Source: Bacillota bacterium
Lineage (GTDB): Bacteria > Bacillota > Clostridia > Peptostreptococcales > Anaerovoracaceae
Direction: 5' to 3'
Assembly: GCA_016280485.1 (NCBI GenBank)
Contig: JAEEGU010000051.1
Location: 18,166 to 82,165 of the forward strand
DNA length: 64,000 nt
Of the stretch, positions 1 to 64,000 are shown piece after piece; the first letter of the stretch is position 1; the number at the start of each line of letters is the position of its first letter. The translations under genes and the position numbers were made by a program. The notes under the pieces are model-generated. The model saw only the letters and a list, made by a program, of their open reading frames with translations. It made no database searches and had not been told where the DNA came from.

Positions 1-578
1 TCGTCAGGAATACAGAGCAGCCAACGCAGTGAGACACCCAATACTTCGGCGGTTCGCGGCAGATCATCAAGGCCGATCGCTGTAAAGCTATGCGTAATGA
101 CTCTTTGCAGCTCCGGACGGATATCGTCCGGAAAGTTGAGCTGGTGACGCTTTCCTGGGGGATATTGACGGAAAGTAAACTCTCTGACTCTATTTGTCGG
201 GTCTTCTGTATCGATCCACCAGGGTTCGCAGAAGGCGCCCTGATCGCAAAGGCGGATGATTTTTTCGAGTTGCTTGTCACTTACAGCTTCGCATAGAGCA
301 GTAAATTCTTTTTCTTCGTCTGACTGCTTAACAACGATACCTACGGCGTGATACAGATCGATAATGCTGGAAAGGCCGATCGTGTTAACCGCAATGGGGA
401 GGTCAGCGTATTGGATCCGGACAATCTGGCGTTTTGTATCCTCGATTGCGCGGCTGGCCGTAACGCTTTGCGTCTTTTCTGCAAGCTGCTCCTGGAGTCC
501 ATTGGCGATGATTGCCTGGCTAAGAAATTCCATGCATTTTCCCTTCGGTGGGACATAAGTTCCATTAAACGCTCGCAT
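1..578 (-). CDS. hypothetical protein, partial (runs off left edge); HTH-like C-terminal segment
   Basis: My own minus-strand translation is open from ATG 578 to base 1 with no stop (alternative ATG at 533 with an AAGGGA SD). It is absent from the ORF track because it is truncated. The segment LDDLPRTAEVLGVSLRWL looks like a helix-turn-helix. Confidence 0.5.
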   Translation of the reverse strand, partial: MRAFNGTYVPPKGKCMEFLSQAIIANGLQEQLAEKTQSVTASRAIEDTKRQIVRIQYADLPIAVNTIGLSSIIDLYHAVGIVVKQSDEEKEFTALCEAVSDKQLEKIIRLCDQGAFCEPWWIDTEDPTNRVREFTFRQYPPGKRHQLNFPDDIRPELQRVITHSFTAIGLDDLPRTAEVLGVSLRWLLCIPD

Positions 579-687
579 GTTCTTTGAACGAAAAAAATAG
601 AAAAATCTAAATTCTTCGCTTCCTCCTTTCAAAGGTATTATGGACGTTTATAGTTGACAACAATTTCATTTTTTTATTGTCAGATAT

Positions 688-715
688 ATTATATAGTTTT
701 TTTACATTTTGTCAA
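688..715 (-). promoter_or_regulatory. sigma-A-type promoter for the leftward gene
   Basis: Read on the minus strand: TTGACA (715-710), 16 nt spacer, TATAAT (693-688). It lies in an AT-rich divergent intergenic region. Confidence 0.45.
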
Positions 716-811
716 GTAAACGAGACATAATAAGCAACGCCGATACGCTATTATTCCAGTAAAATCGAGATAAAATCTATACTGAAGATAGTCTCTTTTC
801 AATCTTCCCTA

Positions 812-1002
812 TTGACAGTCAATATGTTTTAGTATATACTATGTGTGTACTTTATGGAGATTTTACTGCTGTTATCAGCAGCTTCACGAAGTATTTTTTT
901 GTAATTCGGAGACACTTCCCTACTTGTGGGCGAGGTGTCTCTTTTTATTATATAAACTTTTTTATGTGCTTGTGTTGGACGCACAAGCAGAAAGGAGAAA
1001 AC
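812..1002 (+). promoter_or_regulatory. Leader-repeat copy E9: promoter + structured leader + intrinsic terminator + SD hairpin
   Basis: TTGACA 812-817, 17 nt, TATACT 835-840, then GTAC at 847. P1 arms 847-859 and 882-893 enclose the hairpin CTGCTG/CAGCAG at 866-881. Terminator hairpin 908-941 plus T5. Hairpin 967-989 (loop TTGGACG) abuts the AGAAAGGAG SD; ATG at 1003. Confidence 0.8.
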
Positions 1003-1335
1003 ATGAGAACACGGAAAATCTCTATTTTGGAGGGAATCGTGATCGCGGTTATGCTGATGATCATACTGATGATGATCGCAGACCTTGACGCAGCCTGTAT
1101 GAGCGCAGCAATCAAAAAGAGTCCTTTTCTGATCGCAGCATGTGCGGTATGCGCGGCCTTGAACAAGGCTCGCTCACGACAGGCATTCGAAAGATTCGTC
1201 AGGAGAGCCTATGAACGCAGCGCGAAGACAGTATCATATGTTGTCTTCAAGCGGCATAATATGGCACTCAAGTACCTGACAAAGGATGAAAGGCAGGAAT
1301 TTGTCTACCTGAGGGAGGTCATAGGACGAAGATGA
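1003..1335 (+). CDS. small membrane protein
   Basis: Internal ATG of ORF 841..1335, 8 nt after AGAAAGGAG. Contains a hydrophobic helix (ILEGIVIAVMLMIILMMIA). First gene after E9. Confidence 0.6.
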   Translation: MRTRKISILEGIVIAVMLMIILMMIADLDAACMSAAIKKSPFLIAACAVCAALNKARSRQAFERFVRRAYERSAKTVSYVVFKRHNMALKYLTKDERQEFVYLREVIGRR

Positions 1336-1742
1336 TCAACGAAAAGATCGGAAACATCTTCTATGACTCGGAACCTTGGGAGACATTTTTTATGCCCATT
1401 TCCGCTGATTACGAGTTGTCCGGCGCAAACATCATCCTGGATCGCATGTTTGGCGTCCAGAGAGCCCTGCAGGAAAGAGGCTACCACCTCTTTCCTGACG
1501 CGCTTCTTGTTGGCGGTGCGGTGGCTGTAATCACAAAACCGAGAAGGGAAAGCGCAATAGCGCTTCCCATGCTTCAAAAGTCTCTGCAGATTTGCTCGGA
1601 CGTCTGTAAACGGGAAGGGATTAAACACCTGGCGATGATTCCCTTACGGGATGATTCGCTTCCCTGGCCTGTTATTAGGCGAGCGGTTTCGGAGGAATTG
1701 AAAGATGTCACCGTAACGGTGTACAGGAAGGAGGTAAAATAA
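1332..1742 (+). CDS. hypothetical protein (weak, degenerate macro-domain-like pattern)
   Basis: ATGA overlap with the upstream stop. IGNIF... and IKHLAMIPL..LPWPVIRRAV loosely recall small macro domains, but the Gly-rich loops are absent, so the function call is low confidence. Confidence 0.6.
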   Translation: MINEKIGNIFYDSEPWETFFMPISADYELSGANIILDRMFGVQRALQERGYHLFPDALLVGGAVAVITKPRRESAIALPMLQKSLQICSDVCKREGIKHLAMIPLRDDSLPWPVIRRAVSEELKDVTVTVYRKEVK

Positions 1743-3551
1743 TTGGGCCAGATTTCCAAAAAGCTCTTTGAAGTCACCGGGGCTCGTAATGTTTCGAGCA
1801 CGTTCGCCAAGGAGTTTACTGAGACAGAAACATCAGCCAATGCCATTTCTGACTGGAACGTGAGCAGTCCCGGTATGAATTTTCTACGTGCCTCACGTCT
1901 GCTAAGAGACGGTGTCCTGGCAGTCGAAGCCTGGGTTTCCGCAAGCGTCGGCGCTCCCGTTCGTGACGTTGCTGTCATGCGGGTCAGCGACGACCTGATT
2001 AGTGCGGAATACGCACACAGAACGAGTGCCGCTACGGACGTCGTTGCGTTTAATAAGACGAACGGACTTCTCCTGGCGGCGAAAGTTGGAGCGACCGGGC
2101 GGTTTACTCAGCTCGGCTCCTTTGGCCAGTCGAAAACCGAGTCTGCCGCAAGCATCCTGTTTTGTTTGATTCCTGTTTTTCAGGAATTGAACCCGGCTTT
2201 CGATGCGGATATTCAGACTTTGGTTCGGTGGTATCCCAATCGAGTCAACAGCGCCGGCGATGTGACGTTTTCTGATGACGCAAAAAACGCTCTTTTCCGT
2301 ATCTGTGACGCTTTTTATCACGGCATTGTTCGGGATAACGTCAGAATCACAAATATGGATCAGAACGGAAACATTACCAAGCTGGAAAGAACTGACGTGG
2401 ATTCTCACGTCTACGACGGCATTCCTTTGCTGGGCGTACCGAGGATTCTGGTGGGCAGGCAGGTTTCGCTAAGAGGTAGCTGCTTGCTTCATGACGCACT
2501 TCTTGCGAATAAAAAACGCCGTGAGGAAAGCCTTGCGTCGCTCAGTCCGGAACAGCTTGCGGAGGTTCCTCATTCTCCTGATAACACGGTTGTTCCATCC
2601 TGGGTTACGGATATGGTCGAAAGCTTTTACGCGACCGAAAATACCCTGGAGCCCTTCAATAACTTCCGTGTTGAATCCGGAACCGGCGGTGGCAAAACCT
2701 TTGGTGTTCGGCTCATGGCCGAAATCATGGGCAAGCCGCTGAAAACACTCAATCTGGATCCGGACTCAGATAAAACGGAATTGAAGAGTCAGATCGTGCC
2801 GAACACGAAGTCCGGCGGATTTGCGATCCGGATGCCCTCTTTCCTGGATATCGTCAACGACCCTGTCAGCGCCTACGAAGACATTACAGGCGTTGAAAAG
2901 ATTGGTGTTTCCGTAGATGAATGCCAGGAGGCCTACAACAAGGCAATGGCCGGCGGCGACCAGGGTAAAGCATTCCGCCATATCCTTTCTCCCCTGATGC
3001 AGGGTCTCCAAGGCCCGTACATCGTGGAAATCCAGGAGATGTCAAGAGCTCGGGCCGGTGTGCTGTCCGGCTTAAACGAGGTGTTTGACCGAGACTCCGT
3101 GATCCACCTGGAAGGCTCCGGGGAGCAGTTCAAACGAAATCCGAAATCGATCGTTGTCTCAACGGATAACTTCGGATACTCCGGCTGTAAACCGATTTCC
3201 CCGGACGTTCGGCGCCGATTCTCCCACATTGAAAGGCTTCCTTCTCTTTCTGACGACGACGCCGTAACCCGTGCGATCCAGCGAACCGAGTTTGATGATC
3301 GTGCCCTGCTCAAGCAGATGTGGAAAATCATAAAGGAAGTAGCGAAGATCTGCCGAGAGAAGGATATTCGTGCCGGCGACGTCGGGCTTACGGAATTGAT
3401 CGCGTGGGCGATGAAGCTCAAGATCGGTGTGAACCGCACGGTGGCGTTCACCCAGACCGTTCTTACGCACGCCTCCGGCGACGATCAGGAGCAGAAAGAG
3501 ATCAATGATGCCATTATGGTTTCGCAGGCTGTCGGGCATTTCTTTGATTAG
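1743..3551 (+). CDS. AAA+ ATPase, MoxR/CbbQ/CobS-like (AAA_5 type)
   Basis: TTG start 9 nt after GGAGG. Walker A is ESGTGGGKT. The Walker B/sensor region is YIVEIQEMSRARAGVLSGLNEVFD. It is paired with a downstream VWA protein. Confidence 0.85.
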   Translation: MGQISKKLFEVTGARNVSSTFAKEFTETETSANAISDWNVSSPGMNFLRASRLLRDGVLAVEAWVSASVGAPVRDVAVMRVSDDLISAEYAHRTSAATDVVAFNKTNGLLLAAKVGATGRFTQLGSFGQSKTESAASILFCLIPVFQELNPAFDADIQTLVRWYPNRVNSAGDVTFSDDAKNALFRICDAFYHGIVRDNVRITNMDQNGNITKLERTDVDSHVYDGIPLLGVPRILVGRQVSLRGSCLLHDALLANKKRREESLASLSPEQLAEVPHSPDNTVVPSWVTDMVESFYATENTLEPFNNFRVESGTGGGKTFGVRLMAEIMGKPLKTLNLDPDSDKTELKSQIVPNTKSGGFAIRMPSFLDIVNDPVSAYEDITGVEKIGVSVDECQEAYNKAMAGGDQGKAFRHILSPLMQGLQGPYIVEIQEMSRARAGVLSGLNEVFDRDSVIHLEGSGEQFKRNPKSIVVSTDNFGYSGCKPISPDVRRRFSHIERLPSLSDDDAVTRAIQRTEFDDRALLKQMWKIIKEVAKICREKDIRAGDVGLTELIAWAMKLKIGVNRTVAFTQTVLTHASGDDQEQKEINDAIMVSQAVGHFFD

Positions 3552-3562
3552 GGGGTGGCAAG

Positions 3563-6115
3563 ATGATTACGACTCGCTTCCACCTGAACAACGAATTCTC
3601 CGACCGGGAATTATTTACCAGTGAAGAGTTCCGAAAGTACCTGGAAACATTATTGGAAAGCATGACCGGGAATCAATGCTACACGCTGAATCTTGTCCAT
3701 GATCCCAATGATGACAATCTCGGCTTCACGACCGGACAGCAGGTTTTTGTCAATACGGGGCACAAGTATGCCTCGTATTACAAAAAGCAGGAGCAGCGAT
3801 TCATGTACAATATGGCCACGTTCTTTCATGAAGTCGGTCATCTTCTGGATCCTGCTCTCCTGGGTGATTTCATGAAAACGCTTGCCGATATCAAGGCTGC
3901 GGTTCCATTTGTTCCGATTCCCCGCAAAGAGCTTATGGCTGCGTATAATGTCCTTACCGATAAGCGCTACACCGACTTGGTCTTTACGCTCGTCCAGTCC
4001 ATTATGAACATTGGACTGGACGCCCATGACGAGGAAGCTATTTCGGTGAACTACTCAGCTATGGTAGGACGCTGCCTCCGGTTGGCGCTTGGTGTCGACA
4101 AGGCAACGCACCTCACGCTGCAGCAAATGCGAGCTGCCGGCTGCTCCGAGATGGATATCCGAAATTCCCTGATTTTTGAGTATATCCGTTTTGGCGGCGA
4201 GGAAGGCTTGCTGGTCGAGGATACGGATGATAAATTGTCCGATCCCGCCTACCTTTTTGTGCAGAGCGTTAAGACACCGTTAGATGTCCTGAGATTTTCC
4301 GACGACGCCGATGCGCGAAGAGCTGCTGCCTTTGAGGTTTTTGCCGCTCTTTGGCCTGTGATTCTGCAGGAAATGCAGGACAGAGCCTCTCCCCCGCCCC
4401 AGCAATCTCCTTCGTCATCAGACGCAGGAGCGCAATGCGGTGAAGGAACGGAAGACGGGCAGGATTCCGATGGCAGCAATAATTCTGATTCTTCCCGGAG
4501 ACAGAACGGAAGCGATTCAAAACCAGATGCGTCAAATTCCGGGAAAGGAAACAGCGATTCTGGCCCCTCCCCTTCCCGGGATTCTTCCGGTGCGGCTGAA
4601 AACGACAGCCGGCAGAAAAATGATAATGCATCTGAAGCGGGCAGTCAGACCGGCAGCCAGGAGTCGAATTCAGAGGGAGGCAAACAGGATTCCTCGGGGA
4701 GCAGCGGCGCAGAAAGTCCTTCTGAAGACTGGGGAGGATCCCAGTCGAAAAAGAACGATTCAAACGCTGAGAACAGGAATCAAGCTGGTTCCCAAAATCC
4801 TTCCGGGAAAACAGATAAAACCGATTCATCCTCCGGTTCCAATGCTTCAGATTCTTCAAATGGCTCCGAAGGGCGAGAATTTGACGCGAATGGCAACGCT
4901 GCGGAAAACGGTCCTGCCGGACAGCAAGAGACCGGCTCAAATGCTGAGAAGGCCGGAAACGGGAAGAACTCGAAACCTGAACTGCAGAGCCGTCCCGAGT
5001 GGACTCCGGATCCTGATGTAATTTCTGATATCGTAAAGCAGATTAAAGAGATTGCACAGAGCTTCGAGACCAAGACTCCGGAAAAGACCGCTGGCAAATC
5101 AATCAAGGTCGATTCCAACTCCAGCGGGAAGGAGCAGGATGACCGCGGCGAGGAAATGGGCCGTTCAGCGTTTGAGAAGGTACTTCAGCAGCATGCGGCA
5201 AGCAAAGCGGAAGAATTAGCGGATAAGGAAGTAAATCAAGGAACAGATAAGGCAATAAAGGGAGTTATTAAAACCCTTGACGCAACTTCTCCGCATAAGA
5301 ATCTTCCTGTGTACACGCATCGATCAAATGTAACGCCCGAACTCCAAAGGCGGTATGAGCAGCTCGAATCCGAGCTTCATCCGGTTCGCCGCCGTCTGGT
5401 GGAAGAAATGCGGCGAATGTTCGAAGAACTCAGAGACGGTGCGACTTTGCGAAAGCGTTCCTACGGCCGCATCGATGCAAAGAACTTCCAGCGCGTCCCG
5501 ACAGATCAGAAGTTCTTTATGAAAAAGAAGGCGCCGCAGGATGTTCCGCATCTTGCAATCTGTGTTGTCGTAGACCGATCCGGCTCCATGACCTGTGGCG
5601 AAGAATGCAGCAGAATCTATTTTTGCTGCAGAGCGGCAATTCTTCTTGAGGGATTTGCCTCAGATCTGGATATTCCCATAATGGTCTGCGGTCATAATAC
5701 GGCAGCAAGGGGAATCAACTTCTATATATCCAGAGATTTTGAGGCTCCCAGAAGAAGCAAACGGGTGTTTGCGTTGGCAGATACTACCACGTCCGGATGC
5801 AATCGAGACGGCTATGCGTTTTTGATTGCCTCTGAACTTCTGGCCAAACGTCCGGAAGAAGATAAGCTGCTTATCATTCTCTCAGATGGTTGTCCGAATG
5901 ACGACTACTATGGAGGGGATTCTGCCGCCGAAGATATCCGTAATATCTTAAAGCGAGCCGAACGTAAAAACGGGATTGAAACAATCGCGTGCGCGTTCGG
6001 TGATTCAAAGGAACAAGTAAAAGAGATCTATGGTTCGAAATGTCTGGATATTTCGGATCTCTCCACGCTGCCCCGTACGCTTACCAAAATTGTGCGTGAG
6101 CGCTTGGAGGAATAA
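3563..6115 (+). CDS. metallopeptidase-like (HExxH) N-domain, long disordered linker, C-terminal VWA domain
   Basis: HEVGH motif (FFHEVGHLLD). About 230 aa of S/G/N/D/Q-rich low complexity. MIDAS-type VVVDRSGSM and LSDGCPND motifs. This is the classic partner of MoxR-type ATPases. Confidence 0.85.
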   Translation: MITTRFHLNNEFSDRELFTSEEFRKYLETLLESMTGNQCYTLNLVHDPNDDNLGFTTGQQVFVNTGHKYASYYKKQEQRFMYNMATFFHEVGHLLDPALLGDFMKTLADIKAAVPFVPIPRKELMAAYNVLTDKRYTDLVFTLVQSIMNIGLDAHDEEAISVNYSAMVGRCLRLALGVDKATHLTLQQMRAAGCSEMDIRNSLIFEYIRFGGEEGLLVEDTDDKLSDPAYLFVQSVKTPLDVLRFSDDADARRAAAFEVFAALWPVILQEMQDRASPPPQQSPSSSDAGAQCGEGTEDGQDSDGSNNSDSSRRQNGSDSKPDASNSGKGNSDSGPSPSRDSSGAAENDSRQKNDNASEAGSQTGSQESNSEGGKQDSSGSSGAESPSEDWGGSQSKKNDSNAENRNQAGSQNPSGKTDKTDSSSGSNASDSSNGSEGREFDANGNAAENGPAGQQETGSNAEKAGNGKNSKPELQSRPEWTPDPDVISDIVKQIKEIAQSFETKTPEKTAGKSIKVDSNSSGKEQDDRGEEMGRSAFEKVLQQHAASKAEELADKEVNQGTDKAIKGVIKTLDATSPHKNLPVYTHRSNVTPELQRRYEQLESELHPVRRRLVEEMRRMFEELRDGATLRKRSYGRIDAKNFQRVPTDQKFFMKKKAPQDVPHLAICVVVDRSGSMTCGEECSRIYFCCRAAILLEGFASDLDIPIMVCGHNTAARGINFYISRDFEAPRRSKRVFALADTTTSGCNRDGYAFLIASELLAKRPEEDKLLIILSDGCPNDDYYGGDSAAEDIRNILKRAERKNGIETIACAFGDSKEQVKEIYGSKCLDISDLSTLPRTLTKIVRERLEE

Positions 6116-6123
6116 AGCTCTTT

Positions 6124-6155
6124 CCCTCCCCCGCTATGGGGGAGGGTTCTTTTTT
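6124..6155 (+). terminator. intrinsic terminator of the AAA-VWA operon
   Basis: CCCTCCCCC/GGGGGAGGG hairpin followed by TTCTTTTTT, directly after the stop at 6115. Confidence 0.7.
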
Positions 6156-6170
6156 GCGCTCTATGTGGAG

Positions 6171-6199
6171 TTGACAGACCATTAAAAAAAGTATATAAT
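6171..6199 (+). promoter_or_regulatory. consensus sigma-A promoter
   Basis: TTGACA 6171-6176, 17 nt, TATAAT 6194-6199. GTAC again begins 6 nt after the -10. Confidence 0.7.
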
Positions 6200-6247
6200 C
6201 GTTTCGTACCAAAAGAGAGGAGGAAAGCGATATTTCGCTGGTGAATA

Positions 6248-7552
6248 ATGGAAGACAATAAGTATACAATTACCGACGAAGAGCTCGAACGGCTCCCGAT
6301 AAAAAAGTTGACAACGGGATCCGGCGGTACTCAGCAGTATGTACGGTATGACGAGGAAAGCGGGATCGCGTATCTGCTGGACTCTAAAATGAAATATACT
6401 GGCCGGGCCTCCAACATTAAAGGTTCGTTAATGCAGAAGTCGGAAGCCCAAACTCCGTCTGTGCAAAGCAAAAAAGAGGACAAGGATCCAAAGCCAAAAC
6501 GCAGTACGGTTAAGGCAGCCAAGAAAGAAAAAAATCCTCCGGATGTAACAGATCCGGAGGCGGAACTGGAAGCAAATGCCAGAAAGAAGAAACTGCTCGG
6601 CTTTGGATTGCTTGGCCTTGCTGGAATCGGCCTTCTTCTCTACCTGCTGTCGATCCTCGGAATACTTAACCCTTCCGGTCCCGCAAGCAACAAGCCTAAG
6701 CCAACAACTCCCGCAGACCCGGCGGCGGTTGATATCAAGGACTTGGCTGCTGCAGAAAAATATAACGTATTGATCTTTACCCGGAATATGTTCCAGGGAG
6801 ACGTTATTACGGAGGAAGACCTGGCCACCTTTGAGATGTCGAAAGCGGAATTCGCCGTCTGCGGCGGCGCCTATACCCTCGCCTGCAAGGACGCTGTGAT
6901 TGGCATGGAACTTACGAGATTTATGCCGTTCGGATCGGTTGCAGTATATGACTCCTGCGCCGCCAAGTCGAGCTTCCAGATTTCGCCGTGGTCGTCGCTG
7001 CCTGCCGGACAAAGTTACCTTGATGTGCCCGTTTCTCTGGTGCTCAAGGATCTGTCCGCTGTAATCCCCGGCGATTACGTCGATTTAACGATCAGCGTAA
7101 ACACGACTCGTTCCCAGGATTCTGAAGAAGCGGCGTCCAATACTGACGGAATGGAGCATACCTCTGCGGTTTCCGCATCGACGACCACCGATACATATCG
7201 TTTCGCCCGTATTTGCGTTGCAGATATTATTTTGCAGGACGGAACATCTTTTTACGCTACAATATCACGACTGTTCACTGTGCCGGACGGGTTCCTGCCT
7301 GCTGTTCTGCGGGACGAGTACAATGCGGAAACGATCGGCAATCTGGTGCCGAAGTATTATCGTTTTGTCGTCACAGACGCCCAGTTGTCCGAGATTGGCA
7401 CGATGCCGCCGGAAGCCACATCGGTAGACGCTGTTATGCTGGAGGAGTCTCAGAATCCGTATTTCCAAAACTTCTCCTCCAGGACGGATTACATCGTATC
7501 GCTGATTTGTCGGCGAAGCGAAGAAATTCAGCAGGAGGCCGACAATGAGTGA
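6248..7552 (+). CDS. CpaB/RcpC-like protein (N-terminal TM, SAF domain, beta-clip C-domain)
   Basis: TM helix LLGFGLLGLAGIGLLLYLLSILGIL. SAF-like segment NVLIFTRNMFQGDVITEEDL. IPGDYVDLTISV...ICVADIIL resembles the CpaB C-domain. Confidence 0.65.
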   Translation: MEDNKYTITDEELERLPIKKLTTGSGGTQQYVRYDEESGIAYLLDSKMKYTGRASNIKGSLMQKSEAQTPSVQSKKEDKDPKPKRSTVKAAKKEKNPPDVTDPEAELEANARKKKLLGFGLLGLAGIGLLLYLLSILGILNPSGPASNKPKPTTPADPAAVDIKDLAAAEKYNVLIFTRNMFQGDVITEEDLATFEMSKAEFAVCGGAYTLACKDAVIGMELTRFMPFGSVAVYDSCAAKSSFQISPWSSLPAGQSYLDVPVSLVLKDLSAVIPGDYVDLTISVNTTRSQDSEEAASNTDGMEHTSAVSASTTTDTYRFARICVADIILQDGTSFYATISRLFTVPDGFLPAVLRDEYNAETIGNLVPKYYRFVVTDAQLSEIGTMPPEATSVDAVMLEESQNPYFQNFSSRTDYIVSLICRRSEEIQQEADNE

Positions 7553-8066
7553 AGAAAAGACCTGGCCGAACCAGACTTCAGAGCCACCTCCCGAGCCGCC
7601 AGAGAATGCCGCTGTGCGCGATAGAGTAGAAGCAGCGAAAAGGGTGCTGTCTCACGATGAAAACGAAACATCCATGCCGGAGCCGCTTCTGAAGACCATT
7701 CTGATTGATCTGGCTTTGGCTTTTGGTATGCTTGCATTGGGCGTCGTTCTCACAATTCAGACCAAGAAAATATCGTATGCAGTGCCTCTGATTTTCTCCG
7801 CTTTTCTGGCATACCTGGCTCTTTCCATGCTGAGTGACTACCGTGCGGGAAAAATCCACGAACGGGTTTTGCTTTGCACTTCGGCAAACTCCAGTTTTCC
7901 GGGCTTTTCTGTCACAATGCAAACGACAGATAAAGAAGGGCCTGTTGACGTATTCAAGTTCTATTATCGCAATCGGAAATCTTGTCCGTTCAAAGAAGGG
8001 TACGTTTACGCTGTTTACACAAATGACAATCAGCCGCATCGAGTGATTGCCTGGAAAAACTTTTGA
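7545..8066 (+). CDS. membrane protein (2 TM)
   Basis: GGAGG SD. 8-nt overlap with the upstream gene. Two hydrophobic helices. Confidence 0.6.
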   Translation: MSEEKTWPNQTSEPPPEPPENAAVRDRVEAAKRVLSHDENETSMPEPLLKTILIDLALAFGMLALGVVLTIQTKKISYAVPLIFSAFLAYLALSMLSDYRAGKIHERVLLCTSANSSFPGFSVTMQTTDKEGPVDVFKFYYRNRKSCPFKEGYVYAVYTNDNQPHRVIAWKNF

Positions 8067-8082
8067 AAAAGGGAGAAAAGCA

Positions 8083-8283
8083 ATGGATACCGCGCAACAC
8101 ATACGAAACATTCGGGAGAGCGTCGGCCTCACCCAGGAAGAGTTTTCCAAAGCCTATGAGATTTCGCTGGAAACGCTGAAAGCGTGGGAGGACGGGCCCC
8201 AGCAGCCGCCGATCTATATTCTCAAAATGCTTGATTTGTACGTCAAGATATATCCTCCGGAAAAACTTGGAGCGCCTGATTGA
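8083..8283 (+). CDS. XRE-family HTH protein
   Basis: Internal ATG after the GGGAGAAAAG SD. IRNIRESVGLTQEEFSKAYEISLETLKAWE is a typical HTH_3 motif. Confidence 0.75.
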   Translation: MDTAQHIRNIRESVGLTQEEFSKAYEISLETLKAWEDGPQQPPIYILKMLDLYVKIYPPEKLGAPD

Positions 8284-8299
8284 CAGGCGCTCCTTTTTT
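8269..8299. terminator. bidirectional terminator between convergent units
   Basis: GGAGCGCCTG/CAGGCGCTCC hairpin with T6 on the plus side and an A/T run on the other. It overlaps the stop of 8083..8283. Confidence 0.65.
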
Positions 8300-8834
8300 A
8301 ACTTGATGTAGTTTGTTTTTCGGGAGCTGTACCAATCGGCATGTACATTTCCCGGATCCAGAGAAAGTAGTCGCAACAGGTTTCGATGTATACGCGAAGG
8401 GCTCTCTGATAGCTTTCAAGCCGTGCTCCTGGCTGCATTGCGTCGTTGATGTTCCTGGCTGCGAATACCAGCCGACGCTCCTCCCATTCGGGGTAAAGCG
8501 TTTGAAGGTCTTTGACAGCCCCGACGTATTGCATCGCCTCGGGCGAGTTTTCCTCATACATAAACGAAGAGACGCTGTAACGGCTTAATTGCAGGCAGCA
8601 CTTTTTTGCGTCAACTGAGCTTGTGGCCTGCTTCATCACATGCTCCAGGAGCGCTTTGGCGTTAAGTAAATACTGCCGTCTCAAGATCAGCTCGTTGTAT
8701 GCGGATCGGAATTTTGCGTTGTCTTTGCTTTCCGGGTGGAGTTCAAAGTATGTCGCGGCATTTGCAATGCGCTCGCTTGTTTCTTTTATGCTGTTGTTGA
8801 TTTTGATACTTTGCCGTGGATCGTTCTTCAACAT
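8298..8834 (-). CDS. hypothetical protein
   Basis: 178-aa ORF, last gene of the minus-strand array. There is no good SD next to the only possible ATG. Confidence 0.5.
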   Translation of the reverse strand: MLKNDPRQSIKINNSIKETSERIANAATYFELHPESKDNAKFRSAYNELILRRQYLLNAKALLEHVMKQATSSVDAKKCCLQLSRYSVSSFMYEENSPEAMQYVGAVKDLQTLYPEWEERRLVFAARNINDAMQPGARLESYQRALRVYIETCCDYFLWIREMYMPIGTAPEKQTTSS

Positions 8835-8907
8835 AGTATGTCAAAACAGCCTTTGCCGTTCTGTATCCTCCCTCCTGGAATGAGATGAACATGGGGTTAT
8901 GCGAAAA

Positions 8908-10101
8908 TCAGTTATCTCCGTAGGTTATGCGGTCTCGCTGGGTTAGTGCGGTAATAGGATCGTAGCCAATGATTGAGGTTGTTGGCGTAGCTGAAGACTC
9001 GTTGTAAACTTTTATGTACCAGGTAATAATTCCGAATGAAGGAGAATTTGTGTTGATCGTAACGGCATAAACATCAGATGGGACATATGCGCTGCCGATC
9101 ATCCTATATTCTGTTGCCGAGACAATTTTACTAAAGTAAGGTCCGTCAGTTCTGCGTTCAATGATGTGTTCACAGTTTTCGTAGGCATCAGGTTGAATGG
9201 TGAGGCGCCGATCAATGCTTCGAATTCCTTCATAAGCTACGTCGATCAGAAGTTCGTTTAGCTTTTCATCTGTCACGCGAAGATCATAGATGTCTGAAAT
9301 GTAGTAGGTTTGCCCTTCCCTGGCAATATCGATTCCGACCACCCCGATCAGTCTGCAGGTCCGGAAATCAATAATGCGCATCTGGATAGTAGATGTTTCG
9401 GCGTCCCGTAACTCGCAGAGCCAAAGAGACCCGTATTCTTCGGGGTTCCGGAAAGCTGCGTCGGAGCTCCGATCATAGGTCTCGTTAACCATGCAATTAA
9501 ACGGGCCGTCCTGACGGGCCGTATAGTGCGTGATATAGTTTTTGAAATCAGAAATTATAGTGCCTTGGCTGCAGGTAAAGTAGTACCCGAATGCTCGTTT
9601 GGATTTAAGCGGGGCGTCGGCTCCGGCCAAGTTGCATCTCGGATTGAGAATAATGGCGCCGTCAAAGTTGGTCTTGACGCCAACAGAAATCGTGAAGGGT
9701 TCTCCCTCGTATTCCAGATCGACGCTCCAGATCTTATCGTTCCGAGCCATTTTTTCGACTTCGAAGTAGTTGTACGGATAGCATTGATAATATGCTTTTA
9801 TCTGCTCCGGGGTATAAATGAATTCTTCATCCTCCCCCTGCGGGAAAAGGGGGCTGCCGGTTTCTTCCGTACCGCTTGGAGCGACGTAACTGGGCGTGCA
9901 GATATTTAGGTCATCGCAAGATGAATCCTCAACATGACCTGAGGAGTAATCCGGGGATGTCTCGGTAATGTGTGAAAGATTAGGGCTCGTCGGCTGCGTT
10001 TCTCCTGGTTCGTTACTGCTTGAAACGATGATAACAAGAACGAGTCCGACTACGATAAAGAAAGCGAGGATTGCAAGAATGAGCTTTGTCTTCCCGTTCA
10101 T
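8908..10101 (-). CDS. membrane-anchored extracytoplasmic protein
   Basis: GGAGG SD. N-terminal TM anchor LILAILAFFIVVGLVLVIIV, followed by a Pro/Ser/Thr-rich linker. Confidence 0.7.
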   Translation of the reverse strand: MNGKTKLILAILAFFIVVGLVLVIIVSSSNEPGETQPTSPNLSHITETSPDYSSGHVEDSSCDDLNICTPSYVAPSGTEETGSPLFPQGEDEEFIYTPEQIKAYYQCYPYNYFEVEKMARNDKIWSVDLEYEGEPFTISVGVKTNFDGAIILNPRCNLAGADAPLKSKRAFGYYFTCSQGTIISDFKNYITHYTARQDGPFNCMVNETYDRSSDAAFRNPEEYGSLWLCELRDAETSTIQMRIIDFRTCRLIGVVGIDIAREGQTYYISDIYDLRVTDEKLNELLIDVAYEGIRSIDRRLTIQPDAYENCEHIIERRTDGPYFSKIVSATEYRMIGSAYVPSDVYAVTINTNSPSFGIITWYIKVYNESSATPTTSIIGYDPITALTQRDRITYGDN

Positions 10102-10106
10102 ACGGG

Positions 10107-10775
10107 CTACCTCCTTGTCCGGCCTGCCTTTCTCCGTGAATCAAACAAAGAAGGGTATTCTGCATCAAGGGCTTTCGCAATAATCTCATAATCCGGGTAA
10201 TGGTCTATGGATTTTGACGGAATCTCAATGAGCCGTTTTCGAAGCCTTTGATACGGAATGCCGGTGATTTCTGAAAGTTTGCGCATGGTGTAATGCTTGT
10301 AGCGCATGATTTTGATTACGTCTGGGAACTGAATGCTTCCAAGAGTTTGCTCCGTCGGCGTATTCTCGTGCCGTGGCGCTCTGGGAGCGTGGTATTCACT
10401 GAGGACTTCTACGGGAATTCCCGTAACATCGCTCAGCGCATTTGCGAGTTCGACGGGCATAGGCACTCCGTCAGAAACGAAAAGGGCTTTGTCGAGGGCC
10501 TCTGGCGTCCACCCGATCAGCTCCGCGAGCTCTTCAAGGGAGTACGTTGTTTTCTTGAACCATCTTCTAATCGCGGGATAAGGGCAGTTCCCGGGAAGGT
10601 GATTGTCGGTAAGACGGGAGAAAAACTTTGAGACGGCCTGACGTGTTACACCGTATCGCTCGCCAATCTCAGCCATGGACATTCCATCAATTCGCTTGGT
10701 GCAAATGTCGATTTTTACTTCTCGGGACATACATCCGGGGTTCATGAGCCGCCTATCGGTAATGTTCTTTTTCAT
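10107..10775 (-). CDS. multi-HTH DNA-binding protein (candidate regulator)
   Basis: Three HTH-like segments: MSMAEIGERYGVTRQAVSKF, YSLEELAELIGWTPEAL, YTMRKLSEITGIPYQRLRKRL. The start is uncertain because no adjacent SD is present. Confidence 0.65.
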   Translation of the reverse strand: MKKNITDRRLMNPGCMSREVKIDICTKRIDGMSMAEIGERYGVTRQAVSKFFSRLTDNHLPGNCPYPAIRRWFKKTTYSLEELAELIGWTPEALDKALFVSDGVPMPVELANALSDVTGIPVEVLSEYHAPRAPRHENTPTEQTLGSIQFPDVIKIMRYKHYTMRKLSEITGIPYQRLRKRLIEIPSKSIDHYPDYEIIAKALDAEYPSLFDSRRKAGRTRR

Positions 10776-10844
10776 GAGGGTTTTGCGAATTCAGATCCGT
10801 TGTCTGAACCGCATGGGACCTCCTTTCTTTGGCATTATATTACA

Positions 10845-11360
10845 TCAGCATACATAACGCAATACTGTATTCGCAACAAGTCCAACTGCGAGGAGCACCA
10901 TTATCGCTCCGACTGCTATTTCACCAATAGAACCCTCCCTGATCGATGCAGCGTGAAAATTGCCGGGCAACGGGTAAAATAGGGGGATTCCTTTCACGTT
11001 CAAAAGGTCCAGAGCGATATGACTGATCACCCCGGAAACAAATCCAAATAACAGGACTGAAAACACGCCGATTTTGCCATTAAGAAGCAGGAACAAACCG
11101 AGATATAAAATCGGACTATGGAATAGCGTCCGATGACCCCACAAGCAATTTATGAGTGTTGAGGTTGAGCCGGTCGCGTGACCGGCTTTTGATTTTCTGT
11201 TGTCTACATCCGGGAAAAGGCTGCCGAGTATCGCAAAGCCAAACGCGAACGGCAGCAGGATTTCCGGTGACGGCCGTAATCCAAAGTCGCTTCTCAGTGC
11301 TGCCGCAACGGTAACACCCCCCGCAACGGCGCCGCCGGCGATATGGGTCTTCCACTTCAA
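10845..11360 (-). CDS. YdjM/DUF457-like membrane-bound metal-dependent hydrolase
   Basis: TTG start. Multi-TM. Motifs LFPDVDN and HRTLFHSP...SHIALD are typical of the family. Confidence 0.7.
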   Translation of the reverse strand: MKWKTHIAGGAVAGGVTVAAALRSDFGLRPSPEILLPFAFGFAILGSLFPDVDNRKSKAGHATGSTSTLINCLWGHRTLFHSPILYLGLFLLLNGKIGVFSVLLFGFVSGVISHIALDLLNVKGIPLFYPLPGNFHAASIREGSIGEIAVGAIMVLLAVGLVANTVLRYVC

Positions 11361-11366
11361 ATCTTC

Positions 11367-14171
11367 TCATTCCTTTCGCTGCGACAATTCAAATTTCGGC
11401 CCATATTCTGATTGCTGGCTGTCGTCCAGGAAAATGGTTGCTGTAAACTTCGCTCCCTTCTTGATCTTTCCATTTTCTTCGGTATCTTTTTTTCTCAGCG
11501 TGGCTACTTTGATTTTTTCATGATTGATAAGCTTTTGGGCCATCTGGGGCGTGACTGTTGTGGCACGCATGATCCCGCCCTTTGCGTTTTTCTGAATGCT
11601 GAACTTACAACCGGCTGCGTAATTGTCGCAGCGATATGCGTACATTGTTTCACGGACATTTCCGCCGCATCTCCAGCAGGTTCCGACGCTCTCACAAAAG
11701 GCGTCGTCTGCTCGCATGACTCGCACCGTGCCATCGTCGAGCTTTTTCAGCGCTATAGAGCCGGGATAGTCCTTGTTTTTGTCCCGTGAATAGAGCGTAA
11801 CGCCTGATATTGTTTTTCCGGCAAGGAGTGACTTCGCCATGGTCTTCGTGATTTTGCAATGACAAAGCATTGTGTTTTCGAATCCTATTTTCGGGATAAG
11901 GAACTTACAGGGGGATGCAGCGTTCCAGTTCTTACATCCGTATCCAGACTTCCCTTCCAGTATGTCTCCACCGCACATAGGGCATTTCCCGATCACTTCC
12001 CGTTCCATAGAAACGGCGACGGAGAATCCGGATGAAGCGTCCCGGTTAATTGTAATGCTGCCGGGAAACATTCTTTCCTTTGCCTCAGACCACAGAGTTT
12101 TTACATACACGGTCTTCCCTTTTAACAGATTCTTAGCCATTGCTGGGGTTATGTTTGTTCTGCAGAGGATGCCCTTTCCGGCTTCTTTCCAGATGACGAA
12201 TTTGCATCCGTTTTTATAATTGCTGCAGCCATAACCTCTTTTGCCTTCAATCACATCCCCACCGCACCAGGGGCACTTCCCTACTACGGTGTGGCTGTTC
12301 GGACTCAACTGGGAAACGTCGAGCTTTGGGAAATCCTGAGTGAGCACTTCCCGAATCGACTCAAGCACCGATTCCGTCAGATCCGCAGGCGTTTTTTCCC
12401 CAGATATGATATCTTCCTGATATACCCACCATTGCGCTGTCAGATCCGCTTTTTTGAATTCATCCGGAAGGATCCTGTAAAATTCTCGTCCCTTTGGGGT
12501 TGAGACGATATTTTTACCTTCCATCGCGCAGTATCCGTCCGTTACAAGATCATCGACGATCTGGACGCGAGTTGCGTCCGTTCCGATAGAGCCGTTTGCA
12601 CCCTCTTTTTCCGCGTCCTTCTGGAGCAGCAGTTCCTTGATGTACGGATCGTCCACATATCGGGCGATTCTCGTCATGTCCTCAATCAGAGACGCCTTCG
12701 TGTATTTGGGCTTTGGCCGTGTCGCGCATTCCTTTACTTCAGAATCCTGAACAAAAGCGGCACATCCACCAGCCGGTATGCGGCACAGATCGGACGGGAG
12801 ATCCTCTTCTTCCTCCTCAGCGTCTTTCCCGAGCAGAGAAAGAAAGCCAGGCAATATGATTTCGGTTGCGGTAGCCCGAAGCTGGGCTCCGTCCGGGAGC
12901 GGTATTTCAAGAATTGTTTTTTCCTTCTTCGCGTTGGGCAAAAATTGCGCCAGATAATAATTTGCGATCGCGGTATATACGTTGCGCTCCTGCGCGGTCA
13001 TAATATTGACATCTACCGTTTTGCCGGAGGGAATGATCGCAAAGTGTGCTGTTATTTTAGAATCATCAAAACACCTTGATTTGATCGTCATATCCAGCGG
13101 CAGGTTTATTCCCAGGCTGTTCATGGTGGCAACGGTTGTCCTGGGCGCCTCATTGTAGTGCTCTTCCGATAGATACTGGCAGTCTGTCCGGTTATAGGTA
13201 ATTGCTTTGTACTTATCTCGAAGCGTTTGGGTGATTTCCAGTGTGTCTTGCGGCGAATAACCGAATCTTGATGAACAAAAAGATTGTAATTTTGTGAAGT
13301 TAAACGGAAGCGGAGGCTTTGACGTGATCGACTTTTTCTCTACGTTTCCGGGACCTCGGAATAAATTGACCAAGTCCTGTTTCTCTTCTGCGTAGGACTT
13401 ATCCTGGATCATTCCGTCAGTAAGATTCGGATCGCCCTCGACTGGAATATACTTCGCTGTTACTGCAGGCCCATTATTGACCTGTACGGAACATTTCACC
13501 TCGTAGTAGTACGTCGGCTGGTGGTTTGCGATCAGCGCGTCACGGGCAACTACAAGGCCCAGCGTGGGGCATTTCACCCGGCCTACCGGGAGAAACATTC
13601 CGTTCAGCGAAGAAAAGAATCTGGAAAGATTGACTCCGACCTCCATATCGGCAACGGCCCGGGCATAAGCGGCCCAACCCATTGGCTCCCACTTTTTGTT
13701 GTCAAACAGATTGTTGAGGGCCTTTACAAGCGCTTCCTGCGTGGTGTTCCTCGTATCGAGTCGCTTGACGTTTCCGGAATAGTGATGCCATCTCAGCAGT
13801 TCGTCAACAAGCAGTTGGCCCTCGTTGTCCGGGTCCCCGGCATGAATGACCGTATCCGATTGGCGAAGCAGATCTCCAATCATGGAAACCCGCCGTGCAT
13901 ACTCGTTGTCTCCCGATCGATCCCGAGGCTGCTTTACCCGCATTCCCCAGTCCGGAAAGTAAATCGGCAGCTTTGAAAGATCGCTCTTGTTGGCCATGGC
14001 CGGGTCGTAATCTTCCGGCTCTTTCAGCTCAAGAAGGTGTCCAAACAGCCAGGTTACACGGTATTCCCCCACGCTGAAGAAATCATTTCCAACCTTTTTT
14101 GCTGTACCAGGAAGAGCGAAGGCGATGTCTTTGGCCAAAGAAGGTTTCTCGGCGATTACCAAACAATTCAA
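11367..14171 (-). CDS. topB: type IA DNA topoisomerase (Topo III-like) with three C-terminal Zn-ribbon repeat units
   Basis: Toprim N-terminus LVIAEKPSLAKD and GDPDNEGQ. The C-terminus has three units of CPxCGG...GYGC..Y...CKF plus a repeat. TTG start after GGAGG. Confidence 0.93.
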   Translation of the reverse strand: MNCLVIAEKPSLAKDIAFALPGTAKKVGNDFFSVGEYRVTWLFGHLLELKEPEDYDPAMANKSDLSKLPIYFPDWGMRVKQPRDRSGDNEYARRVSMIGDLLRQSDTVIHAGDPDNEGQLLVDELLRWHHYSGNVKRLDTRNTTQEALVKALNNLFDNKKWEPMGWAAYARAVADMEVGVNLSRFFSSLNGMFLPVGRVKCPTLGLVVARDALIANHQPTYYYEVKCSVQVNNGPAVTAKYIPVEGDPNLTDGMIQDKSYAEEKQDLVNLFRGPGNVEKKSITSKPPLPFNFTKLQSFCSSRFGYSPQDTLEITQTLRDKYKAITYNRTDCQYLSEEHYNEAPRTTVATMNSLGINLPLDMTIKSRCFDDSKITAHFAIIPSGKTVDVNIMTAQERNVYTAIANYYLAQFLPNAKKEKTILEIPLPDGAQLRATATEIILPGFLSLLGKDAEEEEEDLPSDLCRIPAGGCAAFVQDSEVKECATRPKPKYTKASLIEDMTRIARYVDDPYIKELLLQKDAEKEGANGSIGTDATRVQIVDDLVTDGYCAMEGKNIVSTPKGREFYRILPDEFKKADLTAQWWVYQEDIISGEKTPADLTESVLESIREVLTQDFPKLDVSQLSPNSHTVVGKCPWCGGDVIEGKRGYGCSNYKNGCKFVIWKEAGKGILCRTNITPAMAKNLLKGKTVYVKTLWSEAKERMFPGSITINRDASSGFSVAVSMEREVIGKCPMCGGDILEGKSGYGCKNWNAASPCKFLIPKIGFENTMLCHCKITKTMAKSLLAGKTISGVTLYSRDKNKDYPGSIALKKLDDGTVRVMRADDAFCESVGTCWRCGGNVRETMYAYRCDNYAAGCKFSIQKNAKGGIMRATTVTPQMAQKLINHEKIKVATLRKKDTEENGKIKKGAKFTATIFLDDSQQSEYGPKFELSQRKE

Positions 14172-14233
14172 GATTTATCCTCCTGAAAAAATGGCGATTT
14201 ATCGTTTATTTTCGGTTATCTTAATACTCTAAA

Positions 14234-14262
14234 AATTATATAATATAATTTGTTAGTTGTCA
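14234..14262 (-). promoter_or_regulatory. consensus sigma-A promoter of the topoisomerase operon
   Basis: Minus strand: TTGACA (14262-14257), 17 nt, TATAAT (14239-14234). Confidence 0.7.
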
Positions 14263-14292
14263 ACTGCTCGCGGATTTTACCCCATAAAAAAT

Positions 14293-14325
14293 ACCGGGAA
14301 ACTGCCATAAAGACAGTTCCCCGGT
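14293..14325 (-). terminator. intrinsic terminator after the helicase gene
   Basis: ACCGGGGAACUG...CAGUUUCCCGGU hairpin followed by AUUUUUUAU on the minus strand. Confidence 0.7.
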
Positions 14326-14336
14326 ATAACGGATGA

Positions 14337-16640
14337 TTATTGTTTTTTGGGCCTTGCTTTTGCTCCTTCGTGGTGAAGGCGCGAGGCAAGAAGCGTGATG
14401 CGGCTCATGCTTGGATCCGCGGTGCTGTCACGCATAATCGCAGTCCTAAGAGCCTCAGTTTCTCCTACGACAATGACGTGCTTTGTCGCTCTTGTTATTG
14501 CCGTATAGACGAGATTTCGGGCAAGCAGATTGCTGTGGACGTTTGACAAGACTAAGATGACGGTGTCCGTTTCGCAGCCCTGCATCTTGTGTACGCTCGA
14601 CGCATAGGCGAGATCGACGTTTGCCATCATCTTTGAGTCATACGCAACAAACGTGTCGTTGAATCTGATCGTAGCAACTTTTTCCATCTTGTCGCTATCC
14701 TGTGAGATCTTTTCCAACGAGATTCGTTCAACGAATCCGATCTCTCCGTTTTTGGGACCTTCTGTATTAACCAGTTGCATGACCTTATCCCCTGCGTGGA
14801 ATGTAACGCCATGGGAAGTAATTGTCATCTGGTCGGAGAGAATGGGATTGATCCTTGCCTGCAGCGCTTCATTAAAGCTGGTTGCTGTGAGCGACGTCGT
14901 TTTGCTTTTCTTGCGGTAAGGAACAAGCAGCGCAACGTCGTCCACGGTCAGGGTGGATTTGCTGATCAGCGTGTTGTAGAGGTTGCACGCAGTATCGAAG
15001 ATTTGGATGTCCCCTTTTCGCTCAGCGATCATGAATGCGGAGCACAGGTTTTTACTCCAAATCAAATCCGGCTGCCCGGTACGAATCTTAGCGGCGTTCA
15101 AAGGAATCAGGTTGATGTGATTGTCCGATTTCTGTCGAAAAATCTTATTCAGCCGGAAGACCTTGATTTCACCGCTGGATATGATATCGTGCAGGACGTT
15201 GCCGGCGCCGACGGACGGAAGCTGGTCCGGATCTCCGATCAGGATAACACGGGTTCCTTCTTCCACATGCCTCAGAAACATTGCCATTTGCAGGAGGTCG
15301 GCCATTGATATTTCATCGACAACCAACGCTTTTGCATCCAGCGTCCAATCCTCTTGGAGTCCTCCCCCGTTGCTTGGAAAGTTCAAAATCTCCTCTGTGT
15401 TTCTGCCGGTATAACCCAGAGCAGAAAGCACCGTGCTTGCAGGAGCTCCCGTCGCTTCTTCCATGCGCCGGGCGGCACGCCCTGTGGGAGACAGCAGCAG
15501 GATCTCACGATCCGGTACTTGTTCGACTTTTTTGAGTACATAGAGGAGACCTTTTATGACGGTTGTTTTTCCCGTGCCCGGAAATCCGGTGATCACGGAG
15601 ACACCGTTTCGGACGGCGCCGAGAATCGCGGCTTTTTGCTCGTCTCCAAACTTGATGTCTTCCCTGTTCTCATATTCCGTAATCGCATCTTCATATTCCT
15701 TCTCTTCCTTTTTCATAGCGGAAGCGTTATGTGCCAGGGCGAAGAGCTTCTTGGCGACAAACACCTCTTCCATGTAGGATTCGTTGGTGTAGAAGAGCCC
15801 GGAGTTGAGACGGATTCGTTTGCCGTCGCAGGCATTCATGAGAACCGCGTGGGCGAGTTCCTCGCTGACTGCGTTTGAACGACGGTTTAGAAGCTGCAAA
15901 GCGCCGACAATGCCTCGCCGACGGTCTCCCCGCAGCAGAATCGAGCTGGGAAGGCACGTCGAACCCTGAACGCTTGCGTTTCGCAGAGCCGTGTGAAGTG
16001 CGCTTTCGATACGTTTCGGACTGTCGAGCTCCGCAAGTTGCGTGGAAATGGCGAATTCGTCAACGCTGTCAAAGGTTCCTCCGAACAGGCACAGGCAGTA
16101 GGGATCTAATCGAACATAATTTGCGGTGATGTTGTGACGACGCATTTCCGCGAGATCTACTGACACACGGTTTCCAATTAAACGGATCAAATCCCGTTCA
16201 ATGGAGCTTTCGGCCAGCTTGAGCTTCAGATTTTCAAGCGCTTCCGTGCCGGCAATCCGTGCGGCAGCAGGCGGAATGTCATCCTCCTCCAGCCGCTTCC
16301 AGGCGTCTTTTCCAAGTAGGGTGTACAGTTTTGTGGCTCGCTTCTCCCCAAATCCTACGCCCAAGGAAGAAATGAATTTGATGAACTCCTTTTTGGTATC
16401 AGGCGGTTTCAGCTCAAATTCAGATACGGAAAACTGTTTTCCGTATTTCGCTTCCTCAAACGCTCCTTTTAGGATTACGGTGGCGTCGGTATCCGGAAGA
16501 TAGAACCCGACGGCATTAAAAACCATCGGATCCCCTTCCACAGTTTCATACCGCGCAACAGTAAATCCGTTTTCGGAATTGATGTAGGTTGTTCTTGTTC
16601 GCTTAGCAATAAGGACAACCTTTTCGTCCTTATTTTCCAT
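14337..16640 (-). CDS. RecD-like SF1B DNA helicase
   Basis: Walker A GFPGTGKTT, Walker B LVVDEISM. The C-terminal motifs YASSVHKMQG and VYTAITRA are typical of RecD2/TraA-like helicases. Confidence 0.9.
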   Translation of the reverse strand: MENKDEKVVLIAKRTRTTYINSENGFTVARYETVEGDPMVFNAVGFYLPDTDATVILKGAFEEAKYGKQFSVSEFELKPPDTKKEFIKFISSLGVGFGEKRATKLYTLLGKDAWKRLEEDDIPPAAARIAGTEALENLKLKLAESSIERDLIRLIGNRVSVDLAEMRRHNITANYVRLDPYCLCLFGGTFDSVDEFAISTQLAELDSPKRIESALHTALRNASVQGSTCLPSSILLRGDRRRGIVGALQLLNRRSNAVSEELAHAVLMNACDGKRIRLNSGLFYTNESYMEEVFVAKKLFALAHNASAMKKEEKEYEDAITEYENREDIKFGDEQKAAILGAVRNGVSVITGFPGTGKTTVIKGLLYVLKKVEQVPDREILLLSPTGRAARRMEEATGAPASTVLSALGYTGRNTEEILNFPSNGGGLQEDWTLDAKALVVDEISMADLLQMAMFLRHVEEGTRVILIGDPDQLPSVGAGNVLHDIISSGEIKVFRLNKIFRQKSDNHINLIPLNAAKIRTGQPDLIWSKNLCSAFMIAERKGDIQIFDTACNLYNTLISKSTLTVDDVALLVPYRKKSKTTSLTATSFNEALQARINPILSDQMTITSHGVTFHAGDKVMQLVNTEGPKNGEIGFVERISLEKISQDSDKMEKVATIRFNDTFVAYDSKMMANVDLAYASSVHKMQGCETDTVILVLSNVHSNLLARNLVYTAITRATKHVIVVGETEALRTAIMRDSTADPSMSRITLLASRLHHEGAKARPKKQ

Positions 16641-16848
16641 GGTTGAGAAGCTCGTCTACGGCTTTAATGGCCAGACATTTCAAATGCCGTACCGCAAGGC
16701 ATTCGGTATCGACCTCACCATTCTTCATGGCAAAGACCTTCCAGCCATCTTCACCGTAATTCTTCAGGAAATAACCGCGGTATGTGTACTCCCCTATCAC
16801 GGGGAATCCCATATCGTCGATTACTTTTTTAGCACCCGTATATCCCAT
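16630..16848 (-). CDS. small hypothetical protein
   Basis: 72 aa. TAATG overlap with the upstream stop and an 11-nt overlap with the helicase start. Confidence 0.55.
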   Translation of the reverse strand: MGYTGAKKVIDDMGFPVIGEYTYRGYFLKNYGEDGWKVFAMKNGEVDTECLAVRHLKCLAIKAVDELLNHGK

Positions 16849-18233
16849 TACGCGGCGCCTCCCTTCTGCTTCGGCGTACGCTTGTACGCAATCTTCGGCG
16901 CACAGATCGTAGATCCGATTTTGACGGCTTCTTTGTACGCCTCCGGATATTTCAGCTTCAAAACATCCTTATCGACGGACGTTTTGCTTCTGACCTGGCA
17001 TCCGATCGTCCACTGATAGCCGGTGTTGCCGTCCACCAAGAAACCCTCCTTGGAGTCTTCGTCAAGGGTTTCGTAGACCTGCAGCGTGAGAAGCGAGATC
17101 TGCTCCTCCAGGCCATTCAATACGGCCTCGGCTTCTTTCCGCTTCTGATCCAGCGACGCCCACTGCTTCAGCAGAGGCAGCGTATCGGTAGAAAGTGCTT
17201 CCTTTTTCCCATCCGTCAAAACCTCTTTGGACTTCTCGTAGGTAAAGAAGGCGTAAAGGTCTTTTTCGGATTCTCCGGTCCAATCCGGGAGACGGCCGGC
17301 AGCGATGTAGCGGTCAAAGAATTCCCGTTCATGCTTGATAAGGTCTTCTTCGGCTGCAATATCTCTGTCGATGCGGTGGCAATACCATCCGTCGAGCTTG
17401 TTGCTCGTGACCATTCCGATGAAGGCGCATTCGATTCGCTCGTCATCAAGAACAGCCATGTACTGCATCGGCTGGCGGAGATAATGCTGGGGAACGCCGC
17501 CCTTCCATTCATCCTCGGAGAAGGTTGAGCTGGTTTTTGCCTCGAAAATAGCCAGTTTCCCGTTTGAGAGCTGGACGATAGCGTCAATGTTGGCGGTCAT
17601 CCACTGCCATTTTTTGTGTCGAAACAGGAACGGGCAAGGAATCTGCTTGCTGTTAGACAGCTCGCAGAAGGTCTTGATTACCAGAGGCTCCTTCTGATGA
17701 CCGTAGGCGAAGATGAACGCCTTTCCAGCGTCGTGATCGGTGTTCGGCAGGGTCATTTTGCTGTGTGCCATGGTGCGCTCACTGGAGCTTTCGTACTTGT
17801 GAATTCCCATGGCGACGGCGGAATCAGATCCGCCGAATCCCATGCACCGAATAAGAACCCACTCGCTGTTTGTGATGAACATGCAGTTCACCACCGCAAC
17901 AGCGTTTGGAAATCGCGCAAAAGGCTCCCATTTGATGATATCCAGCAAGGGGCGAATCTTATTCGAGAGCTCCTCTGCTGATAATACATCCAGGAGTAAT
18001 TCGTGGTCTGCGTTCGCAATAAGAACGCCTTCATCATCTGTGAACACACGCTGCAGAGCCCATGCTACCTTATCTTCGTCTTCGTGGAGAAGAAGGGCAA
18101 CCTGCCGCAGCTTTTCCATTCGGGCGGAAACCCGAACGTACATATCTGCCCACGCTTCTGCCAGGGCTTTGTCAGCATATCCCGGCTTTTTTGCGGGAAG
18201 AGCGCAGGGAAACGCGGTATATGTGTATGACAT
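16848..18233 (-). CDS. YqaJ/lambda-exonuclease-like PD-(D/E)XK recombination nuclease with N- and C-terminal extensions
   Basis: Internal ATG after AGGAGGAAAC. Motifs GFGGSDSAVAMG and DAIVQL...LAIFEAKTS...YLRQPMQYM. Confidence 0.8.
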   Translation of the reverse strand: MSYTYTAFPCALPAKKPGYADKALAEAWADMYVRVSARMEKLRQVALLLHEDEDKVAWALQRVFTDDEGVLIANADHELLLDVLSAEELSNKIRPLLDIIKWEPFARFPNAVAVVNCMFITNSEWVLIRCMGFGGSDSAVAMGIHKYESSSERTMAHSKMTLPNTDHDAGKAFIFAYGHQKEPLVIKTFCELSNSKQIPCPFLFRHKKWQWMTANIDAIVQLSNGKLAIFEAKTSSTFSEDEWKGGVPQHYLRQPMQYMAVLDDERIECAFIGMVTSNKLDGWYCHRIDRDIAAEEDLIKHEREFFDRYIAAGRLPDWTGESEKDLYAFFTYEKSKEVLTDGKKEALSTDTLPLLKQWASLDQKRKEAEAVLNGLEEQISLLTLQVYETLDEDSKEGFLVDGNTGYQWTIGCQVRSKTSVDKDVLKLKYPEAYKEAVKIGSTICAPKIAYKRTPKQKGGAA

Positions 18234-18279
18234 TTCTGTTTCCTCCTGTATCTTTTGACAAGGGGGCGTTTCCGCCCCC

Positions 18280-19458
18280 TTAGGTGTCGATAGGCTTGTC
18301 CAGCTCCTTCCAACGGTAGTTGGCGATCCGGGCAATCCCCTCTTCAATCTCATGGATATCACGGTCGCTAAAGCCGGCGGCTTCCGCGTAGACAGTCATC
18401 TCGCAGATCGAGACGTAGATGTCGAACATGGTGCAGCCGCGGTTAGGATCACAGCCGTCCAGGAACAAACTGAGATTATCGGCGCATTCACCGATCAGCT
18501 TATTCCGAAGTCCGGCCTTCTTGCAGAGGTTGATCAGGCAATCTCTGGGACGGTTGATGACCGTCTCGGACATTGCAGTGATCTTCGTGTTCACGTCGCC
18601 GAACTTTGCGTAGACGCCGGAGGCCAGGTCCGTGAGCAGGTCAATCCCTTCACGGCCGGGCTTGTGCTTGTGATCCACGCGGATGCACGATCCGATCGGG
18701 ATGCGTGCGCCGGTAGAGGACGTGATGATCGGCGTAATGGTCGCAGCGGAGTTTTTCGCGTTCGACGTCTGAATCTTGACGGTGAACGCCATGCCGGGAA
18801 TAGGCCGGGAGCCCTGCTTCATCACGCTTTCATACTTCTTCCGGAGGACTTCGGCGTCGTTTCCGCCGATCGCGTAGTTCGCACGGGTGTATTCAAGGCT
18901 GTTGAATCCATCCATGAACGCAAGATCGTGGAACGTACTGCGCAGCGTGGCGACAGTCTGTTCGAACAACTGGTCAATGGGCATGATGCAATACTCGTTG
19001 CTGCCGACAGCAGTAACCTTGCCGTTGCACACCCAGACCTGATTGTCACGGTTCTTTCTGGCGTCGTGATCTTTCGCGGCGGTGAAGATGTCCTTGAAGA
19101 ATCCCGGATCCCGCTTTTCGTCCTCGTTCTGCTTCTCGTCGTAAATGGCGAGGGCAGTTCCGATAAGCTGCCGGACCGCAAAGGATCGAAGCGGGACAAG
19201 GCCGGTGGGCGTATCCAGGAAGAGCCCGGATCCAGCAGGCTCCAGCGTGTCTCTTACGATCTCCTCCTCAATACCGAAGCGGGTACGCCGCTGGACTTCA
19301 TCGACGAAAAGGGGGCCGAGGGAATAGTCAACGCCGAGTTCGTGCGTTTTATGGCTTTCCCATGTGCCCTCGCTTTCCATCTCTTTCAGTTCTTCCATGA
19401 ACTCCTGTTCATTGGAAAAGTCTGCCTCGTAAGAGTCCTTGATAAATCTGTGCTTCAT
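18280..19458 (-). CDS. hypothetical protein, DUF932-like (from memory, uncertain)
   Basis: Start moved to the internal ATG at 19458, directly after the hairpin and AGAAAGGAG SD of copy E1. Size and overall pattern resemble the phage/plasmid DUF932 family. Confidence 0.65.
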   Translation of the reverse strand: MKHRFIKDSYEADFSNEQEFMEELKEMESEGTWESHKTHELGVDYSLGPLFVDEVQRRTRFGIEEEIVRDTLEPAGSGLFLDTPTGLVPLRSFAVRQLIGTALAIYDEKQNEDEKRDPGFFKDIFTAAKDHDARKNRDNQVWVCNGKVTAVGSNEYCIMPIDQLFEQTVATLRSTFHDLAFMDGFNSLEYTRANYAIGGNDAEVLRKKYESVMKQGSRPIPGMAFTVKIQTSNAKNSAATITPIITSSTGARIPIGSCIRVDHKHKPGREGIDLLTDLASGVYAKFGDVNTKITAMSETVINRPRDCLINLCKKAGLRNKLIGECADNLSLFLDGCDPNRGCTMFDIYVSICEMTVYAEAAGFSDRDIHEIEEGIARIANYRWKELDKPIDT

Positions 19459-19704
19459 TGGTTCTCCTTTCTGTGGCTGTTCAAACCACTTACAATGTGC
19501 CAATTGCATTCACGCAAAGGGCGTTGTTTCTACCCCGGGCTATTGCCTGGAGCGATTCTTCGTATATATAAAAAGAGACCCTTCCCGACTTTTCGGAAAA
19601 GATCTCTCAGTTACTAAAAAATACTTCGTGAAGGTGCCTATCACGGCACTAAAAACCTTCATAAAGTACGTTGTTATTATATAATACTTTCGCCAATTTG
19701 TCAA
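19459..19704 (-). promoter_or_regulatory. Leader-repeat copy E1
   Basis: Minus strand: TTGACA 19704-19699, 17 nt, TATAAT 19681-19676, GTAC 19669-19666. Terminator hairpin 19607-19574 plus a U run. SD hairpin 19489-19473. This copy has the longest post-terminator spacer. Confidence 0.8.
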
Positions 19705-19826
19705 TTTAGATTTTTCGTATCGACTATTTTTTGAATATTTTTGATTTTTCTCTTGACAAAACGACTTATTCTGTTCTATGGTTATCGTAGATTAAGAAAT
19801 TAAACACAAAGAACGGAGGTAACATC

Positions 19827-20189
19827 ATGGGTGACAGCAAACTCGACATAATCCGAAAGATCATTAAAACGGATGGACTCCGTCTGAAAGAGGATGAAAA
19901 GGATACTCTTTTCAGTATTGCTAATGATCCCTCGAAGTACGACGGGTTCGTAAGTAAAGTTTTCACAAGAAAAGACTCCGGAAAGGATTACCGTGGCCCT
20001 TGGGACTCGGAATCAAAATATCAGTATAAAATCCGCACAAGTCCAAAGCTACAAATAGATAAGCGATTTATGCATGAATGCGACGGCGTGAAGCAAGATA
20101 AACATTGGGATTGGGATAATCCCTGGCAGATTACAGATGTCCGAGAAATCATTAAAATTCTACGTGAAATTTTCTCAACGTATGAGTAA
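19827..20189 (+). CDS. hypothetical protein (opposite-strand, AT-rich cassette)
   Basis: ACGGAGG SD 7 nt upstream. 120-aa ORF. Local AT-richness contrasts with the flanking sequence. Confidence 0.6.
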   Translation: MGDSKLDIIRKIIKTDGLRLKEDEKDTLFSIANDPSKYDGFVSKVFTRKDSGKDYRGPWDSESKYQYKIRTSPKLQIDKRFMHECDGVKQDKHWDWDNPWQITDVREIIKILREIFSTYE

Positions 20190-20218
20190 ATTACCCAATA
20201 GAAAATTCGCACTAAAAA

Positions 20219-20250
20219 CGGCGGCCACAGGTCAAATCTTGCGGCCGCCG
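20219..20250 (-). terminator. terminator of the E2 operon (hairpin shared with the convergent plus-strand gene)
   Basis: CGGCGGCC/GGCCGCCG stem. On the minus strand it is followed by UUUUUAG. Confidence 0.6.
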
Positions 20251-20263
20251 CTTATGATATGGA

Positions 20264-21097
20264 TCAGTTTTCAGTTGTGATGTCGTCCCAGGTGATGATG
20301 CTTGCGATGCCGGAATTTTTGATTTTCCGAGCGCACATCATGCACGGGACGGCTTTTATTGATTTGCCGTTCTCAAATCCTGCGAGATACATTTTTGCGC
20401 CCCGGGCTTCCCTGCCGGCCTGAGTTAGAGCGTTGTCTTCGGCGTGGATCGCAACACACAGCTCGTAATTTGCCCCATGTGGGATGTTCTTTGCCTTGCG
20501 AAGACACGCACCAATATCGCAGCAGTTCGGCTCGCCTGCTGCGCTCCCGTTGTAGCCGGTCGCAATAATCCGGTTATCGGTAGTGACGATGACGGCACCG
20601 TACTGTCTACGAAGGCAGGTCGATCTTGAGCTTACGGCTTCCGCAATACGAAGAAAATATTCGTCCTTGGTAGCACGGTTATGTGTTTTGCCGTTATAGT
20701 TTTCAGCCCAGGCCTGCTTCATTACTGGATTATCGTTCAAGTAGGCAGCGAGGGCCTCGCGGTCATCATCAGAAAGGCCGTCTGCAAACTTAGCAGCATT
20801 ACTGATCGCAAACCGAACACGGCTTTGTTTTCCGATATCAAATCTTTCATATTGAAGAGGATCTGTGTAATCGTCGTTGGCCGATGTGAAGAGCGTAATA
20901 TCAGCCAGGTTCAAATCCTTAACGATGCTCGAAGAATCGTCATTTTTTTGTTGTACGTCGATCAGCTTAGAGGTAATGTTAACGGTTAGAACGAGCCCCT
21001 CATTAAGCTGCTGAAGGTCGTTATTATATGCAAAAACAATTCGATTGTTCCGTGCAAGAGCATATTTGGCAATGAACTGATTCTTGTATTGATGCAT
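20264..21097 (-). CDS. dCMP/cytidine deaminase domain with ~130-aa N-terminal extension of unknown function
   Basis: C-terminal half carries VAIHAEDNAL and PCMMCARKI (the H-A-E / PCxxC zinc-deaminase signature, ComEB-like). AAGGGAG SD. Confidence 0.85.
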   Translation of the reverse strand: MHQYKNQFIAKYALARNNRIVFAYNNDLQQLNEGLVLTVNITSKLIDVQQKNDDSSSIVKDLNLADITLFTSANDDYTDPLQYERFDIGKQSRVRFAISNAAKFADGLSDDDREALAAYLNDNPVMKQAWAENYNGKTHNRATKDEYFLRIAEAVSSRSTCLRRQYGAVIVTTDNRIIATGYNGSAAGEPNCCDIGACLRKAKNIPHGANYELCVAIHAEDNALTQAGREARGAKMYLAGFENGKSIKAVPCMMCARKIKNSGIASIITWDDITTEN

Positions 21098-21152
21098 GAT
21101 TTAGCTCCCTTTTTCTGTTTTTGGAGTTGACAGATATAATATAGCGGATATG

Positions 21153-21195
21153 AAAACAAAACGCAACCAGAAAATCCGGTTGCGTTTTGTTTTTT
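21153..21195 (-). terminator. hairpin/terminator upstream of the deaminase gene
   Basis: AAAACAAAACGCAACCGG...CCGGUUGCGUUUUGUUUU, a long stem with U-rich 3' arm. Confidence 0.5.
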
Positions 21196-21215
21196 AAGAA
21201 ATATGCTGTTTTGTT

Positions 21216-21431
21216 TCAGAGTTTTTGGCTGCGCAAAATGAGCCAGGTGAATTCTGATGGCTGACATCCGGTGGATGCTTCAAATCCCTTTGAGATTTTC
21301 TCCGCAATGGCATTCGGATCAAGCATTCCCTGAACGGCCATTTGTATCGAAGCTGCTTTGGGAGTATTGTCTCCGCTAAAAGGGTCCGGCCATTGAATAT
21401 TAAAAACGATTGCAGCAATGAGCGTCATCAT
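21216..21431 (-). CDS. small hypothetical protein
   Basis: 71-aa ORF preferred over the overlapping 21194..21418. Only a weak purine-rich SD. Confidence 0.35.
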   Translation of the reverse strand: MMTLIAAIVFNIQWPDPFSGDNTPKAASIQMAVQGMLDPNAIAEKISKGFEASTGCQPSEFTWLILRSQKL

Positions 21432-21476
21432 TTTGAGTCTTCTTTCTTTTCAGCAACGATTTTGGGACAAACGTGA

Positions 21477-21719
21477 TTACTCATACTGCAGCACGCCTTT
21501 AATAGCCTTTAGTTGCGCTCTCCCCTCTTCGTCCGCAAGGATCCCAAGCCAATCGTTAGCAGGGATCACGAACTGATAAAAGGAGCCGTCGGCAGCCACG
21601 ACATCATTGGCGCAGAATGTTACGTCTTCACCCGTTTTGTTCTCAACGGTCGCAATGAAATCATAATCCTGCCCTGTTTCTTTTATGACGATTTTTTCGT
21701 CTTCATATATCTTTCTCAT
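21477..21719 (-). CDS. small hypothetical protein
   Basis: AAGGAG SD. 80 aa, acidic. Confidence 0.6.
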   Translation of the reverse strand: MRKIYEDEKIVIKETGQDYDFIATVENKTGEDVTFCANDVVAADGSFYQFVIPANDWLGILADEEGRAQLKAIKGVLQYE

Positions 21720-21732
21720 GTGAATCTCCTTT

Positions 21733-22467
21733 TCAGTCCCGCCAATAGCAGTAGAGACATCCGTGTGCGCACGGATGCTTAATAGAAAGCAGTTCTACCT
21801 TTTCCCCACAGCAGAGGCAGGCTTTTCTTTGCTTGTTCTCACTGTTAGTCATGTCAACGCCGAAAAGATCACATTCATACTTTCCGACGCAGCCGGCTTT
21901 TTCAGGTATTTTCAATGCAGGTTCACTGCAGCTTTCGATTGTCAGACCAGGATGTTCGCACACGATCAGAAGTAGCGTTTGATCCAAAGCCTTGAACTGC
22001 TCCGTTGACGCCTGGAAGTTGTTTCCATACGGCAGCGGCAATCCGGCTCGCTGAAATCGTTCCTGGACGTGTCTGTACATATCCAGCACTGATACGCGGA
22101 TTCGGCGAACACCGAGACGGTACATCGCCTCGATTACTTTCTTTGCCGTTGCAATCCCCTTTTCGGTCGGAATAATTGGGTCTACGCGAACCACGAGGCG
22201 TTCCAGCGGAAATCCGCTCTGCAGCAGGCGATCCAGTTGCTCAAGTGTTTGGCTCAAAGTCGGCACGTTTGGTTCAATCACCGTTCCGCCGTATCCGGTG
22301 CAGGACAGATGCAGCATCAAACGCTCTTGATTTACGAGGAGAACTTCTCGGAAAGCCGGAGACAGTTCCTTCGTTATCACGATTGCACCGGCCACGGTTC
22401 CGAGTTTGTCTCCCCAAGATAAATCAAGGGCAGCGTCGCCTTGTTCGGTAACTCCGATTTTACGCAT
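21733..22467 (-). CDS. DUF1848-like putative Fe-S protein (from memory)
   Basis: C-terminal Cys cluster RKACLCCGEK...HPCAHGCLYCYW, plus LHLSCTGYGGTVIEPNVP and VVRVDPIIP, resemble DUF1848. Confidence 0.65.
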   Translation of the reverse strand: MRKIGVTEQGDAALDLSWGDKLGTVAGAIVITKELSPAFREVLLVNQERLMLHLSCTGYGGTVIEPNVPTLSQTLEQLDRLLQSGFPLERLVVRVDPIIPTEKGIATAKKVIEAMYRLGVRRIRVSVLDMYRHVQERFQRAGLPLPYGNNFQASTEQFKALDQTLLLIVCEHPGLTIESCSEPALKIPEKAGCVGKYECDLFGVDMTNSENKQRKACLCCGEKVELLSIKHPCAHGCLYCYWRD

Positions 22468-22642
22468 CGCTTACCTCGCCTCCTGCTTTGCCCTCGTGCG
22501 GCGCTCCTTCTGCCATGACGTGATATACTGTTTCATGGCCTTTGATCGCCACACCGATCTCAGTGACGGTGTAGCCCATTTCCGCATAGAGTCCTGCGAG
22601 GCGGTTCAGAGCTTCCTGAATCAGTTCTCCACATGTCTTCAT
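22460..22642 (-). CDS. small hypothetical protein
   Basis: GGAGG SD. 60 aa. 8-nt overlap with the downstream gene. Confidence 0.5.
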   Translation of the reverse strand: MKTCGELIQEALNRLAGLYAEMGYTVTEIGVAIKGHETVYHVMAEGAPHEGKAGGEVSDA

Positions 22643-22716
22643 GACAATACCTCCTGTTCGGCAATATTGTCCACCTGGTCTGCCATGATCTTTTCTTTAA
22701 GTTCTTCACAATTCAT
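22639..22716 (-). CDS. possible 25-aa micro-ORF
   Basis: GAAGGAGAA SD, then ATG at 22716. Its stop overlaps the next ATG as ATGA. Below the track cutoff. Confidence 0.35.
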   Translation of the reverse strand: MNCEELKEKIMADQVDNIAEQEVLS

Positions 22717-22729
22717 TTTGATTTCTCCT

Positions 22730-22996
22730 TCAGATGTGGGCCGCGTACATGACGGACGGCGTGATCGAATACACCATGGATACGCCATGTTCACGTACAT
22801 AAGCCCAGAACTCTTCTTTCTGATTTCCCGGCAAATCATGGTTAATAAAAACCAGGAGCCGGTCTATGTCGTTGTTTTTACTGTACTCAGCAATGCGTTC
22901 CTTTGCATCTCGGAGCGTCGTTTGAGGTGAATACTCGTTGTCAATCTCTTTATGGAGAAACATGAGAATCGCTGCCGGTACATTTTGCTGTGACAT
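22730..22996 (-). CDS. small hypothetical protein
   Basis: Internal ATG after the GGAAAGGAGAA SD. 88 aa. Confidence 0.6.
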   Translation of the reverse strand: MSQQNVPAAILMFLHKEIDNEYSPQTTLRDAKERIAEYSKNNDIDRLLVFINHDLPGNQKEEFWAYVREHGVSMVYSITPSVMYAAHI

Positions 22997-23060
22997 AAAG
23001 CATTCTCCTTTCCTTGCCGGAAAGATGGGCACAGCCCCGCAAATGCGGGGCTGTTGTTCT

Positions 23061-23447
23061 TTAACCGGCTTTTTCGCTTTCGTCAAGCAGTTCTTTCTGG
23101 CGTTCGGATGTGATCAAGCCCAGATTATACAGGTAACTTGCCGCATCTCTTCCGCGATAGACGCTCTCACGAAAAGACTTGATTGCGACCAATCGTTCGA
23201 AATGAACGGCATCTTCCCCATTCTCAACGGGTTTTCCGTTCTGAAATCCTGTGAAGGATTCCTGAAAACCGAAGTGCTCTCCGCCCTTGTCCAGGATAAC
23301 CGGGATTCCATTGGAATCGTGGAAAAACACCACCGGGAAGTCCCGCCGGGTCAGAGAGCCCTGAATTTCACGGGTAATGGGCTCATTGTCTCTTGACGCG
23401 AAATCCAGAACCGCCTCAAAAAATGGATTGTTCCGCTTGTGCGCCAT
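23061..23447 (-). CDS. hypothetical protein
   Basis: Internal ATG after the GAGGAGG SD. 128 aa. Confidence 0.6.
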   Translation of the reverse strand: MAHKRNNPFFEAVLDFASRDNEPITREIQGSLTRRDFPVVFFHDSNGIPVILDKGGEHFGFQESFTGFQNGKPVENGEDAVHFERLVAIKSFRESVYRGRDAASYLYNLGLITSERQKELLDESEKAG

Positions 23448-23460
23448 TCCAATCACCTCC

Positions 23461-24699
23461 TCACAGCAAAAATGCATACGCTGCCATGAGATATGCAGCG
23501 TGAGCAAGGAAGGCGAACGGAAAACGCTCGAACGCGGCGCTGCATGCGGTGTCTCCGTCATTTAAGGCGCCCTCGATCCAGCGGAGCGCAATCGCCTCTT
23601 CCCTTGTCGGGCGAAGAAAACCCTGGGAGATGTACATGCTCTTGACACCCATACTTCCCATAGGAAGTTCTTCGTCCTTGGATACATATATCCGGTCTAC
23701 CCATTCTCCGTCCTGGTTCTTTCGCTTGCTCGTCTCAATCTTGAAGGTCTTGATACATCCAAGACCATGAAGCAGTGATACGGCGGCAATGGTTTCCAGG
23801 GATACAGGCCAGTGGGTATAGTCGACCAGGTCAACCAAGTTGTAAAACATCTTGATTGCCATATCTACAAGCCCACCTTCATAGGCGCCATGGTTATTTG
23901 CGGAGGCGTAGGCGGTGAAGAAATCACTCAGTTTTCCGCAGATATAACCAAGGAGTTTATCCGCGCCGGGGCGTGTCCACAAATACTTCTGAAAGAGCAA
24001 AATGTAATGTTCTTTCGAAGAAGCACCGTCAGGGATCGGCGGGAGCTGCTCCCGGAGGGTGTGGCAGAACTCTGCGCCGTCAACTCTCGATTCTGCAGGA
24101 ATTTCGACCTTTTCGTTTTCGTCAATATAGGTAGCGAATCCGTCAGCAAGGTGCGTAAAGAGAATCAGCGGCGGAATTTGCTTCTCGTAGTCCTTTTTCC
24201 AAACATCAACAACTTCCTGGGCGCCGCGGCTCCCAACCATGAATCCGCCCATGTGCCAGCGAATTGCGAGAGCTTCTTCTGTGGATAGCGAAACGCCGCT
24301 CAGCAGATGGAGAGATTTTTCTCCATGACCGAAGGGCAGCAGATCGTCGTACTCCCAACTATCAATCTGCTCCCACAAGCCGGTGTCCGGATTTTTCACG
24401 TTCTTTTTGCAGGGCTTATAAAAGAAGGTCTTGCAGAGGTCGTGGTACATTCCGCAAACGAATGCGGAATCTTCTGGAATCCTTCCGTCCGGAAGAAGCT
24501 TGGAAAGACCTACAAGCCTGCGATACACATGCCGGGAGTGGTCATACAAGCCGCCGGCATAGTTCCCGTGATACTTCACGGATGCAGGGGCGTCAAAAAA
24601 ATCTGACGCTATCAGGGCCTCAATCATTGAGCCGTCTACTCTGCTATACCTTTTGTTCAGCGAGCGGAATTCTTCCACACGCTCTTCTTTTGTCATCAT
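23461..24699 (-). CDS. HD-domain phosphohydrolase, apparently tandem (second copy degenerate)
   Basis: YHGNYAGGLYDHS...MYHDLCK gives the H...HD signature. The second half (HGAYEGGLVDM...LLHGLG) repeats the pattern. Confidence 0.75.
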   Translation of the reverse strand: MMTKEERVEEFRSLNKRYSRVDGSMIEALIASDFFDAPASVKYHGNYAGGLYDHSRHVYRRLVGLSKLLPDGRIPEDSAFVCGMYHDLCKTFFYKPCKKNVKNPDTGLWEQIDSWEYDDLLPFGHGEKSLHLLSGVSLSTEEALAIRWHMGGFMVGSRGAQEVVDVWKKDYEKQIPPLILFTHLADGFATYIDENEKVEIPAESRVDGAEFCHTLREQLPPIPDGASSKEHYILLFQKYLWTRPGADKLLGYICGKLSDFFTAYASANNHGAYEGGLVDMAIKMFYNLVDLVDYTHWPVSLETIAAVSLLHGLGCIKTFKIETSKRKNQDGEWVDRIYVSKDEELPMGSMGVKSMYISQGFLRPTREEAIALRWIEGALNDGDTACSAAFERFPFAFLAHAAYLMAAYAFLL

Positions 24700-24746
24700 A
24701 TCGTTCTCCTTCCTCGTCCTTTAATAGGACGCACATAAGCAAGTTC

Positions 24747-25097
24747 TTAGTCAGCTCGATAGCCTTTTCGAGCTGCAGCTTCGTAGTATGCCGGATCCCA
24801 GTTATCGGCTGCTTTCAGAAAAAGGGAAGCAATTATGCTTACCGATTCCCTTATGCTTGCCCGACGCCTGGTTCTTCTGATTGCCGCCAACTCGAACCAA
24901 GCTGTTTCGTCCTCTGTCCAGTTGGGGAAACGCTGTTCGGGTAGTCCGACTTGCGCCGGGATGAAGCGGTTCGGCGCTTCCAATGACTGTCGGATCATAA
25001 CCTCTTGTATCGGAGAGATCTGCCCTTCCACAACCGCAGAATTTCTTACGGTTGCACCGTCGATGTCCCGGTAGATGTACTCAAACTCCGTGTTCAA
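24747..25097 (-). CDS. hypothetical protein, YxYRD family (paralogue of 44511..44852)
   Basis: TTG start overlapping the ssb stop (TTGA). N-terminus is EYIYRD, followed by FIPAQVGL and W.EL. Confidence 0.6.
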   Translation of the reverse strand: MNTEFEYIYRDIDGATVRNSAVVEGQISPIQEVMIRQSLEAPNRFIPAQVGLPEQRFPNWTEDETAWFELAAIRRTRRRASIRESVSIIASLFLKAADNWDPAYYEAAARKGYRAD

Positions 25098-25501
25098 GTG
25101 TCATCACCAGCCCCCTGTCCAGCCTCTTCGAAGGAATAGCTGGCGTCCAGACGCGGGGCGTAGTCCATGGGATTGACTGTGGGCTTCTTCTTGGGCTTCC
25201 ACGGGCTTACAGCGATCGTGTCAGCCTTGACTTCGATTTGGGATCGTTCCCTGCCCGTGGAGCTGTCCGTCCAGTACCGCGTGACAAGAGCGCCGGTCAC
25301 AGTAATAAGCTGCCCCTTCTTGCAATCCGCGAGGACCTCCGCCCAGACGTCCCAGGCGACAATGTCGTAAAAGTCAGCCTGAGCATCGGTATCCCGGTGA
25401 TGCGCGAGCCGCACCGATGTTACCGCCTTTCCATTCTGCGTTCTGCGCAAAACAGGATCGGTGGCAATTCTTCCTGCGAGTACGATTTGATTTACCATCA
25501 T
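25094..25501 (-). CDS. ssb: single-stranded DNA-binding protein
   Basis: Start moved to the internal ATG after GGAAAGGAAC. OB-fold pattern MVNQIVLAGRIATDPVLRRTQNGKAV...DFYDIVAWDVWAE...KKGQLITVTGAL. First gene after E2. Confidence 0.9.
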   Translation of the reverse strand: MMVNQIVLAGRIATDPVLRRTQNGKAVTSVRLAHHRDTDAQADFYDIVAWDVWAEVLADCKKGQLITVTGALVTRYWTDSSTGRERSQIEVKADTIAVSPWKPKKKPTVNPMDYAPRLDASYSFEEAGQGAGDDT

Positions 25502-25710
25502 TTTAATGTTCCTTTCCGCCCATTCGTCCAAATGGGCCGTCCCTGTGGCAATTCTTCGGCCTATATGCAAAAAGAGACCTTCTCCGCTAATCCGCGGAAA
25601 AGATCTCTCAATTACAAAAAAGGTACTTCGTGAAGATACGCCACAAACAGCATATAAATATCCTTCATAAAGTACGTGTTTAGTATATACTAAAAATGTT
25701 ATTTTGTCAA
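25502..25710 (-). promoter_or_regulatory. Leader-repeat copy E2
   Basis: Minus strand: TTGACA 25710-25705, 17 nt, TATACT 25687-25682, GTAC 25675-25672. Terminator hairpin 25608-25573 (15 bp) plus U5. SD hairpin 25537-25518 with loop UGGACG. Confidence 0.8.
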
Positions 25711-25735
25711 TTCAATTTTTCACAAAATGAAAAAA

Positions 25736-25769
25736 GGCAGACCCATCAACCGAAGTTGCGGGGTCTGCC
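25736..25769 (-). terminator. intrinsic terminator after the kinase-like gene
   Basis: GGCAGACCC/GGGTCTGCC stem followed by U6 on the minus strand, 5 nt after the stop. Confidence 0.75.
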
Positions 25770-25773
25770 TTTT

Positions 25774-26754
25774 TTAATTCGCGCCAACAGCGGCGAAGAG
25801 ATCTTCTTCCGACACATGCGCCTCGATTGCAGGCGGGGCAGGAACATACTTTTCCGAGTAAGACGATATTTTGAATTTCAAGTTATCAAACGTATTGTCC
25901 TTCTTGATATCCCTTACGGCCCCGCCAATTCCCTTTCGAAAAAACTGAAGCGCATCTTCAGCGGGATTATTAAGCAGATTACGGAGAACGGACATGAAGA
26001 CATCCGGAGCTTTGCCGGGTAGCCGCTTTTGCGTTATTCTCGCATCGATCGGGTCGTTTGAAAGAATTGCCCACAACATTGAAACGGCGGCGCAGACATC
26101 AAATGATGTGCTGCGATTACCTCGTGCTATTGCGCCGTCCGGTACGTGAGCCGGAAGGTAGTATTGATATAACGACGGAAGATCAGCGGTTTCAGTAAGT
26201 TCTGACGCAAAGAAAAAGTCGCCAAACAATATCTTTTCTCCCGCCTGGTACAGAGCGTTCGGTCCCATATCTCCGTGGACATAGCCGGCTTCGCTTAGGT
26301 CTCGGAGCATATTTCCCACCTTAATAGCGAGGTCGCCGACCTGAAATACTGAAATATCGCTCCCCCGCAATACGTCAAAGTATCTGGTATAAGCCGGAGT
26401 AATCAAGTAGATATGCTTTGTTTCTCCGTCATTGATTGTGTCAGCTTTAATCAGCACGGTGACGCAGCTTACTTTTTTCCGGTTCAGCTCAGCTATCGTT
26501 TTTACATGATTTTGTACGCGATCCCAGAGCCAGGAATAATAACCGGGCATATCTGCTTCCGAGAGCAGCAGAGCTGTTGCTACGGCGGACTCCCGTTCTT
26601 TATCGAAGGGGATCTGGATGTGTGTTATATCACAGTTTTCGGTATGAGTCCCATCGACTGAGATTTTTGCGGTATAGGTATCTCCATACCACGTTTGATA
26701 TTTCAGCCGTTCCTTTTTGCAAAACCGTTCATACGGATTTCCGGCGGTTGCCAT
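25774..26754 (-). CDS. protein-kinase-like (ePK fold) protein
   Basis: Catalytic-loop-like YVHGDMGPNAL, DFG-like LFGDFFFA, subdomain-IX-like DVCAAVSMLWAIL. GAAGGAGG SD. Has its own promoter and terminator. Confidence 0.7.
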   Translation of the reverse strand: MATAGNPYERFCKKERLKYQTWYGDTYTAKISVDGTHTENCDITHIQIPFDKERESAVATALLLSEADMPGYYSWLWDRVQNHVKTIAELNRKKVSCVTVLIKADTINDGETKHIYLITPAYTRYFDVLRGSDISVFQVGDLAIKVGNMLRDLSEAGYVHGDMGPNALYQAGEKILFGDFFFASELTETADLPSLYQYYLPAHVPDGAIARGNRSTSFDVCAAVSMLWAILSNDPIDARITQKRLPGKAPDVFMSVLRNLLNNPAEDALQFFRKGIGGAVRDIKKDNTFDNLKFKISSYSEKYVPAPPAIEAHVSEEDLFAAVGAN

Positions 26755-26821
26755 TTAGTCGCTCCTCCTTCGCTTTGGCAATAGACTGTGATCGAACCAT
26801 GCCAGAAGTTTCTATATTGCA

Positions 26822-26850
26822 ACTATATAATAAATCTGTTATTCTGTCAA
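26822..26850 (-). promoter_or_regulatory. sigma-A promoter of the kinase-like gene
   Basis: Minus strand: TTGACA 26850-26845, 17 nt, TATAGT 26827-26822. No repeat-family leader. Confidence 0.65.
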
Positions 26851-26872
26851 CTCCGCTCGTCTGAAAATAAAA

Positions 26873-26903
26873 CTCCCGCTCAAAATATTGTTTTAAGCGG
26901 GAG
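26873..26903 (-). terminator. intrinsic terminator after the XRE gene
   Basis: GCUCCCGCU...AGCGGGAG hairpin followed by UUUUAUUUU on the minus strand. Confidence 0.65.
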
Positions 26904-26990
26904 CTCATTTCTGCATTTTCCTATTCAAAAACATATTTATCACTTACGCGGAGACCCACGTAACACTCCATTACTCTTACTTTATTTTGC

Positions 26991-27458
26991 TTAATCTGAA
27001 TTATTTGTAGAATTTTGCGCCTTTTTACTTTTCCTTTCGACACGTTTTATTTCTTTGGCGCTGTCTTTTATAATATCCAGGATAACAAACTGTTTGTCTA
27101 ATGGAAGCTCGGTGATTATTTTTATAAGCGCTACGGTTTCGTCCGGAAGAGTTTTGATTTTAAGCATCAGTTCAACTGCAGTTTGAGACAACTGCGGGAA
27201 AGTAGCGTAGAGTTTTTCTTTTTCTGTCGAATTGGCTTCGACTCCAATCCGAAACATTTCTCCTGTTCCAAACTGCAGCCATTCATCTCGTACACCAAAG
27301 ACTTGAGAAATTAGTGTGATGATGTGACTGCTTGGAGTTGTTACACCGCTTTCGTATGCAGAAATTGTGCTTGCTTTGAGATTGATTCTGGAAGCAAATA
27401 GTGCCTGCGTTAATCCTAAGGCTTTTCTTAGAGTTTTGATTTGTTCGCCGGGACTCAT
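26991..27458 (-). CDS. XRE/cI-like HTH regulator
   Basis: Internal ATG after the GGAAGGGAG SD. IKTLRKALGLTQALFASRINLKASTISAYESG is an HTH_3 motif. Divergent from 27688..28203. Confidence 0.8.
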   Translation of the reverse strand: MSPGEQIKTLRKALGLTQALFASRINLKASTISAYESGVTTPSSHIITLISQVFGVRDEWLQFGTGEMFRIGVEANSTEKEKLYATFPQLSQTAVELMLKIKTLPDETVALIKIITELPLDKQFVILDIIKDSAKEIKRVERKSKKAQNSTNNSD

Positions 27459-27480
27459 GATAATCACTCCCTTCCGGGAT

Positions 27481-27509
27481 ATTTTATCATCAAAACCGTT
27501 ATTTGTCAA
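27481..27509 (-). promoter_or_regulatory. promoter of the XRE gene
   Basis: Minus strand: TTGACA 27509-27504, 17 nt, TAAAAT 27486-27481. Confidence 0.55.
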
Positions 27510-27602
27510 CGAACACAGGATTTACAAATAATTAAACTTTGCGATATGGATATTATCAAATCTAAATTTTACAGATTATCATATATATTTTCAATTTTCT
27601 GG

Positions 27603-27631
27603 TTGACTTATAGAAAACGCCATTATATAAT
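27603..27631 (+). promoter_or_regulatory. promoter of 27688..28203
   Basis: TTGACT 27603-27608, 17 nt, TATAAT 27626-27631. Confidence 0.65.
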
Positions 27632-27687
27632 AATATCAGTCGTAAAAAATATTATTGCGAATAAACTAATGCTTAGGAGGGAAAAAA

Positions 27688-28203
27688 GTGATACTTAACG
27701 AACTCAATCGCAGTACAGGCTATTACTCCTTCTACGAAAAACGCATTTCTGATCTTGAGACCTTGCAAGTAATGTTTGAGGAGAATGGGGCAAAGCCAAG
27801 CGATGAAATCATTGATTCCGTCGCTTGCCGTGTATGCGTTGTCCCGGTCGTGGTATTCCGCACTACTGAACGCGCTGCCGGCTGCAATTCTTGCCCAGCC
27901 ATGGTACACAAGGACTCGGATCTCGTCTGGAATGGAGTCGTACTGCTTATCCCCAGTAAAGCGGATATTGGTTCACCCGTGTCGCCTGATGTGATTGAAA
28001 AGGAGCTTGCGTCTTGCGATTTTCTCACAGAACAGCAAATTGCGGAAACTGCGGGGAAAGTCTTCAGCAGTTTTGAAAATATAGATCCGGTCTCCCCTGC
28101 TGCGTTTATCATCTGCGACGGAACTGAAATTGACGTCAGCATGAAATCAGCAGTGCTCGGCGCCAGTGAAACTGAGTTTGGGAAAGCTATTTGGGTAGAC
28201 TAA
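27688..28203 (+). CDS. hypothetical protein (opposite-strand cassette under the divergent XRE)
   Basis: GTG start 6 nt after AGGAGGGA. 171 aa. Confidence 0.6.
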   Translation: MILNELNRSTGYYSFYEKRISDLETLQVMFEENGAKPSDEIIDSVACRVCVVPVVVFRTTERAAGCNSCPAMVHKDSDLVWNGVVLLIPSKADIGSPVSPDVIEKELASCDFLTEQQIAETAGKVFSSFENIDPVSPAAFIICDGTEIDVSMKSAVLGASETEFGKAIWVD

Positions 28204-28216
28204 AGCGGATAAAACT

Positions 28217-28248
28217 AAATCCCGGCCTGCAAATGCAGACCGGGATTT
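28217..28248. terminator. bidirectional terminator
   Basis: AAATCCCGG...CCGGGATTT palindromic hairpin between convergent genes. Confidence 0.65.
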
Positions 28249-28267
28249 GTTATCGGTAGAATTTGGA

Positions 28268-28936
28268 TTAGCTGTGAATCTGATTCGCCTCAAATTTCTG
28301 CAGATTGTCAAGCAGTCTCTTTCTGGTTTCATCAATAATAAGATTCTTTTCCGGAAACCATGTGTTTGACAGCGGCGAAAGGCTAAGGTCCAGGCGCCCG
28401 TATTCAGGTTTCAAAAGAATAGATAACGCGTCGTTAAGTTTCAAAAGTTCCTCCGGAGTGAGCTTCTTGAGCGCAGCGTCGATTGTCTTTACTTTTTCGT
28501 AGTTTTGGACGAACGCACGCTCTAACTGACCAATGCACCAACATTGGTCGAACAGATCCGCTTCCTTTTCGAGATCGGCAGGATCTCCTTCACGTATCAA
28601 GCGACAGCCCCAGGAGCCATTCTGAAGTTTTTTCCGCATGACGGTAAGGACTGATTCTTCGCTGCGGTTTTTTGAATATGCAATAGTTTGATCCCAAAGG
28701 GGATGATCCTTCGTCATTTCCACGTTCAGAAAGAGCGTCCGCTTCCAAAACCGAAGCTCTGCCGTAAAATGCGCATCCGCAAATTTTTGTGCGACATCTT
28801 TTGTGCAAAGCCTTTCCTTCAGGAACTCGTAGATTCCGGATCCGATAGGAATATAGTCGTGCCTAATCTCGACTGGATTAGGACTTGCCGGGCCAAATTT
28901 TTGATCGAACTCCTCTATCAAATCTTTCCAGGTCAT
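28268..28936 (-). CDS. hypothetical protein
   Basis: AAAGGAG SD. 222 aa. Last gene of the E3 operon. Confidence 0.65.
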   Translation of the reverse strand: MTWKDLIEEFDQKFGPASPNPVEIRHDYIPIGSGIYEFLKERLCTKDVAQKFADAHFTAELRFWKRTLFLNVEMTKDHPLWDQTIAYSKNRSEESVLTVMRKKLQNGSWGCRLIREGDPADLEKEADLFDQCWCIGQLERAFVQNYEKVKTIDAALKKLTPEELLKLNDALSILLKPEYGRLDLSLSPLSNTWFPEKNLIIDETRKRLLDNLQKFEANQIHS

Positions 28937-28993
28937 TATTTCTCCTTTCTGTTCTGAGGAAGCGGCCCGTTCTCTGGAACAGGCCGCGTTGAG

Positions 28994-29707
28994 TTAAATA
29001 TCGACGTAATAGCACCCGGTAGTCTCACAGACTTCGCCGGATTCTGCGTCGTCTTTCGGGTCGTAAAATCCGGTGGTGCAGGGGCCGAGGCCAAGCGCAT
29101 CCATCAGATCAGCGAAGGCGTTGGCAACATCCTCCGGGAAATTGCCAAAATCCGCTACGTCGGAGATCGTATCAGCAAAAATGTTCTTAAAAAAGAACAT
29201 ATCGCCGTCACTCCAAACCGGAGCGTAGCCCTCGTAGTACCGTTCTTTGGCTGCCTTTGCGATGTCGCAGAGTTCAGACCAAATATCCTTCTGGTCTTTG
29301 CCTTCAACATCTCGACGCAGCGGATTCGTCCACAGCGTATTAGCATAGATCGGATTCAGATAGGCTGTTTCAACAGACGTCTGAATGACCTGCTCTCCTG
29401 CGAGCGTATTGAAGAAGAAGCTCAGTCCTTCGGCCATGATGTCGCTCTTACAGTGAATGCGCGCATCGCTTGCACTCCAAATGACGCTTTCTTTGGGCGC
29501 AGACACCAGAATCCTGCAAATGCAGGAAAACAGATACGCAACTCGTTCGGCAGGTGTTTCCTGGGTCGCTTCCAGCCAGCCGTCTTCTCTGGGGATGCTG
29601 GCCAAGCAGCCTTTGTCCTCTATGAGAATCGGGAGCTTTCCCGTCAGCGTTGGTAACTTGCATTCGCCGCCCTGGGCGAAAATGCACAATTCGGAATCAC
29701 ATAACAT
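28994..29707 (-). CDS. hypothetical protein
   Basis: Start moved to the ATG at 29707 after GAAAGGAG. Acidic C-terminus. Confidence 0.6.
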   Translation of the reverse strand: MLCDSELCIFAQGGECKLPTLTGKLPILIEDKGCLASIPREDGWLEATQETPAERVAYLFSCICRILVSAPKESVIWSASDARIHCKSDIMAEGLSFFFNTLAGEQVIQTSVETAYLNPIYANTLWTNPLRRDVEGKDQKDIWSELCDIAKAAKERYYEGYAPVWSDGDMFFFKNIFADTISDVADFGNFPEDVANAFADLMDALGLGPCTTGFYDPKDDAESGEVCETTGCYYVDI

Positions 29708-29721
29708 TGTGTTCGCTCCTT

Positions 29722-30174
29722 TCAAATATCAAAATCAAGCCGGGGAAAATCATAGTTTGTTTCGTGCTTCTGATTCATTTCTGCAACGCACTCTTCCGGT
29801 GCGTAACAGTTTCCGTTCAAAATAAAGCCGCCCTCATTCAGGAGCCGAGCAAAGCATTTCTTTGCTAATACCCGGTCTTCACCGAAAATGATGTCAGCTT
29901 CTTCTTTGGACATGGAGAGCGTGGCGCCGAGACGAACCCATACGCTTAACTTTTCAATGGATTTTCGGTAGCATTCAGGACAGGAGACCATCTCCCCTTG
30001 CAGCATTTCTGAGAAAGCGGTTATTCCGTGTGCTTTAGTAAAGCATCTTGTGCAAAAGTGCTTGGCACATCTCTCACATTCCCAGATTTCACCATAGTCT
30101 TCTTTCGCTTCTTCCCAGCGAAACTGGGTTCCGCAGATGTCGCATACATAGGTGTCTGAATCCATATGATACAT
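29722..30174 (-). CDS. Cys-rich (double zinc-ribbon-like) protein
   Basis: CDICG...CERCAKHFCTRC...CPEC. GGAGG SD. Confidence 0.65.
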   Translation of the reverse strand: MYHMDSDTYVCDICGTQFRWEEAKEDYGEIWECERCAKHFCTRCFTKAHGITAFSEMLQGEMVSCPECYRKSIEKLSVWVRLGATLSMSKEEADIIFGEDRVLAKKCFARLLNEGGFILNGNCYAPEECVAEMNQKHETNYDFPRLDFDI

Positions 30175-30178
30175 CTAC

Positions 30179-31132
30179 TTATGCCACCTCCTGATACTCG
30201 TGGTTTTCATAGACCTCTTTGAAACCAAAGCCAACAGCGTCGATAATGCCGTTTTCCGTGAGGTCATAGCCGAAGAAGCCGCAGCAGGAATCTACTTCCT
30301 CCCAGTTGTCCGAATTCTCCGGATCCTCTGAGATGTCGATTTCAGCGGGGCTTCCGGTATACTCGTAGGTGCGGTATTCGTACACTTCACCACACAGGTA
30401 ATTGTCGTAAGTTTGCACCTCCTCCTGCATATACTCGATTGCACGAGCTCTCCAGGTTTCTTCGGTCAGGGGCCGCGTCTTCCACGAATACGTCACCAGC
30501 CCGTTCGGGTGAACAACCTCAACCTTGATACGTTCGCCGTTTTCGTCCAGAACGTATTCGCAGGTTTCGGCCATGATCTTTTTCTTTTCTGCGATGATCC
30601 AGCCAACCTGACCGGAATCCCACGGGCAGTAGAATGGATTTGCGGCGCCGCAAGACATCGTGATCCCGCTATGGTCATACAGCCACAGCGGAAGCCATGC
30701 CATGTATGGTTCCAGAAGAGCCTGGCACTGGCCGATAGTCAGGTCGTCGAGCAACCACGCAAGGACGTCTTTCTGCGGAACATCCTTGTACTCCAGGCGT
30801 TCTTCACCATCGGATCTCCCGAAGGGCGGAAAAGAACATGACGACTCGTAGATGTCTTTACTCCCGCGGCAGTCGCGGCTTTCCTCGAAACGGATGCCTT
30901 CAACTTTCCCGGTATTGACCGCCTGGATGAACGCATCATTGGAAATATTATCCATGACAAGCCTTTGCCAGAACTCCTCCGGCGTAGTCACGCCACTGGG
31001 GGTTTCGTCGCCCAGGTTGTACTTCCGATGAAAGCAGGCCATAACACCGAGGTTATAATACTCCTTCCTTGGATTTGGGGCAAAATCGCACTGATTTACC
31101 TCAACGCAGTAGTTTTTGAAATAGTATCTCAT
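30179..31132 (-). CDS. hypothetical protein (first gene after E3)
   Basis: ATG follows the AGAAAGGAAAAACT of copy E3. 317 aa. Contains LYDHSGITMSCG...WDSGQVGWI. Confidence 0.7.
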   Translation of the reverse strand: MRYYFKNYCVEVNQCDFAPNPRKEYYNLGVMACFHRKYNLGDETPSGVTTPEEFWQRLVMDNISNDAFIQAVNTGKVEGIRFEESRDCRGSKDIYESSCSFPPFGRSDGEERLEYKDVPQKDVLAWLLDDLTIGQCQALLEPYMAWLPLWLYDHSGITMSCGAANPFYCPWDSGQVGWIIAEKKKIMAETCEYVLDENGERIKVEVVHPNGLVTYSWKTRPLTEETWRARAIEYMQEEVQTYDNYLCGEVYEYRTYEYTGSPAEIDISEDPENSDNWEEVDSCCGFFGYDLTENGIIDAVGFGFKEVYENHEYQEVA

Positions 31133-31329
31133 AGTTTTTCCTTTCTGCTCACTTGTCCCTGTGAGCCGTTCTTGTGTCCTATCTTCGTGCTATATGTAAA
31201 AAGAGACCTCTCCCGAAGTGGGAAAGATCTCCTGATTACAAAAAAATACTTCGTGAAGATGCCTTTTTGGCATTGATAAACCTTCATAAAGTACAGGATT
31301 AGTATATACTATTATTGAACAGGTGTCAA
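31133..31329 (-). promoter_or_regulatory. Leader-repeat copy E3
   Basis: Minus strand: TTGACA 31329-31324, 17 nt, TATACT 31306-31301, GTAC 31294-31291. Terminator hairpin 31232-31202 plus U5. SD hairpin 31166-31147 with loop AGGGACAA. Confidence 0.8.
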
Positions 31330-31398
31330 TAATTTTTGAAAAATTCTCCAATCTTCTATGTGCGGCCGCCCTGGTTTCCCAGGGCGGCTCATTGTGTT

Positions 31399-31926
31399 TT
31401 ACTTATGCGTGCGAGCGTTCAGCTCGTCATTTGCTGCCGCTTCAGAAATGAAGCAGTTTACGAGCTGCACCGTGTAAAAGACGGTGCCATGAACGCTTTC
31501 TTCATATCCGTAAAGGGCGGTTTCTTCTGCGTTCTCTTCAACTGTGATGCTGAGTACACGGAGGGGTTTCACAACAAGGTTTTTTGTCGTGATCCACCGG
31601 TATAAAGTGTTGAGCTTCTTATCCTGGACGATGGCATAAACCGTATCGCCCGGTTTGACGCTCGTTTGTGACAGAACAGCATGCGCATGAGCTGGCTCGT
31701 CCAGGGAAGACAGTTCTTTTATCCAGGCGTGGATCTTCCCTTCAAAGAAAGCATAGGAGTCATCTTCTTCAGACGAAAGAAACTCTTTTACCCATGCGTC
31801 GAATTGAACATCCATATTCTCCGCGGATAAATCCCACGCCCCCCACAGTTCTGGCCTTTCAGCGATTGCCACGCCAAACTGGACGCAAAGACAGTTGCGG
31901 TAATGGTCTGCAATTGAAATTGTCAT
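31399..31926 (-). CDS. hypothetical protein
   Basis: Internal ATG after the GAGAGGAGAAAG SD. 175 aa. Confidence 0.6.
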   Translation of the reverse strand: MTISIADHYRNCLCVQFGVAIAERPELWGAWDLSAENMDVQFDAWVKEFLSSEEDDSYAFFEGKIHAWIKELSSLDEPAHAHAVLSQTSVKPGDTVYAIVQDKKLNTLYRWITTKNLVVKPLRVLSITVEENAEETALYGYEESVHGTVFYTVQLVNCFISEAAANDELNARTHK

Positions 31927-31940
31927 AGGGCTTTCTCCTC

Positions 31941-32756
31941 TCAGTCTTTTGACGGTAAGAATGGAATGGCGCTCCACTTCCCTGCACTATCCTTGTGCAG
32001 CTCGATTATTGCGCCATTTTCAAGTTCGAATTCGGCCTTTCTCCAGAGTGTCTGATCCGGCAGCTCATTTCCAATGCCAGGTGTTGTGCTCGGCAAGGAA
32101 TATATTTCTCCGCTGTCCACATTTAGAATGCATCTGCGATATATGCCGGCGTAGTTCATCATCGTGATGTGGAGCATACCGACTTGATTGCCTGTAATGC
32201 GCTTATAGTCCTCCAGATAAGAATCCCAGCGCTCTGGAAGCAGATCGTACATATAGCAGACATCCAGATACTCTGATTCAATGAATTCCTCATAGCAGAC
32301 CCAGAGGCTCCCGTTGAATCCGGAATCGATAAGCCAATTAGCAAACAAATCCGAAACAACGTGTTTTCCGGAAAAGGCCTCGTTGTCGTCCGCGTTTTCA
32401 GCATAATCCACAACGGAATCGAACAGGTCCGAAATTGAACGATTGTGTTGCCGCATCCAATCAAGCTGGTATCGATCATACGCACAACGGCGAACGTCAC
32501 GCACATTCTTGACTGTGGCGTTGAGTAAAATCAAATCATCCGGTTTGTTTTTCAGGTCAATCGCAGCCTCAAGCAGGCTGATCTCTTCCCATCCGTCGGT
32601 ATTATCGTCATATTCCCTTAGTACCAGGACGGTTTCGTCGGTTGGCATCTTCAGAACGGATAAGCCGGCTGCTTCCCGTATGAGATACAGGGCATCTCGG
32701 GTCTTCTTGCCGTCTGCGGATACGTCTTGGAATAGTTTTTGTAATTCTTCGTTCAT
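31941..32756 (-). CDS. hypothetical protein
   Basis: Internal ATG after GAAAGGA. 271 aa, acidic. Confidence 0.6.
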   Translation of the reverse strand: MNEELQKLFQDVSADGKKTRDALYLIREAAGLSVLKMPTDETVLVLREYDDNTDGWEEISLLEAAIDLKNKPDDLILLNATVKNVRDVRRCAYDRYQLDWMRQHNRSISDLFDSVVDYAENADDNEAFSGKHVVSDLFANWLIDSGFNGSLWVCYEEFIESEYLDVCYMYDLLPERWDSYLEDYKRITGNQVGMLHITMMNYAGIYRRCILNVDSGEIYSLPSTTPGIGNELPDQTLWRKAEFELENGAIIELHKDSAGKWSAIPFLPSKD

Positions 32757-32807
32757 GCTGTATCCTTTCAGTATTGATCCCGCCCCCAAAATGGGGGCGG
32801 GACATAA

Positions 32808-33128
32808 TCAGATGTTTGCGATCATTACAGACAGGTCAAAGAAGTAACCTTTGATCTTTGAAATGAACGCTTCCGTTGACTCTGTGATAGGTGAAAACCT
32901 GAACTCCTGCTTACGCTGGAGCTTGCGGCTTTCCCATGACCAGGAGAATGAAATCGTTTCGTCAACGATTTCGTACTCGATTGTGAAACGGTCCTGACGG
33001 CTGATCATCTCGGGAACGATATCATCCTGGAACGATTCCATCGCACAGTCAATTACGGACATAATATCCGTCCGTGTATCAAGAAGGCCGGCGGTGTTTA
33101 CACCCTCCAGCGTTTTCCATGTAATCAT
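32808..33128 (-). CDS. small hypothetical protein
   Basis: Internal ATG after GGAAAGGAAAG. 106 aa. Confidence 0.55.
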   Translation of the reverse strand: MITWKTLEGVNTAGLLDTRTDIMSVIDCAMESFQDDIVPEMISRQDRFTIEYEIVDETISFSWSWESRKLQRKQEFRFSPITESTEAFISKIKGYFFDLSVMIANI

Positions 33129-33166
33129 ACGCTTTCCTTTCCGGCTGAGATTAACAGCCTGCACTT

Positions 33167-33544
33167 TTATGCTTCACTTGCTACTTTGGACTTGATGTAG
33201 GTTTCGCATTCCTGCTCGGTGCCGGTGAACACGAAATCATCCTCAAGGCATTCGAAGATGCACTCGACAATGACCTGCTCCGCCGCATCGCCGTACTGCG
33301 ATACCACACATTCTCTGCTGTCGTAACCGAATCCCTGGATATAGTTTAGGATTTCGTTTTCTTCGTAGTCATTGAGGTCAATGACCGTATGGACGACGCC
33401 ATACATTGCAGGAACAGGCCCCTTGATACGATCAAGCTCGGGATACGGGCCCCGCATTTCAATGCATTCCCAGCAACCATCGCCTGAAGAAAGTCTTCTG
33501 AGATGCTGGCTGCTGTCCGGATCTGCCAGATTCCAGTCTTCCAA
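33167..33544 (-). CDS. small acidic protein
   Basis: TTG start 9 nt after AAAGGAG. 125 aa, strongly acidic. Confidence 0.55.
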   Translation of the reverse strand: MEDWNLADPDSSQHLRRLSSGDGCWECIEMRGPYPELDRIKGPVPAMYGVVHTVIDLNDYEENEILNYIQGFGYDSRECVVSQYGDAAEQVIVECIFECLEDDFVFTGTEQECETYIKSKVASEA

Positions 33545-33596
33545 TTTAAGGATCTCCTTTCATTGTACCCGGCCCCGCTGATAGGGGCCGGTATGA

Positions 33597-34130
33597 TTAA
33601 GCTCGTGACGATTCGATAATTGCATCAGCGCTGCGGACCAAAAACTCTGTAAAGCTGACGCCAAGCAAGGACTCAAACGCAGCTTCTATGGAGCGTTGAT
33701 CTTTGGACTGCTTCCAGATATCCAGAAGTTCTGTTGCGCTTTCAGACACAAATGGATTAACGTCGCATATGATGTCGGCAAGAACCGTGTCTGCGTCACG
33801 AAACTTTTCATCGTGTTTTGCTTCACCGAAGATTTTTTGAGCGCCTAAAAGGAACGATACATACCCCTGATTAACTTTTGCGCCTCGCTCCTGAACGAGC
33901 TGACGCAAAAGATCATTTTGCGACTCGGCATAGAAAACCGGATCGTAGGCATACATACGCAGATCGTCGTTTCCGTTGATCTTGGACATTACCATTCCCA
34001 AGAAGCCGTCACTTCTATAACCGGAGAATACAGCGGAATAGATCGGGCTATTTTCTCCGTGCGAAAAATTGACCGTATCTCCCGGTTCTAAAAGCGCCTT
34101 ATACAAAGATTGATTTACGATTTTTCTCAT
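33597..34130 (-). CDS. hypothetical protein
   Basis: ACGGAGAAGG SD. 177 aa. Confidence 0.6.
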   Translation of the reverse strand: MRKIVNQSLYKALLEPGDTVNFSHGENSPIYSAVFSGYRSDGFLGMVMSKINGNDDLRMYAYDPVFYAESQNDLLRQLVQERGAKVNQGYVSFLLGAQKIFGEAKHDEKFRDADTVLADIICDVNPFVSESATELLDIWKQSKDQRSIEAAFESLLGVSFTEFLVRSADAIIESSRA

Positions 34131-34142
34131 AAACCTTCTCCG

Positions 34143-34559
34143 TTACCAAGGGATGATTTCGTCGCCATCCTCGAAGCAGACAGCGTGATTGCATTCCTCC
34201 GGCTGCTCCCGGTCTGTTTCTTCGTACATGGCGTCCAGGCCAGGAACCTCTTCCCTTTCGATCAGGGCAGTCCATTGGGCGGGAGTGAGCTCGACGTCGA
34301 AGCTTCTCCTGTGTGTAACCTCGACAGTCACGTTCACCGTCACCGGGGTCATTCCGATACCAGGGAAATTGTGTTCACCTCTATTGATTGCTTCTACCTC
34401 GGCTTTGCAGGCATCCTCGTAATCCGGATGCTTCTGTTCCGCCCTCTTACAAGCGTCACAGATGCAGTCCAGATTGAACTTCGACATGATGCGGCCTTCG
34501 CCGGGCGTGAATTCGTGACCGCAGCGGTCACACCGCTTTTTCGTAAAAAAATCATCCAT
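34143..34559 (-). CDS. zinc-ribbon protein
   Basis: Internal ATG after the GGAGGAAA SD. CDRCGH...CICDAC. Confidence 0.6.
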   Translation of the reverse strand: MDDFFTKKRCDRCGHEFTPGEGRIMSKFNLDCICDACKRAEQKHPDYEDACKAEVEAINRGEHNFPGIGMTPVTVNVTVEVTHRRSFDVELTPAQWTALIEREEVPGLDAMYEETDREQPEECNHAVCFEDGDEIIPW

Positions 34560-34622
34560 GATTATTTCCTCCATGTTCATCTTGCATGAGGGGGAGCCGG
34601 AATAAACCGACTCCCCCAACAC

Positions 34623-36968
34623 TTAATCGCCGTAAGACCAATCCGTATCGGATGTGCTGTCAGCGACGCCGACGCCATACCGTCCGTCCTCGATCATGGA
34701 ACGGACAGTCTGTGCCGCTTCGGTCCAATTCAGGACGGCAACGGGTTCGTACACGCCGGACTCCCGGATGCAGATGCCTTTTACCCCGGAGTCCAGGAAC
34801 ATCGAGAGATCGCCGACGTCGAAGCCAAAGCAGGCATCCCCAAACTCGTTCCGCAGAAAATCGCCAAAGTCACCGTCAAACAAGAACCGGTCTGACGCCG
34901 CAATGATGCTTTCCGCATCCGAATTGGCCAAACCGTTGACCAGCCCGGCCTCAATGATCTGTTCGACCATCTCGGCGGGGATGCTGTCTTCCGGGTCATT
35001 GGCGGCGTTTTCCATAAGCTCCGCATCCTGCTCGGATTCCGGGACACAGGGCTCGCAGCAGGAAGTAGTGCCGTTGGCAGGTTCTTCCGTCTTTTCGTCG
35101 TCTTCGTCGTCATCGTATTCATCGGGGAAAACCTGTTTCGGATTCTCCAGCCAGGCTTTGTAGGTCTCGATCTCGTTTTCGGCCAGGTAACGGCCGGCGT
35201 CACAGAGCTCCCGAATCCGCTTGGCGACCTTTGACCAGGATACCGTGATGTCCTCAATCGGGCTGCTCAGACCACCCAGGCGGAATCGGATTCCCCTGCT
35301 GTCGTGATCTTCAGCCAGATCCTTGTCAGAAATCGCAGGATAGTTTCCCCCGTTCCCGAAACAGCCCTTCAGAAAAGCAGCGTTTTCGGTGTTGGAAAGA
35401 CCTTTCTGAAACTGCTCGTAAATCGCGAATCGGGTTGTCCCGTAGCTTCGATATACCTCGTCCATGTCGTCCTGCGTGATGTGGACATTCTTGTCACCAT
35501 CATCTTCTGCAGGAGTCATTTCTTCGGAATTATCATTGGATACGTCCGGTTCAGATTGCTCTTGATTTGTCGGAGCAGCCTCGCCTTCAATGCTGCCGGT
35601 GTTTGAGGGTACTTCACTGAAGAACGGATGATTTCCGTTCTGAAGCTGGAGCTCCTCGTCGGACATCTCGTATCCCAGGGCGGAAAGAATCTTATAGAGA
35701 TCATCCAGGCCGTCGTTGGGTTCGTACTCCCAAACATACTGCTTGGAGTCACTGTCCCAACGGTTCTTGATGTATCCCTTCCCAAAGGGGGGATCCGTCA
35801 CCGCACCCGCGAGATAGAGCGCCGACTTTGCGGGGTACTTTCTGCCCGTGTCCGCAGCGTCGAAATAAATCTCTTCATCATCGGCACCAACGTAGTCGCC
35901 TACGCCGGAGAGAGTGTGCCGCAGACCGTTGTAGGAGTTGACATCCACCAGGTTCTCCCAGATCATCGCCATGATTTCCGGCAGGGCCTTCTTTGCCTTG
36001 GTCTCGGAAACGGAAGCAATAAAATTGGTCCGCAGCTTCCGGGGCCTGCTTCTGAGTTCGGCGGCTTTTACTTCCAGATAAGCGATGCGCTCACGCTCTT
36101 TGGCTGCCTTCTCAGTTCTGGCAGTATCCTGGTTCCGCTCTTCTTCCGTCAGGGGACGAAAGACTTCGAAGGCATAATAGCCGTTGTCCTTGAAATAATA
36201 CGGGACCGAACCGCCGAGTAGTTTGGCGTCACTGGGAAGATCGTGTTTTTCCTTGTCTCCGTATGCCACCGTGAGAATACGGCGGAAAGAAGACGTAGAC
36301 GTACCCTCCTCCAGCTTTTCAGCGAAGCTCTCGATAAAAGCGAAATTGGCAGCTTTTACGATTGCCTTTTCCTGCTTCTCCTGGGATACCATAAGCTCCC
36401 GGGCGAAGTTTTTAGTGCCGGCAGCCTGCAGGCAGCGTTTCCGGTCATCTGCGGAGTCCAGAGCGGCGATTGCTGCAAAGTCGAAAAGCGAAACGCCTCG
36501 CGCTTCGGCCTTTTTGAATTCGTCCTTATCCAACTTCAGAAGACCCGTTCGGTTCCGGATCGTCTGGGTGGAGAAACCGGACAGCTTTGAGACTTCTTCA
36601 ATGGTACCGCCGAGGTCCAGCATCATCTGGAAGCCTTCCGCCTGCTCATAGGGCGTCAGGTCGCTTCTCTGGACGTTTTCGCAGACCATGGTTCGCACCT
36701 GGGCCGCTTCGTCCATCTCCACAACGACGCAAGGAAGCTCAGTCAGCCCTGCCTGCTTTGCAGCGGCATGGCGACGGTGGCCGATGATTGCCGTGTACTC
36801 CCCTTCGCCGAGTTCCGGCGCCGGGACGACGGTAAGGTTCTGCAGCACCCCGTTCATCAGGATGCTTGCCGCCAGCTCAGAGAGGTCTCCGAGCTGCTTT
36901 CTGGGGTTCTTGGGGTGTGGATGAATATGCTCCACACCGATGTACATGATTTTCTTCTGTTCGTTCAT
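34623..36968 (-). CDS. large ParB/Srx-domain protein with additional repeated domains (polyvalent-protein-like)
   Basis: Start moved to the ATG at 36968 after the AGAAAGGAAAAC of E4. The ParB box is HPHPKNPRK...GVLQNLTVVP...IIGHRRHAAAKQAG. Two later segments end in ...W(S/T)..A..(I/V)R.(L/M)...GRY. Confidence 0.85.
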   Translation of the reverse strand: MNEQKKIMYIGVEHIHPHPKNPRKQLGDLSELAASILMNGVLQNLTVVPAPELGEGEYTAIIGHRRHAAAKQAGLTELPCVVVEMDEAAQVRTMVCENVQRSDLTPYEQAEGFQMMLDLGGTIEEVSKLSGFSTQTIRNRTGLLKLDKDEFKKAEARGVSLFDFAAIAALDSADDRKRCLQAAGTKNFARELMVSQEKQEKAIVKAANFAFIESFAEKLEEGTSTSSFRRILTVAYGDKEKHDLPSDAKLLGGSVPYYFKDNGYYAFEVFRPLTEEERNQDTARTEKAAKERERIAYLEVKAAELRSRPRKLRTNFIASVSETKAKKALPEIMAMIWENLVDVNSYNGLRHTLSGVGDYVGADDEEIYFDAADTGRKYPAKSALYLAGAVTDPPFGKGYIKNRWDSDSKQYVWEYEPNDGLDDLYKILSALGYEMSDEELQLQNGNHPFFSEVPSNTGSIEGEAAPTNQEQSEPDVSNDNSEEMTPAEDDGDKNVHITQDDMDEVYRSYGTTRFAIYEQFQKGLSNTENAAFLKGCFGNGGNYPAISDKDLAEDHDSRGIRFRLGGLSSPIEDITVSWSKVAKRIRELCDAGRYLAENEIETYKAWLENPKQVFPDEYDDDEDDEKTEEPANGTTSCCEPCVPESEQDAELMENAANDPEDSIPAEMVEQIIEAGLVNGLANSDAESIIAASDRFLFDGDFGDFLRNEFGDACFGFDVGDLSMFLDSGVKGICIRESGVYEPVAVLNWTEAAQTVRSMIEDGRYGVGVADSTSDTDWSYGD

Positions 36969-37159
36969 TTTGTTTTCCTTTCTGCCCGTATTTGGGGCGT
37001 CCTGTTGCGGTTCTTCCTGATATATATAAAAAGAGACCTTTCCCTTTCCGGAAAGATCTCTCAATTACAAAAAAAATACTTCATGCGGCCGCTGGAGTCA
37101 GCAGTAAAATCCTTCATAAAGTACAGGAATAGTATATACTGATTTCGCTTATTTGTCAA
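36969..37159 (-). promoter_or_regulatory. Leader-repeat copy E4
   Basis: Minus strand: TTGACA 37159-37154, 17 nt, TATACT 37136-37131, GTAC 37124-37121. Terminator hairpin 37061-37032 plus U5. Short SD hairpin 36998-36984, with GGAC just 5' of it. Confidence 0.8.
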
Positions 37160-37321
37160 CAGTTTTTCACGCCCCCTCAAAAGAGGGGGCGTTAGAATCA
37201 ACTCTTCTTGATTACGCTATCAGTCTGAGGTTGCGTAGACGAATGAGAGATCGATCATGATTCTCATGTTCATCCAGCAACTCATACTCAAAGTAAGCAG
37301 TATTCTTTGTCAAGCTGTGAC

Positions 37322-37516
37322 TTATTCAAAAGCCTTTTCGCACACGCACTCGAAATCCGAGATGTCATCGTCTTGCGTGGCATCGGTTGCCTCCCAGTCA
37401 TCAGACCAATTCACAGTGTCGGTCTTCTGGTGATCTGCGATATCCATTGCTTCTTCGGCTGTCTCTGCCTCTACGAAAATACATCCTGTTCTGACGATTG
37501 TGACACAGTATTTCAT
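37322..37516 (-). CDS. small acidic protein (paralogue of 51518..51700)
   Basis: ATG at 37516, 9 nt after AAAGGAG. The N-terminus MKYCVTIVRTGCIFVEAETAEEA aligns with MQYVVRMRITAGYTQIVEAENEEEA. Confidence 0.55.
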   Translation of the reverse strand: MKYCVTIVRTGCIFVEAETAEEAMDIADHQKTDTVNWSDDWEATDATQDDDISDFECVCEKAFE

Positions 37517-37517
37517 T

Positions 37518-37619
37518 TCAAACAACTCCTTTTATGCTGACTACCCTTGCTTCGTTTTCGTTGGGACTATCCGCAAGTGCAAGCAGTTTTGCGATCTTGT
37601 CATTTACGTTCATTCTCAT
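37518..37619 (-). pseudogene. 33-aa ORF resembling only the N-terminal motif of DUF2786 proteins (probable remnant)
   Basis: My own translation gives MRMNVNDKIAKLLALADSPNENEARVVSIKGVV. The KIAKLLALA-S-N-NEA motif is from memory. It stops at the SD of the next gene. Confidence 0.3.
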
Positions 37620-37628
37620 TTATGAAAA

Positions 37629-37647
37629 GGGGCGGCAAGGCCGCCCC
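37629..37647 (-). terminator. GC hairpin with short U run
   Basis: GGGGCGGC/GCCGCCCC stem followed by UUUUC on the minus strand. Confidence 0.45.
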
Positions 37648-37693
37648 CCTCAGAGCTAATTGCCCATCAGATATCTGATTGCATCCTGCTTCG

Positions 37694-38287
37694 TCATCTT
37701 GACTTCCTCGCAATGACCGCATCCATCAGGTTGGATGTGCGCAGAACCCACCAGTGGGACGCTTTCTTCGGCTTCCCTATCAGATCCAGCAGGGCTTCCT
37801 CGGTGCCGCAATCAGGACAGATTACAGCGTTTTCAGCATGGCGGGAAACGGCGCCGTGACCAGTAAACTTGCCTCCACAACGAGGGCAAATCCGCTTTTC
37901 GTCCTGGCTGTCCATGATCTCAAGCCGCGTGCTGTTCAGCGATTCCTGCGCATACGCCTCAAAAGCGATTGCATAGTCTTCTTCGCGCATATAGCAGCTT
38001 TCAATCTCCCAGCCGGAAGTTTTCCCACTGTCAGACATGAGCAGATCCAGGCGAATATTCAAGTCGGATTGATCGAGGGACGAGCCATAAACGCCGGAGC
38101 CGTTCTTGTTGGCCTGATATCCCGCATTATTGCTCGTGACAACGTAGGTCCTTGCCGCTAAGTCTCGTGTTTTATCGAAGGAATCCTCAGTAAAGCAGAT
38201 TTGTCCTTCGACATGGACGGTTTCTTGCGTAACAGACTCCACAGCAGCGAAGAGCGCTTTCATCGCCTGATAGTTTAATCTTACCAT
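37694..38287 (-). CDS. hypothetical protein with C-terminal zinc ribbon
   Basis: GGAGGG SD. CPRCGG...CPDCG. Confidence 0.6.
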   Translation of the reverse strand: MVRLNYQAMKALFAAVESVTQETVHVEGQICFTEDSFDKTRDLAARTYVVTSNNAGYQANKNGSGVYGSSLDQSDLNIRLDLLMSDSGKTSGWEIESCYMREEDYAIAFEAYAQESLNSTRLEIMDSQDEKRICPRCGGKFTGHGAVSRHAENAVICPDCGTEEALLDLIGKPKKASHWWVLRTSNLMDAVIARKSR

Positions 38288-38302
38288 GTTCGCCCTCCTG
38301 CA

Positions 38303-38836
38303 TTAGCCGCTGAATTCCCAGGAAGAATACCGGAAGTCCTTGCTCAGAATTCTGTCGAGCTGTTCTTCCACGTATTCTTCAACGTCACGGTCTTCCGGAA
38401 CATCAAACATCATGCTGAAGGAATCTCCCATGTCCGGGAAAATTTTGATTTTGACAGAACTTCCCATGACATCCTTACGGAGTGCGTTGTTGGCTGCTTC
38501 AAACGTAGCGTTGATCTGCTGCCGTTCATGCTCCGCCATGGAACGGAACCGCGGGGAACGGCAAAGAGCCGCGAGGCCGACCTGGAACTCCTTCACTTCC
38601 GACTCTTGCATTGGCCGAAAGATCTTTTCTTCGGCTCGCTTCAGATCTACCGGAATTTCGTCGGAGTGAAGGTGGATCCGCCCCATGGCGCGATATCGAT
38701 CAATCTTCAGGACGTTGTTCATCCGGTCGATACCGATCACTCTGGCGTAGGAGTCAAATTCTGCTGTCCCGCTATCCCGATTTGAATCGTTTTCCGGTTT
38801 GGCGATAATGAGATCGCCTTTCTTGAATTTAATCAC
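38303..38836 (-). CDS. hypothetical protein
   Basis: GTG start after the AAGGAGG SD. 177 aa. Confidence 0.6.
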   Translation of the reverse strand: MIKFKKGDLIIAKPENDSNRDSGTAEFDSYARVIGIDRMNNVLKIDRYRAMGRIHLHSDEIPVDLKRAEEKIFRPMQESEVKEFQVGLAALCRSPRFRSMAEHERQQINATFEAANNALRKDVMGSSVKIKIFPDMGDSFSMMFDVPEDRDVEEYVEEQLDRILSKDFRYSSWEFSG

Positions 38837-38852
38837 TTTCTTGTCCTCCTTA

Positions 38853-39221
38853 CTATTTTGCGCTTTGAGCGTTTTCTTTTACCTGGCTTCGGTATTTGCA
38901 CATATCTTCATTTTCTGAAAACGCCTCTTCAAGGCATTCTTTCCAGTTCAAAGTGTGCTCTGCGCCGGAGCTCGTCCCACAATCGGCCCGCATTTGAATG
39001 TAATCATCCAAAAATGAATCGATTGCCTGTTGATTAGCAAGAACGTCACGATGAATAAGGCCTTCCGAGACCTTACTATTCAAATAACTCATAACGTCTT
39101 CACGAAAATAGACTTCCCGATCGACGAAATTCGAAATTAACGTGGCGTCTTCAATGCTCAGAACAAATGTGAAGCCGGCTCTGGTGCAATACACCATGCC
39201 ATTTTTAAGTGATAATTGCAT
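38853..39221 (-). CDS. hypothetical protein
   Basis: AAGAGG SD. 122 aa. Confidence 0.55.
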   Translation of the reverse strand: MQLSLKNGMVYCTRAGFTFVLSIEDATLISNFVDREVYFREDVMSYLNSKVSEGLIHRDVLANQQAIDSFLDDYIQMRADCGTSSGAEHTLNWKECLEEAFSENEDMCKYRSQVKENAQSAK

Positions 39222-39245
39222 GTTTCGCCTCTTTTCTTTAATTGG

Positions 39246-39497
39246 TCAACAGACCCGCTGGATATCGGTAGAAGCTGCAGAACAGAAAAAATCATCCTGT
39301 GTGAAATTGTACCCACGGTAGCGTCTGAACACTAACCTGTCCGGGATGATTTCGTCTGCCTCAGCCATATCAGCATACGACGGTTCATCGTAGTCTCGTC
39401 CGATAACCTGGGCAAATTTGCCCTCGCTTACGAGCTCAGCCAGATAATTCAGCTTCAGTTCCATGAGCTGTTCTCTGGAAAGCTGTCTCACTTTCAT
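39246..39497 (-). CDS. small hypothetical protein
   Basis: ATGA overlap with the upstream gene. 83 aa. Confidence 0.55.
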   Translation of the reverse strand: MKVRQLSREQLMELKLNYLAELVSEGKFAQVIGRDYDEPSYADMAEADEIIPDRLVFRRYRGYNFTQDDFFCSAASTDIQRVC

Positions 39498-40006
39498 ACG
39501 CGAGCCTCCCTTCTGTAGACCAGCCCATCCCAGATTTCACTCGGAATGGAGGTGTCAAGACCTTCCGCCATGAAATCCAGGAACATCTCCCGGGTCAGAT
39601 TCCTTTCGGCCCATTTCGCCGCGTTGCCAATGATGCGGCGAGCGTCGGGACCGAAATTATAGTTTTCCTCCAGATACCTCTGGAGGTGATCGTACTTGTT
39701 GAAGCAGTCATCGTTGATACAATGCTCCACCATGTAGCCGATGCAGGCTTTCTTCCAGCCGTCAGGATCCGGGCCGGATAGTGCGAGGATGATGTCATTG
39801 ATGACCTCAGATTCCGACATCCATGTCAGATAGTCGCTGGGCCTGTCATAGTCCTCCGCCTCCGTGCCGCCGAAATAGAACCATTCCGGACCAATAAAGC
39901 ACACAAGGCCGTGGCCGGCTTCAGGGTCAAGGTCAAGCTTGACTATCCCGGACATCCACCCTCGACCGATCAGCGTATTCAGATCAGCCTTTACGTTGTC
40001 TTTCAT
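39494..40006 (-). CDS. hypothetical protein (first gene after E5)
   Basis: ATG follows the AGAAAGGAAAACAG of E5. 170 aa. Confidence 0.65.
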   Translation of the reverse strand: MKDNVKADLNTLIGRGWMSGIVKLDLDPEAGHGLVCFIGPEWFYFGGTEAEDYDRPSDYLTWMSESEVINDIILALSGPDPDGWKKACIGYMVEHCINDDCFNKYDHLQRYLEENYNFGPDARRIIGNAAKWAERNLTREMFLDFMAEGLDTSIPSEIWDGLVYRREARV

Positions 40007-40205
40007 CTGTTTTCCTTTCTGCCCACTTGTCCGTGTGGGCCGTCGTTGTGTCCTATCTTCGTGCTATATATAAAAAGAGACCTTCCCCACTCCAGTAGGA
40101 AAGATCTCTCGAATACAAAAAAATACTTCGTGAAGCTGCTGATAACAGCAGTAAATTCTTCATAAAGTACGGTATTAGTATATATTATTTGTGTAATAAA
40201 GTCAA
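40007..40205 (-). promoter_or_regulatory. Leader-repeat copy E5
   Basis: Minus strand: TTGACT 40205-40200, 17 nt, TATACT 40182-40177, GTAC 40170-40167. Terminator hairpin 40109-40076 plus U5. SD hairpin 40040-40021 with loop ACGGACAA. The P2 hairpin is identical to that of E9. Confidence 0.8.
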
Positions 40206-40243
40206 CTGTTTTCGAATTGCATCTCAGAAAAATTGTAAATAAC

Positions 40244-40269
40244 AAAAAAAGCCGCCCCGAAGGACGGCT
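40244..40269 (-). terminator. intrinsic terminator of the E6 operon
   Basis: AGCCGUCCUUCGGGGCGGCU hairpin followed by U7 on the minus strand. Confidence 0.7.
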
Positions 40270-40283
40270 TTTGTGTTTAGAGA

Positions 40284-40481
40284 TTAGTCTCTTTTGTCGC
40301 ATTTTGCAGTCAGGTAGATTTTGAAACCAACTGGAACGCAGCAGTCAAGCCAGTAGTCTCTGTACTCGTACTGTAAGCCGGTTTTTTCTTTTGCTGCTGC
40401 GATTAAGGGTAAATGCTTTCCCTCGCGTATCTCAGCAAAGGAAAATACACCTACAAGCATTCCTTGTCCTCGAACGTACAT
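40284..40481 (-). CDS. small hypothetical protein
   Basis: ORF 40284..40658 trimmed to the internal ATG 7 nt after AGGAGG. 65 aa. Confidence 0.5.
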   Translation of the reverse strand: MYVRGQGMLVGVFSFAEIREGKHLPLIAAAKEKTGLQYEYRDYWLDCCVPVGFKIYLTAKCDKRD

Positions 40482-40500
40482 GGCCAGACCTCCTAAAAAA

Positions 40501-40965
40501 CTATTTCGAAACCCAATAGTTTCCGATACATCCCCGCGTGGAATCCCAGGTGTCAAGCACCTTGAAGCGGCTGTTGATTCCGTCACCGTGGTTGGTTGGC
40601 ACGATAGCAACCGTATGATAGGATCCGATGTTTGCGATGATATTCCCGGTTTCGCCATGGGGGTCGTTTACAGACAGCCAAGTACACCACTCTCTGCCGG
40701 TGTACTTTGAGTTATCCGCTTTCCGGGGCTGCTTCTGCTTTTTCCAGCCTTTTTCCTCCAGGTACTTTCCGTAGCACTGCGGCATATTCAGCATATAACC
40801 TGTTCGGATAGAAACCTCTGCCAATTCACGCACTGTCTGTTCCCAGGTTTGATCCAGGGCGGTGGCGATTGCGCGTATTACGCAATCGCCAGCCTTGGTC
40901 AATCCTTTGAAATTTGCGTTATGGTAGAGGAAAGAGCTGGTTTCAGGGTATTTGCGTTCGCTCAT
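40501..40965 (-). CDS. hypothetical protein with possible papain-like Cys/His arrangement
   Basis: GDCVIRAIA (Cys), then SYHTVAIV (His), then LDTWD. GAAGGAGGG SD. The fold call is tentative. Confidence 0.6.
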   Translation of the reverse strand: MSERKYPETSSFLYHNANFKGLTKAGDCVIRAIATALDQTWEQTVRELAEVSIRTGYMLNMPQCYGKYLEEKGWKKQKQPRKADNSKYTGREWCTWLSVNDPHGETGNIIANIGSYHTVAIVPTNHGDGINSRFKVLDTWDSTRGCIGNYWVSK

Positions 40966-40983
40966 TCCACAGAAGCCCTCCTT

Positions 40984-41181
40984 CTAAGCCGGCAGCCAAA
41001 CGAGATCGCCGTTTTTCACTGCTTGGCAGGCGACGGCGTTGTCTTCTTTGGCAGCATTGAGTCTGTCCGTATCGTCGGTGCAGTAGTCGATCAACTCAAT
41101 CAGTGCGTCCTCCAATTCAGGAGAGACGAAAGCACCAAGGACAAAGCCGTTCTCGTCAACTCTGATGATAATCTTTTTCAT
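40984..41181 (-). CDS. small acidic protein
   Basis: GAAAGGAAAG SD. 65 aa. Confidence 0.55.
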   Translation of the reverse strand: MKKIIIRVDENGFVLGAFVSPELEDALIELIDYCTDDTDRLNAAKEDNAVACQAVKNGDLVWLPA

Positions 41182-41199
41182 GATTAACTTTCCTTTCGT

Positions 41200-41985
41200 T
41201 TATTCCTGGCGTGCAGAACAGACAACGCCTGCGTGCTTATATTCTCTGAAGGGCTCTTCAAACGCATCACACGCGACGCTTTGACCCACCTTCAAGTAGC
41301 GGAACCGGGCAATATTCTGATGCCAGTAGATGCCCTTTTTGATCCCAACATAGACTTCATTCTCCGCTGGGTTAAACACCGCGCTGATTCCATATCCGTC
41401 ATAGAGCGGAATGTAGCAGAGCTCATTTTGGTAGTCCTGAGAAGGAACCATGCCGAGTTCCCGCTTCTCCCGGAGCGTGAAATATGGGACTGTCGTTTTC
41501 AACGCTGAAAAGACCTCAACTTTGTCAAAGTCATCCTCCCCGTCAGAAACCAAGACCTCAAAGCGGTTCTTTACAATTGCGGCCTCACAACCGTCCCGGA
41601 AATGCAGGTCGTCAGCAGCAGTTGCATCACTTGGATAAACGTAACAGGGCCGAATTATTGCAATCGGAGTGTCCGGATTGCCGTTTTTGCCCTTTACGTC
41701 AACAAACAGCTCGAAATCGTACGCAGGATCGCTGTTTCTTGCGATAATGAGACGATTTCCGTCTGGCAGACACACTTCATTTGCCCCGCAGTTTGCCGTC
41801 TGATGGCGATTCTCGCGGCTGCTGGCAGGGTGGCTGTCTTCCGGTTCTTGTACGAAAGTACACATATCTTCCGGCTGTGACAGCGCCCCGCAGGTTTCAC
41901 ATCTGAAAATGGGCTCGCCGTCTTCGGGTTGGGTTCTCGTCCATTCTGTGTGTCCGCATTCGGGACATGACAGGAAGAATTTCAT
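41200..41985 (-). CDS. hypothetical protein with N-terminal zinc ribbon
   Basis: Internal ATG after AAAGGAG, overlapping the upstream stop as ATGA. CPECGH...CETCG. Confidence 0.6.
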   Translation of the reverse strand: MKFFLSCPECGHTEWTRTQPEDGEPIFRCETCGALSQPEDMCTFVQEPEDSHPASSRENRHQTANCGANEVCLPDGNRLIIARNSDPAYDFELFVDVKGKNGNPDTPIAIIRPCYVYPSDATAADDLHFRDGCEAAIVKNRFEVLVSDGEDDFDKVEVFSALKTTVPYFTLREKRELGMVPSQDYQNELCYIPLYDGYGISAVFNPAENEVYVGIKKGIYWHQNIARFRYLKVGQSVACDAFEEPFREYKHAGVVCSARQE

Positions 41986-42587
41986 TTTGCCTGCTCCTTT
42001 CCCGGGAAATCTTTTGCATACAGATCTTCGACTTCTCCCGTCTGATTGTTGAGCAGCGTCGCATGCCAGGCACGCCCCGTCCTGGCGCACTCCTCTTCGA
42101 AACGCTCCAGGGCCTTTTCCTTTGTCTTAAACTCGCATAGTCCGTAGGCCCGAGTTCCATTATCATTCAGAAACGTGAGGTCATACCCAACCCAGGTAAA
42201 GCGGTCCATGTTCTGATTCAGGAACGACGTGAGCCAGAAGACGAACTCCGTCAGCAGCCGGCACATCTCAAGGAAATCTTCCTTTGAACGGCCAAGGCAC
42301 TTATATGTACCGAGCTGAACGTGTTCCCGCTTCATATTGGCGCCTGCTTTGGAAACAATTCCGTCAGCGTAGAGGTCAAGGTAAATACCTTCTGATCCGC
42401 CGAAGTTCGGGATGCCGATCACGTCCCATTCATACGTATCGATCTGAACGGGATGTCCGGTCGGAAGTCCGTAATCCAGAATGTCCGGCAGCAGGCCTTG
42501 CTGCTTCAGAGCCTTGTCGGTGATTTCAAAAAGCTCAGCGCTGGTATACGGGCCGCGGATTGTACCGTCAGAAAATTTCTTCTTCAT
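41982..42587 (-). CDS. hypothetical protein
   Basis: Internal ATG after GAGAAAGGA. 201 aa. Confidence 0.6.
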   Translation of the reverse strand: MKKKFSDGTIRGPYTSAELFEITDKALKQQGLLPDILDYGLPTGHPVQIDTYEWDVIGIPNFGGSEGIYLDLYADGIVSKAGANMKREHVQLGTYKCLGRSKEDFLEMCRLLTEFVFWLTSFLNQNMDRFTWVGYDLTFLNDNGTRAYGLCEFKTKEKALERFEEECARTGRAWHATLLNNQTGEVEDLYAKDFPGKEQAK

Positions 42588-42589
42588 AC

Positions 42590-43159
42590 TTAACCGTCCT
42601 TTCTCCGGTCGAACACACACTCGACATTCCATTCCGTCGTGTCCTCGCCATGAGCGTCGACGATCTTGGCGTATGAGTGATCCTCCGAAATGGTGGATTC
42701 AGTGACATAGCCATCCTCGTGTTCTTCCGTTGCTATCTTCAGCTCCGCGCTGAAGACAGATTCAAGGTAGCGGCACGCGGCATCATATGTCGAAAAGAGG
42801 ACAACCGGAATAGAGGAATCGAACGAATACGTCGTGACTACGGCGTACAGTTTATCCTCTGCGGGTTCTTCCCCCTGCTGGCAAAAGACGATCTGCCAAT
42901 CGAAATCGGCATGATTTGGTCCGTTGTTACGCCACGCGGAATCAGCAAAGAGCTCGCCGTCTCCCGACATATAATGTTTGCCGGGCACGATCTCTTCGAC
43001 CTCGAAAAATTCTTCCAGTGTGGTTTTGCAGGCATCCTTCAGCTCAGCGCACATGGCTGCATAGGCTTCTTCATAGGAACTGAACGCCTTGATCTCCGTT
43101 TCCCGTTCTGCCGTAGATAACAGCAGAAACGGCTTTCCATCTATCTTGATTTTTAGCAT
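42590..43159 (-). CDS. hypothetical protein
   Basis: Internal ATG after GAAAGGAGAAG. 189 aa, acidic. Confidence 0.6.
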   Translation of the reverse strand: MLKIKIDGKPFLLLSTAERETEIKAFSSYEEAYAAMCAELKDACKTTLEEFFEVEEIVPGKHYMSGDGELFADSAWRNNGPNHADFDWQIVFCQQGEEPAEDKLYAVVTTYSFDSSIPVVLFSTYDAACRYLESVFSAELKIATEEHEDGYVTESTISEDHSYAKIVDAHGEDTTEWNVECVFDRRKDG

Positions 43160-43220
43160 AGCTTCTCCTTTCGGTATGCCAGCGGGTGTTACCCCGCTGG
43201 CATCGTCGTTCTTGTTTGTT

Positions 43221-43751
43221 TTATTTTTGCCGTTTCGGATAGAACTGCCTCTGCCGTGCGTAATCGCAGAGCGCGTCGGTAGAATCCGCGGTATAGGCAT
43301 CTTCGAGCCACGCTTCAAAGCTGCATTCCTCCGGCCGGCACTTGAGGTGTGCAATCTGTTCATTTTCGTATGCTTGTCGGTTCTGGTCGTAGTATTCCCG
43401 CAAGAGCACAAGCGGAAACGCCAGCTCGCAGAGGTTATCCTGCTCGCATTCTTCCTCGGAAAACAAACCGGAGCTGTCGCAGTAGACGGTCACGTCGACC
43501 ATTTCCGCGTTAGCCCATTCGTCGGCGTTTTTCTGATCTGTGGGAGGATCAGATTCAGCAATGCTTTGTTCCTGTTCCAACCAGAAGAGCAGCTCGCTGC
43601 CGATAACCGAAGTGAATTCCTGGCAACTTTGGGGATCCTTCAGATCGACTTTGACAGATACGCAATCAGAGTTCGATTCATCCAGAACTGTGCAGCAGCC
43701 AATGTTGGATTCTTTCTCATACTTCAGGGATATGGAAAGCTCTCTTGCCAT
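43221..43751 (-). CDS. acidic hypothetical protein
   Basis: AAGGAGGGG SD. 176 aa, rich in D/E and Cys. Confidence 0.6.
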   Translation of the reverse strand: MARELSISLKYEKESNIGCCTVLDESNSDCVSVKVDLKDPQSCQEFTSVIGSELLFWLEQEQSIAESDPPTDQKNADEWANAEMVDVTVYCDSSGLFSEEECEQDNLCELAFPLVLLREYYDQNRQAYENEQIAHLKCRPEECSFEAWLEDAYTADSTDALCDYARQRQFYPKRQK

Positions 43752-43763
43752 ATTTACCCCTCC

Positions 43764-44483
43764 TTAGCTTCTGGGCTTGAGCATGATTGATCTCACTTCC
43801 CCATTAACCAGCAAAAACTGTTCTGGCCACCGGAAGATGTCCAGGTACTTTTTCTGCTGGTCTTCGGAAAGGCTCCCCCAGTGCTCATGCGCGATTGCGC
43901 AGACAATGAACGGCCCGGTAAGCACGTCGTAGATCTCGCCCGTTTCTTCAAAACGGAGCGCCCGGTTGAGATCGCGGCCCTTGATCTTGCCTTCTTCGTC
44001 GCAAAGAATACACACGTTATCATCAAAGGGGCAGACCTCCTCAATGATATCCGTGTCAATGACTTTGTAGAGGCATTCCAATGTCGGCTCAACATCCATG
44101 ATTCGAGCCTCCCTGCCGGGAGCCACAAAGACGACGCGGATAGGGCCAGAATTAGCCGGATTCTCGGTCTGGCTTTCGTCGAAGGCAATTTCCTTGAATC
44201 CAAAACTGTCGCAGTAGTGATAGCTGGAATTATCGGAATCCGTTGCCTTGACGGAGACCACGTCCGAGACGGAAAGGGATCTTCCGGCGTACTCCTCCGG
44301 CTTATTCATGTTGAACATCTCGAAAACCTCTTCCAGGTTATTGCAGGCTACTTCACCTTCGAATACCTTGTCATAGATCTCCGGACGAACAGATTTGCCG
44401 CTGGTCTCCAGCCAGTCGGTTCCCATGAACGCAACTCGATCGTCGTCTCTCTCCATGTTGATTTGGAAGATTTTAATGTACAT
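43764..44483 (-). CDS. YodL-like N-domain + DUF3846-like C-domain protein (from memory)
   Basis: MYIKIFQINMERD...FMG...LSVSDVV for the N-domain, and IRVVFVAPGREA...CDEEGKIKGRDLNRAL...GPFIVCA for the C-domain. This family is common on Firmicutes conjugative elements. Confidence 0.65.
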   Translation of the reverse strand: MYIKIFQINMERDDDRVAFMGTDWLETSGKSVRPEIYDKVFEGEVACNNLEEVFEMFNMNKPEEYAGRSLSVSDVVSVKATDSDNSSYHYCDSFGFKEIAFDESQTENPANSGPIRVVFVAPGREARIMDVEPTLECLYKVIDTDIIEEVCPFDDNVCILCDEEGKIKGRDLNRALRFEETGEIYDVLTGPFIVCAIAHEHWGSLSEDQQKKYLDIFRWPEQFLLVNGEVRSIMLKPRS

Positions 44484-44510
44484 AAACCATTTTCTCCTTA
44501 CTTGTCTCTT

Positions 44511-44852
44511 TTACAGATCGTCGCATGGACGAATCGCGGATCCGTTTCTGAAGGCTTCCAGAAAAGCCTCTGCAGAAATGGTTGTCGTCGGTTCTTTTTC
44601 GCTGTGGGAAATCACCAGAAGCTCATGCCACTCCGGATCGTCGTCATATGCTTCATATCCTTTGCTAACGAAAGTTGGAGCATCAAGTCCGATTTGTCCA
44701 GGATAAAAGAAATGGCTGTCAGGACACAATGAGTCTTTCGTGAGATCAAAAATCTCAATGATTTCTTCTCTCGACAGATCTCCGGGCAGAATTTCTGCCG
44801 CGAAGAGCTTGTAGTTTGATGCGTCCCGATACATATACTCAACCAGTGTCAT
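44511..44852 (-). CDS. hypothetical protein, YxYRD family (paralogue of 24747..25097)
   Basis: EYMYRDASNYK...FFYPGQIGL...EWHELLVI. GAGGAG SD. Confidence 0.6.
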   Translation of the reverse strand: MTLVEYMYRDASNYKLFAAEILPGDLSREEIIEIFDLTKDSLCPDSHFFYPGQIGLDAPTFVSKGYEAYDDDPEWHELLVISHSEKEPTTTISAEAFLEAFRNGSAIRPCDDL

Positions 44853-44864
44853 GATTGCTCCTCT

Positions 44865-45281
44865 TTAGTAGTCAAGCTGCGTTTCCCAACTATCGCTGTG
44901 AAGCATTTCCCGAGCTTTTCGGACAGCCCAATCGTCAATGTTGATATATTGGACGTCCTTCGTAGTGATGACGGTAGCAACTCCAACAACGTACCGCAGA
45001 CCCTCGTTGCCGGCTTGCATAATGATGATCGCATCATCTTCGGCAACATGGGACTGCAGCCCGGACAAGAAGGCATCGTAGTCCACTTCGTCGGAATCTT
45101 CATTGTCGCTTGCGACGCCATCAATGCAGCCGAAAGCGCCGAATCCGTAGAGTGTCTGACCGTCCCGATGTTCCTCTAAAACCCGAAGATCATCGCCGGA
45201 AACGGTATTCATAAACGCCCTAAAGGCGTCCTCGTCCTTTACGCGGAAGTAGTTGCTTCTTGTTGTACATTCGAAATTCAT
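44865..45281 (-). CDS. hypothetical protein
   Basis: AGAAAGGAAAAA SD. 138 aa, acidic. Confidence 0.6.
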   Translation of the reverse strand: MNFECTTRSNYFRVKDEDAFRAFMNTVSGDDLRVLEEHRDGQTLYGFGAFGCIDGVASDNEDSDEVDYDAFLSGLQSHVAEDDAIIIMQAGNEGLRYVVGVATVITTKDVQYINIDDWAVRKAREMLHSDSWETQLDY

Positions 45282-45299
45282 ACGATTTTTCCTTTCTTT

Positions 45300-45809
45300 T
45301 TAAGCAGTTTTTGCTTGTTCTTTGGCAGCGTCCACGTAACCGAACAAAGTCTCGACATGCTCAAAACACGCCAGGATATTGTCGTCCAGGATGTTATCAG
45401 CAAAGCACATATCGAAGAATTCACCGTCCGGCGAGATCACGTTTGCTTCAAACCAGTTGTTGTTTCCGAATGCGAGGTAGTCGGAGTCGGTTCCTGAGTT
45501 CAGGAGCCGATGCAGCTTGTTGTCGTCGCACCACCGTCCAATTTCGTCATATACTCCGCCGTTATTGGACTTTTCTGTAACGTCAACGTATCCGTGACCT
45601 TTGACCTCTCCTTCAAGACGAATTTCACCGTGCGCCTCAATCGAAATCCACCATCCGTCCGGCATCGTGATACATCCAACTTGGCCACCATACCAGGTGC
45701 AGTTGAGATGATCTTTGTCGATGATGTTGAAAATATCGATATGAACACCAAAGCGCACTTGCTGAGCCATGATAGTGGCGACTCGCTTCTTAAATTTCCT
45801 TTGCGTCAT
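45300..45809 (-). CDS. hypothetical protein
   Basis: AGAAGGAG SD. 169 aa. Confidence 0.6.
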   Translation of the reverse strand: MTQRKFKKRVATIMAQQVRFGVHIDIFNIIDKDHLNCTWYGGQVGCITMPDGWWISIEAHGEIRLEGEVKGHGYVDVTEKSNNGGVYDEIGRWCDDNKLHRLLNSGTDSDYLAFGNNNWFEANVISPDGEFFDMCFADNILDDNILACFEHVETLFGYVDAAKEQAKTA

Positions 45810-46368
45810 TTCGCAAATACTCCTTCTGTGTCTTTATAGATTTGATCGTGGGCGGGGGCAAAATACCGTTTGTTTCGCACCACTCCCACACATAGGACAC
45901 GGAGGATACCACATTCTCCGTGATTCGATCATCATTGTACCGTTTCATGATATCCTGTGTCCGCTCTCTGAAACCTACCAGCACTCCGTCGGCATTTACG
46001 CGCAAATCAGCTTCCAAAAGAAGCGTCAGCATTGCGTTGCATCTGACAGAAGGGTCGATTTCGGTGAAAGGAACCAGGGGTTTCGAAAGCAGGAGATCTG
46101 TATCGGCGTCTGCGTTCGTGATGTGATATGGACTCACACCATGCAGGCGGATCGCTTCAACGTATTCTGCGTTGAGACCCATTTTCCGAAGGTCTTCCGC
46201 GCCGCTCATTCCGTGCTTTACCCTTCCGTGGATATAGCCGATGTCGTGGAGCAGGCCAACAATGTAGGCCAACGCCGGATCCAGGTTATAATCCACGGCT
46301 CTTTTCTGCATGTACAGGGCAACGCCGAAAACGTGTCGCTGTTTGCGAGATGAAAGTGCCACAGGCAT
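45790..46368 (-). CDS. HD-domain phosphohydrolase
   Basis: VGLLHDIGY is the HD signature. The start is set at ATG 46368, 7 nt after AAGGAGG; the track TTG at 46374 is too close to the SD. Confidence 0.8.
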   Translation of the reverse strand: MPVALSSRKQRHVFGVALYMQKRAVDYNLDPALAYIVGLLHDIGYIHGRVKHGMSGAEDLRKMGLNAEYVEAIRLHGVSPYHITNADADTDLLLSKPLVPFTEIDPSVRCNAMLTLLLEADLRVNADGVLVGFRERTQDIMKRYNDDRITENVVSSVSYVWEWCETNGILPPPTIKSIKTQKEYLRNDAKEI

Positions 46369-46381
46369 AGTCAAACCTCCT

Positions 46382-47857
46382 TTACGCAGCGAATTCTACG
46401 ATGTAATTCAGCAGGAGCGCTGATTCATCGTAGAACACGATTTCATCATTCTTGAGCGTGCCGGAGAAGCCCATTGTCATCCCGGCTTTGGCGTGTACAC
46501 AATTCTTGGATTCCCGATCCAGGAATGCCTGAGAAAAATGCGTCGCACTTTTCGGCTCGTAGGGTTTTCCGTATGCCGTGGCGAACAATCCCATGAAAGC
46601 ATGATTGCTTTTTCCCTGCGCCCAGTATGACCCGCTGAAGCTCGTATAGCCCCAGCTTTTCATAGCGCTTGGCGCAAAATAAATGCCGTTCCCCAGCATC
46701 TTGCCGGTGATAACAGCATTCGGGTTTAGAAGCAAACTTGTCTTCATGATGTTCAGCCAGTTTTCGTTTCTTGAGCCGTGCCACAGTTCTTTCACGTTCT
46801 TGATTCCCTTGGCCTTCAGATACGAATTAAATCGCTCCTTCTGAGCCTCAGGAATGACTCTGTAGACACGTTTAACCTTCTGCTTCAACTCGGCCGGCAG
46901 CTTTGCTAAAACCTTTTCCTGTTGCTCCTGAGTCGCCTCATATACGCGGACACCGTAATCCCGGAATCCGTCACGCTTCTTAGTTTTGGTTCCAACATGG
47001 GCGACAACGGACATCGCATTCAGCAAGCCTTCTTCACGGTCGATGATTTTCGGGAAGTCGCTTGGCTTTGTGGCCAGGAGCTCCGTAATGTATCGGACCT
47101 TCCGTGGTGACAGCGCAAGCAGCTTCGAAAGCCGCTGGTTAAAATCGTCGACGGAAACGGCGCTGCCCAGATCGTTCCACAGCTTCCAGCCCTCCTCGCA
47201 TTGAGCTCTTGAAACCGTCTGATTCTTCAGATGTGTTTCAACAACGCCCTTTGCGTAGGACAGAAGGACTTGGAACAGGTCATCTGCGACAGTACGGCCA
47301 TCCGGCGCTGACTCGCAACTTTCGCTTTCGCTGATTGACGGTGCAGAGTTCAGATAGATGTCGGTCTGGTCTACGTAGCCTTTGGAGAGCTTTTCATAAT
47401 ACCGGATCCAGTAAAGGTACGGTTCATATGGAACCTGAAGGTCTTTTGTGCCAAAGGCCTCTCCCCTTTCGGAACCGATACGCCCATAGGTAGCGCCGAC
47501 GGATGTGGTGACACCGCAGGAGTTACTTGGCCGCAGCCAGTAATACTTGTAATTGTTACTCTCCAGATTCACGCAGGTCAGGTACGCATCCTCGTACTTT
47601 GAACTTTCGAGATTCAGATCGTAATAATCGCAAGTCACATACATGGACGGGATCGTTTTCCCGTTTCTGATGTACGAGCCTCGTTTTCCGATGGAAAACA
47701 TGGCTCTACCTCCTGAGAACCTTTCGATTTTCAGGGTGCAGGGAATTTCTGCGTCAAGCAGCATTTCCCCTGCTTCTTTCATTACGGCGCTTTCATTACA
47801 CTCTGATTCAAGTGTTTTGATTTTGTTGCCGCATGAAAAGATAAATTTGTCTTTCAC
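46382..47857 (-). CDS. bacterial PARP homologue: WGR domain + PARP catalytic domain
   Basis: WGR-like NNYKYYWLRP...ATYGRIGS. Catalytic H-Y-E pattern: ELWHGSRNENW, GNGIYFAPS, NDEIVFYDES. GTG start after the AGAAAGGGAAAAAC of E6. Confidence 0.85.
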   Translation of the reverse strand: MKDKFIFSCGNKIKTLESECNESAVMKEAGEMLLDAEIPCTLKIERFSGGRAMFSIGKRGSYIRNGKTIPSMYVTCDYYDLNLESSKYEDAYLTCVNLESNNYKYYWLRPSNSCGVTTSVGATYGRIGSERGEAFGTKDLQVPYEPYLYWIRYYEKLSKGYVDQTDIYLNSAPSISESESCESAPDGRTVADDLFQVLLSYAKGVVETHLKNQTVSRAQCEEGWKLWNDLGSAVSVDDFNQRLSKLLALSPRKVRYITELLATKPSDFPKIIDREEGLLNAMSVVAHVGTKTKKRDGFRDYGVRVYEATQEQQEKVLAKLPAELKQKVKRVYRVIPEAQKERFNSYLKAKGIKNVKELWHGSRNENWLNIMKTSLLLNPNAVITGKMLGNGIYFAPSAMKSWGYTSFSGSYWAQGKSNHAFMGLFATAYGKPYEPKSATHFSQAFLDRESKNCVHAKAGMTMGFSGTLKNDEIVFYDESALLLNYIVEFAA

Positions 47858-48055
47858 GTTTTTCCCTTTCTGCCTATTTGTCCGAATAGGCCGCCTCTGT
47901 GTCGGTTCTTCCTGCTATATATAAAAAGAGACCTCCCCCGAAATGGGAAAGATCTCTCAATTACAAAAAAAGTACTTCGTGAGAATGCCGTTTAGGGCAT
48001 AAATAATCTCCATAAAGTACATGAACAGTATATACTATTTCTGGATTTTTGTCAA
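47858..48055 (-). promoter_or_regulatory. Leader-repeat copy E6
   Basis: Minus strand: TTGACA 48055-48050, 17 nt, TATACT 48032-48027, GTAC 48020-48017. Terminator hairpin 47957-47927 plus U5. SD hairpin 47891-47872 with loop UCGGACAA. Confidence 0.8.
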
Positions 48056-48083
48056 CACGAAAAAAGCAACATCATAAAAATGG

Positions 48084-48115
48084 GGCGCTATCGAAAAATG
48101 ATAGCGCCTCTTTTT
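48084..48115. terminator. hairpin/terminator shielding the E6 promoter
   Basis: GGCGCTATC/GATAGCGCC stem, with T5 on the plus side and CCAUUUUUAUG on the minus side. Confidence 0.55.
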
Positions 48116-48149
48116 AATCAGATCTTTTAAAAAAAATTAAAAAAATATG

Positions 48150-48195
48150 TAGACAGGGGCCCTGCTCTATGTTATATTCTATTTGTAGAGCAGGG
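48150..48195 (+). promoter_or_regulatory. promoter with flanking 10-bp inverted repeat (operator)
   Basis: TAGACA 48150-48155, 18 nt, TATATT 48174-48179. CCCTGCTCTA 48160-48169 and TAGAGCAGGG 48186-48195 bracket the -10. Confidence 0.6.
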
Positions 48196-48233
48196 TGCCT
48201 GGACTATTGAATTTAAATAAGGAGGTAATATCG

Positions 48234-48590
48234 ATGCCAGTAGTTAAGTTAACGTTGAGCCAAGAGGCCTATGAAGAATTACAGCGATTAGCTGGTAGCC
48301 AAAGCATTCAGGATTACATAAGAAGTAAAATATTCGGTAGCACTATTTTTACTGTGGATGAAGCAGTAAGACGAATCCAAGCCGGGGACTTTGATCCCGA
48401 AAAATATCCCGATGGCTTTGAACTCCCCGATGTATACGGAGACGAGTGGACTATTGCACGAGGTCCCGCAGGATCCTTTGGCAAACAGTTCTATAACCAC
48501 ATCGTAGCTAATCCTGATTTAGGCATAAGTTTTAAGAATATGGGCAAGTACGGCAGACGAGCCGTTTACACGTTTGAAAGGAGAAAATAG
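48234..48590 (+). CDS. hypothetical protein with possible N-terminal ribbon-helix-helix
   Basis: AAGGAGG SD. The N-terminus MPVVKLTLSQEAYEELQRLAG is RHH-like. AT-rich opposite-strand cassette. Confidence 0.6.
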   Translation: MPVVKLTLSQEAYEELQRLAGSQSIQDYIRSKIFGSTIFTVDEAVRRIQAGDFDPEKYPDGFELPDVYGDEWTIARGPAGSFGKQFYNHIVANPDLGISFKNMGKYGRRAVYTFERRK

Positions 48591-48797
48591 ATGAATAACA
48601 AACAGATTCGTAGGGCTATGAAGAATTTCGTTAAACATTACGGACAACAGGACACTCGAAAAATGACTAACCTGTTCTCTGCTGCGTACAAAACGCCCAA
48701 ACAGAGAATTGCGGGGAATCTAAAAACCATGCATTACGATGAAAAAACAATACTGATAACTACACATATCCCTGCCTGCTATAGCACAATGAATTAA
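48591..48797 (+). CDS. small basic protein
   Basis: ATG abuts the upstream stop (TAGATG). 68 aa, Lys/Arg-rich. Confidence 0.5.
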   Translation: MNNKQIRRAMKNFVKHYGQQDTRKMTNLFSAAYKTPKQRIAGNLKTMHYDEKTILITTHIPACYSTMN

Positions 48798-48858
48798 ACT
48801 GAATACTCTACCTGCCCAGTAGTCGCCGCTACTTTCATTTTTGTTCCTTCCTTTTGAA

Positions 48859-48886
48859 TCACCCCACCGGAAAACCGGCGGGGTGA
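48859..48886. terminator. convergent-unit hairpin
   Basis: TCACCCCACCGG/CCGGCGGGGTGA stem between the plus-strand cassette and the methyltransferase. The U runs are weak. Confidence 0.5.
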
Positions 48887-48905
48887 CAATTTCACTATTT
48901 CAGCT

Positions 48906-49799
48906 TCATGCGGCCGCATACGCCCAGATACCTTGCGTGTCTGACCGGAAGCAAGGATACATCTGGAGCGTCTGCCGTACCTTCTCGCGCCAATGCTGAT
49001 TCGAGTAGGTCCTCTTGTGCCCATCTACCATTCGGTAGATTTCACTCAGAGGAAGCCTTCCCTTGTCAGACAGGATCGAAACGAGGACGTCTCGCCAGGT
49101 TCCTGCCTTGGAGTCACGCACGTCGTAATCATAGCGGCGGGGCAGACTGACCGGGAACATCAGGGCTGCATCTTTCCGAAGCACCATCAGGTACTCATGC
49201 ACGATAGGTACAAATTTTCCTGAGTAGGTGGTCCGGCTTGACACGCAGTTATGCTGCATTTTGATAATGATCTGCTCCAGCGTACCAGGCTTTACAATAT
49301 CCGCAAGCATGCTGTACAACGTGCCTTTCTTCTTCATGTCACCCATGAGGGTAAACATCCGGCCGCCCCTCTCCAGGGCCGCAAACTGTTTCATCATGCA
49401 GTAGTTCATCATATCGACGAACTCAGCCCAGTCTTTGCAGCGGGAAAGATCGTTTTTCTTTGGATCGATCCCGTATCGATGAAGAACTTCCTCCGCGGAA
49501 TACTGCTCGCCGGAGTAAATGATCATCGACCCGTAGGGCGGATGCCAGAAGATGTTCCTGGGGATGTCCGGGATGTCCATCTCAACAAGATCAAATCCCC
49601 TGTTGAGATCCAGAAATGATCCAGGAACGCCTTTTGCCCGGCAGACATCCTCTGTAGTCCCGGAGCCTACCATGTAATCTGACAGATACGGAAGCCGATA
49701 CTGCTGAATGAGATCTTCAATCAGCAACGGTGAACAGTTGCCCCGATAGGTAGACCGTCCGCCATGGCCTCTATCCGGATAGGAAACAACACTTTCCAT
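48906..49799 (-). CDS. SAM-dependent DNA methyltransferase-like protein (orphan) with C-terminal winged-helix-like tail
   Basis: Start moved to ATG 49799, immediately after the upstream stop. Motif I is DYMVGSGTTEDV, followed ~40 aa later by a motif IV variant FWHPPYG. No nuclease gene is adjacent. Confidence 0.75.
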   Translation of the reverse strand: MESVVSYPDRGHGGRSTYRGNCSPLLIEDLIQQYRLPYLSDYMVGSGTTEDVCRAKGVPGSFLDLNRGFDLVEMDIPDIPRNIFWHPPYGSMIIYSGEQYSAEEVLHRYGIDPKKNDLSRCKDWAEFVDMMNYCMMKQFAALERGGRMFTLMGDMKKKGTLYSMLADIVKPGTLEQIIIKMQHNCVSSRTTYSGKFVPIVHEYLMVLRKDAALMFPVSLPRRYDYDVRDSKAGTWRDVLVSILSDKGRLPLSEIYRMVDGHKRTYSNQHWREKVRQTLQMYPCFRSDTQGIWAYAAA

Positions 49800-49800
49800 G

Positions 49801-50760
49801 TTAAGGCGCCTCCTCTCCGGAAGGGTTTGCTGCGGCATTATTCCAGAAGGGATACTGGTCATTCGGGAGACCAATCGCTTCCCACAGATCAACCAGAACT
49901 GGATGATTACCTTCGACGATCTCCATTCTGAAATCCGGATCGTCCATGACGTAATCCACTTCTCCTCCAAGATCGTAGAACCTGTTTTTGAGTTCGCCGA
50001 GCTTATTGAAGACGCTCTGCTTGATCGCAATCCCGCTGGAATAACACGAGACGTCGAATGCTTTGAACATCCGCCTGATCGTATCAATCGCTTCATCCGG
50101 GACGACAACAGCCGGCCAGGAAGCAGCCAATGATGCCTTCAGCGGGTTGTTCTGATACCGGCGGGACAGCTCTGCCCACAGTTCCTTTTCGGAGACACGG
50201 GAAAGATCCTGGTGCTTCTCCAGATGCGGAACGGCCTCGATTCGCCAGGATCGGGGATCGTAGTCGTCCGGATCCTCGTCCATCGGAACCTCACCGTCCC
50301 AATCTTCCGCCGTATCCTTGACGAAAGTGAGCAACTTCTGCGCCTCCTTTTCAGTAGCACAGGCCGCCAGGACGGTTGTTGCCGGAGCAGCCGAACAGTA
50401 ATGTTTTCCTTCCGTGTACTCGCTCTGGTCGATTTCTTCCAGAACGAGCCAGACTCGCTTCCCAAGCGAATCAGAAAGCGCAGCGAATTCCTCTTCGGAC
50501 ATTTCCTCAACTTTACCGACGGCGACGTTTTCGAACACACCATCGGATATCTGCCCGTCGAGCTCCGCTCTGCACAGTTCCTCGGTGTTCCTCGTAATTC
50601 GAATGATCGTGTACTCATTCGTTCCGGACTTATCGGAATTAACGAGTTCCACGATTCTCGTGATGCCATCCTTCGACCAATCATAAACGACAGACGGCTC
50701 GAAGGAAATCTTCTGTCTATGGCCGTCTCTGCCATAGACCTTCCATTGTCTTGTTTTCAT
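49801..50760 (-). CDS. hypothetical protein
   Basis: Internal ATG after AAGGAGGAG, overlapping the upstream stop as ATGA. 319 aa, acidic. Confidence 0.6.
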   Translation of the reverse strand: MKTRQWKVYGRDGHRQKISFEPSVVYDWSKDGITRIVELVNSDKSGTNEYTIIRITRNTEELCRAELDGQISDGVFENVAVGKVEEMSEEEFAALSDSLGKRVWLVLEEIDQSEYTEGKHYCSAAPATTVLAACATEKEAQKLLTFVKDTAEDWDGEVPMDEDPDDYDPRSWRIEAVPHLEKHQDLSRVSEKELWAELSRRYQNNPLKASLAASWPAVVVPDEAIDTIRRMFKAFDVSCYSSGIAIKQSVFNKLGELKNRFYDLGGEVDYVMDDPDFRMEIVEGNHPVLVDLWEAIGLPNDQYPFWNNAAANPSGEEAP

Positions 50761-51521
50761 TTTTGCTCCTCCTTGTATCCGGGCAGCATCTTCCCTGCCC
50801 ACATGAAAGCATTGACGTATTCTGCGGGAACAGGGGGATAGTCTTCGGAAAAATACTTCTTAAAAAGCGCAGCTTTTCTCCCTTTGAGATACGCCAGCGC
50901 TTCTTCTTCTGTTTGGAAACGGGTCTCCCGATCGATTATCACGATTCTGCTATCGCGGCACTTTCCTGGCAACACTTGCTGAAGGCAGATATCGTAATTC
51001 ACTTCCCACGGTTTTTTCTGGTATCGATTCTCGTCAATGGAGATCGTAGCGTGGTAGACAGCGTTACTGATTGTCCATATCGGATTTCTGTATCCAGCAG
51101 GATTCGTTACGCCTGTCGTCCACTCTCGGTAGAATTCAACGGGTTCCCACTCACGGTACTGCTTGGCCGCTTCAAGGCAGCGCAGCTTGTACACGTTCGC
51201 AGCCAAGGCGTCCGCCGTTTCGCGCAGGCTTTTGGCCAAAAGCTCTTTCCGTTCCTGGAACTGCTTTATCTCCACGTCAAGCTCAACCATGGGTGAAGAG
51301 TCGTTGAGCAGGCTGCCCATATCCACGAAGGTATCGTGCAGACAACCTGGTGTAAGGGTACTCAACTTGATGTTGATGTCGCGGTATATTTTGAGTTCTT
51401 CTCTGCTGTCAAACAAATTGTCCTTATTCGCTCCGCGAACAGCTTTGAAATCCCCTTTGAACAGTTCGTTCATTTCATCCGCGGTGGCAAACATCAGCGA
51501 CGACCAGCTTATTTTTTTCAT
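50757..51521 (-). CDS. hypothetical protein
   Basis: AGGAAGGGA SD. ATGA overlap with the upstream gene. 254 aa. Confidence 0.6.
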   Translation of the reverse strand: MKKISWSSLMFATADEMNELFKGDFKAVRGANKDNLFDSREELKIYRDINIKLSTLTPGCLHDTFVDMGSLLNDSSPMVELDVEIKQFQERKELLAKSLRETADALAANVYKLRCLEAAKQYREWEPVEFYREWTTGVTNPAGYRNPIWTISNAVYHATISIDENRYQKKPWEVNYDICLQQVLPGKCRDSRIVIIDRETRFQTEEEALAYLKGRKAALFKKYFSEDYPPVPAEYVNAFMWAGKMLPGYKEEQK

Positions 51522-51700
51522 AACCCGGTCCCTTCCTGTTCTTCGTCAAAGATTTCACACGAAATAAACTCACCGTCAATATCGTGTGCATCTCCGAAGT
51601 CGCCTGTATCCCAAGCCAGCGTTTTCGCTTCTTCTTCGTTTTCCGCTTCCACGATCTGCGTATACCCAGCGGTGATACGCATACGGACAACATACTGCAT
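51518..51700 (-). CDS. small acidic protein (paralogue of 37322..37516)
   Basis: ORF 51518..51985 trimmed to the ATG after AAAGGAGGA. 60 aa. Confidence 0.55.
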   Translation of the reverse strand: MQYVVRMRITAGYTQIVEAENEEEAKTLAWDTGDFGDAHDIDGEFISCEIFDEEQEGTGL

Positions 51701-51713
51701 GTTACGTCCTCCT

Positions 51714-52244
51714 TTATATTTTTCTGAATTCCAGGTTGAAAGTGTCGCTGTAAGCGGCGACACCGTTCCAGTCATCGTACCGAACCCTTTCTTGCTGCCC
51801 ATTGTGGCAGAAAACCAGATTAGGACGAGGTTCATCTCCATCGTCACCAAAAGGCAGGCGAGTACTACAGATATACCATTTGGCAAAGTTTTCTTTCGGG
51901 AAATGATTCTCCCGCAGGTAATGCTTTCCGTTGGCATCTCTGTAGATCTCGCGGCCGGAACCTTCTTGGATACCGATAAATTCAACCGAAATGGTCTTGT
52001 CCGGATTTCTTTTTGGATCGTTATAAAAATCGTTAAAAGAAATCTTCACGACCCATTCCTCACAGAAATCGGAGTAGGTCAGCGTGGCGTGGTTTTTGAT
52101 GTAATCAACACCTGCTTTTTCCAGCAAATGTGCAGGCATGAGGATGTAACCCTCATGCCCTTTGCTATCGATGCAGATCACCTTCCGGTGCTCCTGAATC
52201 ATGTGATCCGGCGTCACGAAAGATCTGTCAATCAATACTTCCAT
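51714..52244 (-). CDS. hypothetical protein
   Basis: TAGGAGG SD. 176 aa. Confidence 0.6.
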   Translation of the reverse strand: MEVLIDRSFVTPDHMIQEHRKVICIDSKGHEGYILMPAHLLEKAGVDYIKNHATLTYSDFCEEWVVKISFNDFYNDPKRNPDKTISVEFIGIQEGSGREIYRDANGKHYLRENHFPKENFAKWYICSTRLPFGDDGDEPRPNLVFCHNGQQERVRYDDWNGVAAYSDTFNLEFRKI

Positions 52245-52253
52245 AGCAACCTC

Positions 52254-52403
52254 CTAAACAGAGCGTGTCGACTGCAGGGGCTCTCGGAAGATTTCCCTGT
52301 CCACGTCGTCCATTTCTTTTCGGAGCATTTCTGAGCTGGCATTTCGCAGCCAGTTCACGAATTCTTCCAGATCTTCGGTTGTCCCTGTATTGCTTTTATC
52401 CAT
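52254..52403 (-). CDS. small acidic protein
   Basis: Internal ATG after AGAAAGGAAG. 49 aa. 8-nt overlap with the upstream gene. Confidence 0.45.
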   Translation of the reverse strand: MDKSNTGTTEDLEEFVNWLRNASSEMLRKEMDDVDREIFREPLQSTRSV

Positions 52404-52854
52404 TGTAGACTTCCTTTCTGTCGGCGCCGCTTTCTTCAATGTAGGAAAACAGCTTCTCTTTCACAAAGGCGTAAAGGTAGAAGTTGTAGTCTCCCTTCAC
52501 CGGGATGCAGCGCAGAAGATACGCATACTGTTCGGTATCGAAATAGAATGCGTACTGCTCGCAGTATGCGCCGGTGAGCAAGGTCTTGCCCCAGCACATC
52601 TTGCTCATGTCTGCGCGACTTTTGAGGATGCCTTCTCTGAGCGTATTGACGACGTCGTCAAATTCCTGCTTGAAGGCGGCAGTCTTCAGCTCCGGACAGG
52701 AATCGAAGAAGGTGGTGTAAAACAAGCCGCCCGAGGATCCAAAATCCCCGCGCAGGTGCCCGATCTCTCCGATACGTTCCTTCAGATCATGATCCTTGCC
52801 GAACACGAGCGAGTGCCAGCGATTACTGAGTTCTTTCAAAATCAGTTCTTTCAT
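52396..52854 (-). CDS. hypothetical protein
   Basis: GAAAGGGG SD. 152 aa. Contains HLRGDFGSSGGLFYTTF. Confidence 0.6.
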   Translation of the reverse strand: MKELILKELSNRWHSLVFGKDHDLKERIGEIGHLRGDFGSSGGLFYTTFFDSCPELKTAAFKQEFDDVVNTLREGILKSRADMSKMCWGKTLLTGAYCEQYAFYFDTEQYAYLLRCIPVKGDYNFYLYAFVKEKLFSYIEESGADRKEVYNG

Positions 52855-52875
52855 TATTATACCCCTTTCAAATCA

Positions 52876-53814
52876 TTAGATCAAAAAATGGTGGTCTTCG
52901 ACGCAATCGGGATAAATTGCTCGAATCGCCTCGATTCCGCGGAATCCGCACTTGAAGAACTGCGTCTTCTTAGCTTCAGCAGCGACAGCAGCGTCAACAG
53001 CGTCCTTGTGGAAGTTGCCGTTAAGCAGATAGTCGGCGGCTTCGCTCAGTCTGAGGTTGTGCTGAACGTAATAAGGGGCCGTCGGAGGTCCGCACTTGCT
53101 TACAACCGAGACGTTCTCGTACGCCGCGAAATGCGTCCGGATTGCTTCTTTGGCAAGCCGTTTCGCAGTACCTTCCGCGTACATCGGGCCGCAGATCGAT
53201 TCGTCGAAATCGGTTCCAATGAACTGTCCGCCGGAATAGTATTCCGACCAAACTGCACCGCACACCTTATGCCTGCATCGAACTCGCTCAATGTGGAGCT
53301 CTTCGCCGAGATAGGCATAGGTGGAAAGCTGTTCGGGCTCACCGATATTTTCCGCCATGCAGTACAGCCAGTTCTCCTGGTAATCCTTTGCTTCCGGATA
53401 GGCGTCAGGATCCTTAAAGCTAAGAAGCCAGTCGTTGAACTTCCCCGCAGGATCCCCCGTTGCCCAATGCACATAGAACAGTACGTTCTGGTCTTCGACC
53501 GTAGCGTTGATCAAAGACTGTTCCGTAAAGCTCTTCCATCGCGCAAAGGCCTCTTCTTTTGGCGTGTTGAAGTTCGCGCTCCCATCGCCGTTGTTGGTAC
53601 GGAAAAGCTCCGTTCCCTCCTGATCGCAGACGATAACGGTGATATCATTCGAGATTACCCCGTCGATCTCGCAGTAACCGAGAGGATCGCAGACGTAGAC
53701 CCATTGCTTTTGGCCATACGTAAAACGGCCGATGTACTGGTCCTCCCCTACGATTTTCCAGAGCTCGACGTATGAGTCGTTCTCCGGACAATAGAGTTTT
53801 ACTTTGATTTCCAT
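52876..53814 (-). CDS. hypothetical protein (first gene after E7)
   Basis: Internal ATG after the AGAAAGGAAAAAG of E7. 312 aa. Confidence 0.65.
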   Translation of the reverse strand: MEIKVKLYCPENDSYVELWKIVGEDQYIGRFTYGQKQWVYVCDPLGYCEIDGVISNDITVIVCDQEGTELFRTNNGDGSANFNTPKEEAFARWKSFTEQSLINATVEDQNVLFYVHWATGDPAGKFNDWLLSFKDPDAYPEAKDYQENWLYCMAENIGEPEQLSTYAYLGEELHIERVRCRHKVCGAVWSEYYSGGQFIGTDFDESICGPMYAEGTAKRLAKEAIRTHFAAYENVSVVSKCGPPTAPYYVQHNLRLSEAADYLLNGNFHKDAVDAAVAAEAKKTQFFKCGFRGIEAIRAIYPDCVEDHHFLI

Positions 53815-54017
53815 CTTTTTCCTTTCTCCCACGCTGTCCAGGCGTGGGCTTCTGTCGTTGGCTTTTCTTCTTTCTATATGTAAAAAGAGACCTTCCCCAT
53901 GATTCTTGGGTGAAGATCTCTCAATTACGGAATTTTACTTCGTGAAGTCCCAATCTGGGCAGTAATAATCTTCATAAAGTACATTGATAGTATATACTAT
54001 TGTTTACGCAAAGTCAA
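53815..54017 (-). promoter_or_regulatory. Leader-repeat copy E7
   Basis: Minus strand: TTGACT 54017-54012, 17 nt, TATACT 53994-53989, GTAC 53982-53979. Terminator hairpin 53921-53886 plus U5. SD hairpin 53848-53828 with loop CUGGACAG. The U-linker is altered to AAAAUUCCGUAAUU. Confidence 0.8.
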
Positions 54018-54035
54018 CTTGTTTTTCATTTTGGC

Positions 54036-54482
54036 TCAATGAATAATCCGCTCCCGGTCTCCCGGGAGCGGAATGTGTTGCCGCCTTGAAACTCAGCTCG
54101 AAACGAGCCTGCAAACTCTTGGTAGCGGCAGTTTTGAAGTCGACGCGTCTCCCCTAACTGACCCACAGATGCATGGCGGATGATTTGATGTCGCCCAATT
54201 TTGGAGGGCAGTGCCCAGTACATCGGAATAAGCCCAAAATCAATCGGACTATGGATCAAGGGTTTCGCATGAAATGCGAGGCGTAACGCAAAACCTTTTG
54301 CTTACTGCTTGTGGCAGCTCGCAATAGCAGAAAGAAGAAAGAACACAGGGCGCCCCACTGGAGAAATGAGCGGGGCAGAGATGAAAGGAATGCGGCCCTT
54401 GCCAGCAGCGAGCTGGCCGGCGGAGTGGACAGTTCCGCTTGCGTTCATTGCCGGGCCATATCAGGTAGAACTTGCTCTTTCT
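54036..54482 (-). ncRNA. candidate ~450-nt structured non-coding RNA (unidentified)
   Basis: It has its own TTGACA-17-TAGTAT promoter and is bounded upstream by a strong terminator. It ends in the hairpin 54072-54047 (UCCGCUCCCGG/CCGGGAGCGGA) plus UUAUUCAUU. No ORF with an SD is present. Many local hairpins, at least one needing a G.U pair on this strand. Confidence 0.5.
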
Positions 54483-54488
54483 GGCCTT

Positions 54489-54517
54489 ATACTATACCAA
54501 CTTTTTCGCTTTGTCAA
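54489..54517 (-). promoter_or_regulatory. promoter of the ORF-less unit
   Basis: Minus strand: TTGACA 54517-54512, 17 nt, TAGTAT 54494-54489. Confidence 0.6.
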
Positions 54518-54537
54518 CTCCACAGCAAATTTTTCGC

Positions 54538-54573
54538 AAAAAATTACCCCATGCCTAAAAAGGCACGGGGTAA
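54538..54573 (-). terminator. intrinsic terminator after 54576..54926
   Basis: UUACCCCGUGCC/GGCAUGGGGUAA (12 bp) followed by U6, 3 nt after the stop. Confidence 0.8.
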
Positions 54574-54575
54574 AA

Positions 54576-54926
54576 TCATGTGGACAGCTTTGGCTGCATG
54601 AATGCAATCGCCAATTCTGCCGCTTCCTTTGCGTCCTTGAGGGCTTCCATATAGGAATCAATTTCGCATAGTTTCAAATCATGATTGCTCAGTTTAACCA
54701 ACGGTTCACCGTGGTCCGGAACGTAAACAATGTTCAGCCCGCTTTTTTTCGCTTTGATATCGACCACGATCCCGCTGTTGCGGATCGTATGGTTCTGCTT
54801 GTCCTGGCGGTAGTCGCCATCGTAGAACCATTTGAGACGATATTTCTCGTTTTCAGCGGTCTGTCCGAACAACGCCCCACAAATAGGCTCCTCGGAATAA
54901 TCCCTGACAATTTTGAACTCAGTCAT
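54576..54926 (-). CDS. hypothetical protein
   Basis: ORF 54576..55181 trimmed to the ATG after AAGGGTGA. 116 aa. Confidence 0.6.
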   Translation of the reverse strand: MTEFKIVRDYSEEPICGALFGQTAENEKYRLKWFYDGDYRQDKQNHTIRNSGIVVDIKAKKSGLNIVYVPDHGEPLVKLSNHDLKLCEIDSYMEALKDAKEAAELAIAFMQPKLST

Positions 54927-55032
54927 GTTATCACCCTTTTTCAGTTTATCACTGGTGGGTGATGATGTCAAGGATGTCCTGTTCTGTGATTTACAGAGAA
55001 GTACAGGAAAGATCTCCGTCTGACCGTTGCGA

Positions 55033-55530
55033 TCAGAGGGTATGCAGAATTTCCGCAATCTTCTTTTCGTCATACTCCTCCTTCTTCTCGAACACGGCAT
55101 TGTCGAATGCCGCCCACTCGGGATCATTGCCGATACCGCGATTGTACGCAGTATTGATGAACAGCCCGATTGCTCTTGCAACGGCGTCCTTCACCAGATC
55201 GTCATCCTCCGGTCCGTCTGGAATCGAGGGGAACATTTCCTCGATATTGTACTGGCGGCAGTGTCGGTTGATGATCCGGACAGAAGCCACGGCTGCTCCG
55301 TGTATGGCGTTTCGCTCATACATGGATTGTTCCTTGCGTTCGAGGATATCTTCGCCGTCAAAGCGGTATTCCCAGGACGGAAACAGGATTTGCTGGCGGA
55401 TAACGCAGTTAGCGTAGTCCACCAAATGAATCAGGCACTCCTCAATGAATGCGAGGTATTCGTTCAAATCCTCCTTCGATGTTGCGACGGCCGCAATCGC
55501 AGCCATCAGATTCTTCATTCGGTTCAGCAT
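55033..55530 (-). CDS. hypothetical protein
   Basis: 165 aa. The SD GAAAGGA lies in the loop of the hairpin AGUGGGA/UCCCACU immediately 5' of the ATG. Confidence 0.6.
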   Translation of the reverse strand: MLNRMKNLMAAIAAVATSKEDLNEYLAFIEECLIHLVDYANCVIRQQILFPSWEYRFDGEDILERKEQSMYERNAIHGAAVASVRIINRHCRQYNIEEMFPSIPDGPEDDDLVKDAVARAIGLFINTAYNRGIGNDPEWAAFDNAVFEKKEEYDEKKIAEILHTL

Positions 55531-56074
55531 AGTGGGATCCTTTCTCCCACTCCTCGCCCTGGGTAGGACTGGAGTGGATACCCAGTCCTACCCGGGCGTG
55601 GCTTTATCAATTTGATTTCCGAGTTTTTTCTCGGACTCGTCTCTCTTCTTTGAGGACATGAGCCAAAGGAGTCACGGGCTTATCTCCTTGTCATCGGAGC
55701 AGAGGGTCACGGCCCGCCTCTGATTTCATCACCGTTCTTCGAACAGGTATGCGAGGCGGGAGCCTCGCTTCGATATTCAGTTGAGAATACCCGGCCCATT
55801 GACGCAAGGCCTATATATTTACACCAGCATCCTGGCGATTCTCCCCGTGCGCAAGCGCACGTACTGTTCGTCTTCCTTGAAGACAAACAAAAACCGCCAC
55901 TGCCCCTATACCTTCGCGCAACGTCCCTCGTTGCATCTCTAAGGGGGTGACGGATACTTCTTAGATCGGCAGCCCAGTTTGGGGTGCGGATCTGTGCCTG
56001 AAGGATATAATATCCCATTCAGTAATCTTCGTTAAGTACGGCTATATTATATACTATCATTGATTGTGTGTCAA
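55531..56074 (-). promoter_or_regulatory. long (~510 nt) structured leader with consensus promoter; divergent relative of the leader repeat
   Basis: Minus strand: TTGACA 56074-56069, 17 nt, TATAAT 56051-56046, GTACTTAACGAAG from 56039. Terminator-like stem 55953-55894 plus U5 (55893-55889). More stems follow, e.g. GUAGGACUGG/CCAGUCCUAC. No credible ORF. Confidence 0.6.
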
Positions 56075-56163
56075 CAGTTTTCTGTGCCAAATCCGTTCAT
56101 CGTGACTTCAAAAAAATTTTCAAGTTCGGCATTGGATTGGACCAAATTCGTTTGCTTTTGCAG

Positions 56164-56192
56164 TTGATTTATAAATCCTTTTTGTGTAAGAT
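56164..56192 (+). promoter_or_regulatory. promoter of the lipoprotein gene
   Basis: TTGATT 56164-56169, 17 nt, TAAGAT 56187-56192. Confidence 0.45.
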
Positions 56193-56211
56193 AAAAGCAG
56201 GAGGTGTTACT

Positions 56212-56889
56212 ATGAAAAAACATATTTGCATTGTACTAACTGTTATTATCGTTATTTCATGTTTTGCCGCGTGTTCGACCGCAAAAAAAAGAGAGAAAAT
56301 TTCTATTGACGAATTCATAGAGAAGTACAAAAGGGCCGACATTGAAACCTTAAAGGCTGATCCGCTTCCATTCTTTGAAGATTTTTACGCGGTGGAAAAA
56401 ACTGCAAAATCAAACGAAGAGTACGGCGCGAAATTCTTAGATTGGCCAGCCGATGAAACATTCAAGGAATTTGAAGACAAGGATTATCAATACAAAGATA
56501 AAGAGGTTGTTCTTTTCAACACACCTGCTGAGATCGACGTTACGATTCATAAGGGTGCCGTTTCGTCGTTATTTGTCCATATCGGAACCGGAAATGCGGA
56601 AACGGATTTTGAAACAGCAAAGGCTATAACAGACGCCCTAATCCAGAACCTTGGTGATGCGCAGAAAATCGAGATCGATTACGAGGAGGTAAGCGAAGCA
56701 GCACTAAGACAAATGTTCAATGGCGAAATGAAAAGTTTCAGTGTCTACTTCAAAAGCCCGGAGAGTGAATACATGGACCTGGATGAAGAGCAAAAGCAGG
56801 AATATTACGAAAACCAGTATTATAGCTATACGATTGCATTCGCCGTCTACGGATATGGGACGCAGCATTCCTACATTTCGATTTATTGA
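56212..56889 (+). CDS. lipoprotein (opposite-strand AT-rich cassette)
   Basis: Internal ATG after AGGAGG. Signal peptide with lipobox: MKKHICIVLTVIIVISCFAAC. Confidence 0.75.
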   Translation: MKKHICIVLTVIIVISCFAACSTAKKREKISIDEFIEKYKRADIETLKADPLPFFEDFYAVEKTAKSNEEYGAKFLDWPADETFKEFEDKDYQYKDKEVVLFNTPAEIDVTIHKGAVSSLFVHIGTGNAETDFETAKAITDALIQNLGDAQKIEIDYEEVSEAALRQMFNGEMKSFSVYFKSPESEYMDLDEEQKQEYYENQYYSYTIAFAVYGYGTQHSYISIY

Positions 56890-56907
56890 GTGCAGGAGAA
56901 AAAGTTT

Positions 56908-56938
56908 CTGGGCCAGCCTTCGGGCTGGCCCAGTTTTT
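56908..56938 (+). terminator. intrinsic terminator of the lipoprotein gene
   Basis: CTGGGCCAGCC/GGCTGGCCCAG stem followed by T5. Confidence 0.75.
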
Positions 56939-57016
56939 CAATTTAACGATGTCCACTATAAGTCGACAATGAAAAAATGTTTAACGACGCCATGAAAACT
57001 TTTACTCAAATAAAAA

Positions 57017-57042
57017 ACGGTCTCCGATAGAGACCGTTTTTT
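57017..57042. terminator. bidirectional terminator after doc
   Basis: ACGGTCTC/GAGACCGT stem flanked by A6 and T6. Confidence 0.7.
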
Positions 57043-57077
57043 GTGATTTGATTCAGGTAATCTTGGATGTGCTGCGT

Positions 57078-57455
57078 TCAAATCTGGTGCGTCCGTACCC
57101 ATTCCAACAACGCATCATAATCCATCTGGCCTGCAGCAACCGCAAGCCCTGTGTCTGCAACTTCGCGGTTTGTGCAATCCATGTGAATGCCATTGACCTC
57201 CAGAAATGTCAGCATCACATACATCCCAATCCTTTTGTTGCCGTCAACGAAAGCGTGATTGGAAATTAAAGTAAATCCGATTCTGGCTCCTTTCTCAACT
57301 TTGGTTGGGTAGAGCTCCTTCCCGTCAAATGTTGCAAATGCACCGTCCAGAGCAGATTCCAGGAGGCCTTCATCTCGAATTCCGACGCTGCCGCCGGTCT
57401 CTTGCGCAATCAATTGATGCAGCAGCTTCACCTTTTCGGAAGAGAATCGTATCAT
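57078..57455 (-). CDS. doc: Doc/Fic-family toxin
   Basis: Fic motif HAFVDGNKRIG. ATGA overlap with the upstream antitoxin gene. Confidence 0.88.
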   Translation of the reverse strand: MIRFSSEKVKLLHQLIAQETGGSVGIRDEGLLESALDGAFATFDGKELYPTKVEKGARIGFTLISNHAFVDGNKRIGMYVMLTFLEVNGIHMDCTNREVADTGLAVAAGQMDYDALLEWVRTHQI

Positions 57456-57694
57456 TTTGCCAGCTCCTCGAATGCGGGTTTGAATTTCTTCAGAATTCGT
57501 GCGGCAACGATGTCGATTTTCTCGTCGTCCGTCATGTCCAGCAAAGGAGATTGATCCACGTCAAGCAGGATATATTTGGGACGGTTATTTTTGAAAATCA
57601 CAGCTTGTCCGTTCCGATCTGCAATCCGTGTCACACGGGAAAAGTTTTGATTCGCTTCACTTACCGAGACAATGGAATTGGTATCAATGTTCAT
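57452..57694 (-). CDS. phd: Phd/YefM-type antitoxin
   Basis: 80 aa. The N-terminus SVSEANQNFSRV...AVIFKNNRPKYILL is typical of the family. GGAGG SD. Confidence 0.8.
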   Translation of the reverse strand: MNIDTNSIVSVSEANQNFSRVTRIADRNGQAVIFKNNRPKYILLDVDQSPLLDMTDDEKIDIVAARILKKFKPAFEELAK

Positions 57695-57713
57695 ATCAAC
57701 ACCTCCTACCGAT

Positions 57714-57742
57714 AGTATACTCTGCTTTTAGGTAAAATTCAA
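57714..57742 (-). promoter_or_regulatory. promoter of phd-doc
   Basis: Minus strand: TTGAAT 57742-57737, 17 nt, TATACT 57719-57714. Confidence 0.55.
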
Positions 57743-57772
57743 CCATTATTTTTCACTCTATTATTTCATGCT

Positions 57773-58279
57773 TTAAGGCCAAATATCGAATCCCTCGACA
57801 CAAAACCCCGTCTTATCACTGATATGGTCAGCGATGCGGTCCTTGAGCTCTTCGATATCGACGCAGCCAATAGCCTCGCCTTCGTTGAGCAGTTCCTTGT
57901 GGTAGACGGTCATCACATCAGGAAGATCAACGTCTTCCCCGTCGGTATCCCAGGCAATCTTGGATACCGTGAAATATGGGCCTTCGGGATCTACCAACGA
58001 TTCATTGGCATCGACTACAATGTTTTGGTCGGCGTCATTTCGGATGATACGGAATCCAAAATGTTCGCAGATCTCCTGGGGAATATCATTCAGAAAATCG
58101 CCCCAGTTGAAGTGGCGGTTGTTTTCAACGTAGATCTTCAGTCCTTTGTCTGTGCAGAGGAATTCGTTTACTGCCTCTTTCACAGCTTCTTCGGCGCAGA
58201 TTTCAACGCCACCCTCAAAGTCGAGGAGAAAACTGAAACTGCAGCCTTCGTGATCCGTGGCCATAATATTTACCAGCAA
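57773..58279 (-). CDS. acidic hypothetical protein
   Basis: TTG start 6 nt after AAAGGAG. 168 aa. Confidence 0.55.
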   Translation of the reverse strand: MLVNIMATDHEGCSFSFLLDFEGGVEICAEEAVKEAVNEFLCTDKGLKIYVENNRHFNWGDFLNDIPQEICEHFGFRIIRNDADQNIVVDANESLVDPEGPYFTVSKIAWDTDGEDVDLPDVMTVYHKELLNEGEAIGCVDIEELKDRIADHISDKTGFCVEGFDIWP

Positions 58280-58328
58280 TTTTTACTCCTTTCAAGTTGA
58301 GCCTCCCCGAAATGGGGAGGCTATGTTT

Positions 58329-58490
58329 TTAATCGTTTGGCGCAGGGTCATATAGTAAGCAGCCATCGTTGGTCACGATATCTGCCTCCTTTACTCCCAT
58401 TCGTGCTGCCTCAGCTTCATGCGAATAATCACAGAAGCCTCCGCCGTTGTTGTCGCACGTTTTACAGATTGGCCAGACACAATATGGCAT
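58329..58490 (-). CDS. 53-aa Cys-rich mini-protein (not in track)
   Basis: My own translation gives MPYCVWPICKTCDNNGGGFCDYSHEAEAARMGVKEADIVTNDGCLLYDPAPND. GGAGGGAA SD, 9 nt upstream. Confidence 0.45.
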   Translation of the reverse strand: MPYCVWPICKTCDNNGGGFCDYSHEAEAARMGVKEADIVTNDGCLLYDPAPND

Positions 58491-58493
58491 GGA

Positions 58494-59621
58494 TCATTCC
58501 CTCCAATATGCGTCCATGATGCGGAGCTCCTCCCATTGCTCTTCTGTTGTGGGCTTATGGTCTGCCACCTGATGCCGGACTCCCTTGAACTCAACGAATT
58601 CACCCTCCAGGTGTTCGAGGCCGTCAATGGAGTTCTTCTCAATGCGGTACACCTCTCTGGTTCGAATGTTGATTCTGCAGTTGCTCTCAACGACAATGCC
58701 ACCGTCCCAGACAGAGATAAACTTCGCCGGAGCAGCATCGCCGGCAAGCCATTCGCCCCCGTGAGAATCGAAAAGCGACAGCTCCCTGTAGATTGTTGCG
58801 TCAGCGTCAAACATGATCCAGTCAGCACCGTGGCTCATGGCAAATCGGATGCACTCGCGCAGATCCTCCGGAATATCCTCCGGTTCCTCAAAGCAGCACA
58901 CCCACCAGCCGTAATCACCTGTCGCGTCCTCTTTTCGGAACGTAGTCGGGCCTTCCGGACCGTCAACGCACCGATCCAGATAGTTTCTGGTTTCTTCGCT
59001 GATATTTGCCGTGGACATCCCCAAAATCACATGGATTTCGGGGTTATTCTTTTTTGATACCTGCTCCCAGGCCATCTGAAGACCGTACATCCACAGATAA
59101 ACCAGAAGGTTGTAGCTCCGGCCCACTGTGCCGATCCATTCCCATGCGTCGGGATCGACGCGGTTGAGATCATTGCTGGTTTCGTCGTCAAGAATACCTA
59201 CGCCGCGGTCGCGGGTGTAGTTTTCCAGAAGCCGATTGATCAGATCCTCGCGGTCGTTGCGTTCCTCTTTGCTGAGAGCGCCGCCGAGAAATTCATTTCG
59301 AAGTTCTTCCTCAGCGTCCAGTTCATCGTAGTTGTACAGATCAGATGCCGCCCGGATTTTCTCTGCAAAATAGTCAATCGACTGGAAAGCCGAGGCGCAG
59401 TTTTCCAGGTCAACCTTGCAGGTCGGATACACGACTGCCTCTCCGAGATCGCCGGAAATCGACAGTGTGTTTCGCTCCTTGTCGAAAATGTAGCGGATCC
59501 GATGTTCAATATGGCCGGGTTTCGCCCAATCGAGGGTAGCGACCGTGCCATAGTCATGATACACGGCGACATGGTCCCTGAAATAATTCTTTGCATGTTC
59601 CAATGCGATTTTGCAATTCAT
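58494..59621 (-). CDS. hypothetical protein; its C-terminal half shares a domain with 59668..59994
   Basis: AGGAGGAG SD. The shared segment is DIPEDLRECIRFAMSHGADWIMFDADA, matching DVPADLAACIEYAQNHDADWIMFDYDV. Confidence 0.65.
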   Translation of the reverse strand: MNCKIALEHAKNYFRDHVAVYHDYGTVATLDWAKPGHIEHRIRYIFDKERNTLSISGDLGEAVVYPTCKVDLENCASAFQSIDYFAEKIRAASDLYNYDELDAEEELRNEFLGGALSKEERNDREDLINRLLENYTRDRGVGILDDETSNDLNRVDPDAWEWIGTVGRSYNLLVYLWMYGLQMAWEQVSKKNNPEIHVILGMSTANISEETRNYLDRCVDGPEGPTTFRKEDATGDYGWWVCCFEEPEDIPEDLRECIRFAMSHGADWIMFDADATIYRELSLFDSHGGEWLAGDAAPAKFISVWDGGIVVESNCRINIRTREVYRIEKNSIDGLEHLEGEFVEFKGVRHQVADHKPTTEEQWEELRIMDAYWRE

Positions 59622-59667
59622 ATGTGCTCCTCCTGATTGATTATTATAGATTTTTCAATTCGCAGTT

Positions 59668-59994
59668 TTACTGTTCGTGCTGATCGGGAAAAACAGCAAG
59701 CGTACCCCAAAAAGTGAGGTCATCGACCGGTTCCACGTCGTAGTCGAACATGATCCAATCCGCATCGTGATTTTGGGCATATTCGATGCAGGCTGCGAGA
59801 TCTGCTGGAACGTCCTGTTCCTTCCAATCTCCCTGGATATACACGAAAGCGCCGAACTCTTCAAGGCTGCACGCCTCGTTTTTCTGGTAGCTGATAACAC
59901 CCTGGATTGCGTCGCTCCGAATCAATCTGAGCGTATCCGCTAAGATATGCCCAGTGTTCAGGGCGATCATCTTGGCCACATCAGGCTTACTCAT
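59668..59994 (-). CDS. hypothetical protein (single copy of the ...ADWIMFD domain)
   Basis: AAGGAGG SD. 108 aa. Confidence 0.6.
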   Translation of the reverse strand: MSKPDVAKMIALNTGHILADTLRLIRSDAIQGVISYQKNEACSLEEFGAFVYIQGDWKEQDVPADLAACIEYAQNHDADWIMFDYDVEPVDDLTFWGTLAVFPDQHEQ

Positions 59995-60952
59995 AATGAG
60001 CCTCCTTTACTTTTCCCTGTCCGTCCAATTCAACAATCGCCGTTACGATCGTCTTATCGGACAGGGCTGCTGTTTTTTCAAGATTTCTTTTTGCGGTACG
60101 AAGGTCGTACCGCATCGCGTATCTTGCGCTGGAAACAGTTCGCCAACCATTTCTTACTCGCTTTGATACGTACTCAGTTCTGCCGTAGGGCCATTCGAAC
60201 TGGATTACATATCGTTTTTCTTCTTCGGCTTTCTTGATGTTGGCCAGGGAGGAAATTGTACGTTTCTTCCGACCAAAGAACAATGGAGAACCAACTTCCG
60301 CCTCCTCCCAGGAAGCGAAAATCTTTGCAGACTTCAGATCGCTGCACGCTTCATGTCCGGAGGGGGTGGATCCAACGTAGTAGCTTTTTCCATATCGGAC
60401 AACTACATCCCCGGGAACAGGCTTAACCTTCCTTGGCATTCTCAGCGGTTCTGTATCGTAACCGAAGCAGAGATTTTCCGTTGCGTCAATCCCCTGTTTT
60501 GCCAGCTCAGTCTTCGCTTCCCTGGCAGCCTCCACCCAGGCGATATACTCGTCATCGGTAGAGATGTGGCGTTCTTCCCGCCGGTAGAATCTTTGGTCTG
60601 TGTAATACCACAAATATCCACGCATGCAGTGATGCTCTTTGGCGAACTCTTCGATCGTTCTGGCGGCTTTTAGCCCGTTTTCAACCCAGCGCATCAGGCC
60701 GGCGTCGTCTACGAACTCTGCACGCCCACTGACACGAAAGTGCTCCTGGAATTCTCCTTCGCACCATTTTTGGAAGTAGGCTCTTATTTCGTCTTCCGAC
60801 TGGTTAAGTGCCCAGCAATTCCAACTTCGAGCACGGCGTTCTCTGCCGTTAGCAAGCGGCTCCCACACGTTGTTGTCTCCGTGGAGAACCAAGAAAGAAT
60901 AGCCAAGTGGAGTTTTCACCACCTGACGATCGTAAACGATAACGTAGGACAT
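59987..60952 (-). CDS. hypothetical protein
   Basis: AAGGGGG SD. 321 aa. Confidence 0.6.
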   Translation of the reverse strand: MSYVIVYDRQVVKTPLGYSFLVLHGDNNVWEPLANGRERRARSWNCWALNQSEDEIRAYFQKWCEGEFQEHFRVSGRAEFVDDAGLMRWVENGLKAARTIEEFAKEHHCMRGYLWYYTDQRFYRREERHISTDDEYIAWVEAAREAKTELAKQGIDATENLCFGYDTEPLRMPRKVKPVPGDVVVRYGKSYYVGSTPSGHEACSDLKSAKIFASWEEAEVGSPLFFGRKKRTISSLANIKKAEEEKRYVIQFEWPYGRTEYVSKRVRNGWRTVSSARYAMRYDLRTAKRNLEKTAALSDKTIVTAIVELDGQGKVKEAHYE

Positions 60953-60964
60953 CGTTATACCCCC

Positions 60965-61501
60965 TTACCGTTCTTCCGTGTTCCGCACAAACCACATAAT
61001 GTCGTGGTTGTAAACTTCCACAAGAATTTTGTTGAGCGCATCATATGCCTCTTTTGTAAGGGCGCATTTCGGATCAGCCAGAGCCTCAGATATTTTCCGC
61101 TCGAATTCATGCTGACAAACCAACCAGGATTTAGGCGGTTCAGGAATCTTCCCATGCAGGCCATCAGAAACGGCTTCCGCCAAATCCCAGATCTTGCGTT
61201 CTTCTTCCTCAATATCTCTGATCAGAGAAAACAGATCCGGGACACCGGAAAGGCCATTTTCTTTCGCCTCCAGGTAGGCTTTGACCTCTTCCTCTGCGTC
61301 GAAGTCATTGTATCTTTCGCGCAGGAGTCCTGGAATGTCATCCAGCTTTGAGTAAAACTCAATATAGTTGAGTTCACGACCAATGCTGGTAAATCCGGAG
61401 AACTCAACATATTTGTTTTTCTTGCCGTTCCCCTCTTGCGTTTTGAATGCAGCGTTGAAGTCGAGAGCGTTTACTGCGGCTTCAATTGTTCGTTTTCCCA
61501 T
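60965..61501 (-). CDS. hypothetical protein (first gene after E8)
   Basis: ATG follows the AGAAAGGAAAAAAA of E8. 178 aa. Confidence 0.65.
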   Translation of the reverse strand: MGKRTIEAAVNALDFNAAFKTQEGNGKKNKYVEFSGFTSIGRELNYIEFYSKLDDIPGLLRERYNDFDAEEEVKAYLEAKENGLSGVPDLFSLIRDIEEEERKIWDLAEAVSDGLHGKIPEPPKSWLVCQHEFERKISEALADPKCALTKEAYDALNKILVEVYNHDIMWFVRNTEER

Positions 61502-61702
61502 TTTTTTCCTTTCTGCTCACTTGTCCCTGTGAGCCGTCTTTGTGTCCTATCTTCGTGCTATATATAAAAAAGAGACCTTCCCTACTTCCGTAGAAAAGAT
61601 CTCCTGATTACAAAAAAATACTTCGTGAAGGTGCCGTTTTAGGCACTGATAATCCTTCATAAAGTACAATGATAGTATATATTATTTTTTGTGTAATGTC
61701 AA
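61502..61702 (-). promoter_or_regulatory. Leader-repeat copy E8
   Basis: Minus strand: TTGACA 61702-61697, 17 nt, TATACT 61679-61674, GTAC 61667-61664. Terminator hairpin 61604-61571 plus U6. SD hairpin 61534-61515 with loop AGGGACAA. The 3' ~75 nt are nearly identical to E3. Confidence 0.8.
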
Positions 61703-61738
61703 CTGCAAAATTGCGTATTATGGAGTATAAACAGCGCC

Positions 61739-62527
61739 CTATTCCGGGCGCTGTGTGGTTTCTGTATTTCGCTCGCAATAGACAACATACCTGTATTTGC
61801 CGCCGCTGCCGTACGGGTGACAAGTTACGAGCGTCAGCATGTCCCTACCCTCCTGAATCAGCAGCTCTTCAGGCTGATATGGTTCGATAATCTTAATTTC
61901 ATCCACGACATATTCCAGCACTTCCCAGGGATTTGTCAGGTACACAACATCCCCCTGCTGCAGTCGTTCGACATTTTTGAAGTGGATGGCTCCTTCCCAA
62001 CCTCTGTGTGCCGCTAAGACACAGTTGGTATTTTCGCCGCCGATGGGCATGGAACTAATCGAAAGCTGAGCCGCGCCTCGATCTAAGTGGTTATAGGTGG
62101 CTCCAAGAAATACGGGTTCCTCGTAATCCATTGCCGGAATCGTTAGCACACCGATTTCTTCACTTTGATATCCGTAATCCGTAAGGTTTATTGTCGTTGC
62201 GGTATAACACCAGGGATCTGCAAGTCCGCTCTGTTTCGACTCGTAGATATGATTATTATATGCCTCCATTGCTTCCAGCAGCTCCGGATATGGCATTTGA
62301 TCCGGAGAAAAATCTTTGATATGGCGTATTACAGGAGGATTCTCCGGTATTTTATTATCTACGATTACTTCATAAGAATTTTCGACGTAGAAGGCCGCGA
62401 CTTCTTCTTCCGCCTGCTCCTCCTGAATGATGCGGTTGATCGTCGGCTTAGCGGCGATATATACGCCGGTCAGGAACAGGATGACTGAGAATATGATTAA
62501 GAAGATTTTTACGGGGCGTTTAGGCAT
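61739..62527 (-). CDS. sortase
   Basis: N-terminal TM helix. Catalytic TLVTCHPYG (TLxTC) motif. 8-nt overlap with the upstream sortase gene. Confidence 0.88.
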   Translation of the reverse strand: MPKRPVKIFLIIFSVILFLTGVYIAAKPTINRIIQEEQAEEEVAAFYVENSYEVIVDNKIPENPPVIRHIKDFSPDQMPYPELLEAMEAYNNHIYESKQSGLADPWCYTATTINLTDYGYQSEEIGVLTIPAMDYEEPVFLGATYNHLDRGAAQLSISSMPIGGENTNCVLAAHRGWEGAIHFKNVERLQQGDVVYLTNPWEVLEYVVDEIKIIEPYQPEELLIQEGRDMLTLVTCHPYGSGGKYRYVVYCERNTETTQRPE

Positions 62528-63386
62528 GTTTTGACGCCCCCCTTCTTTTCTTTCGACGCAGAACGACGATTATAAAAATCAAAAGACAGGCTGCGGCGAT
62601 TGCTCCGCCATATTTTAAGCCGACTAAATACTGCTCTTTCCATGTTGATTTTACCGGCTCTGTTTGTTCTGTTTTTGTTTTTTCGACAATTTTCTCGGCC
62701 TCTTGATACGGGATCCTGGAACCGCGAACCAGGAGCCTGTGTGAGTTGACGCCAAATGGAGTACACGTTATCAGGGTGGCTAAATCTTCGCCATGGATCA
62801 GCTCCAGCAATTCCGTCTCGTGGGGTAAGACTGTGTTGACCTCAACTACTTCATACGCCATCGTTTCACCGAGGACCTTGATGTAGAACACATCCCCTGC
62901 CGTGAGCTGGTCTATATCAGAAAACAGCTTTTGTTCTGCAACCCCGGAGTGTCCGGTTAATACCGTATGTGTTCCCTCTCCGCCGACCGGAAGGCTGGAT
63001 CCAATCAAATGCCCGACGCCTTCTTCCAAAACTTTTTCGCTTGTTCCGTGATAGATCGGAAGATCGACGTTGATTTTGGGAATTTCAATATAGCCCATAA
63101 TTTCAGATCCGGTTGGATTCAGGAGATCGTGGTAATCTGTTGACGCCAATTCAATTCCGTTTTTATCGTACTGTACCGGGGACAAAGAAGCATTATACGC
63201 TTCTGCTTCAGCCCTCATTTCCCGGAGGGCTGTGTCGTCCAGTTCCCGCACTTCTTCCTCGTAATCCGTCCTGACAACGCTCTGATACTTATCGTTCACA
63301 TAGTTTGAGATGATCGGATAAGCAGCGAACAGCACGGCAGCAAGCAAGAGAAGAATTGCAAAAACTATCAGGAGTATTCGTTTCAC
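62520..63386 (-). CDS. sortase with C-terminal TM (class C / pilin-type)
   Basis: Start set at GTG 63386, 6 nt after GGAGG, because the track ORF overlaps the pilin gene. LITCTPFG motif. C-terminal helix followed by RRKKRR. Confidence 0.85.
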   Translation of the reverse strand: MKRILLIVFAILLLLAAVLFAAYPIISNYVNDKYQSVVRTDYEEEVRELDDTALREMRAEAEAYNASLSPVQYDKNGIELASTDYHDLLNPTGSEIMGYIEIPKINVDLPIYHGTSEKVLEEGVGHLIGSSLPVGGEGTHTVLTGHSGVAEQKLFSDIDQLTAGDVFYIKVLGETMAYEVVEVNTVLPHETELLELIHGEDLATLITCTPFGVNSHRLLVRGSRIPYQEAEKIVEKTKTEQTEPVKSTWKEQYLVGLKYGGAIAAACLLIFIIVVLRRKKRRGASKHA

Positions 63387-63454
63387 ATTGCGCCTCCGTT
63401 TAGGGGCGGCCCCGAAGGACCGCCCCGGAATGAATTGAAAGATCGTTTTCGGTA

Positions 63455-64000
63455 TTACTGCTCGTTCTTGCGCTTCCGAATGGCCAGATAGAAGATCACA
63501 CCTGCGGCAACGATAAGCAAAGCGCCGACTACGCCATACATCCAAACGCCGTTGTCACCGGTTCTGGGCAGCTCTGGGCCTCTGGTATTGATGATCGTCA
63601 GAGGAACCATAGCGTTTACGCTGCCATCCAGAGCAGACATCGTAACGTCCTTGCCGTCTACGGTGGCGGAAGCGGTCAGAAGATTGTGGGCAAGCTCCTG
63701 ATATCCGTCGAACGTCACATAGCGGGGATCGTTCTGCATAAGACCAAGAACATCCGTTGCGTAGATTCCGCAGGCCCGGTTGCTGTCCTCAGCCGTGTTA
63801 ATCACGACGGTGATATTGTCCCGGAGCAGCGTGTACCCATTGTCTGTACGGGTTTCAGTGATAATGTAAGTATCGTCTTCAACACCGTTGATTCTGACAA
63901 TGCCTGTGGTGCTGTTGGGGATAAAGACGGTAGCGTCCTCTTCCGTGTCGCCGCGTCCGGTGACATAGTACACGCCGTCAGAATTCTTCTCGGCAACCAG
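63455..64000 (-). CDS. LPXTG-anchored pilin/adhesin, N-terminally truncated by the window edge
   Basis: The frame stays open to base 64000. C-terminal LPRTG, then a hydrophobic helix, then RKRK. Contains the Cna-B/SpaA-like segment GIVRINGVEDDTYIITETRTDNGY. Confidence 0.85.
   Translation of the reverse strand: MVAEKNSDGVYYVTGRGDTEEDATVFIPNSTTGIVRINGVEDDTYIITETRTDNGYTLLRDNITVVINTAEDSNRACGIYATDVLGLMQNDPRYVTFDGYQELAHNLLTASATVDGKDVTMSALDGSVNAMVPLTIINTRGPELPRTGDNGVWMYGVVGALLIVAAGVIFYLAIRKRKNEQ

Follow-up and report, generated by a model that had tools for sequence, protein, structure and literature searches.

An ORF-free promoter-to-terminator unit in a cassette array of an uncultured clostridial lineage

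Boundaries, setting and composition of the unit

On the minus strand of the window (the whole 64,000-nt stretch of DNA that was analysed), a promoter and a terminator enclose about 440 bp without an evident gene, which raises the question of what kind of element this interval represents. An earlier note on this DNA had proposed a large structured non-coding RNA or, as an alternative, an sso-type priming site. The interval lies in a one-directional array of small accessory genes, similar to the leading or establishment region of a conjugative element, and the array is probably located on such an element from an uncultured lineage of Clostridia. The window holds nine or ten promoter-plus-leader repeats, and a standard cassette consists of the terminator of the previous unit, a gap of approximately 30 nt, a promoter, a leader of approximately 190 nt, one or more genes, and a terminator. 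The leader-repeat promoters are strong, and their -10 region forms the palindrome TAGTATATACTA. A GC-rich hairpin terminator is located 25–45 nt upstream of seven of the nine leader-repeat promoters and of the promoter of the unit, with r19 and r56 being the leader-repeat promoters that have no preceding terminator. Cassettes on the plus strand exist elsewhere in the array. As a side observation, the repeated promoter-leader unit and a strongly folded 510-nt leader in the same module (55531–56040, fold z of -8.08) are more promising leads from this window than the unit itself.

The upstream boundary of the unit is formed by an intrinsic terminator (54544..54573, minus strand) that ends the operon of the DUF3232 and 116-aa genes and directly follows the stop codon of the 116-aa gene (54576–54926). 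This terminator had been described by the earlier note, and it is measured here as 54573–54544, with 13 pairs in the stem followed by T6. The sigma-70-type promoter-like site TTGACA-17-TAGTAT (54489..54517, minus strand) matches at 10 of 12 positions, with a perfect -35 box and a 17-nt spacer. It is followed by the ORF-free body (54036..54485, minus strand), presumably transcribed into an RNA of about 440 nt, which ends in a terminal hairpin (54047..54072, minus strand) consisting of 11 perfect pairs, nine of them G-C, a GNRA loop (GAGA), and the tail TTATTCATTG. The downstream boundary is the promoter of the next cassette (53989..54017, minus strand), which belongs to leader repeat r54 and its 312-aa gene; the 3' hairpin of the unit is the terminator preceding r54 and falls into the same class as the other pre-promoter terminators. 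The window has 13 sites with a perfect hairpin of 10 bp or more, compared with 0.35 expected in shuffles. The promoter at 54517–54489, the perfect 11-bp GC-rich hairpin at 54072–54047 with its U-rich tail, and the leader-repeat promoter just downstream (54017–53989) were all found as the earlier note had read them, and its description of an independent unit, free of ORFs and lying between a promoter and a terminator, is supported by these located signals and by the coding scans described below.

The unit promoter agrees with the nine leader-repeat promoters in its A-rich upstream sequence, in the -35 box, and in the initial half of the -10 region. The alignment extends only to the -10 region, and the unit has neither the palindrome nor the subsequent leader, both of which are present at the leader-repeat promoters; the profile alignment of the promoter part was weak, with an E value of 0.45 in a local search. 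Because the unit has the promoter type and the two terminators but neither the leader nor the gene, it can be regarded as an incomplete, gene-less cassette. The reading that we tentatively prefer, with somewhat less than even confidence, is that of a rearranged cassette without a gene, which is presumably transcribed and has no proven role. A terminator and a leader-type promoter devoid of the palindrome enclose about 440 bp that lack the leader and the gene and include an apparent inverted and diverged piece of the leader. The whole would be the product of cassette rearrangement, and it would still yield a non-coding transcript of about 440 nt with no dedicated conserved fold and no demonstrated role. 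The boundaries of the unit, which are those of the array cassettes, speak for this reading, as does the promoter alignment that stops at the -10 region.

The GC content of the unit is 0.54, compared with 0.36–0.40 in the eight leaders and 0.49 in the window, in agreement with the GC-rich character relative to other intergenic DNA that the earlier note had pointed out. A value so far above that of the other non-coding DNA is unexpected for old unconstrained DNA and counts against the rearranged-cassette reading. The sense strand of the body is slightly pyrimidine-rich, and both the GC and the AT skew are reversed across the unit. The unit is non-coding, since no frame resembles any protein and none shows the local codon bias: the best mean log-odds is 0.05, compared with 0.27 ± 0.13 for real genes, and the six-frame translations gave no match among 5.8 billion protein clusters at E values up to 10. 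The ORF scan found no Shine-Dalgarno-preceded ORF on the minus strand, and together these results confirm the approximately 445 nt without such an ORF that had been claimed for the interval.

Alleles and distribution

Three distinct alleles of the unit were found, at most 4% divergent, and among the contigs encoding the flanking proteins and their homologues the unit was present only as near-identical copies (L001–L003, L011, and L027–L031). It was not found in the related arrays L004–L010 and L012–L016, no match was found in the more distant DUF3232 operons (L005–L010), and it is absent from the arrays carrying homologues of the downstream gene, which favours the rearranged-cassette reading. 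In L004, which carries a homologue of the upstream gene with 79% identity, the unit is missing; because the terminator there runs straight into a leader-type promoter, the unit is dispensable.

No match to the unit was obtained by blastn with 11-base words against 72,556 PLSDB plasmids, by blastn against phages, or by exact-pattern scans of viral contigs, and a 23-mer of the element found nothing in the GTDB species genomes, in which the leader pattern had one chance match, located inside an ORF of a MAG labelled Sulfurospirillum. In the JGI metagenomes, a collection outside which the source contig lies, a 19-mer conserved between two alleles gave eight matches, all of them judged as chance by nhmmer. 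The Subdoligranulum plasmid OY725878, which is the best PLSDB match to the YodL/DUF3846 protein of the array (43% identity), contains neither the leader nor the unit. The collection of homologues by BLASTN, a step that the earlier note had proposed, was carried through for plasmids and phages, gave no match in either, and yielded no diverged homologues.

Comparison of the alleles revealed that the unit and the upstream operon travel together as one recombination block, with a recombination breakpoint in L029 between the terminal hairpin and the next (r54) promoter. A divergent patch at 54076..54185 (minus strand), with 17 substitutions and no indels in L011 and L028, indicates recombination with a more diverged, unretrieved allele. 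The substitution density of the body (0.9%) is not below that of the adjacent genes in the same block (0.3–0.5%), as would be expected under the preferred reading. Against this reading, the promoter and the terminator are intact and identical in all alleles, apart from variation in the terminal hairpin, which has the loop GAAA in L029 and whose U-rich tail reads UUAUUC in the window allele and UUUUUC in L011 and L028. Likewise, with up to 20 substitutions, L011 and L029 are free of indels over 461 nt, while the neighbouring non-coding DNA does have indels, and no source for the approximately 440 bp was found in the rest of the window, to which the unit shows no similarity, or among the protein clusters. 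The unit also showed no similarity to the long non-coding leader at 55531–56040, no terminal inverted repeats or MITE-like structure, and no internal direct-repeat family of the kind formed by iterons or tandem copies.

The leader-like segment and its possible targets

Within the body, the segment 54321..54389 (minus strand) is a candidate for an inverted and diverged version of the 3' portion of the shared leader, with ATAGCA..GAAGAA, hairpin 3, and the AGAAAGGA Shine-Dalgarno. The nhmmer score is 6.6 bits, with E values of 0.45 window-wide and 0.0035 in a local search on a region chosen post hoc, and the similarity to the Shine-Dalgarno-proximal leader is statistically weak and only suggestive. 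The segment contains the GCCCCGC/GUGGGGC hairpin (54376–54352) and a CU-rich tract (54345–54326). This hairpin, which sits in the apparent inverted copy of the third leader hairpin and ribosome-binding region, needs a G.U pair that can form only on the minus-strand RNA. The inverted leader fragment, the plus-strand cassettes, and the reversed skew together fit a history of rearrangement.

On the minus-strand transcript, the same segment would be antisense to the matching leader region, and the main rival to the rearranged cassette is that the unit encodes a trans-acting (or, by read-through, cis-acting) antisense RNA against the leaders of the array, which we regard as possible and rather unlikely. 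Transcription of this RNA would start at a promoter without the candidate operator palindrome found at the other promoters, and its nt 94–165 would pair with the Shine-Dalgarno-proximal 70 nt common to the array leaders. Pairing would start at an exposed UUCCUUUC anti-Shine-Dalgarno or through loop-loop contact of the inverted hairpin, and translation would be blocked or cleavage triggered, so that the whole cassette set would be damped.

An ungapped scan and duplex calculations on short segments showed that the best complementarity between element and leader falls within element nt 113–165 for seven of the eight canonical leaders (the exception being r40; nor does the atypical r56 follow this pattern). 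The leader blocks to which the segment is complementary are the most conserved ones, and the duplex energies range from -50 to -68 kcal/mol, with z values of -3.3 to -4.3 for six of nine leaders and 0–1 of 200 shuffles being as good. In all eight leaders the inverted orientation is more similar than the direct one, and the inverted alignment reaches p values of 0.005–0.09 in seven of the eight. The stretch AUUCCUUUCAUCUCUG (54377..54392, minus strand) contains UUCCUUUC (54383–54390), which is complementary to the GAAAGGAA Shine-Dalgarno of the leaders, and according to the fold prediction most of the stretch is unpaired (mean 0.81). Exact complementary matches of 12 nt or more to other transcripts of the window number eight, compared with 3.1 expected, and none exceeds 14 nt.

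A functional antisense RNA would look like this, and the fit to the most conserved leader blocks together with the predicted accessibility of the anti-Shine-Dalgarno counts against the rearranged-cassette reading. The strand dependence of the G.U-containing hairpin, the intact promoter and terminator, and the better folding of the sense strand than of the antisense strand also favour the antisense reading. However, the homology of the inverted fragment is weak and its region was picked after seeing the data, chance readily produces pairing between pyrimidine-rich and purine-rich sequences, the predicted fold leaves little of the CU tract unpaired in the unit RNA itself, and the nearest related arrays carrying the leader do not have the unit. 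In its most far-reaching form, the proposal states that one non-coding RNA of about 440 nt, transcribed from an operator-escaping promoter and bearing an inverted hairpin of the leader ribosome-binding site, would pair with all leaders and act as a shared post-transcriptional brake on about ten establishment/anti-defence operons of a clostridial conjugative element, and this we consider unlikely.

Some antisense RNAs of conjugative plasmids pair with an mRNA leader or a ribosome-binding site, for example FinP with the traJ leader. Classical plasmid antisense RNAs are encoded opposite their targets, are perfectly complementary to them, and are 70–110 nt in length. Similar to FinP-type RNAs, the presumed non-coding transcript of the unit would have a segment complementary to the ribosome-binding region of the candidate target leaders, and its hairpin would mirror the target hairpin, an arrangement used for loop-loop contact. 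Unlike these RNAs, the unit measures about 440 nt, is encoded away from its targets, and is only about 60–70% complementary to eight or nine dispersed leaders.

Fold, remaining readings and overall view

Rfam covariance models gave no match in the whole window at gathering thresholds, and for the unit alone they gave noise only at E values up to 10 (21 bits compared with a gathering score of 56, and 8.7 compared with 50). The families covered were ROOL, GOLLD, raiA, HEARO, OLE, tmRNA, RNase P, 6S, T-box, riboswitches, group I/II introns, and EAR, and ARAGORN found no tRNA and no tmRNA. The failure of the earlier note to match the interval to a known RNA family was borne out, and the Rfam check that it had suggested, with ROOL, GOLLD, raiA, and HEARO included, has been run without a match. 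Its main reading, a new large structured RNA that would act through its fold (a scaffold, protein sponge, or ribozyme-like RNA), is improbable. Such an RNA would suit an ORF-free, GC-rich interval with a promoter and a terminator at its ends, and the fold z of the whole unit is -2.69, with a mononucleotide-shuffle z of -4.2 compared with -1.6 ± 1.0 in 16 coding controls. However, the terminal terminator hairpin supplies most of this stability, and the 408-nt body without it has z values of only -1.41 (sense) and +0.09 (antisense). The helices named in the earlier note (GCCAGC/GCUGGC, UCGCAU/AUGCGA, and GCCCCGC/GUGGGGC) are all present in the minimum-free-energy fold, but without the terminal hairpin the interval is not richer in structure than expected by chance. 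When 23 substitutions of L011 and L002 were mapped on the predicted fold, none was compensatory among these three alleles of at most 4% divergence, three of the four substitutions falling in the predicted long-range helix break pairs, and four substitutions of L029, checked by eye, added no compensatory change. Apart from the 3' hairpin, the fold of the unit is unexceptional. The structured-RNA reading is further weakened by the lack of a diverged homologue in any collection searched, while the non-coding body without a known RNA family, its fold at chance, unlike that of the 510-nt leader, and the disrupted long-range helix favour the rearranged gene-less cassette.

Still less probable is a cis-acting processive antitermination RNA like conAn2, put, or EAR, which would stay with its own polymerase and carry it through the 3' hairpin of the unit and through two terminator-like hairpins per downstream leader. 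Each leader contains two hairpins followed by U runs, which makes some antitermination plausible, and the tail of the 3' hairpin is U-poor in the window allele. ConAn2 is a poorly conserved intergenic RNA of 260–600 bp located downstream of a small gene in Gram-positive conjugative plasmids, and its partner ConAn1 (PF17362) is encoded immediately upstream of the RNA element on the same transcript (PMC8191782). The unit is likewise non-coding, poorly conserved, similar in size, and positioned after a small gene and ahead of terminator-separated genes on a probable conjugative element. In contrast to conAn2, it has its own promoter and no ConAn1 partner, with PF17362 absent from the neighbouring DUF3232 and 116-aa proteins, and it is separated from the upstream gene by the strong terminator (13 bp and T6). 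Nor is it at the head of the array, with cassettes of the same leader also lying upstream of it (r56 and r61). The L011 allele improves the U tract of the 3' hairpin, and EAR was unmatched in Rfam, both of which also argue against antitermination.

An element that works at the DNA level on the single strand being transferred, be it an sso-type priming site or a Frpo-type ssDNA promoter, is very improbable, although the resemblance of the array to leading regions and the several hairpins in a GC-rich interval would suit it. The features sought were sequence similarity to a known plasmid sso of the ssoA, ssoT, or ssoU type, the ssoA CS-6 motif TAGCGT/A in a terminal loop and Frpo -35/-10 boxes inside a long imperfect hairpin. 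The motif TAGCGW is absent on both strands of the unit, the closest sequence being TAGCGG, which occurs on the plus strand only and is altered in the L011 allele. Even when the terminal hairpin is kept, the ssDNA folds of the two strands have z values of only -1.9 and -2.3. The promoter boxes lie outside any stem, as no inverted repeat covers the -35/-10 region (54489–54517) save an 8-nt match 493 nt away, and the promoter region is largely unpaired in the predicted ssDNA folds. Known sso's (for example, sso1 of ICEBs1 and the sso of pTA1060) measure approximately 200 bp, and those of ICEs were recognised by 76–100% identity to plasmid sso's (PMC4595007). Similar to the sso's of rolling-circle plasmids and ICEs, the unit is a hairpin-bearing non-coding interval on a probable conjugative element, but it resembles none of the 72,556 PLSDB plasmids. 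The idea that the unit is coding after all, as a small protein gene or a recently decayed gene, is hardly credible: mechanical ORFs exist (77 aa from TTG and 48 aa from ATG on the minus strand, 120 and 96 aa on the plus strand), and the plus strand has a leader-like Shine-Dalgarno followed by a 94-codon frame, but the frames lack codon bias and protein matches, the minus-strand ORFs all lack a Shine-Dalgarno, no plus-strand promoter lies within the unit, and the allele substitutions, judged by eye, show no three-base periodicity.

The closest described arrangement is found in plasmids of the pLS20 family, in which the establishment-gene regulatory sequences EGeRS1 (pLS20) and EGeRS2 (p576) occur as conserved copies preceding variable small operons (PMC8708921). 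EGeRS2 combines a strong promoter with an operator, while EGeRS1 is a GC-rich (51% compared with 38%), non-coding sequence of 420–750 bp that has no promoter, immediately precedes a ribosome-binding site, has a very stable predicted fold, and has copies sharing more than 60% identity (PMC8708921). Similarly, the variable small operons of the window each follow a copy of a single conserved regulatory sequence, and its promoter-plus-leader repeats with the palindrome at -10 resemble EGeRS2. The unit resembles EGeRS1 in size and GC content, and the 510-nt leader at 55531–56040 does so even more. In contrast to the EGeRS case, no sequence similarity to any PLSDB plasmid was found, and unlike EGeRS1, the unit has its own promoter and terminator, a body fold at chance (z of -1.41), and no gene behind it, being followed by a terminator and another promoter instead of a ribosome-binding site.

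All features that the earlier note described are real, but its interpretations as a large structured RNA or an sso are not upheld. If the unit is inert, it illustrates the shuffling of cassette arrays of conjugative elements at terminator-promoter junctions, and a tidy promoter-to-terminator interval is by itself no evidence for an RNA gene. The control of establishment genes described so far is repressor-based (EGeRS2) or unexplained (EGeRS1) (PMC8708921). If the antisense reading is true, an RNA layer would be added to the control of establishment/anti-defence genes in Gram-positive conjugative elements.

The unit within a cassette array

Analysis of the minus strand confirmed the features that an earlier note had described at the gene-less unit (body 54036–54485). 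A 13-bp hairpin followed by T6 (54573–54544) ends the preceding 116-aa gene (54926–54576), the promoter TTGACA-17-TAGTAT is present at 54517–54489, and the ~445 nt that follow contain no Shine-Dalgarno-preceded ORF. The unit closes with a perfect 11-bp hairpin (54072–54047) with nine G-C pairs, a GAGA loop, and the tail TTATTCATTG, and the next leader-repeat promoter lies at 54017–53989. Its GC content is as high as had been claimed (0.54, against 0.36–0.40 in eight leaders and 0.49 in the whole window), and both GC skew and AT skew change sign across it. At 13 sites, the window forms a perfect hairpin of 10 bp or longer; the number expected from shuffles is 0.35.

The surrounding array consists of small operons whose promoter and ~190-nt leader are repeated in nine minus-strand copies (19473–19719, 25485–25723, 31115–31343, 36945–37173, 39987–40220, 47839–48067, 53795–54027, 56021–56084 with the 5′ part only, and 61485–61715) and a tenth on the plus strand (807–1010). 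In each copy, a perfect 12-nt palindrome, TAGTATATACTA, spans the −10 region of a TTGACA-17-TATACT promoter and is a candidate operator, while the leader is laid out as a 5′ hairpin with a U run, a second hairpin with a U run, and a third hairpin beside the Shine-Dalgarno sequence AGAAAGGA. The GC-rich terminator of the preceding unit lies 25–45 nt upstream of seven of the nine leader-repeat promoters, the exceptions being the copies r19 and r56. Alignment of the unit promoter with the leader promoters extends from an A-rich stretch upstream, across the −35 box, to halfway through the −10 region; beyond that point the unit diverges, with neither the palindrome nor a leader. The promoter-leader repeat has no match in Rfam, PLSDB, IMG/VR, or GTDB genomes, and it looks like the mark of a co-regulated set of accessory operons. 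A weak additional match to the 3′ leader profile (25426–25477, minus strand, E 0.013), just downstream of the copy r25, may be a partial tandem duplication.

The array genes are small and mostly unknown; the matches include a DNA methylase, a PARP-like domain, LPD34, DUF3232, DUF5983, a deaminase, YodL/DUF3846, a ParB-N protein, a topoisomerase, a RecD-like helicase, YqaJ, and two sortases. The plasmids matched by the YodL/DUF3846 protein are mostly predicted to be conjugative. The 64-kb window holds no relaxase or type IV secretion gene, and the conjugative nature of the element is therefore likely rather than shown. An AAA_5 (MoxR-like) and VWA (CobT_C) pair (1743–6115, plus strand), a cytidine/dCMP deaminase-domain protein (20264–21097), and a PARP-catalytic-domain protein (46382–47857) are candidates for conflict or anti-defence functions. 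A small operon in the opposite orientation (48082–48797, plus strand), which might encode a regulator of the array, comprises a promoter-like site, TAGACA-17-TATATT with a TG (48150–48178), ORFs of 131 aa (48195–48590) and 68 aa (48591–48797), and a two-way terminator (48082–48110). The array layout resembles the establishment regulons of the pLS20 family, in which many variable operons each stand behind one regulatory sequence (PMC8708921), and the design of its promoter-leader repeats recalls the EGeRS2 regulon of p576.

Alleles and related arrays

The unit is known from a handful of metagenome contigs, and every route to homologues reached near-identical copies only. Four loci (L001, L003, L027, and L031) are identical to the window, L002 carries 3 substitutions, L029 carries 4 in the unit body, and L011 and L028 carry 20, of which 17 fall in the patch 54076–54185; this patch implies that a more diverged allele exists. 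No indels and no compensatory substitutions separate the alleles. A predicted long-range helix is broken by three of the four substitutions that fall in it, and two substitutions in the 3′ domain change G-C or G-U pairs on one side only. The substitution density of the body (0.9%) is not below that of adjacent genes in the same recombination block (0.3–0.5%), and constraint is thus not apparent in this sample, which lacks the depth that a covariation test needs.

Comparison of L029 with the window (52950–55613) revealed at least 99% identity upstream of 54041 and 69–89% beyond it, with the drop falling precisely in the gap from the terminal hairpin to the next promoter. This places the unit in the upstream module, which comprises the r56 promoter, a 510-nt leader, the DUF3232 gene, the 116-aa gene, and the unit. 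The alleles are recombination mosaics with the L029 breakpoint at a cassette junction, and the L029 exchange appears to lie between terminator and promoter. Comparison of L011 with the window (52146–56807) revealed divergent patches at 56305–56807, 54076–54185, and 52146–52334. An AT-rich island (56068–56889, plus strand, GC 0.33–0.43) breaks into the minus-strand array and carries the gene of a probable lipoprotein, with a signal peptide ending in cysteine; in L011 it is ~15% diverged between flanks that are ~99% identical.

In L004, which encodes a 115-aa protein 79% identical to the upstream gene product, a leader-type promoter directly follows the terminator, and the unit is therefore optional. 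When viral, genome, and JGI metagenome collections were scanned for exact patterns, a method that would miss distant relatives, only chance matches came back. In a more distant relative (L005–L010; L005 2214–3357), an operon of DUF3232 and a 118-aa gene has a standard short leader and lies at the element end, between the host nrdD gene and a convergent 66-aa gene with a 558-aa integrase, which suggests that relatives of the array are integrative elements.

A candidate inverted leader fragment

Analysis of the unit indicated that 54321–54389, when inverted, aligns with the 3′ part of the leader (ATAGCA..GAAGAA, hairpin 3, and the Shine-Dalgarno sequence). The inverted orientation outscores the direct one in all eight leaders, and for seven leaders only 1–19 of 200 shuffles align as well. 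Duplexes of unit and leader have energies of −50 to −68 kcal/mol (z-scores of −3.3 to −4.3 in six of nine leaders), and the leader profile scores 6.6 bits (E 0.45 across the window, 0.0035 within the unit). Because of these alignment, duplex, and profile statistics, we regard an inverted leader fragment as probable rather than established. The GCCCCGC/GUGGGGC helix listed earlier is the hairpin of this fragment, and pairs fully only on the minus-strand RNA, via a G.U pair.

The explanation we prefer, though tentatively, is that the unit is a gene-less, rearranged cassette, transcribed without a dedicated role. Rearrangement would have kept the promoter and terminator while leader and gene went missing, and transcription would have continued. 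Several features fit this explanation: the boundaries are those of a standard cassette, leader and gene are missing, the fold is unexceptional, no constraint is apparent, L004 does without the unit, the skew is reversed, and cassettes in the opposite orientation occur elsewhere in the array. Three others speak against it, namely that promoter and terminator are intact, that GC is high for DNA that does not code, and that the alleles show no indels.

A possible but doubtful alternative is an antisense RNA against the shared leader. It draws on the one distinctive piece of sequence content in the unit and offers a concrete, testable mechanism. The best complementarity of the transcript to seven of eight canonical leaders falls within unit nt 113–165 (exceptions, r40 and the atypical r56), and AUUCCUUUCAUCUCUG, just 5′ of the GCCCCGC/GUGGGGC helix, contains the complement of the leaders' GAAAGGAA. 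AUUCCUUUCAUCUCUG is predicted to be 81% unpaired and the CU tract mostly paired. The statistics are weak, however, and the unit is missing from the nearest arrays.

Fold, coding capacity, and meaning of the unit

The earlier proposal of a large structured RNA was not supported. The whole-unit fold has a z-score of −2.69 on the sense and −1.26 on the antisense strand; with mononucleotide shuffles it is −4.2, against −1.6 ± 1.0 in 16 coding controls (lowest −4.1). Without the terminal hairpin, the 408-nt body scores −1.41 (sense) and +0.09 (antisense), and no compensatory substitution was seen; the stability comes mostly from the terminator hairpin. The local helices that had been listed are real, but no more than chance yields at 54% GC, and a new structured RNA is improbable. 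A far stronger candidate for a structured RNA or attenuator is the ORF-free 510-nt leader of the same module (55531–56040, minus strand, GC 0.53), between a leader-type promoter (56074–56046) and the DUF3232 gene. Its predicted fold (−212.5 kcal/mol, against −163.3 ± 6.1 in shuffles) has a z-score of −8.08, and neither a coding signal nor an Rfam match, with E values up to 1 admitted, was detected. The leader resembles EGeRS1 of pLS20 in size, GC, and position, with no sequence similarity.

Because every leader carries a pair of terminator-like hairpins, a cis-acting antitermination RNA of the conAn2/put/EAR kind would be plausible in principle. The lack of a ConAn1 partner, the terminator between unit and upstream gene, and a position away from the array head make it very unlikely, however. 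No Rfam family reaches its gathering threshold on the unit, and relaxing the cutoff to E 10 yields only noise, in agreement with the earlier failure to assign the unit to a known RNA; it contains no tRNA or tmRNA. A coding role is highly improbable: a search of 5.8 billion protein clusters with all six translations returned no hit up to E 10, and no frame exceeded 0.05 codon log-odds (real genes, 0.27 ± 0.13) in a model trained on 33 window genes that scores the correct frame highest of the six in 95% of windows. The sso-type element also suggested earlier, or an ssDNA promoter, is equally remote, since the CS-6 motif is absent, blastn found no match in plasmid and phage records, and no inverted repeat covers the promoter boxes, as a Frpo-type promoter needs. 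ICE sso's have been recognised through those of rolling-circle plasmids (PMC4595007); blastn found no unit match to these plasmids.

The unit is real and in no described family, and is best recorded as a non-coding transcription unit of no assigned class, or a candidate antisense RNA, on a mobile element. Its demonstrable properties are ordinary: it runs from promoter to terminator, does not code, and sits in a cassette array that has been shuffled. That its RNA acts as an antisense brake on the leader-bearing operons is conceivable but rather unlikely.
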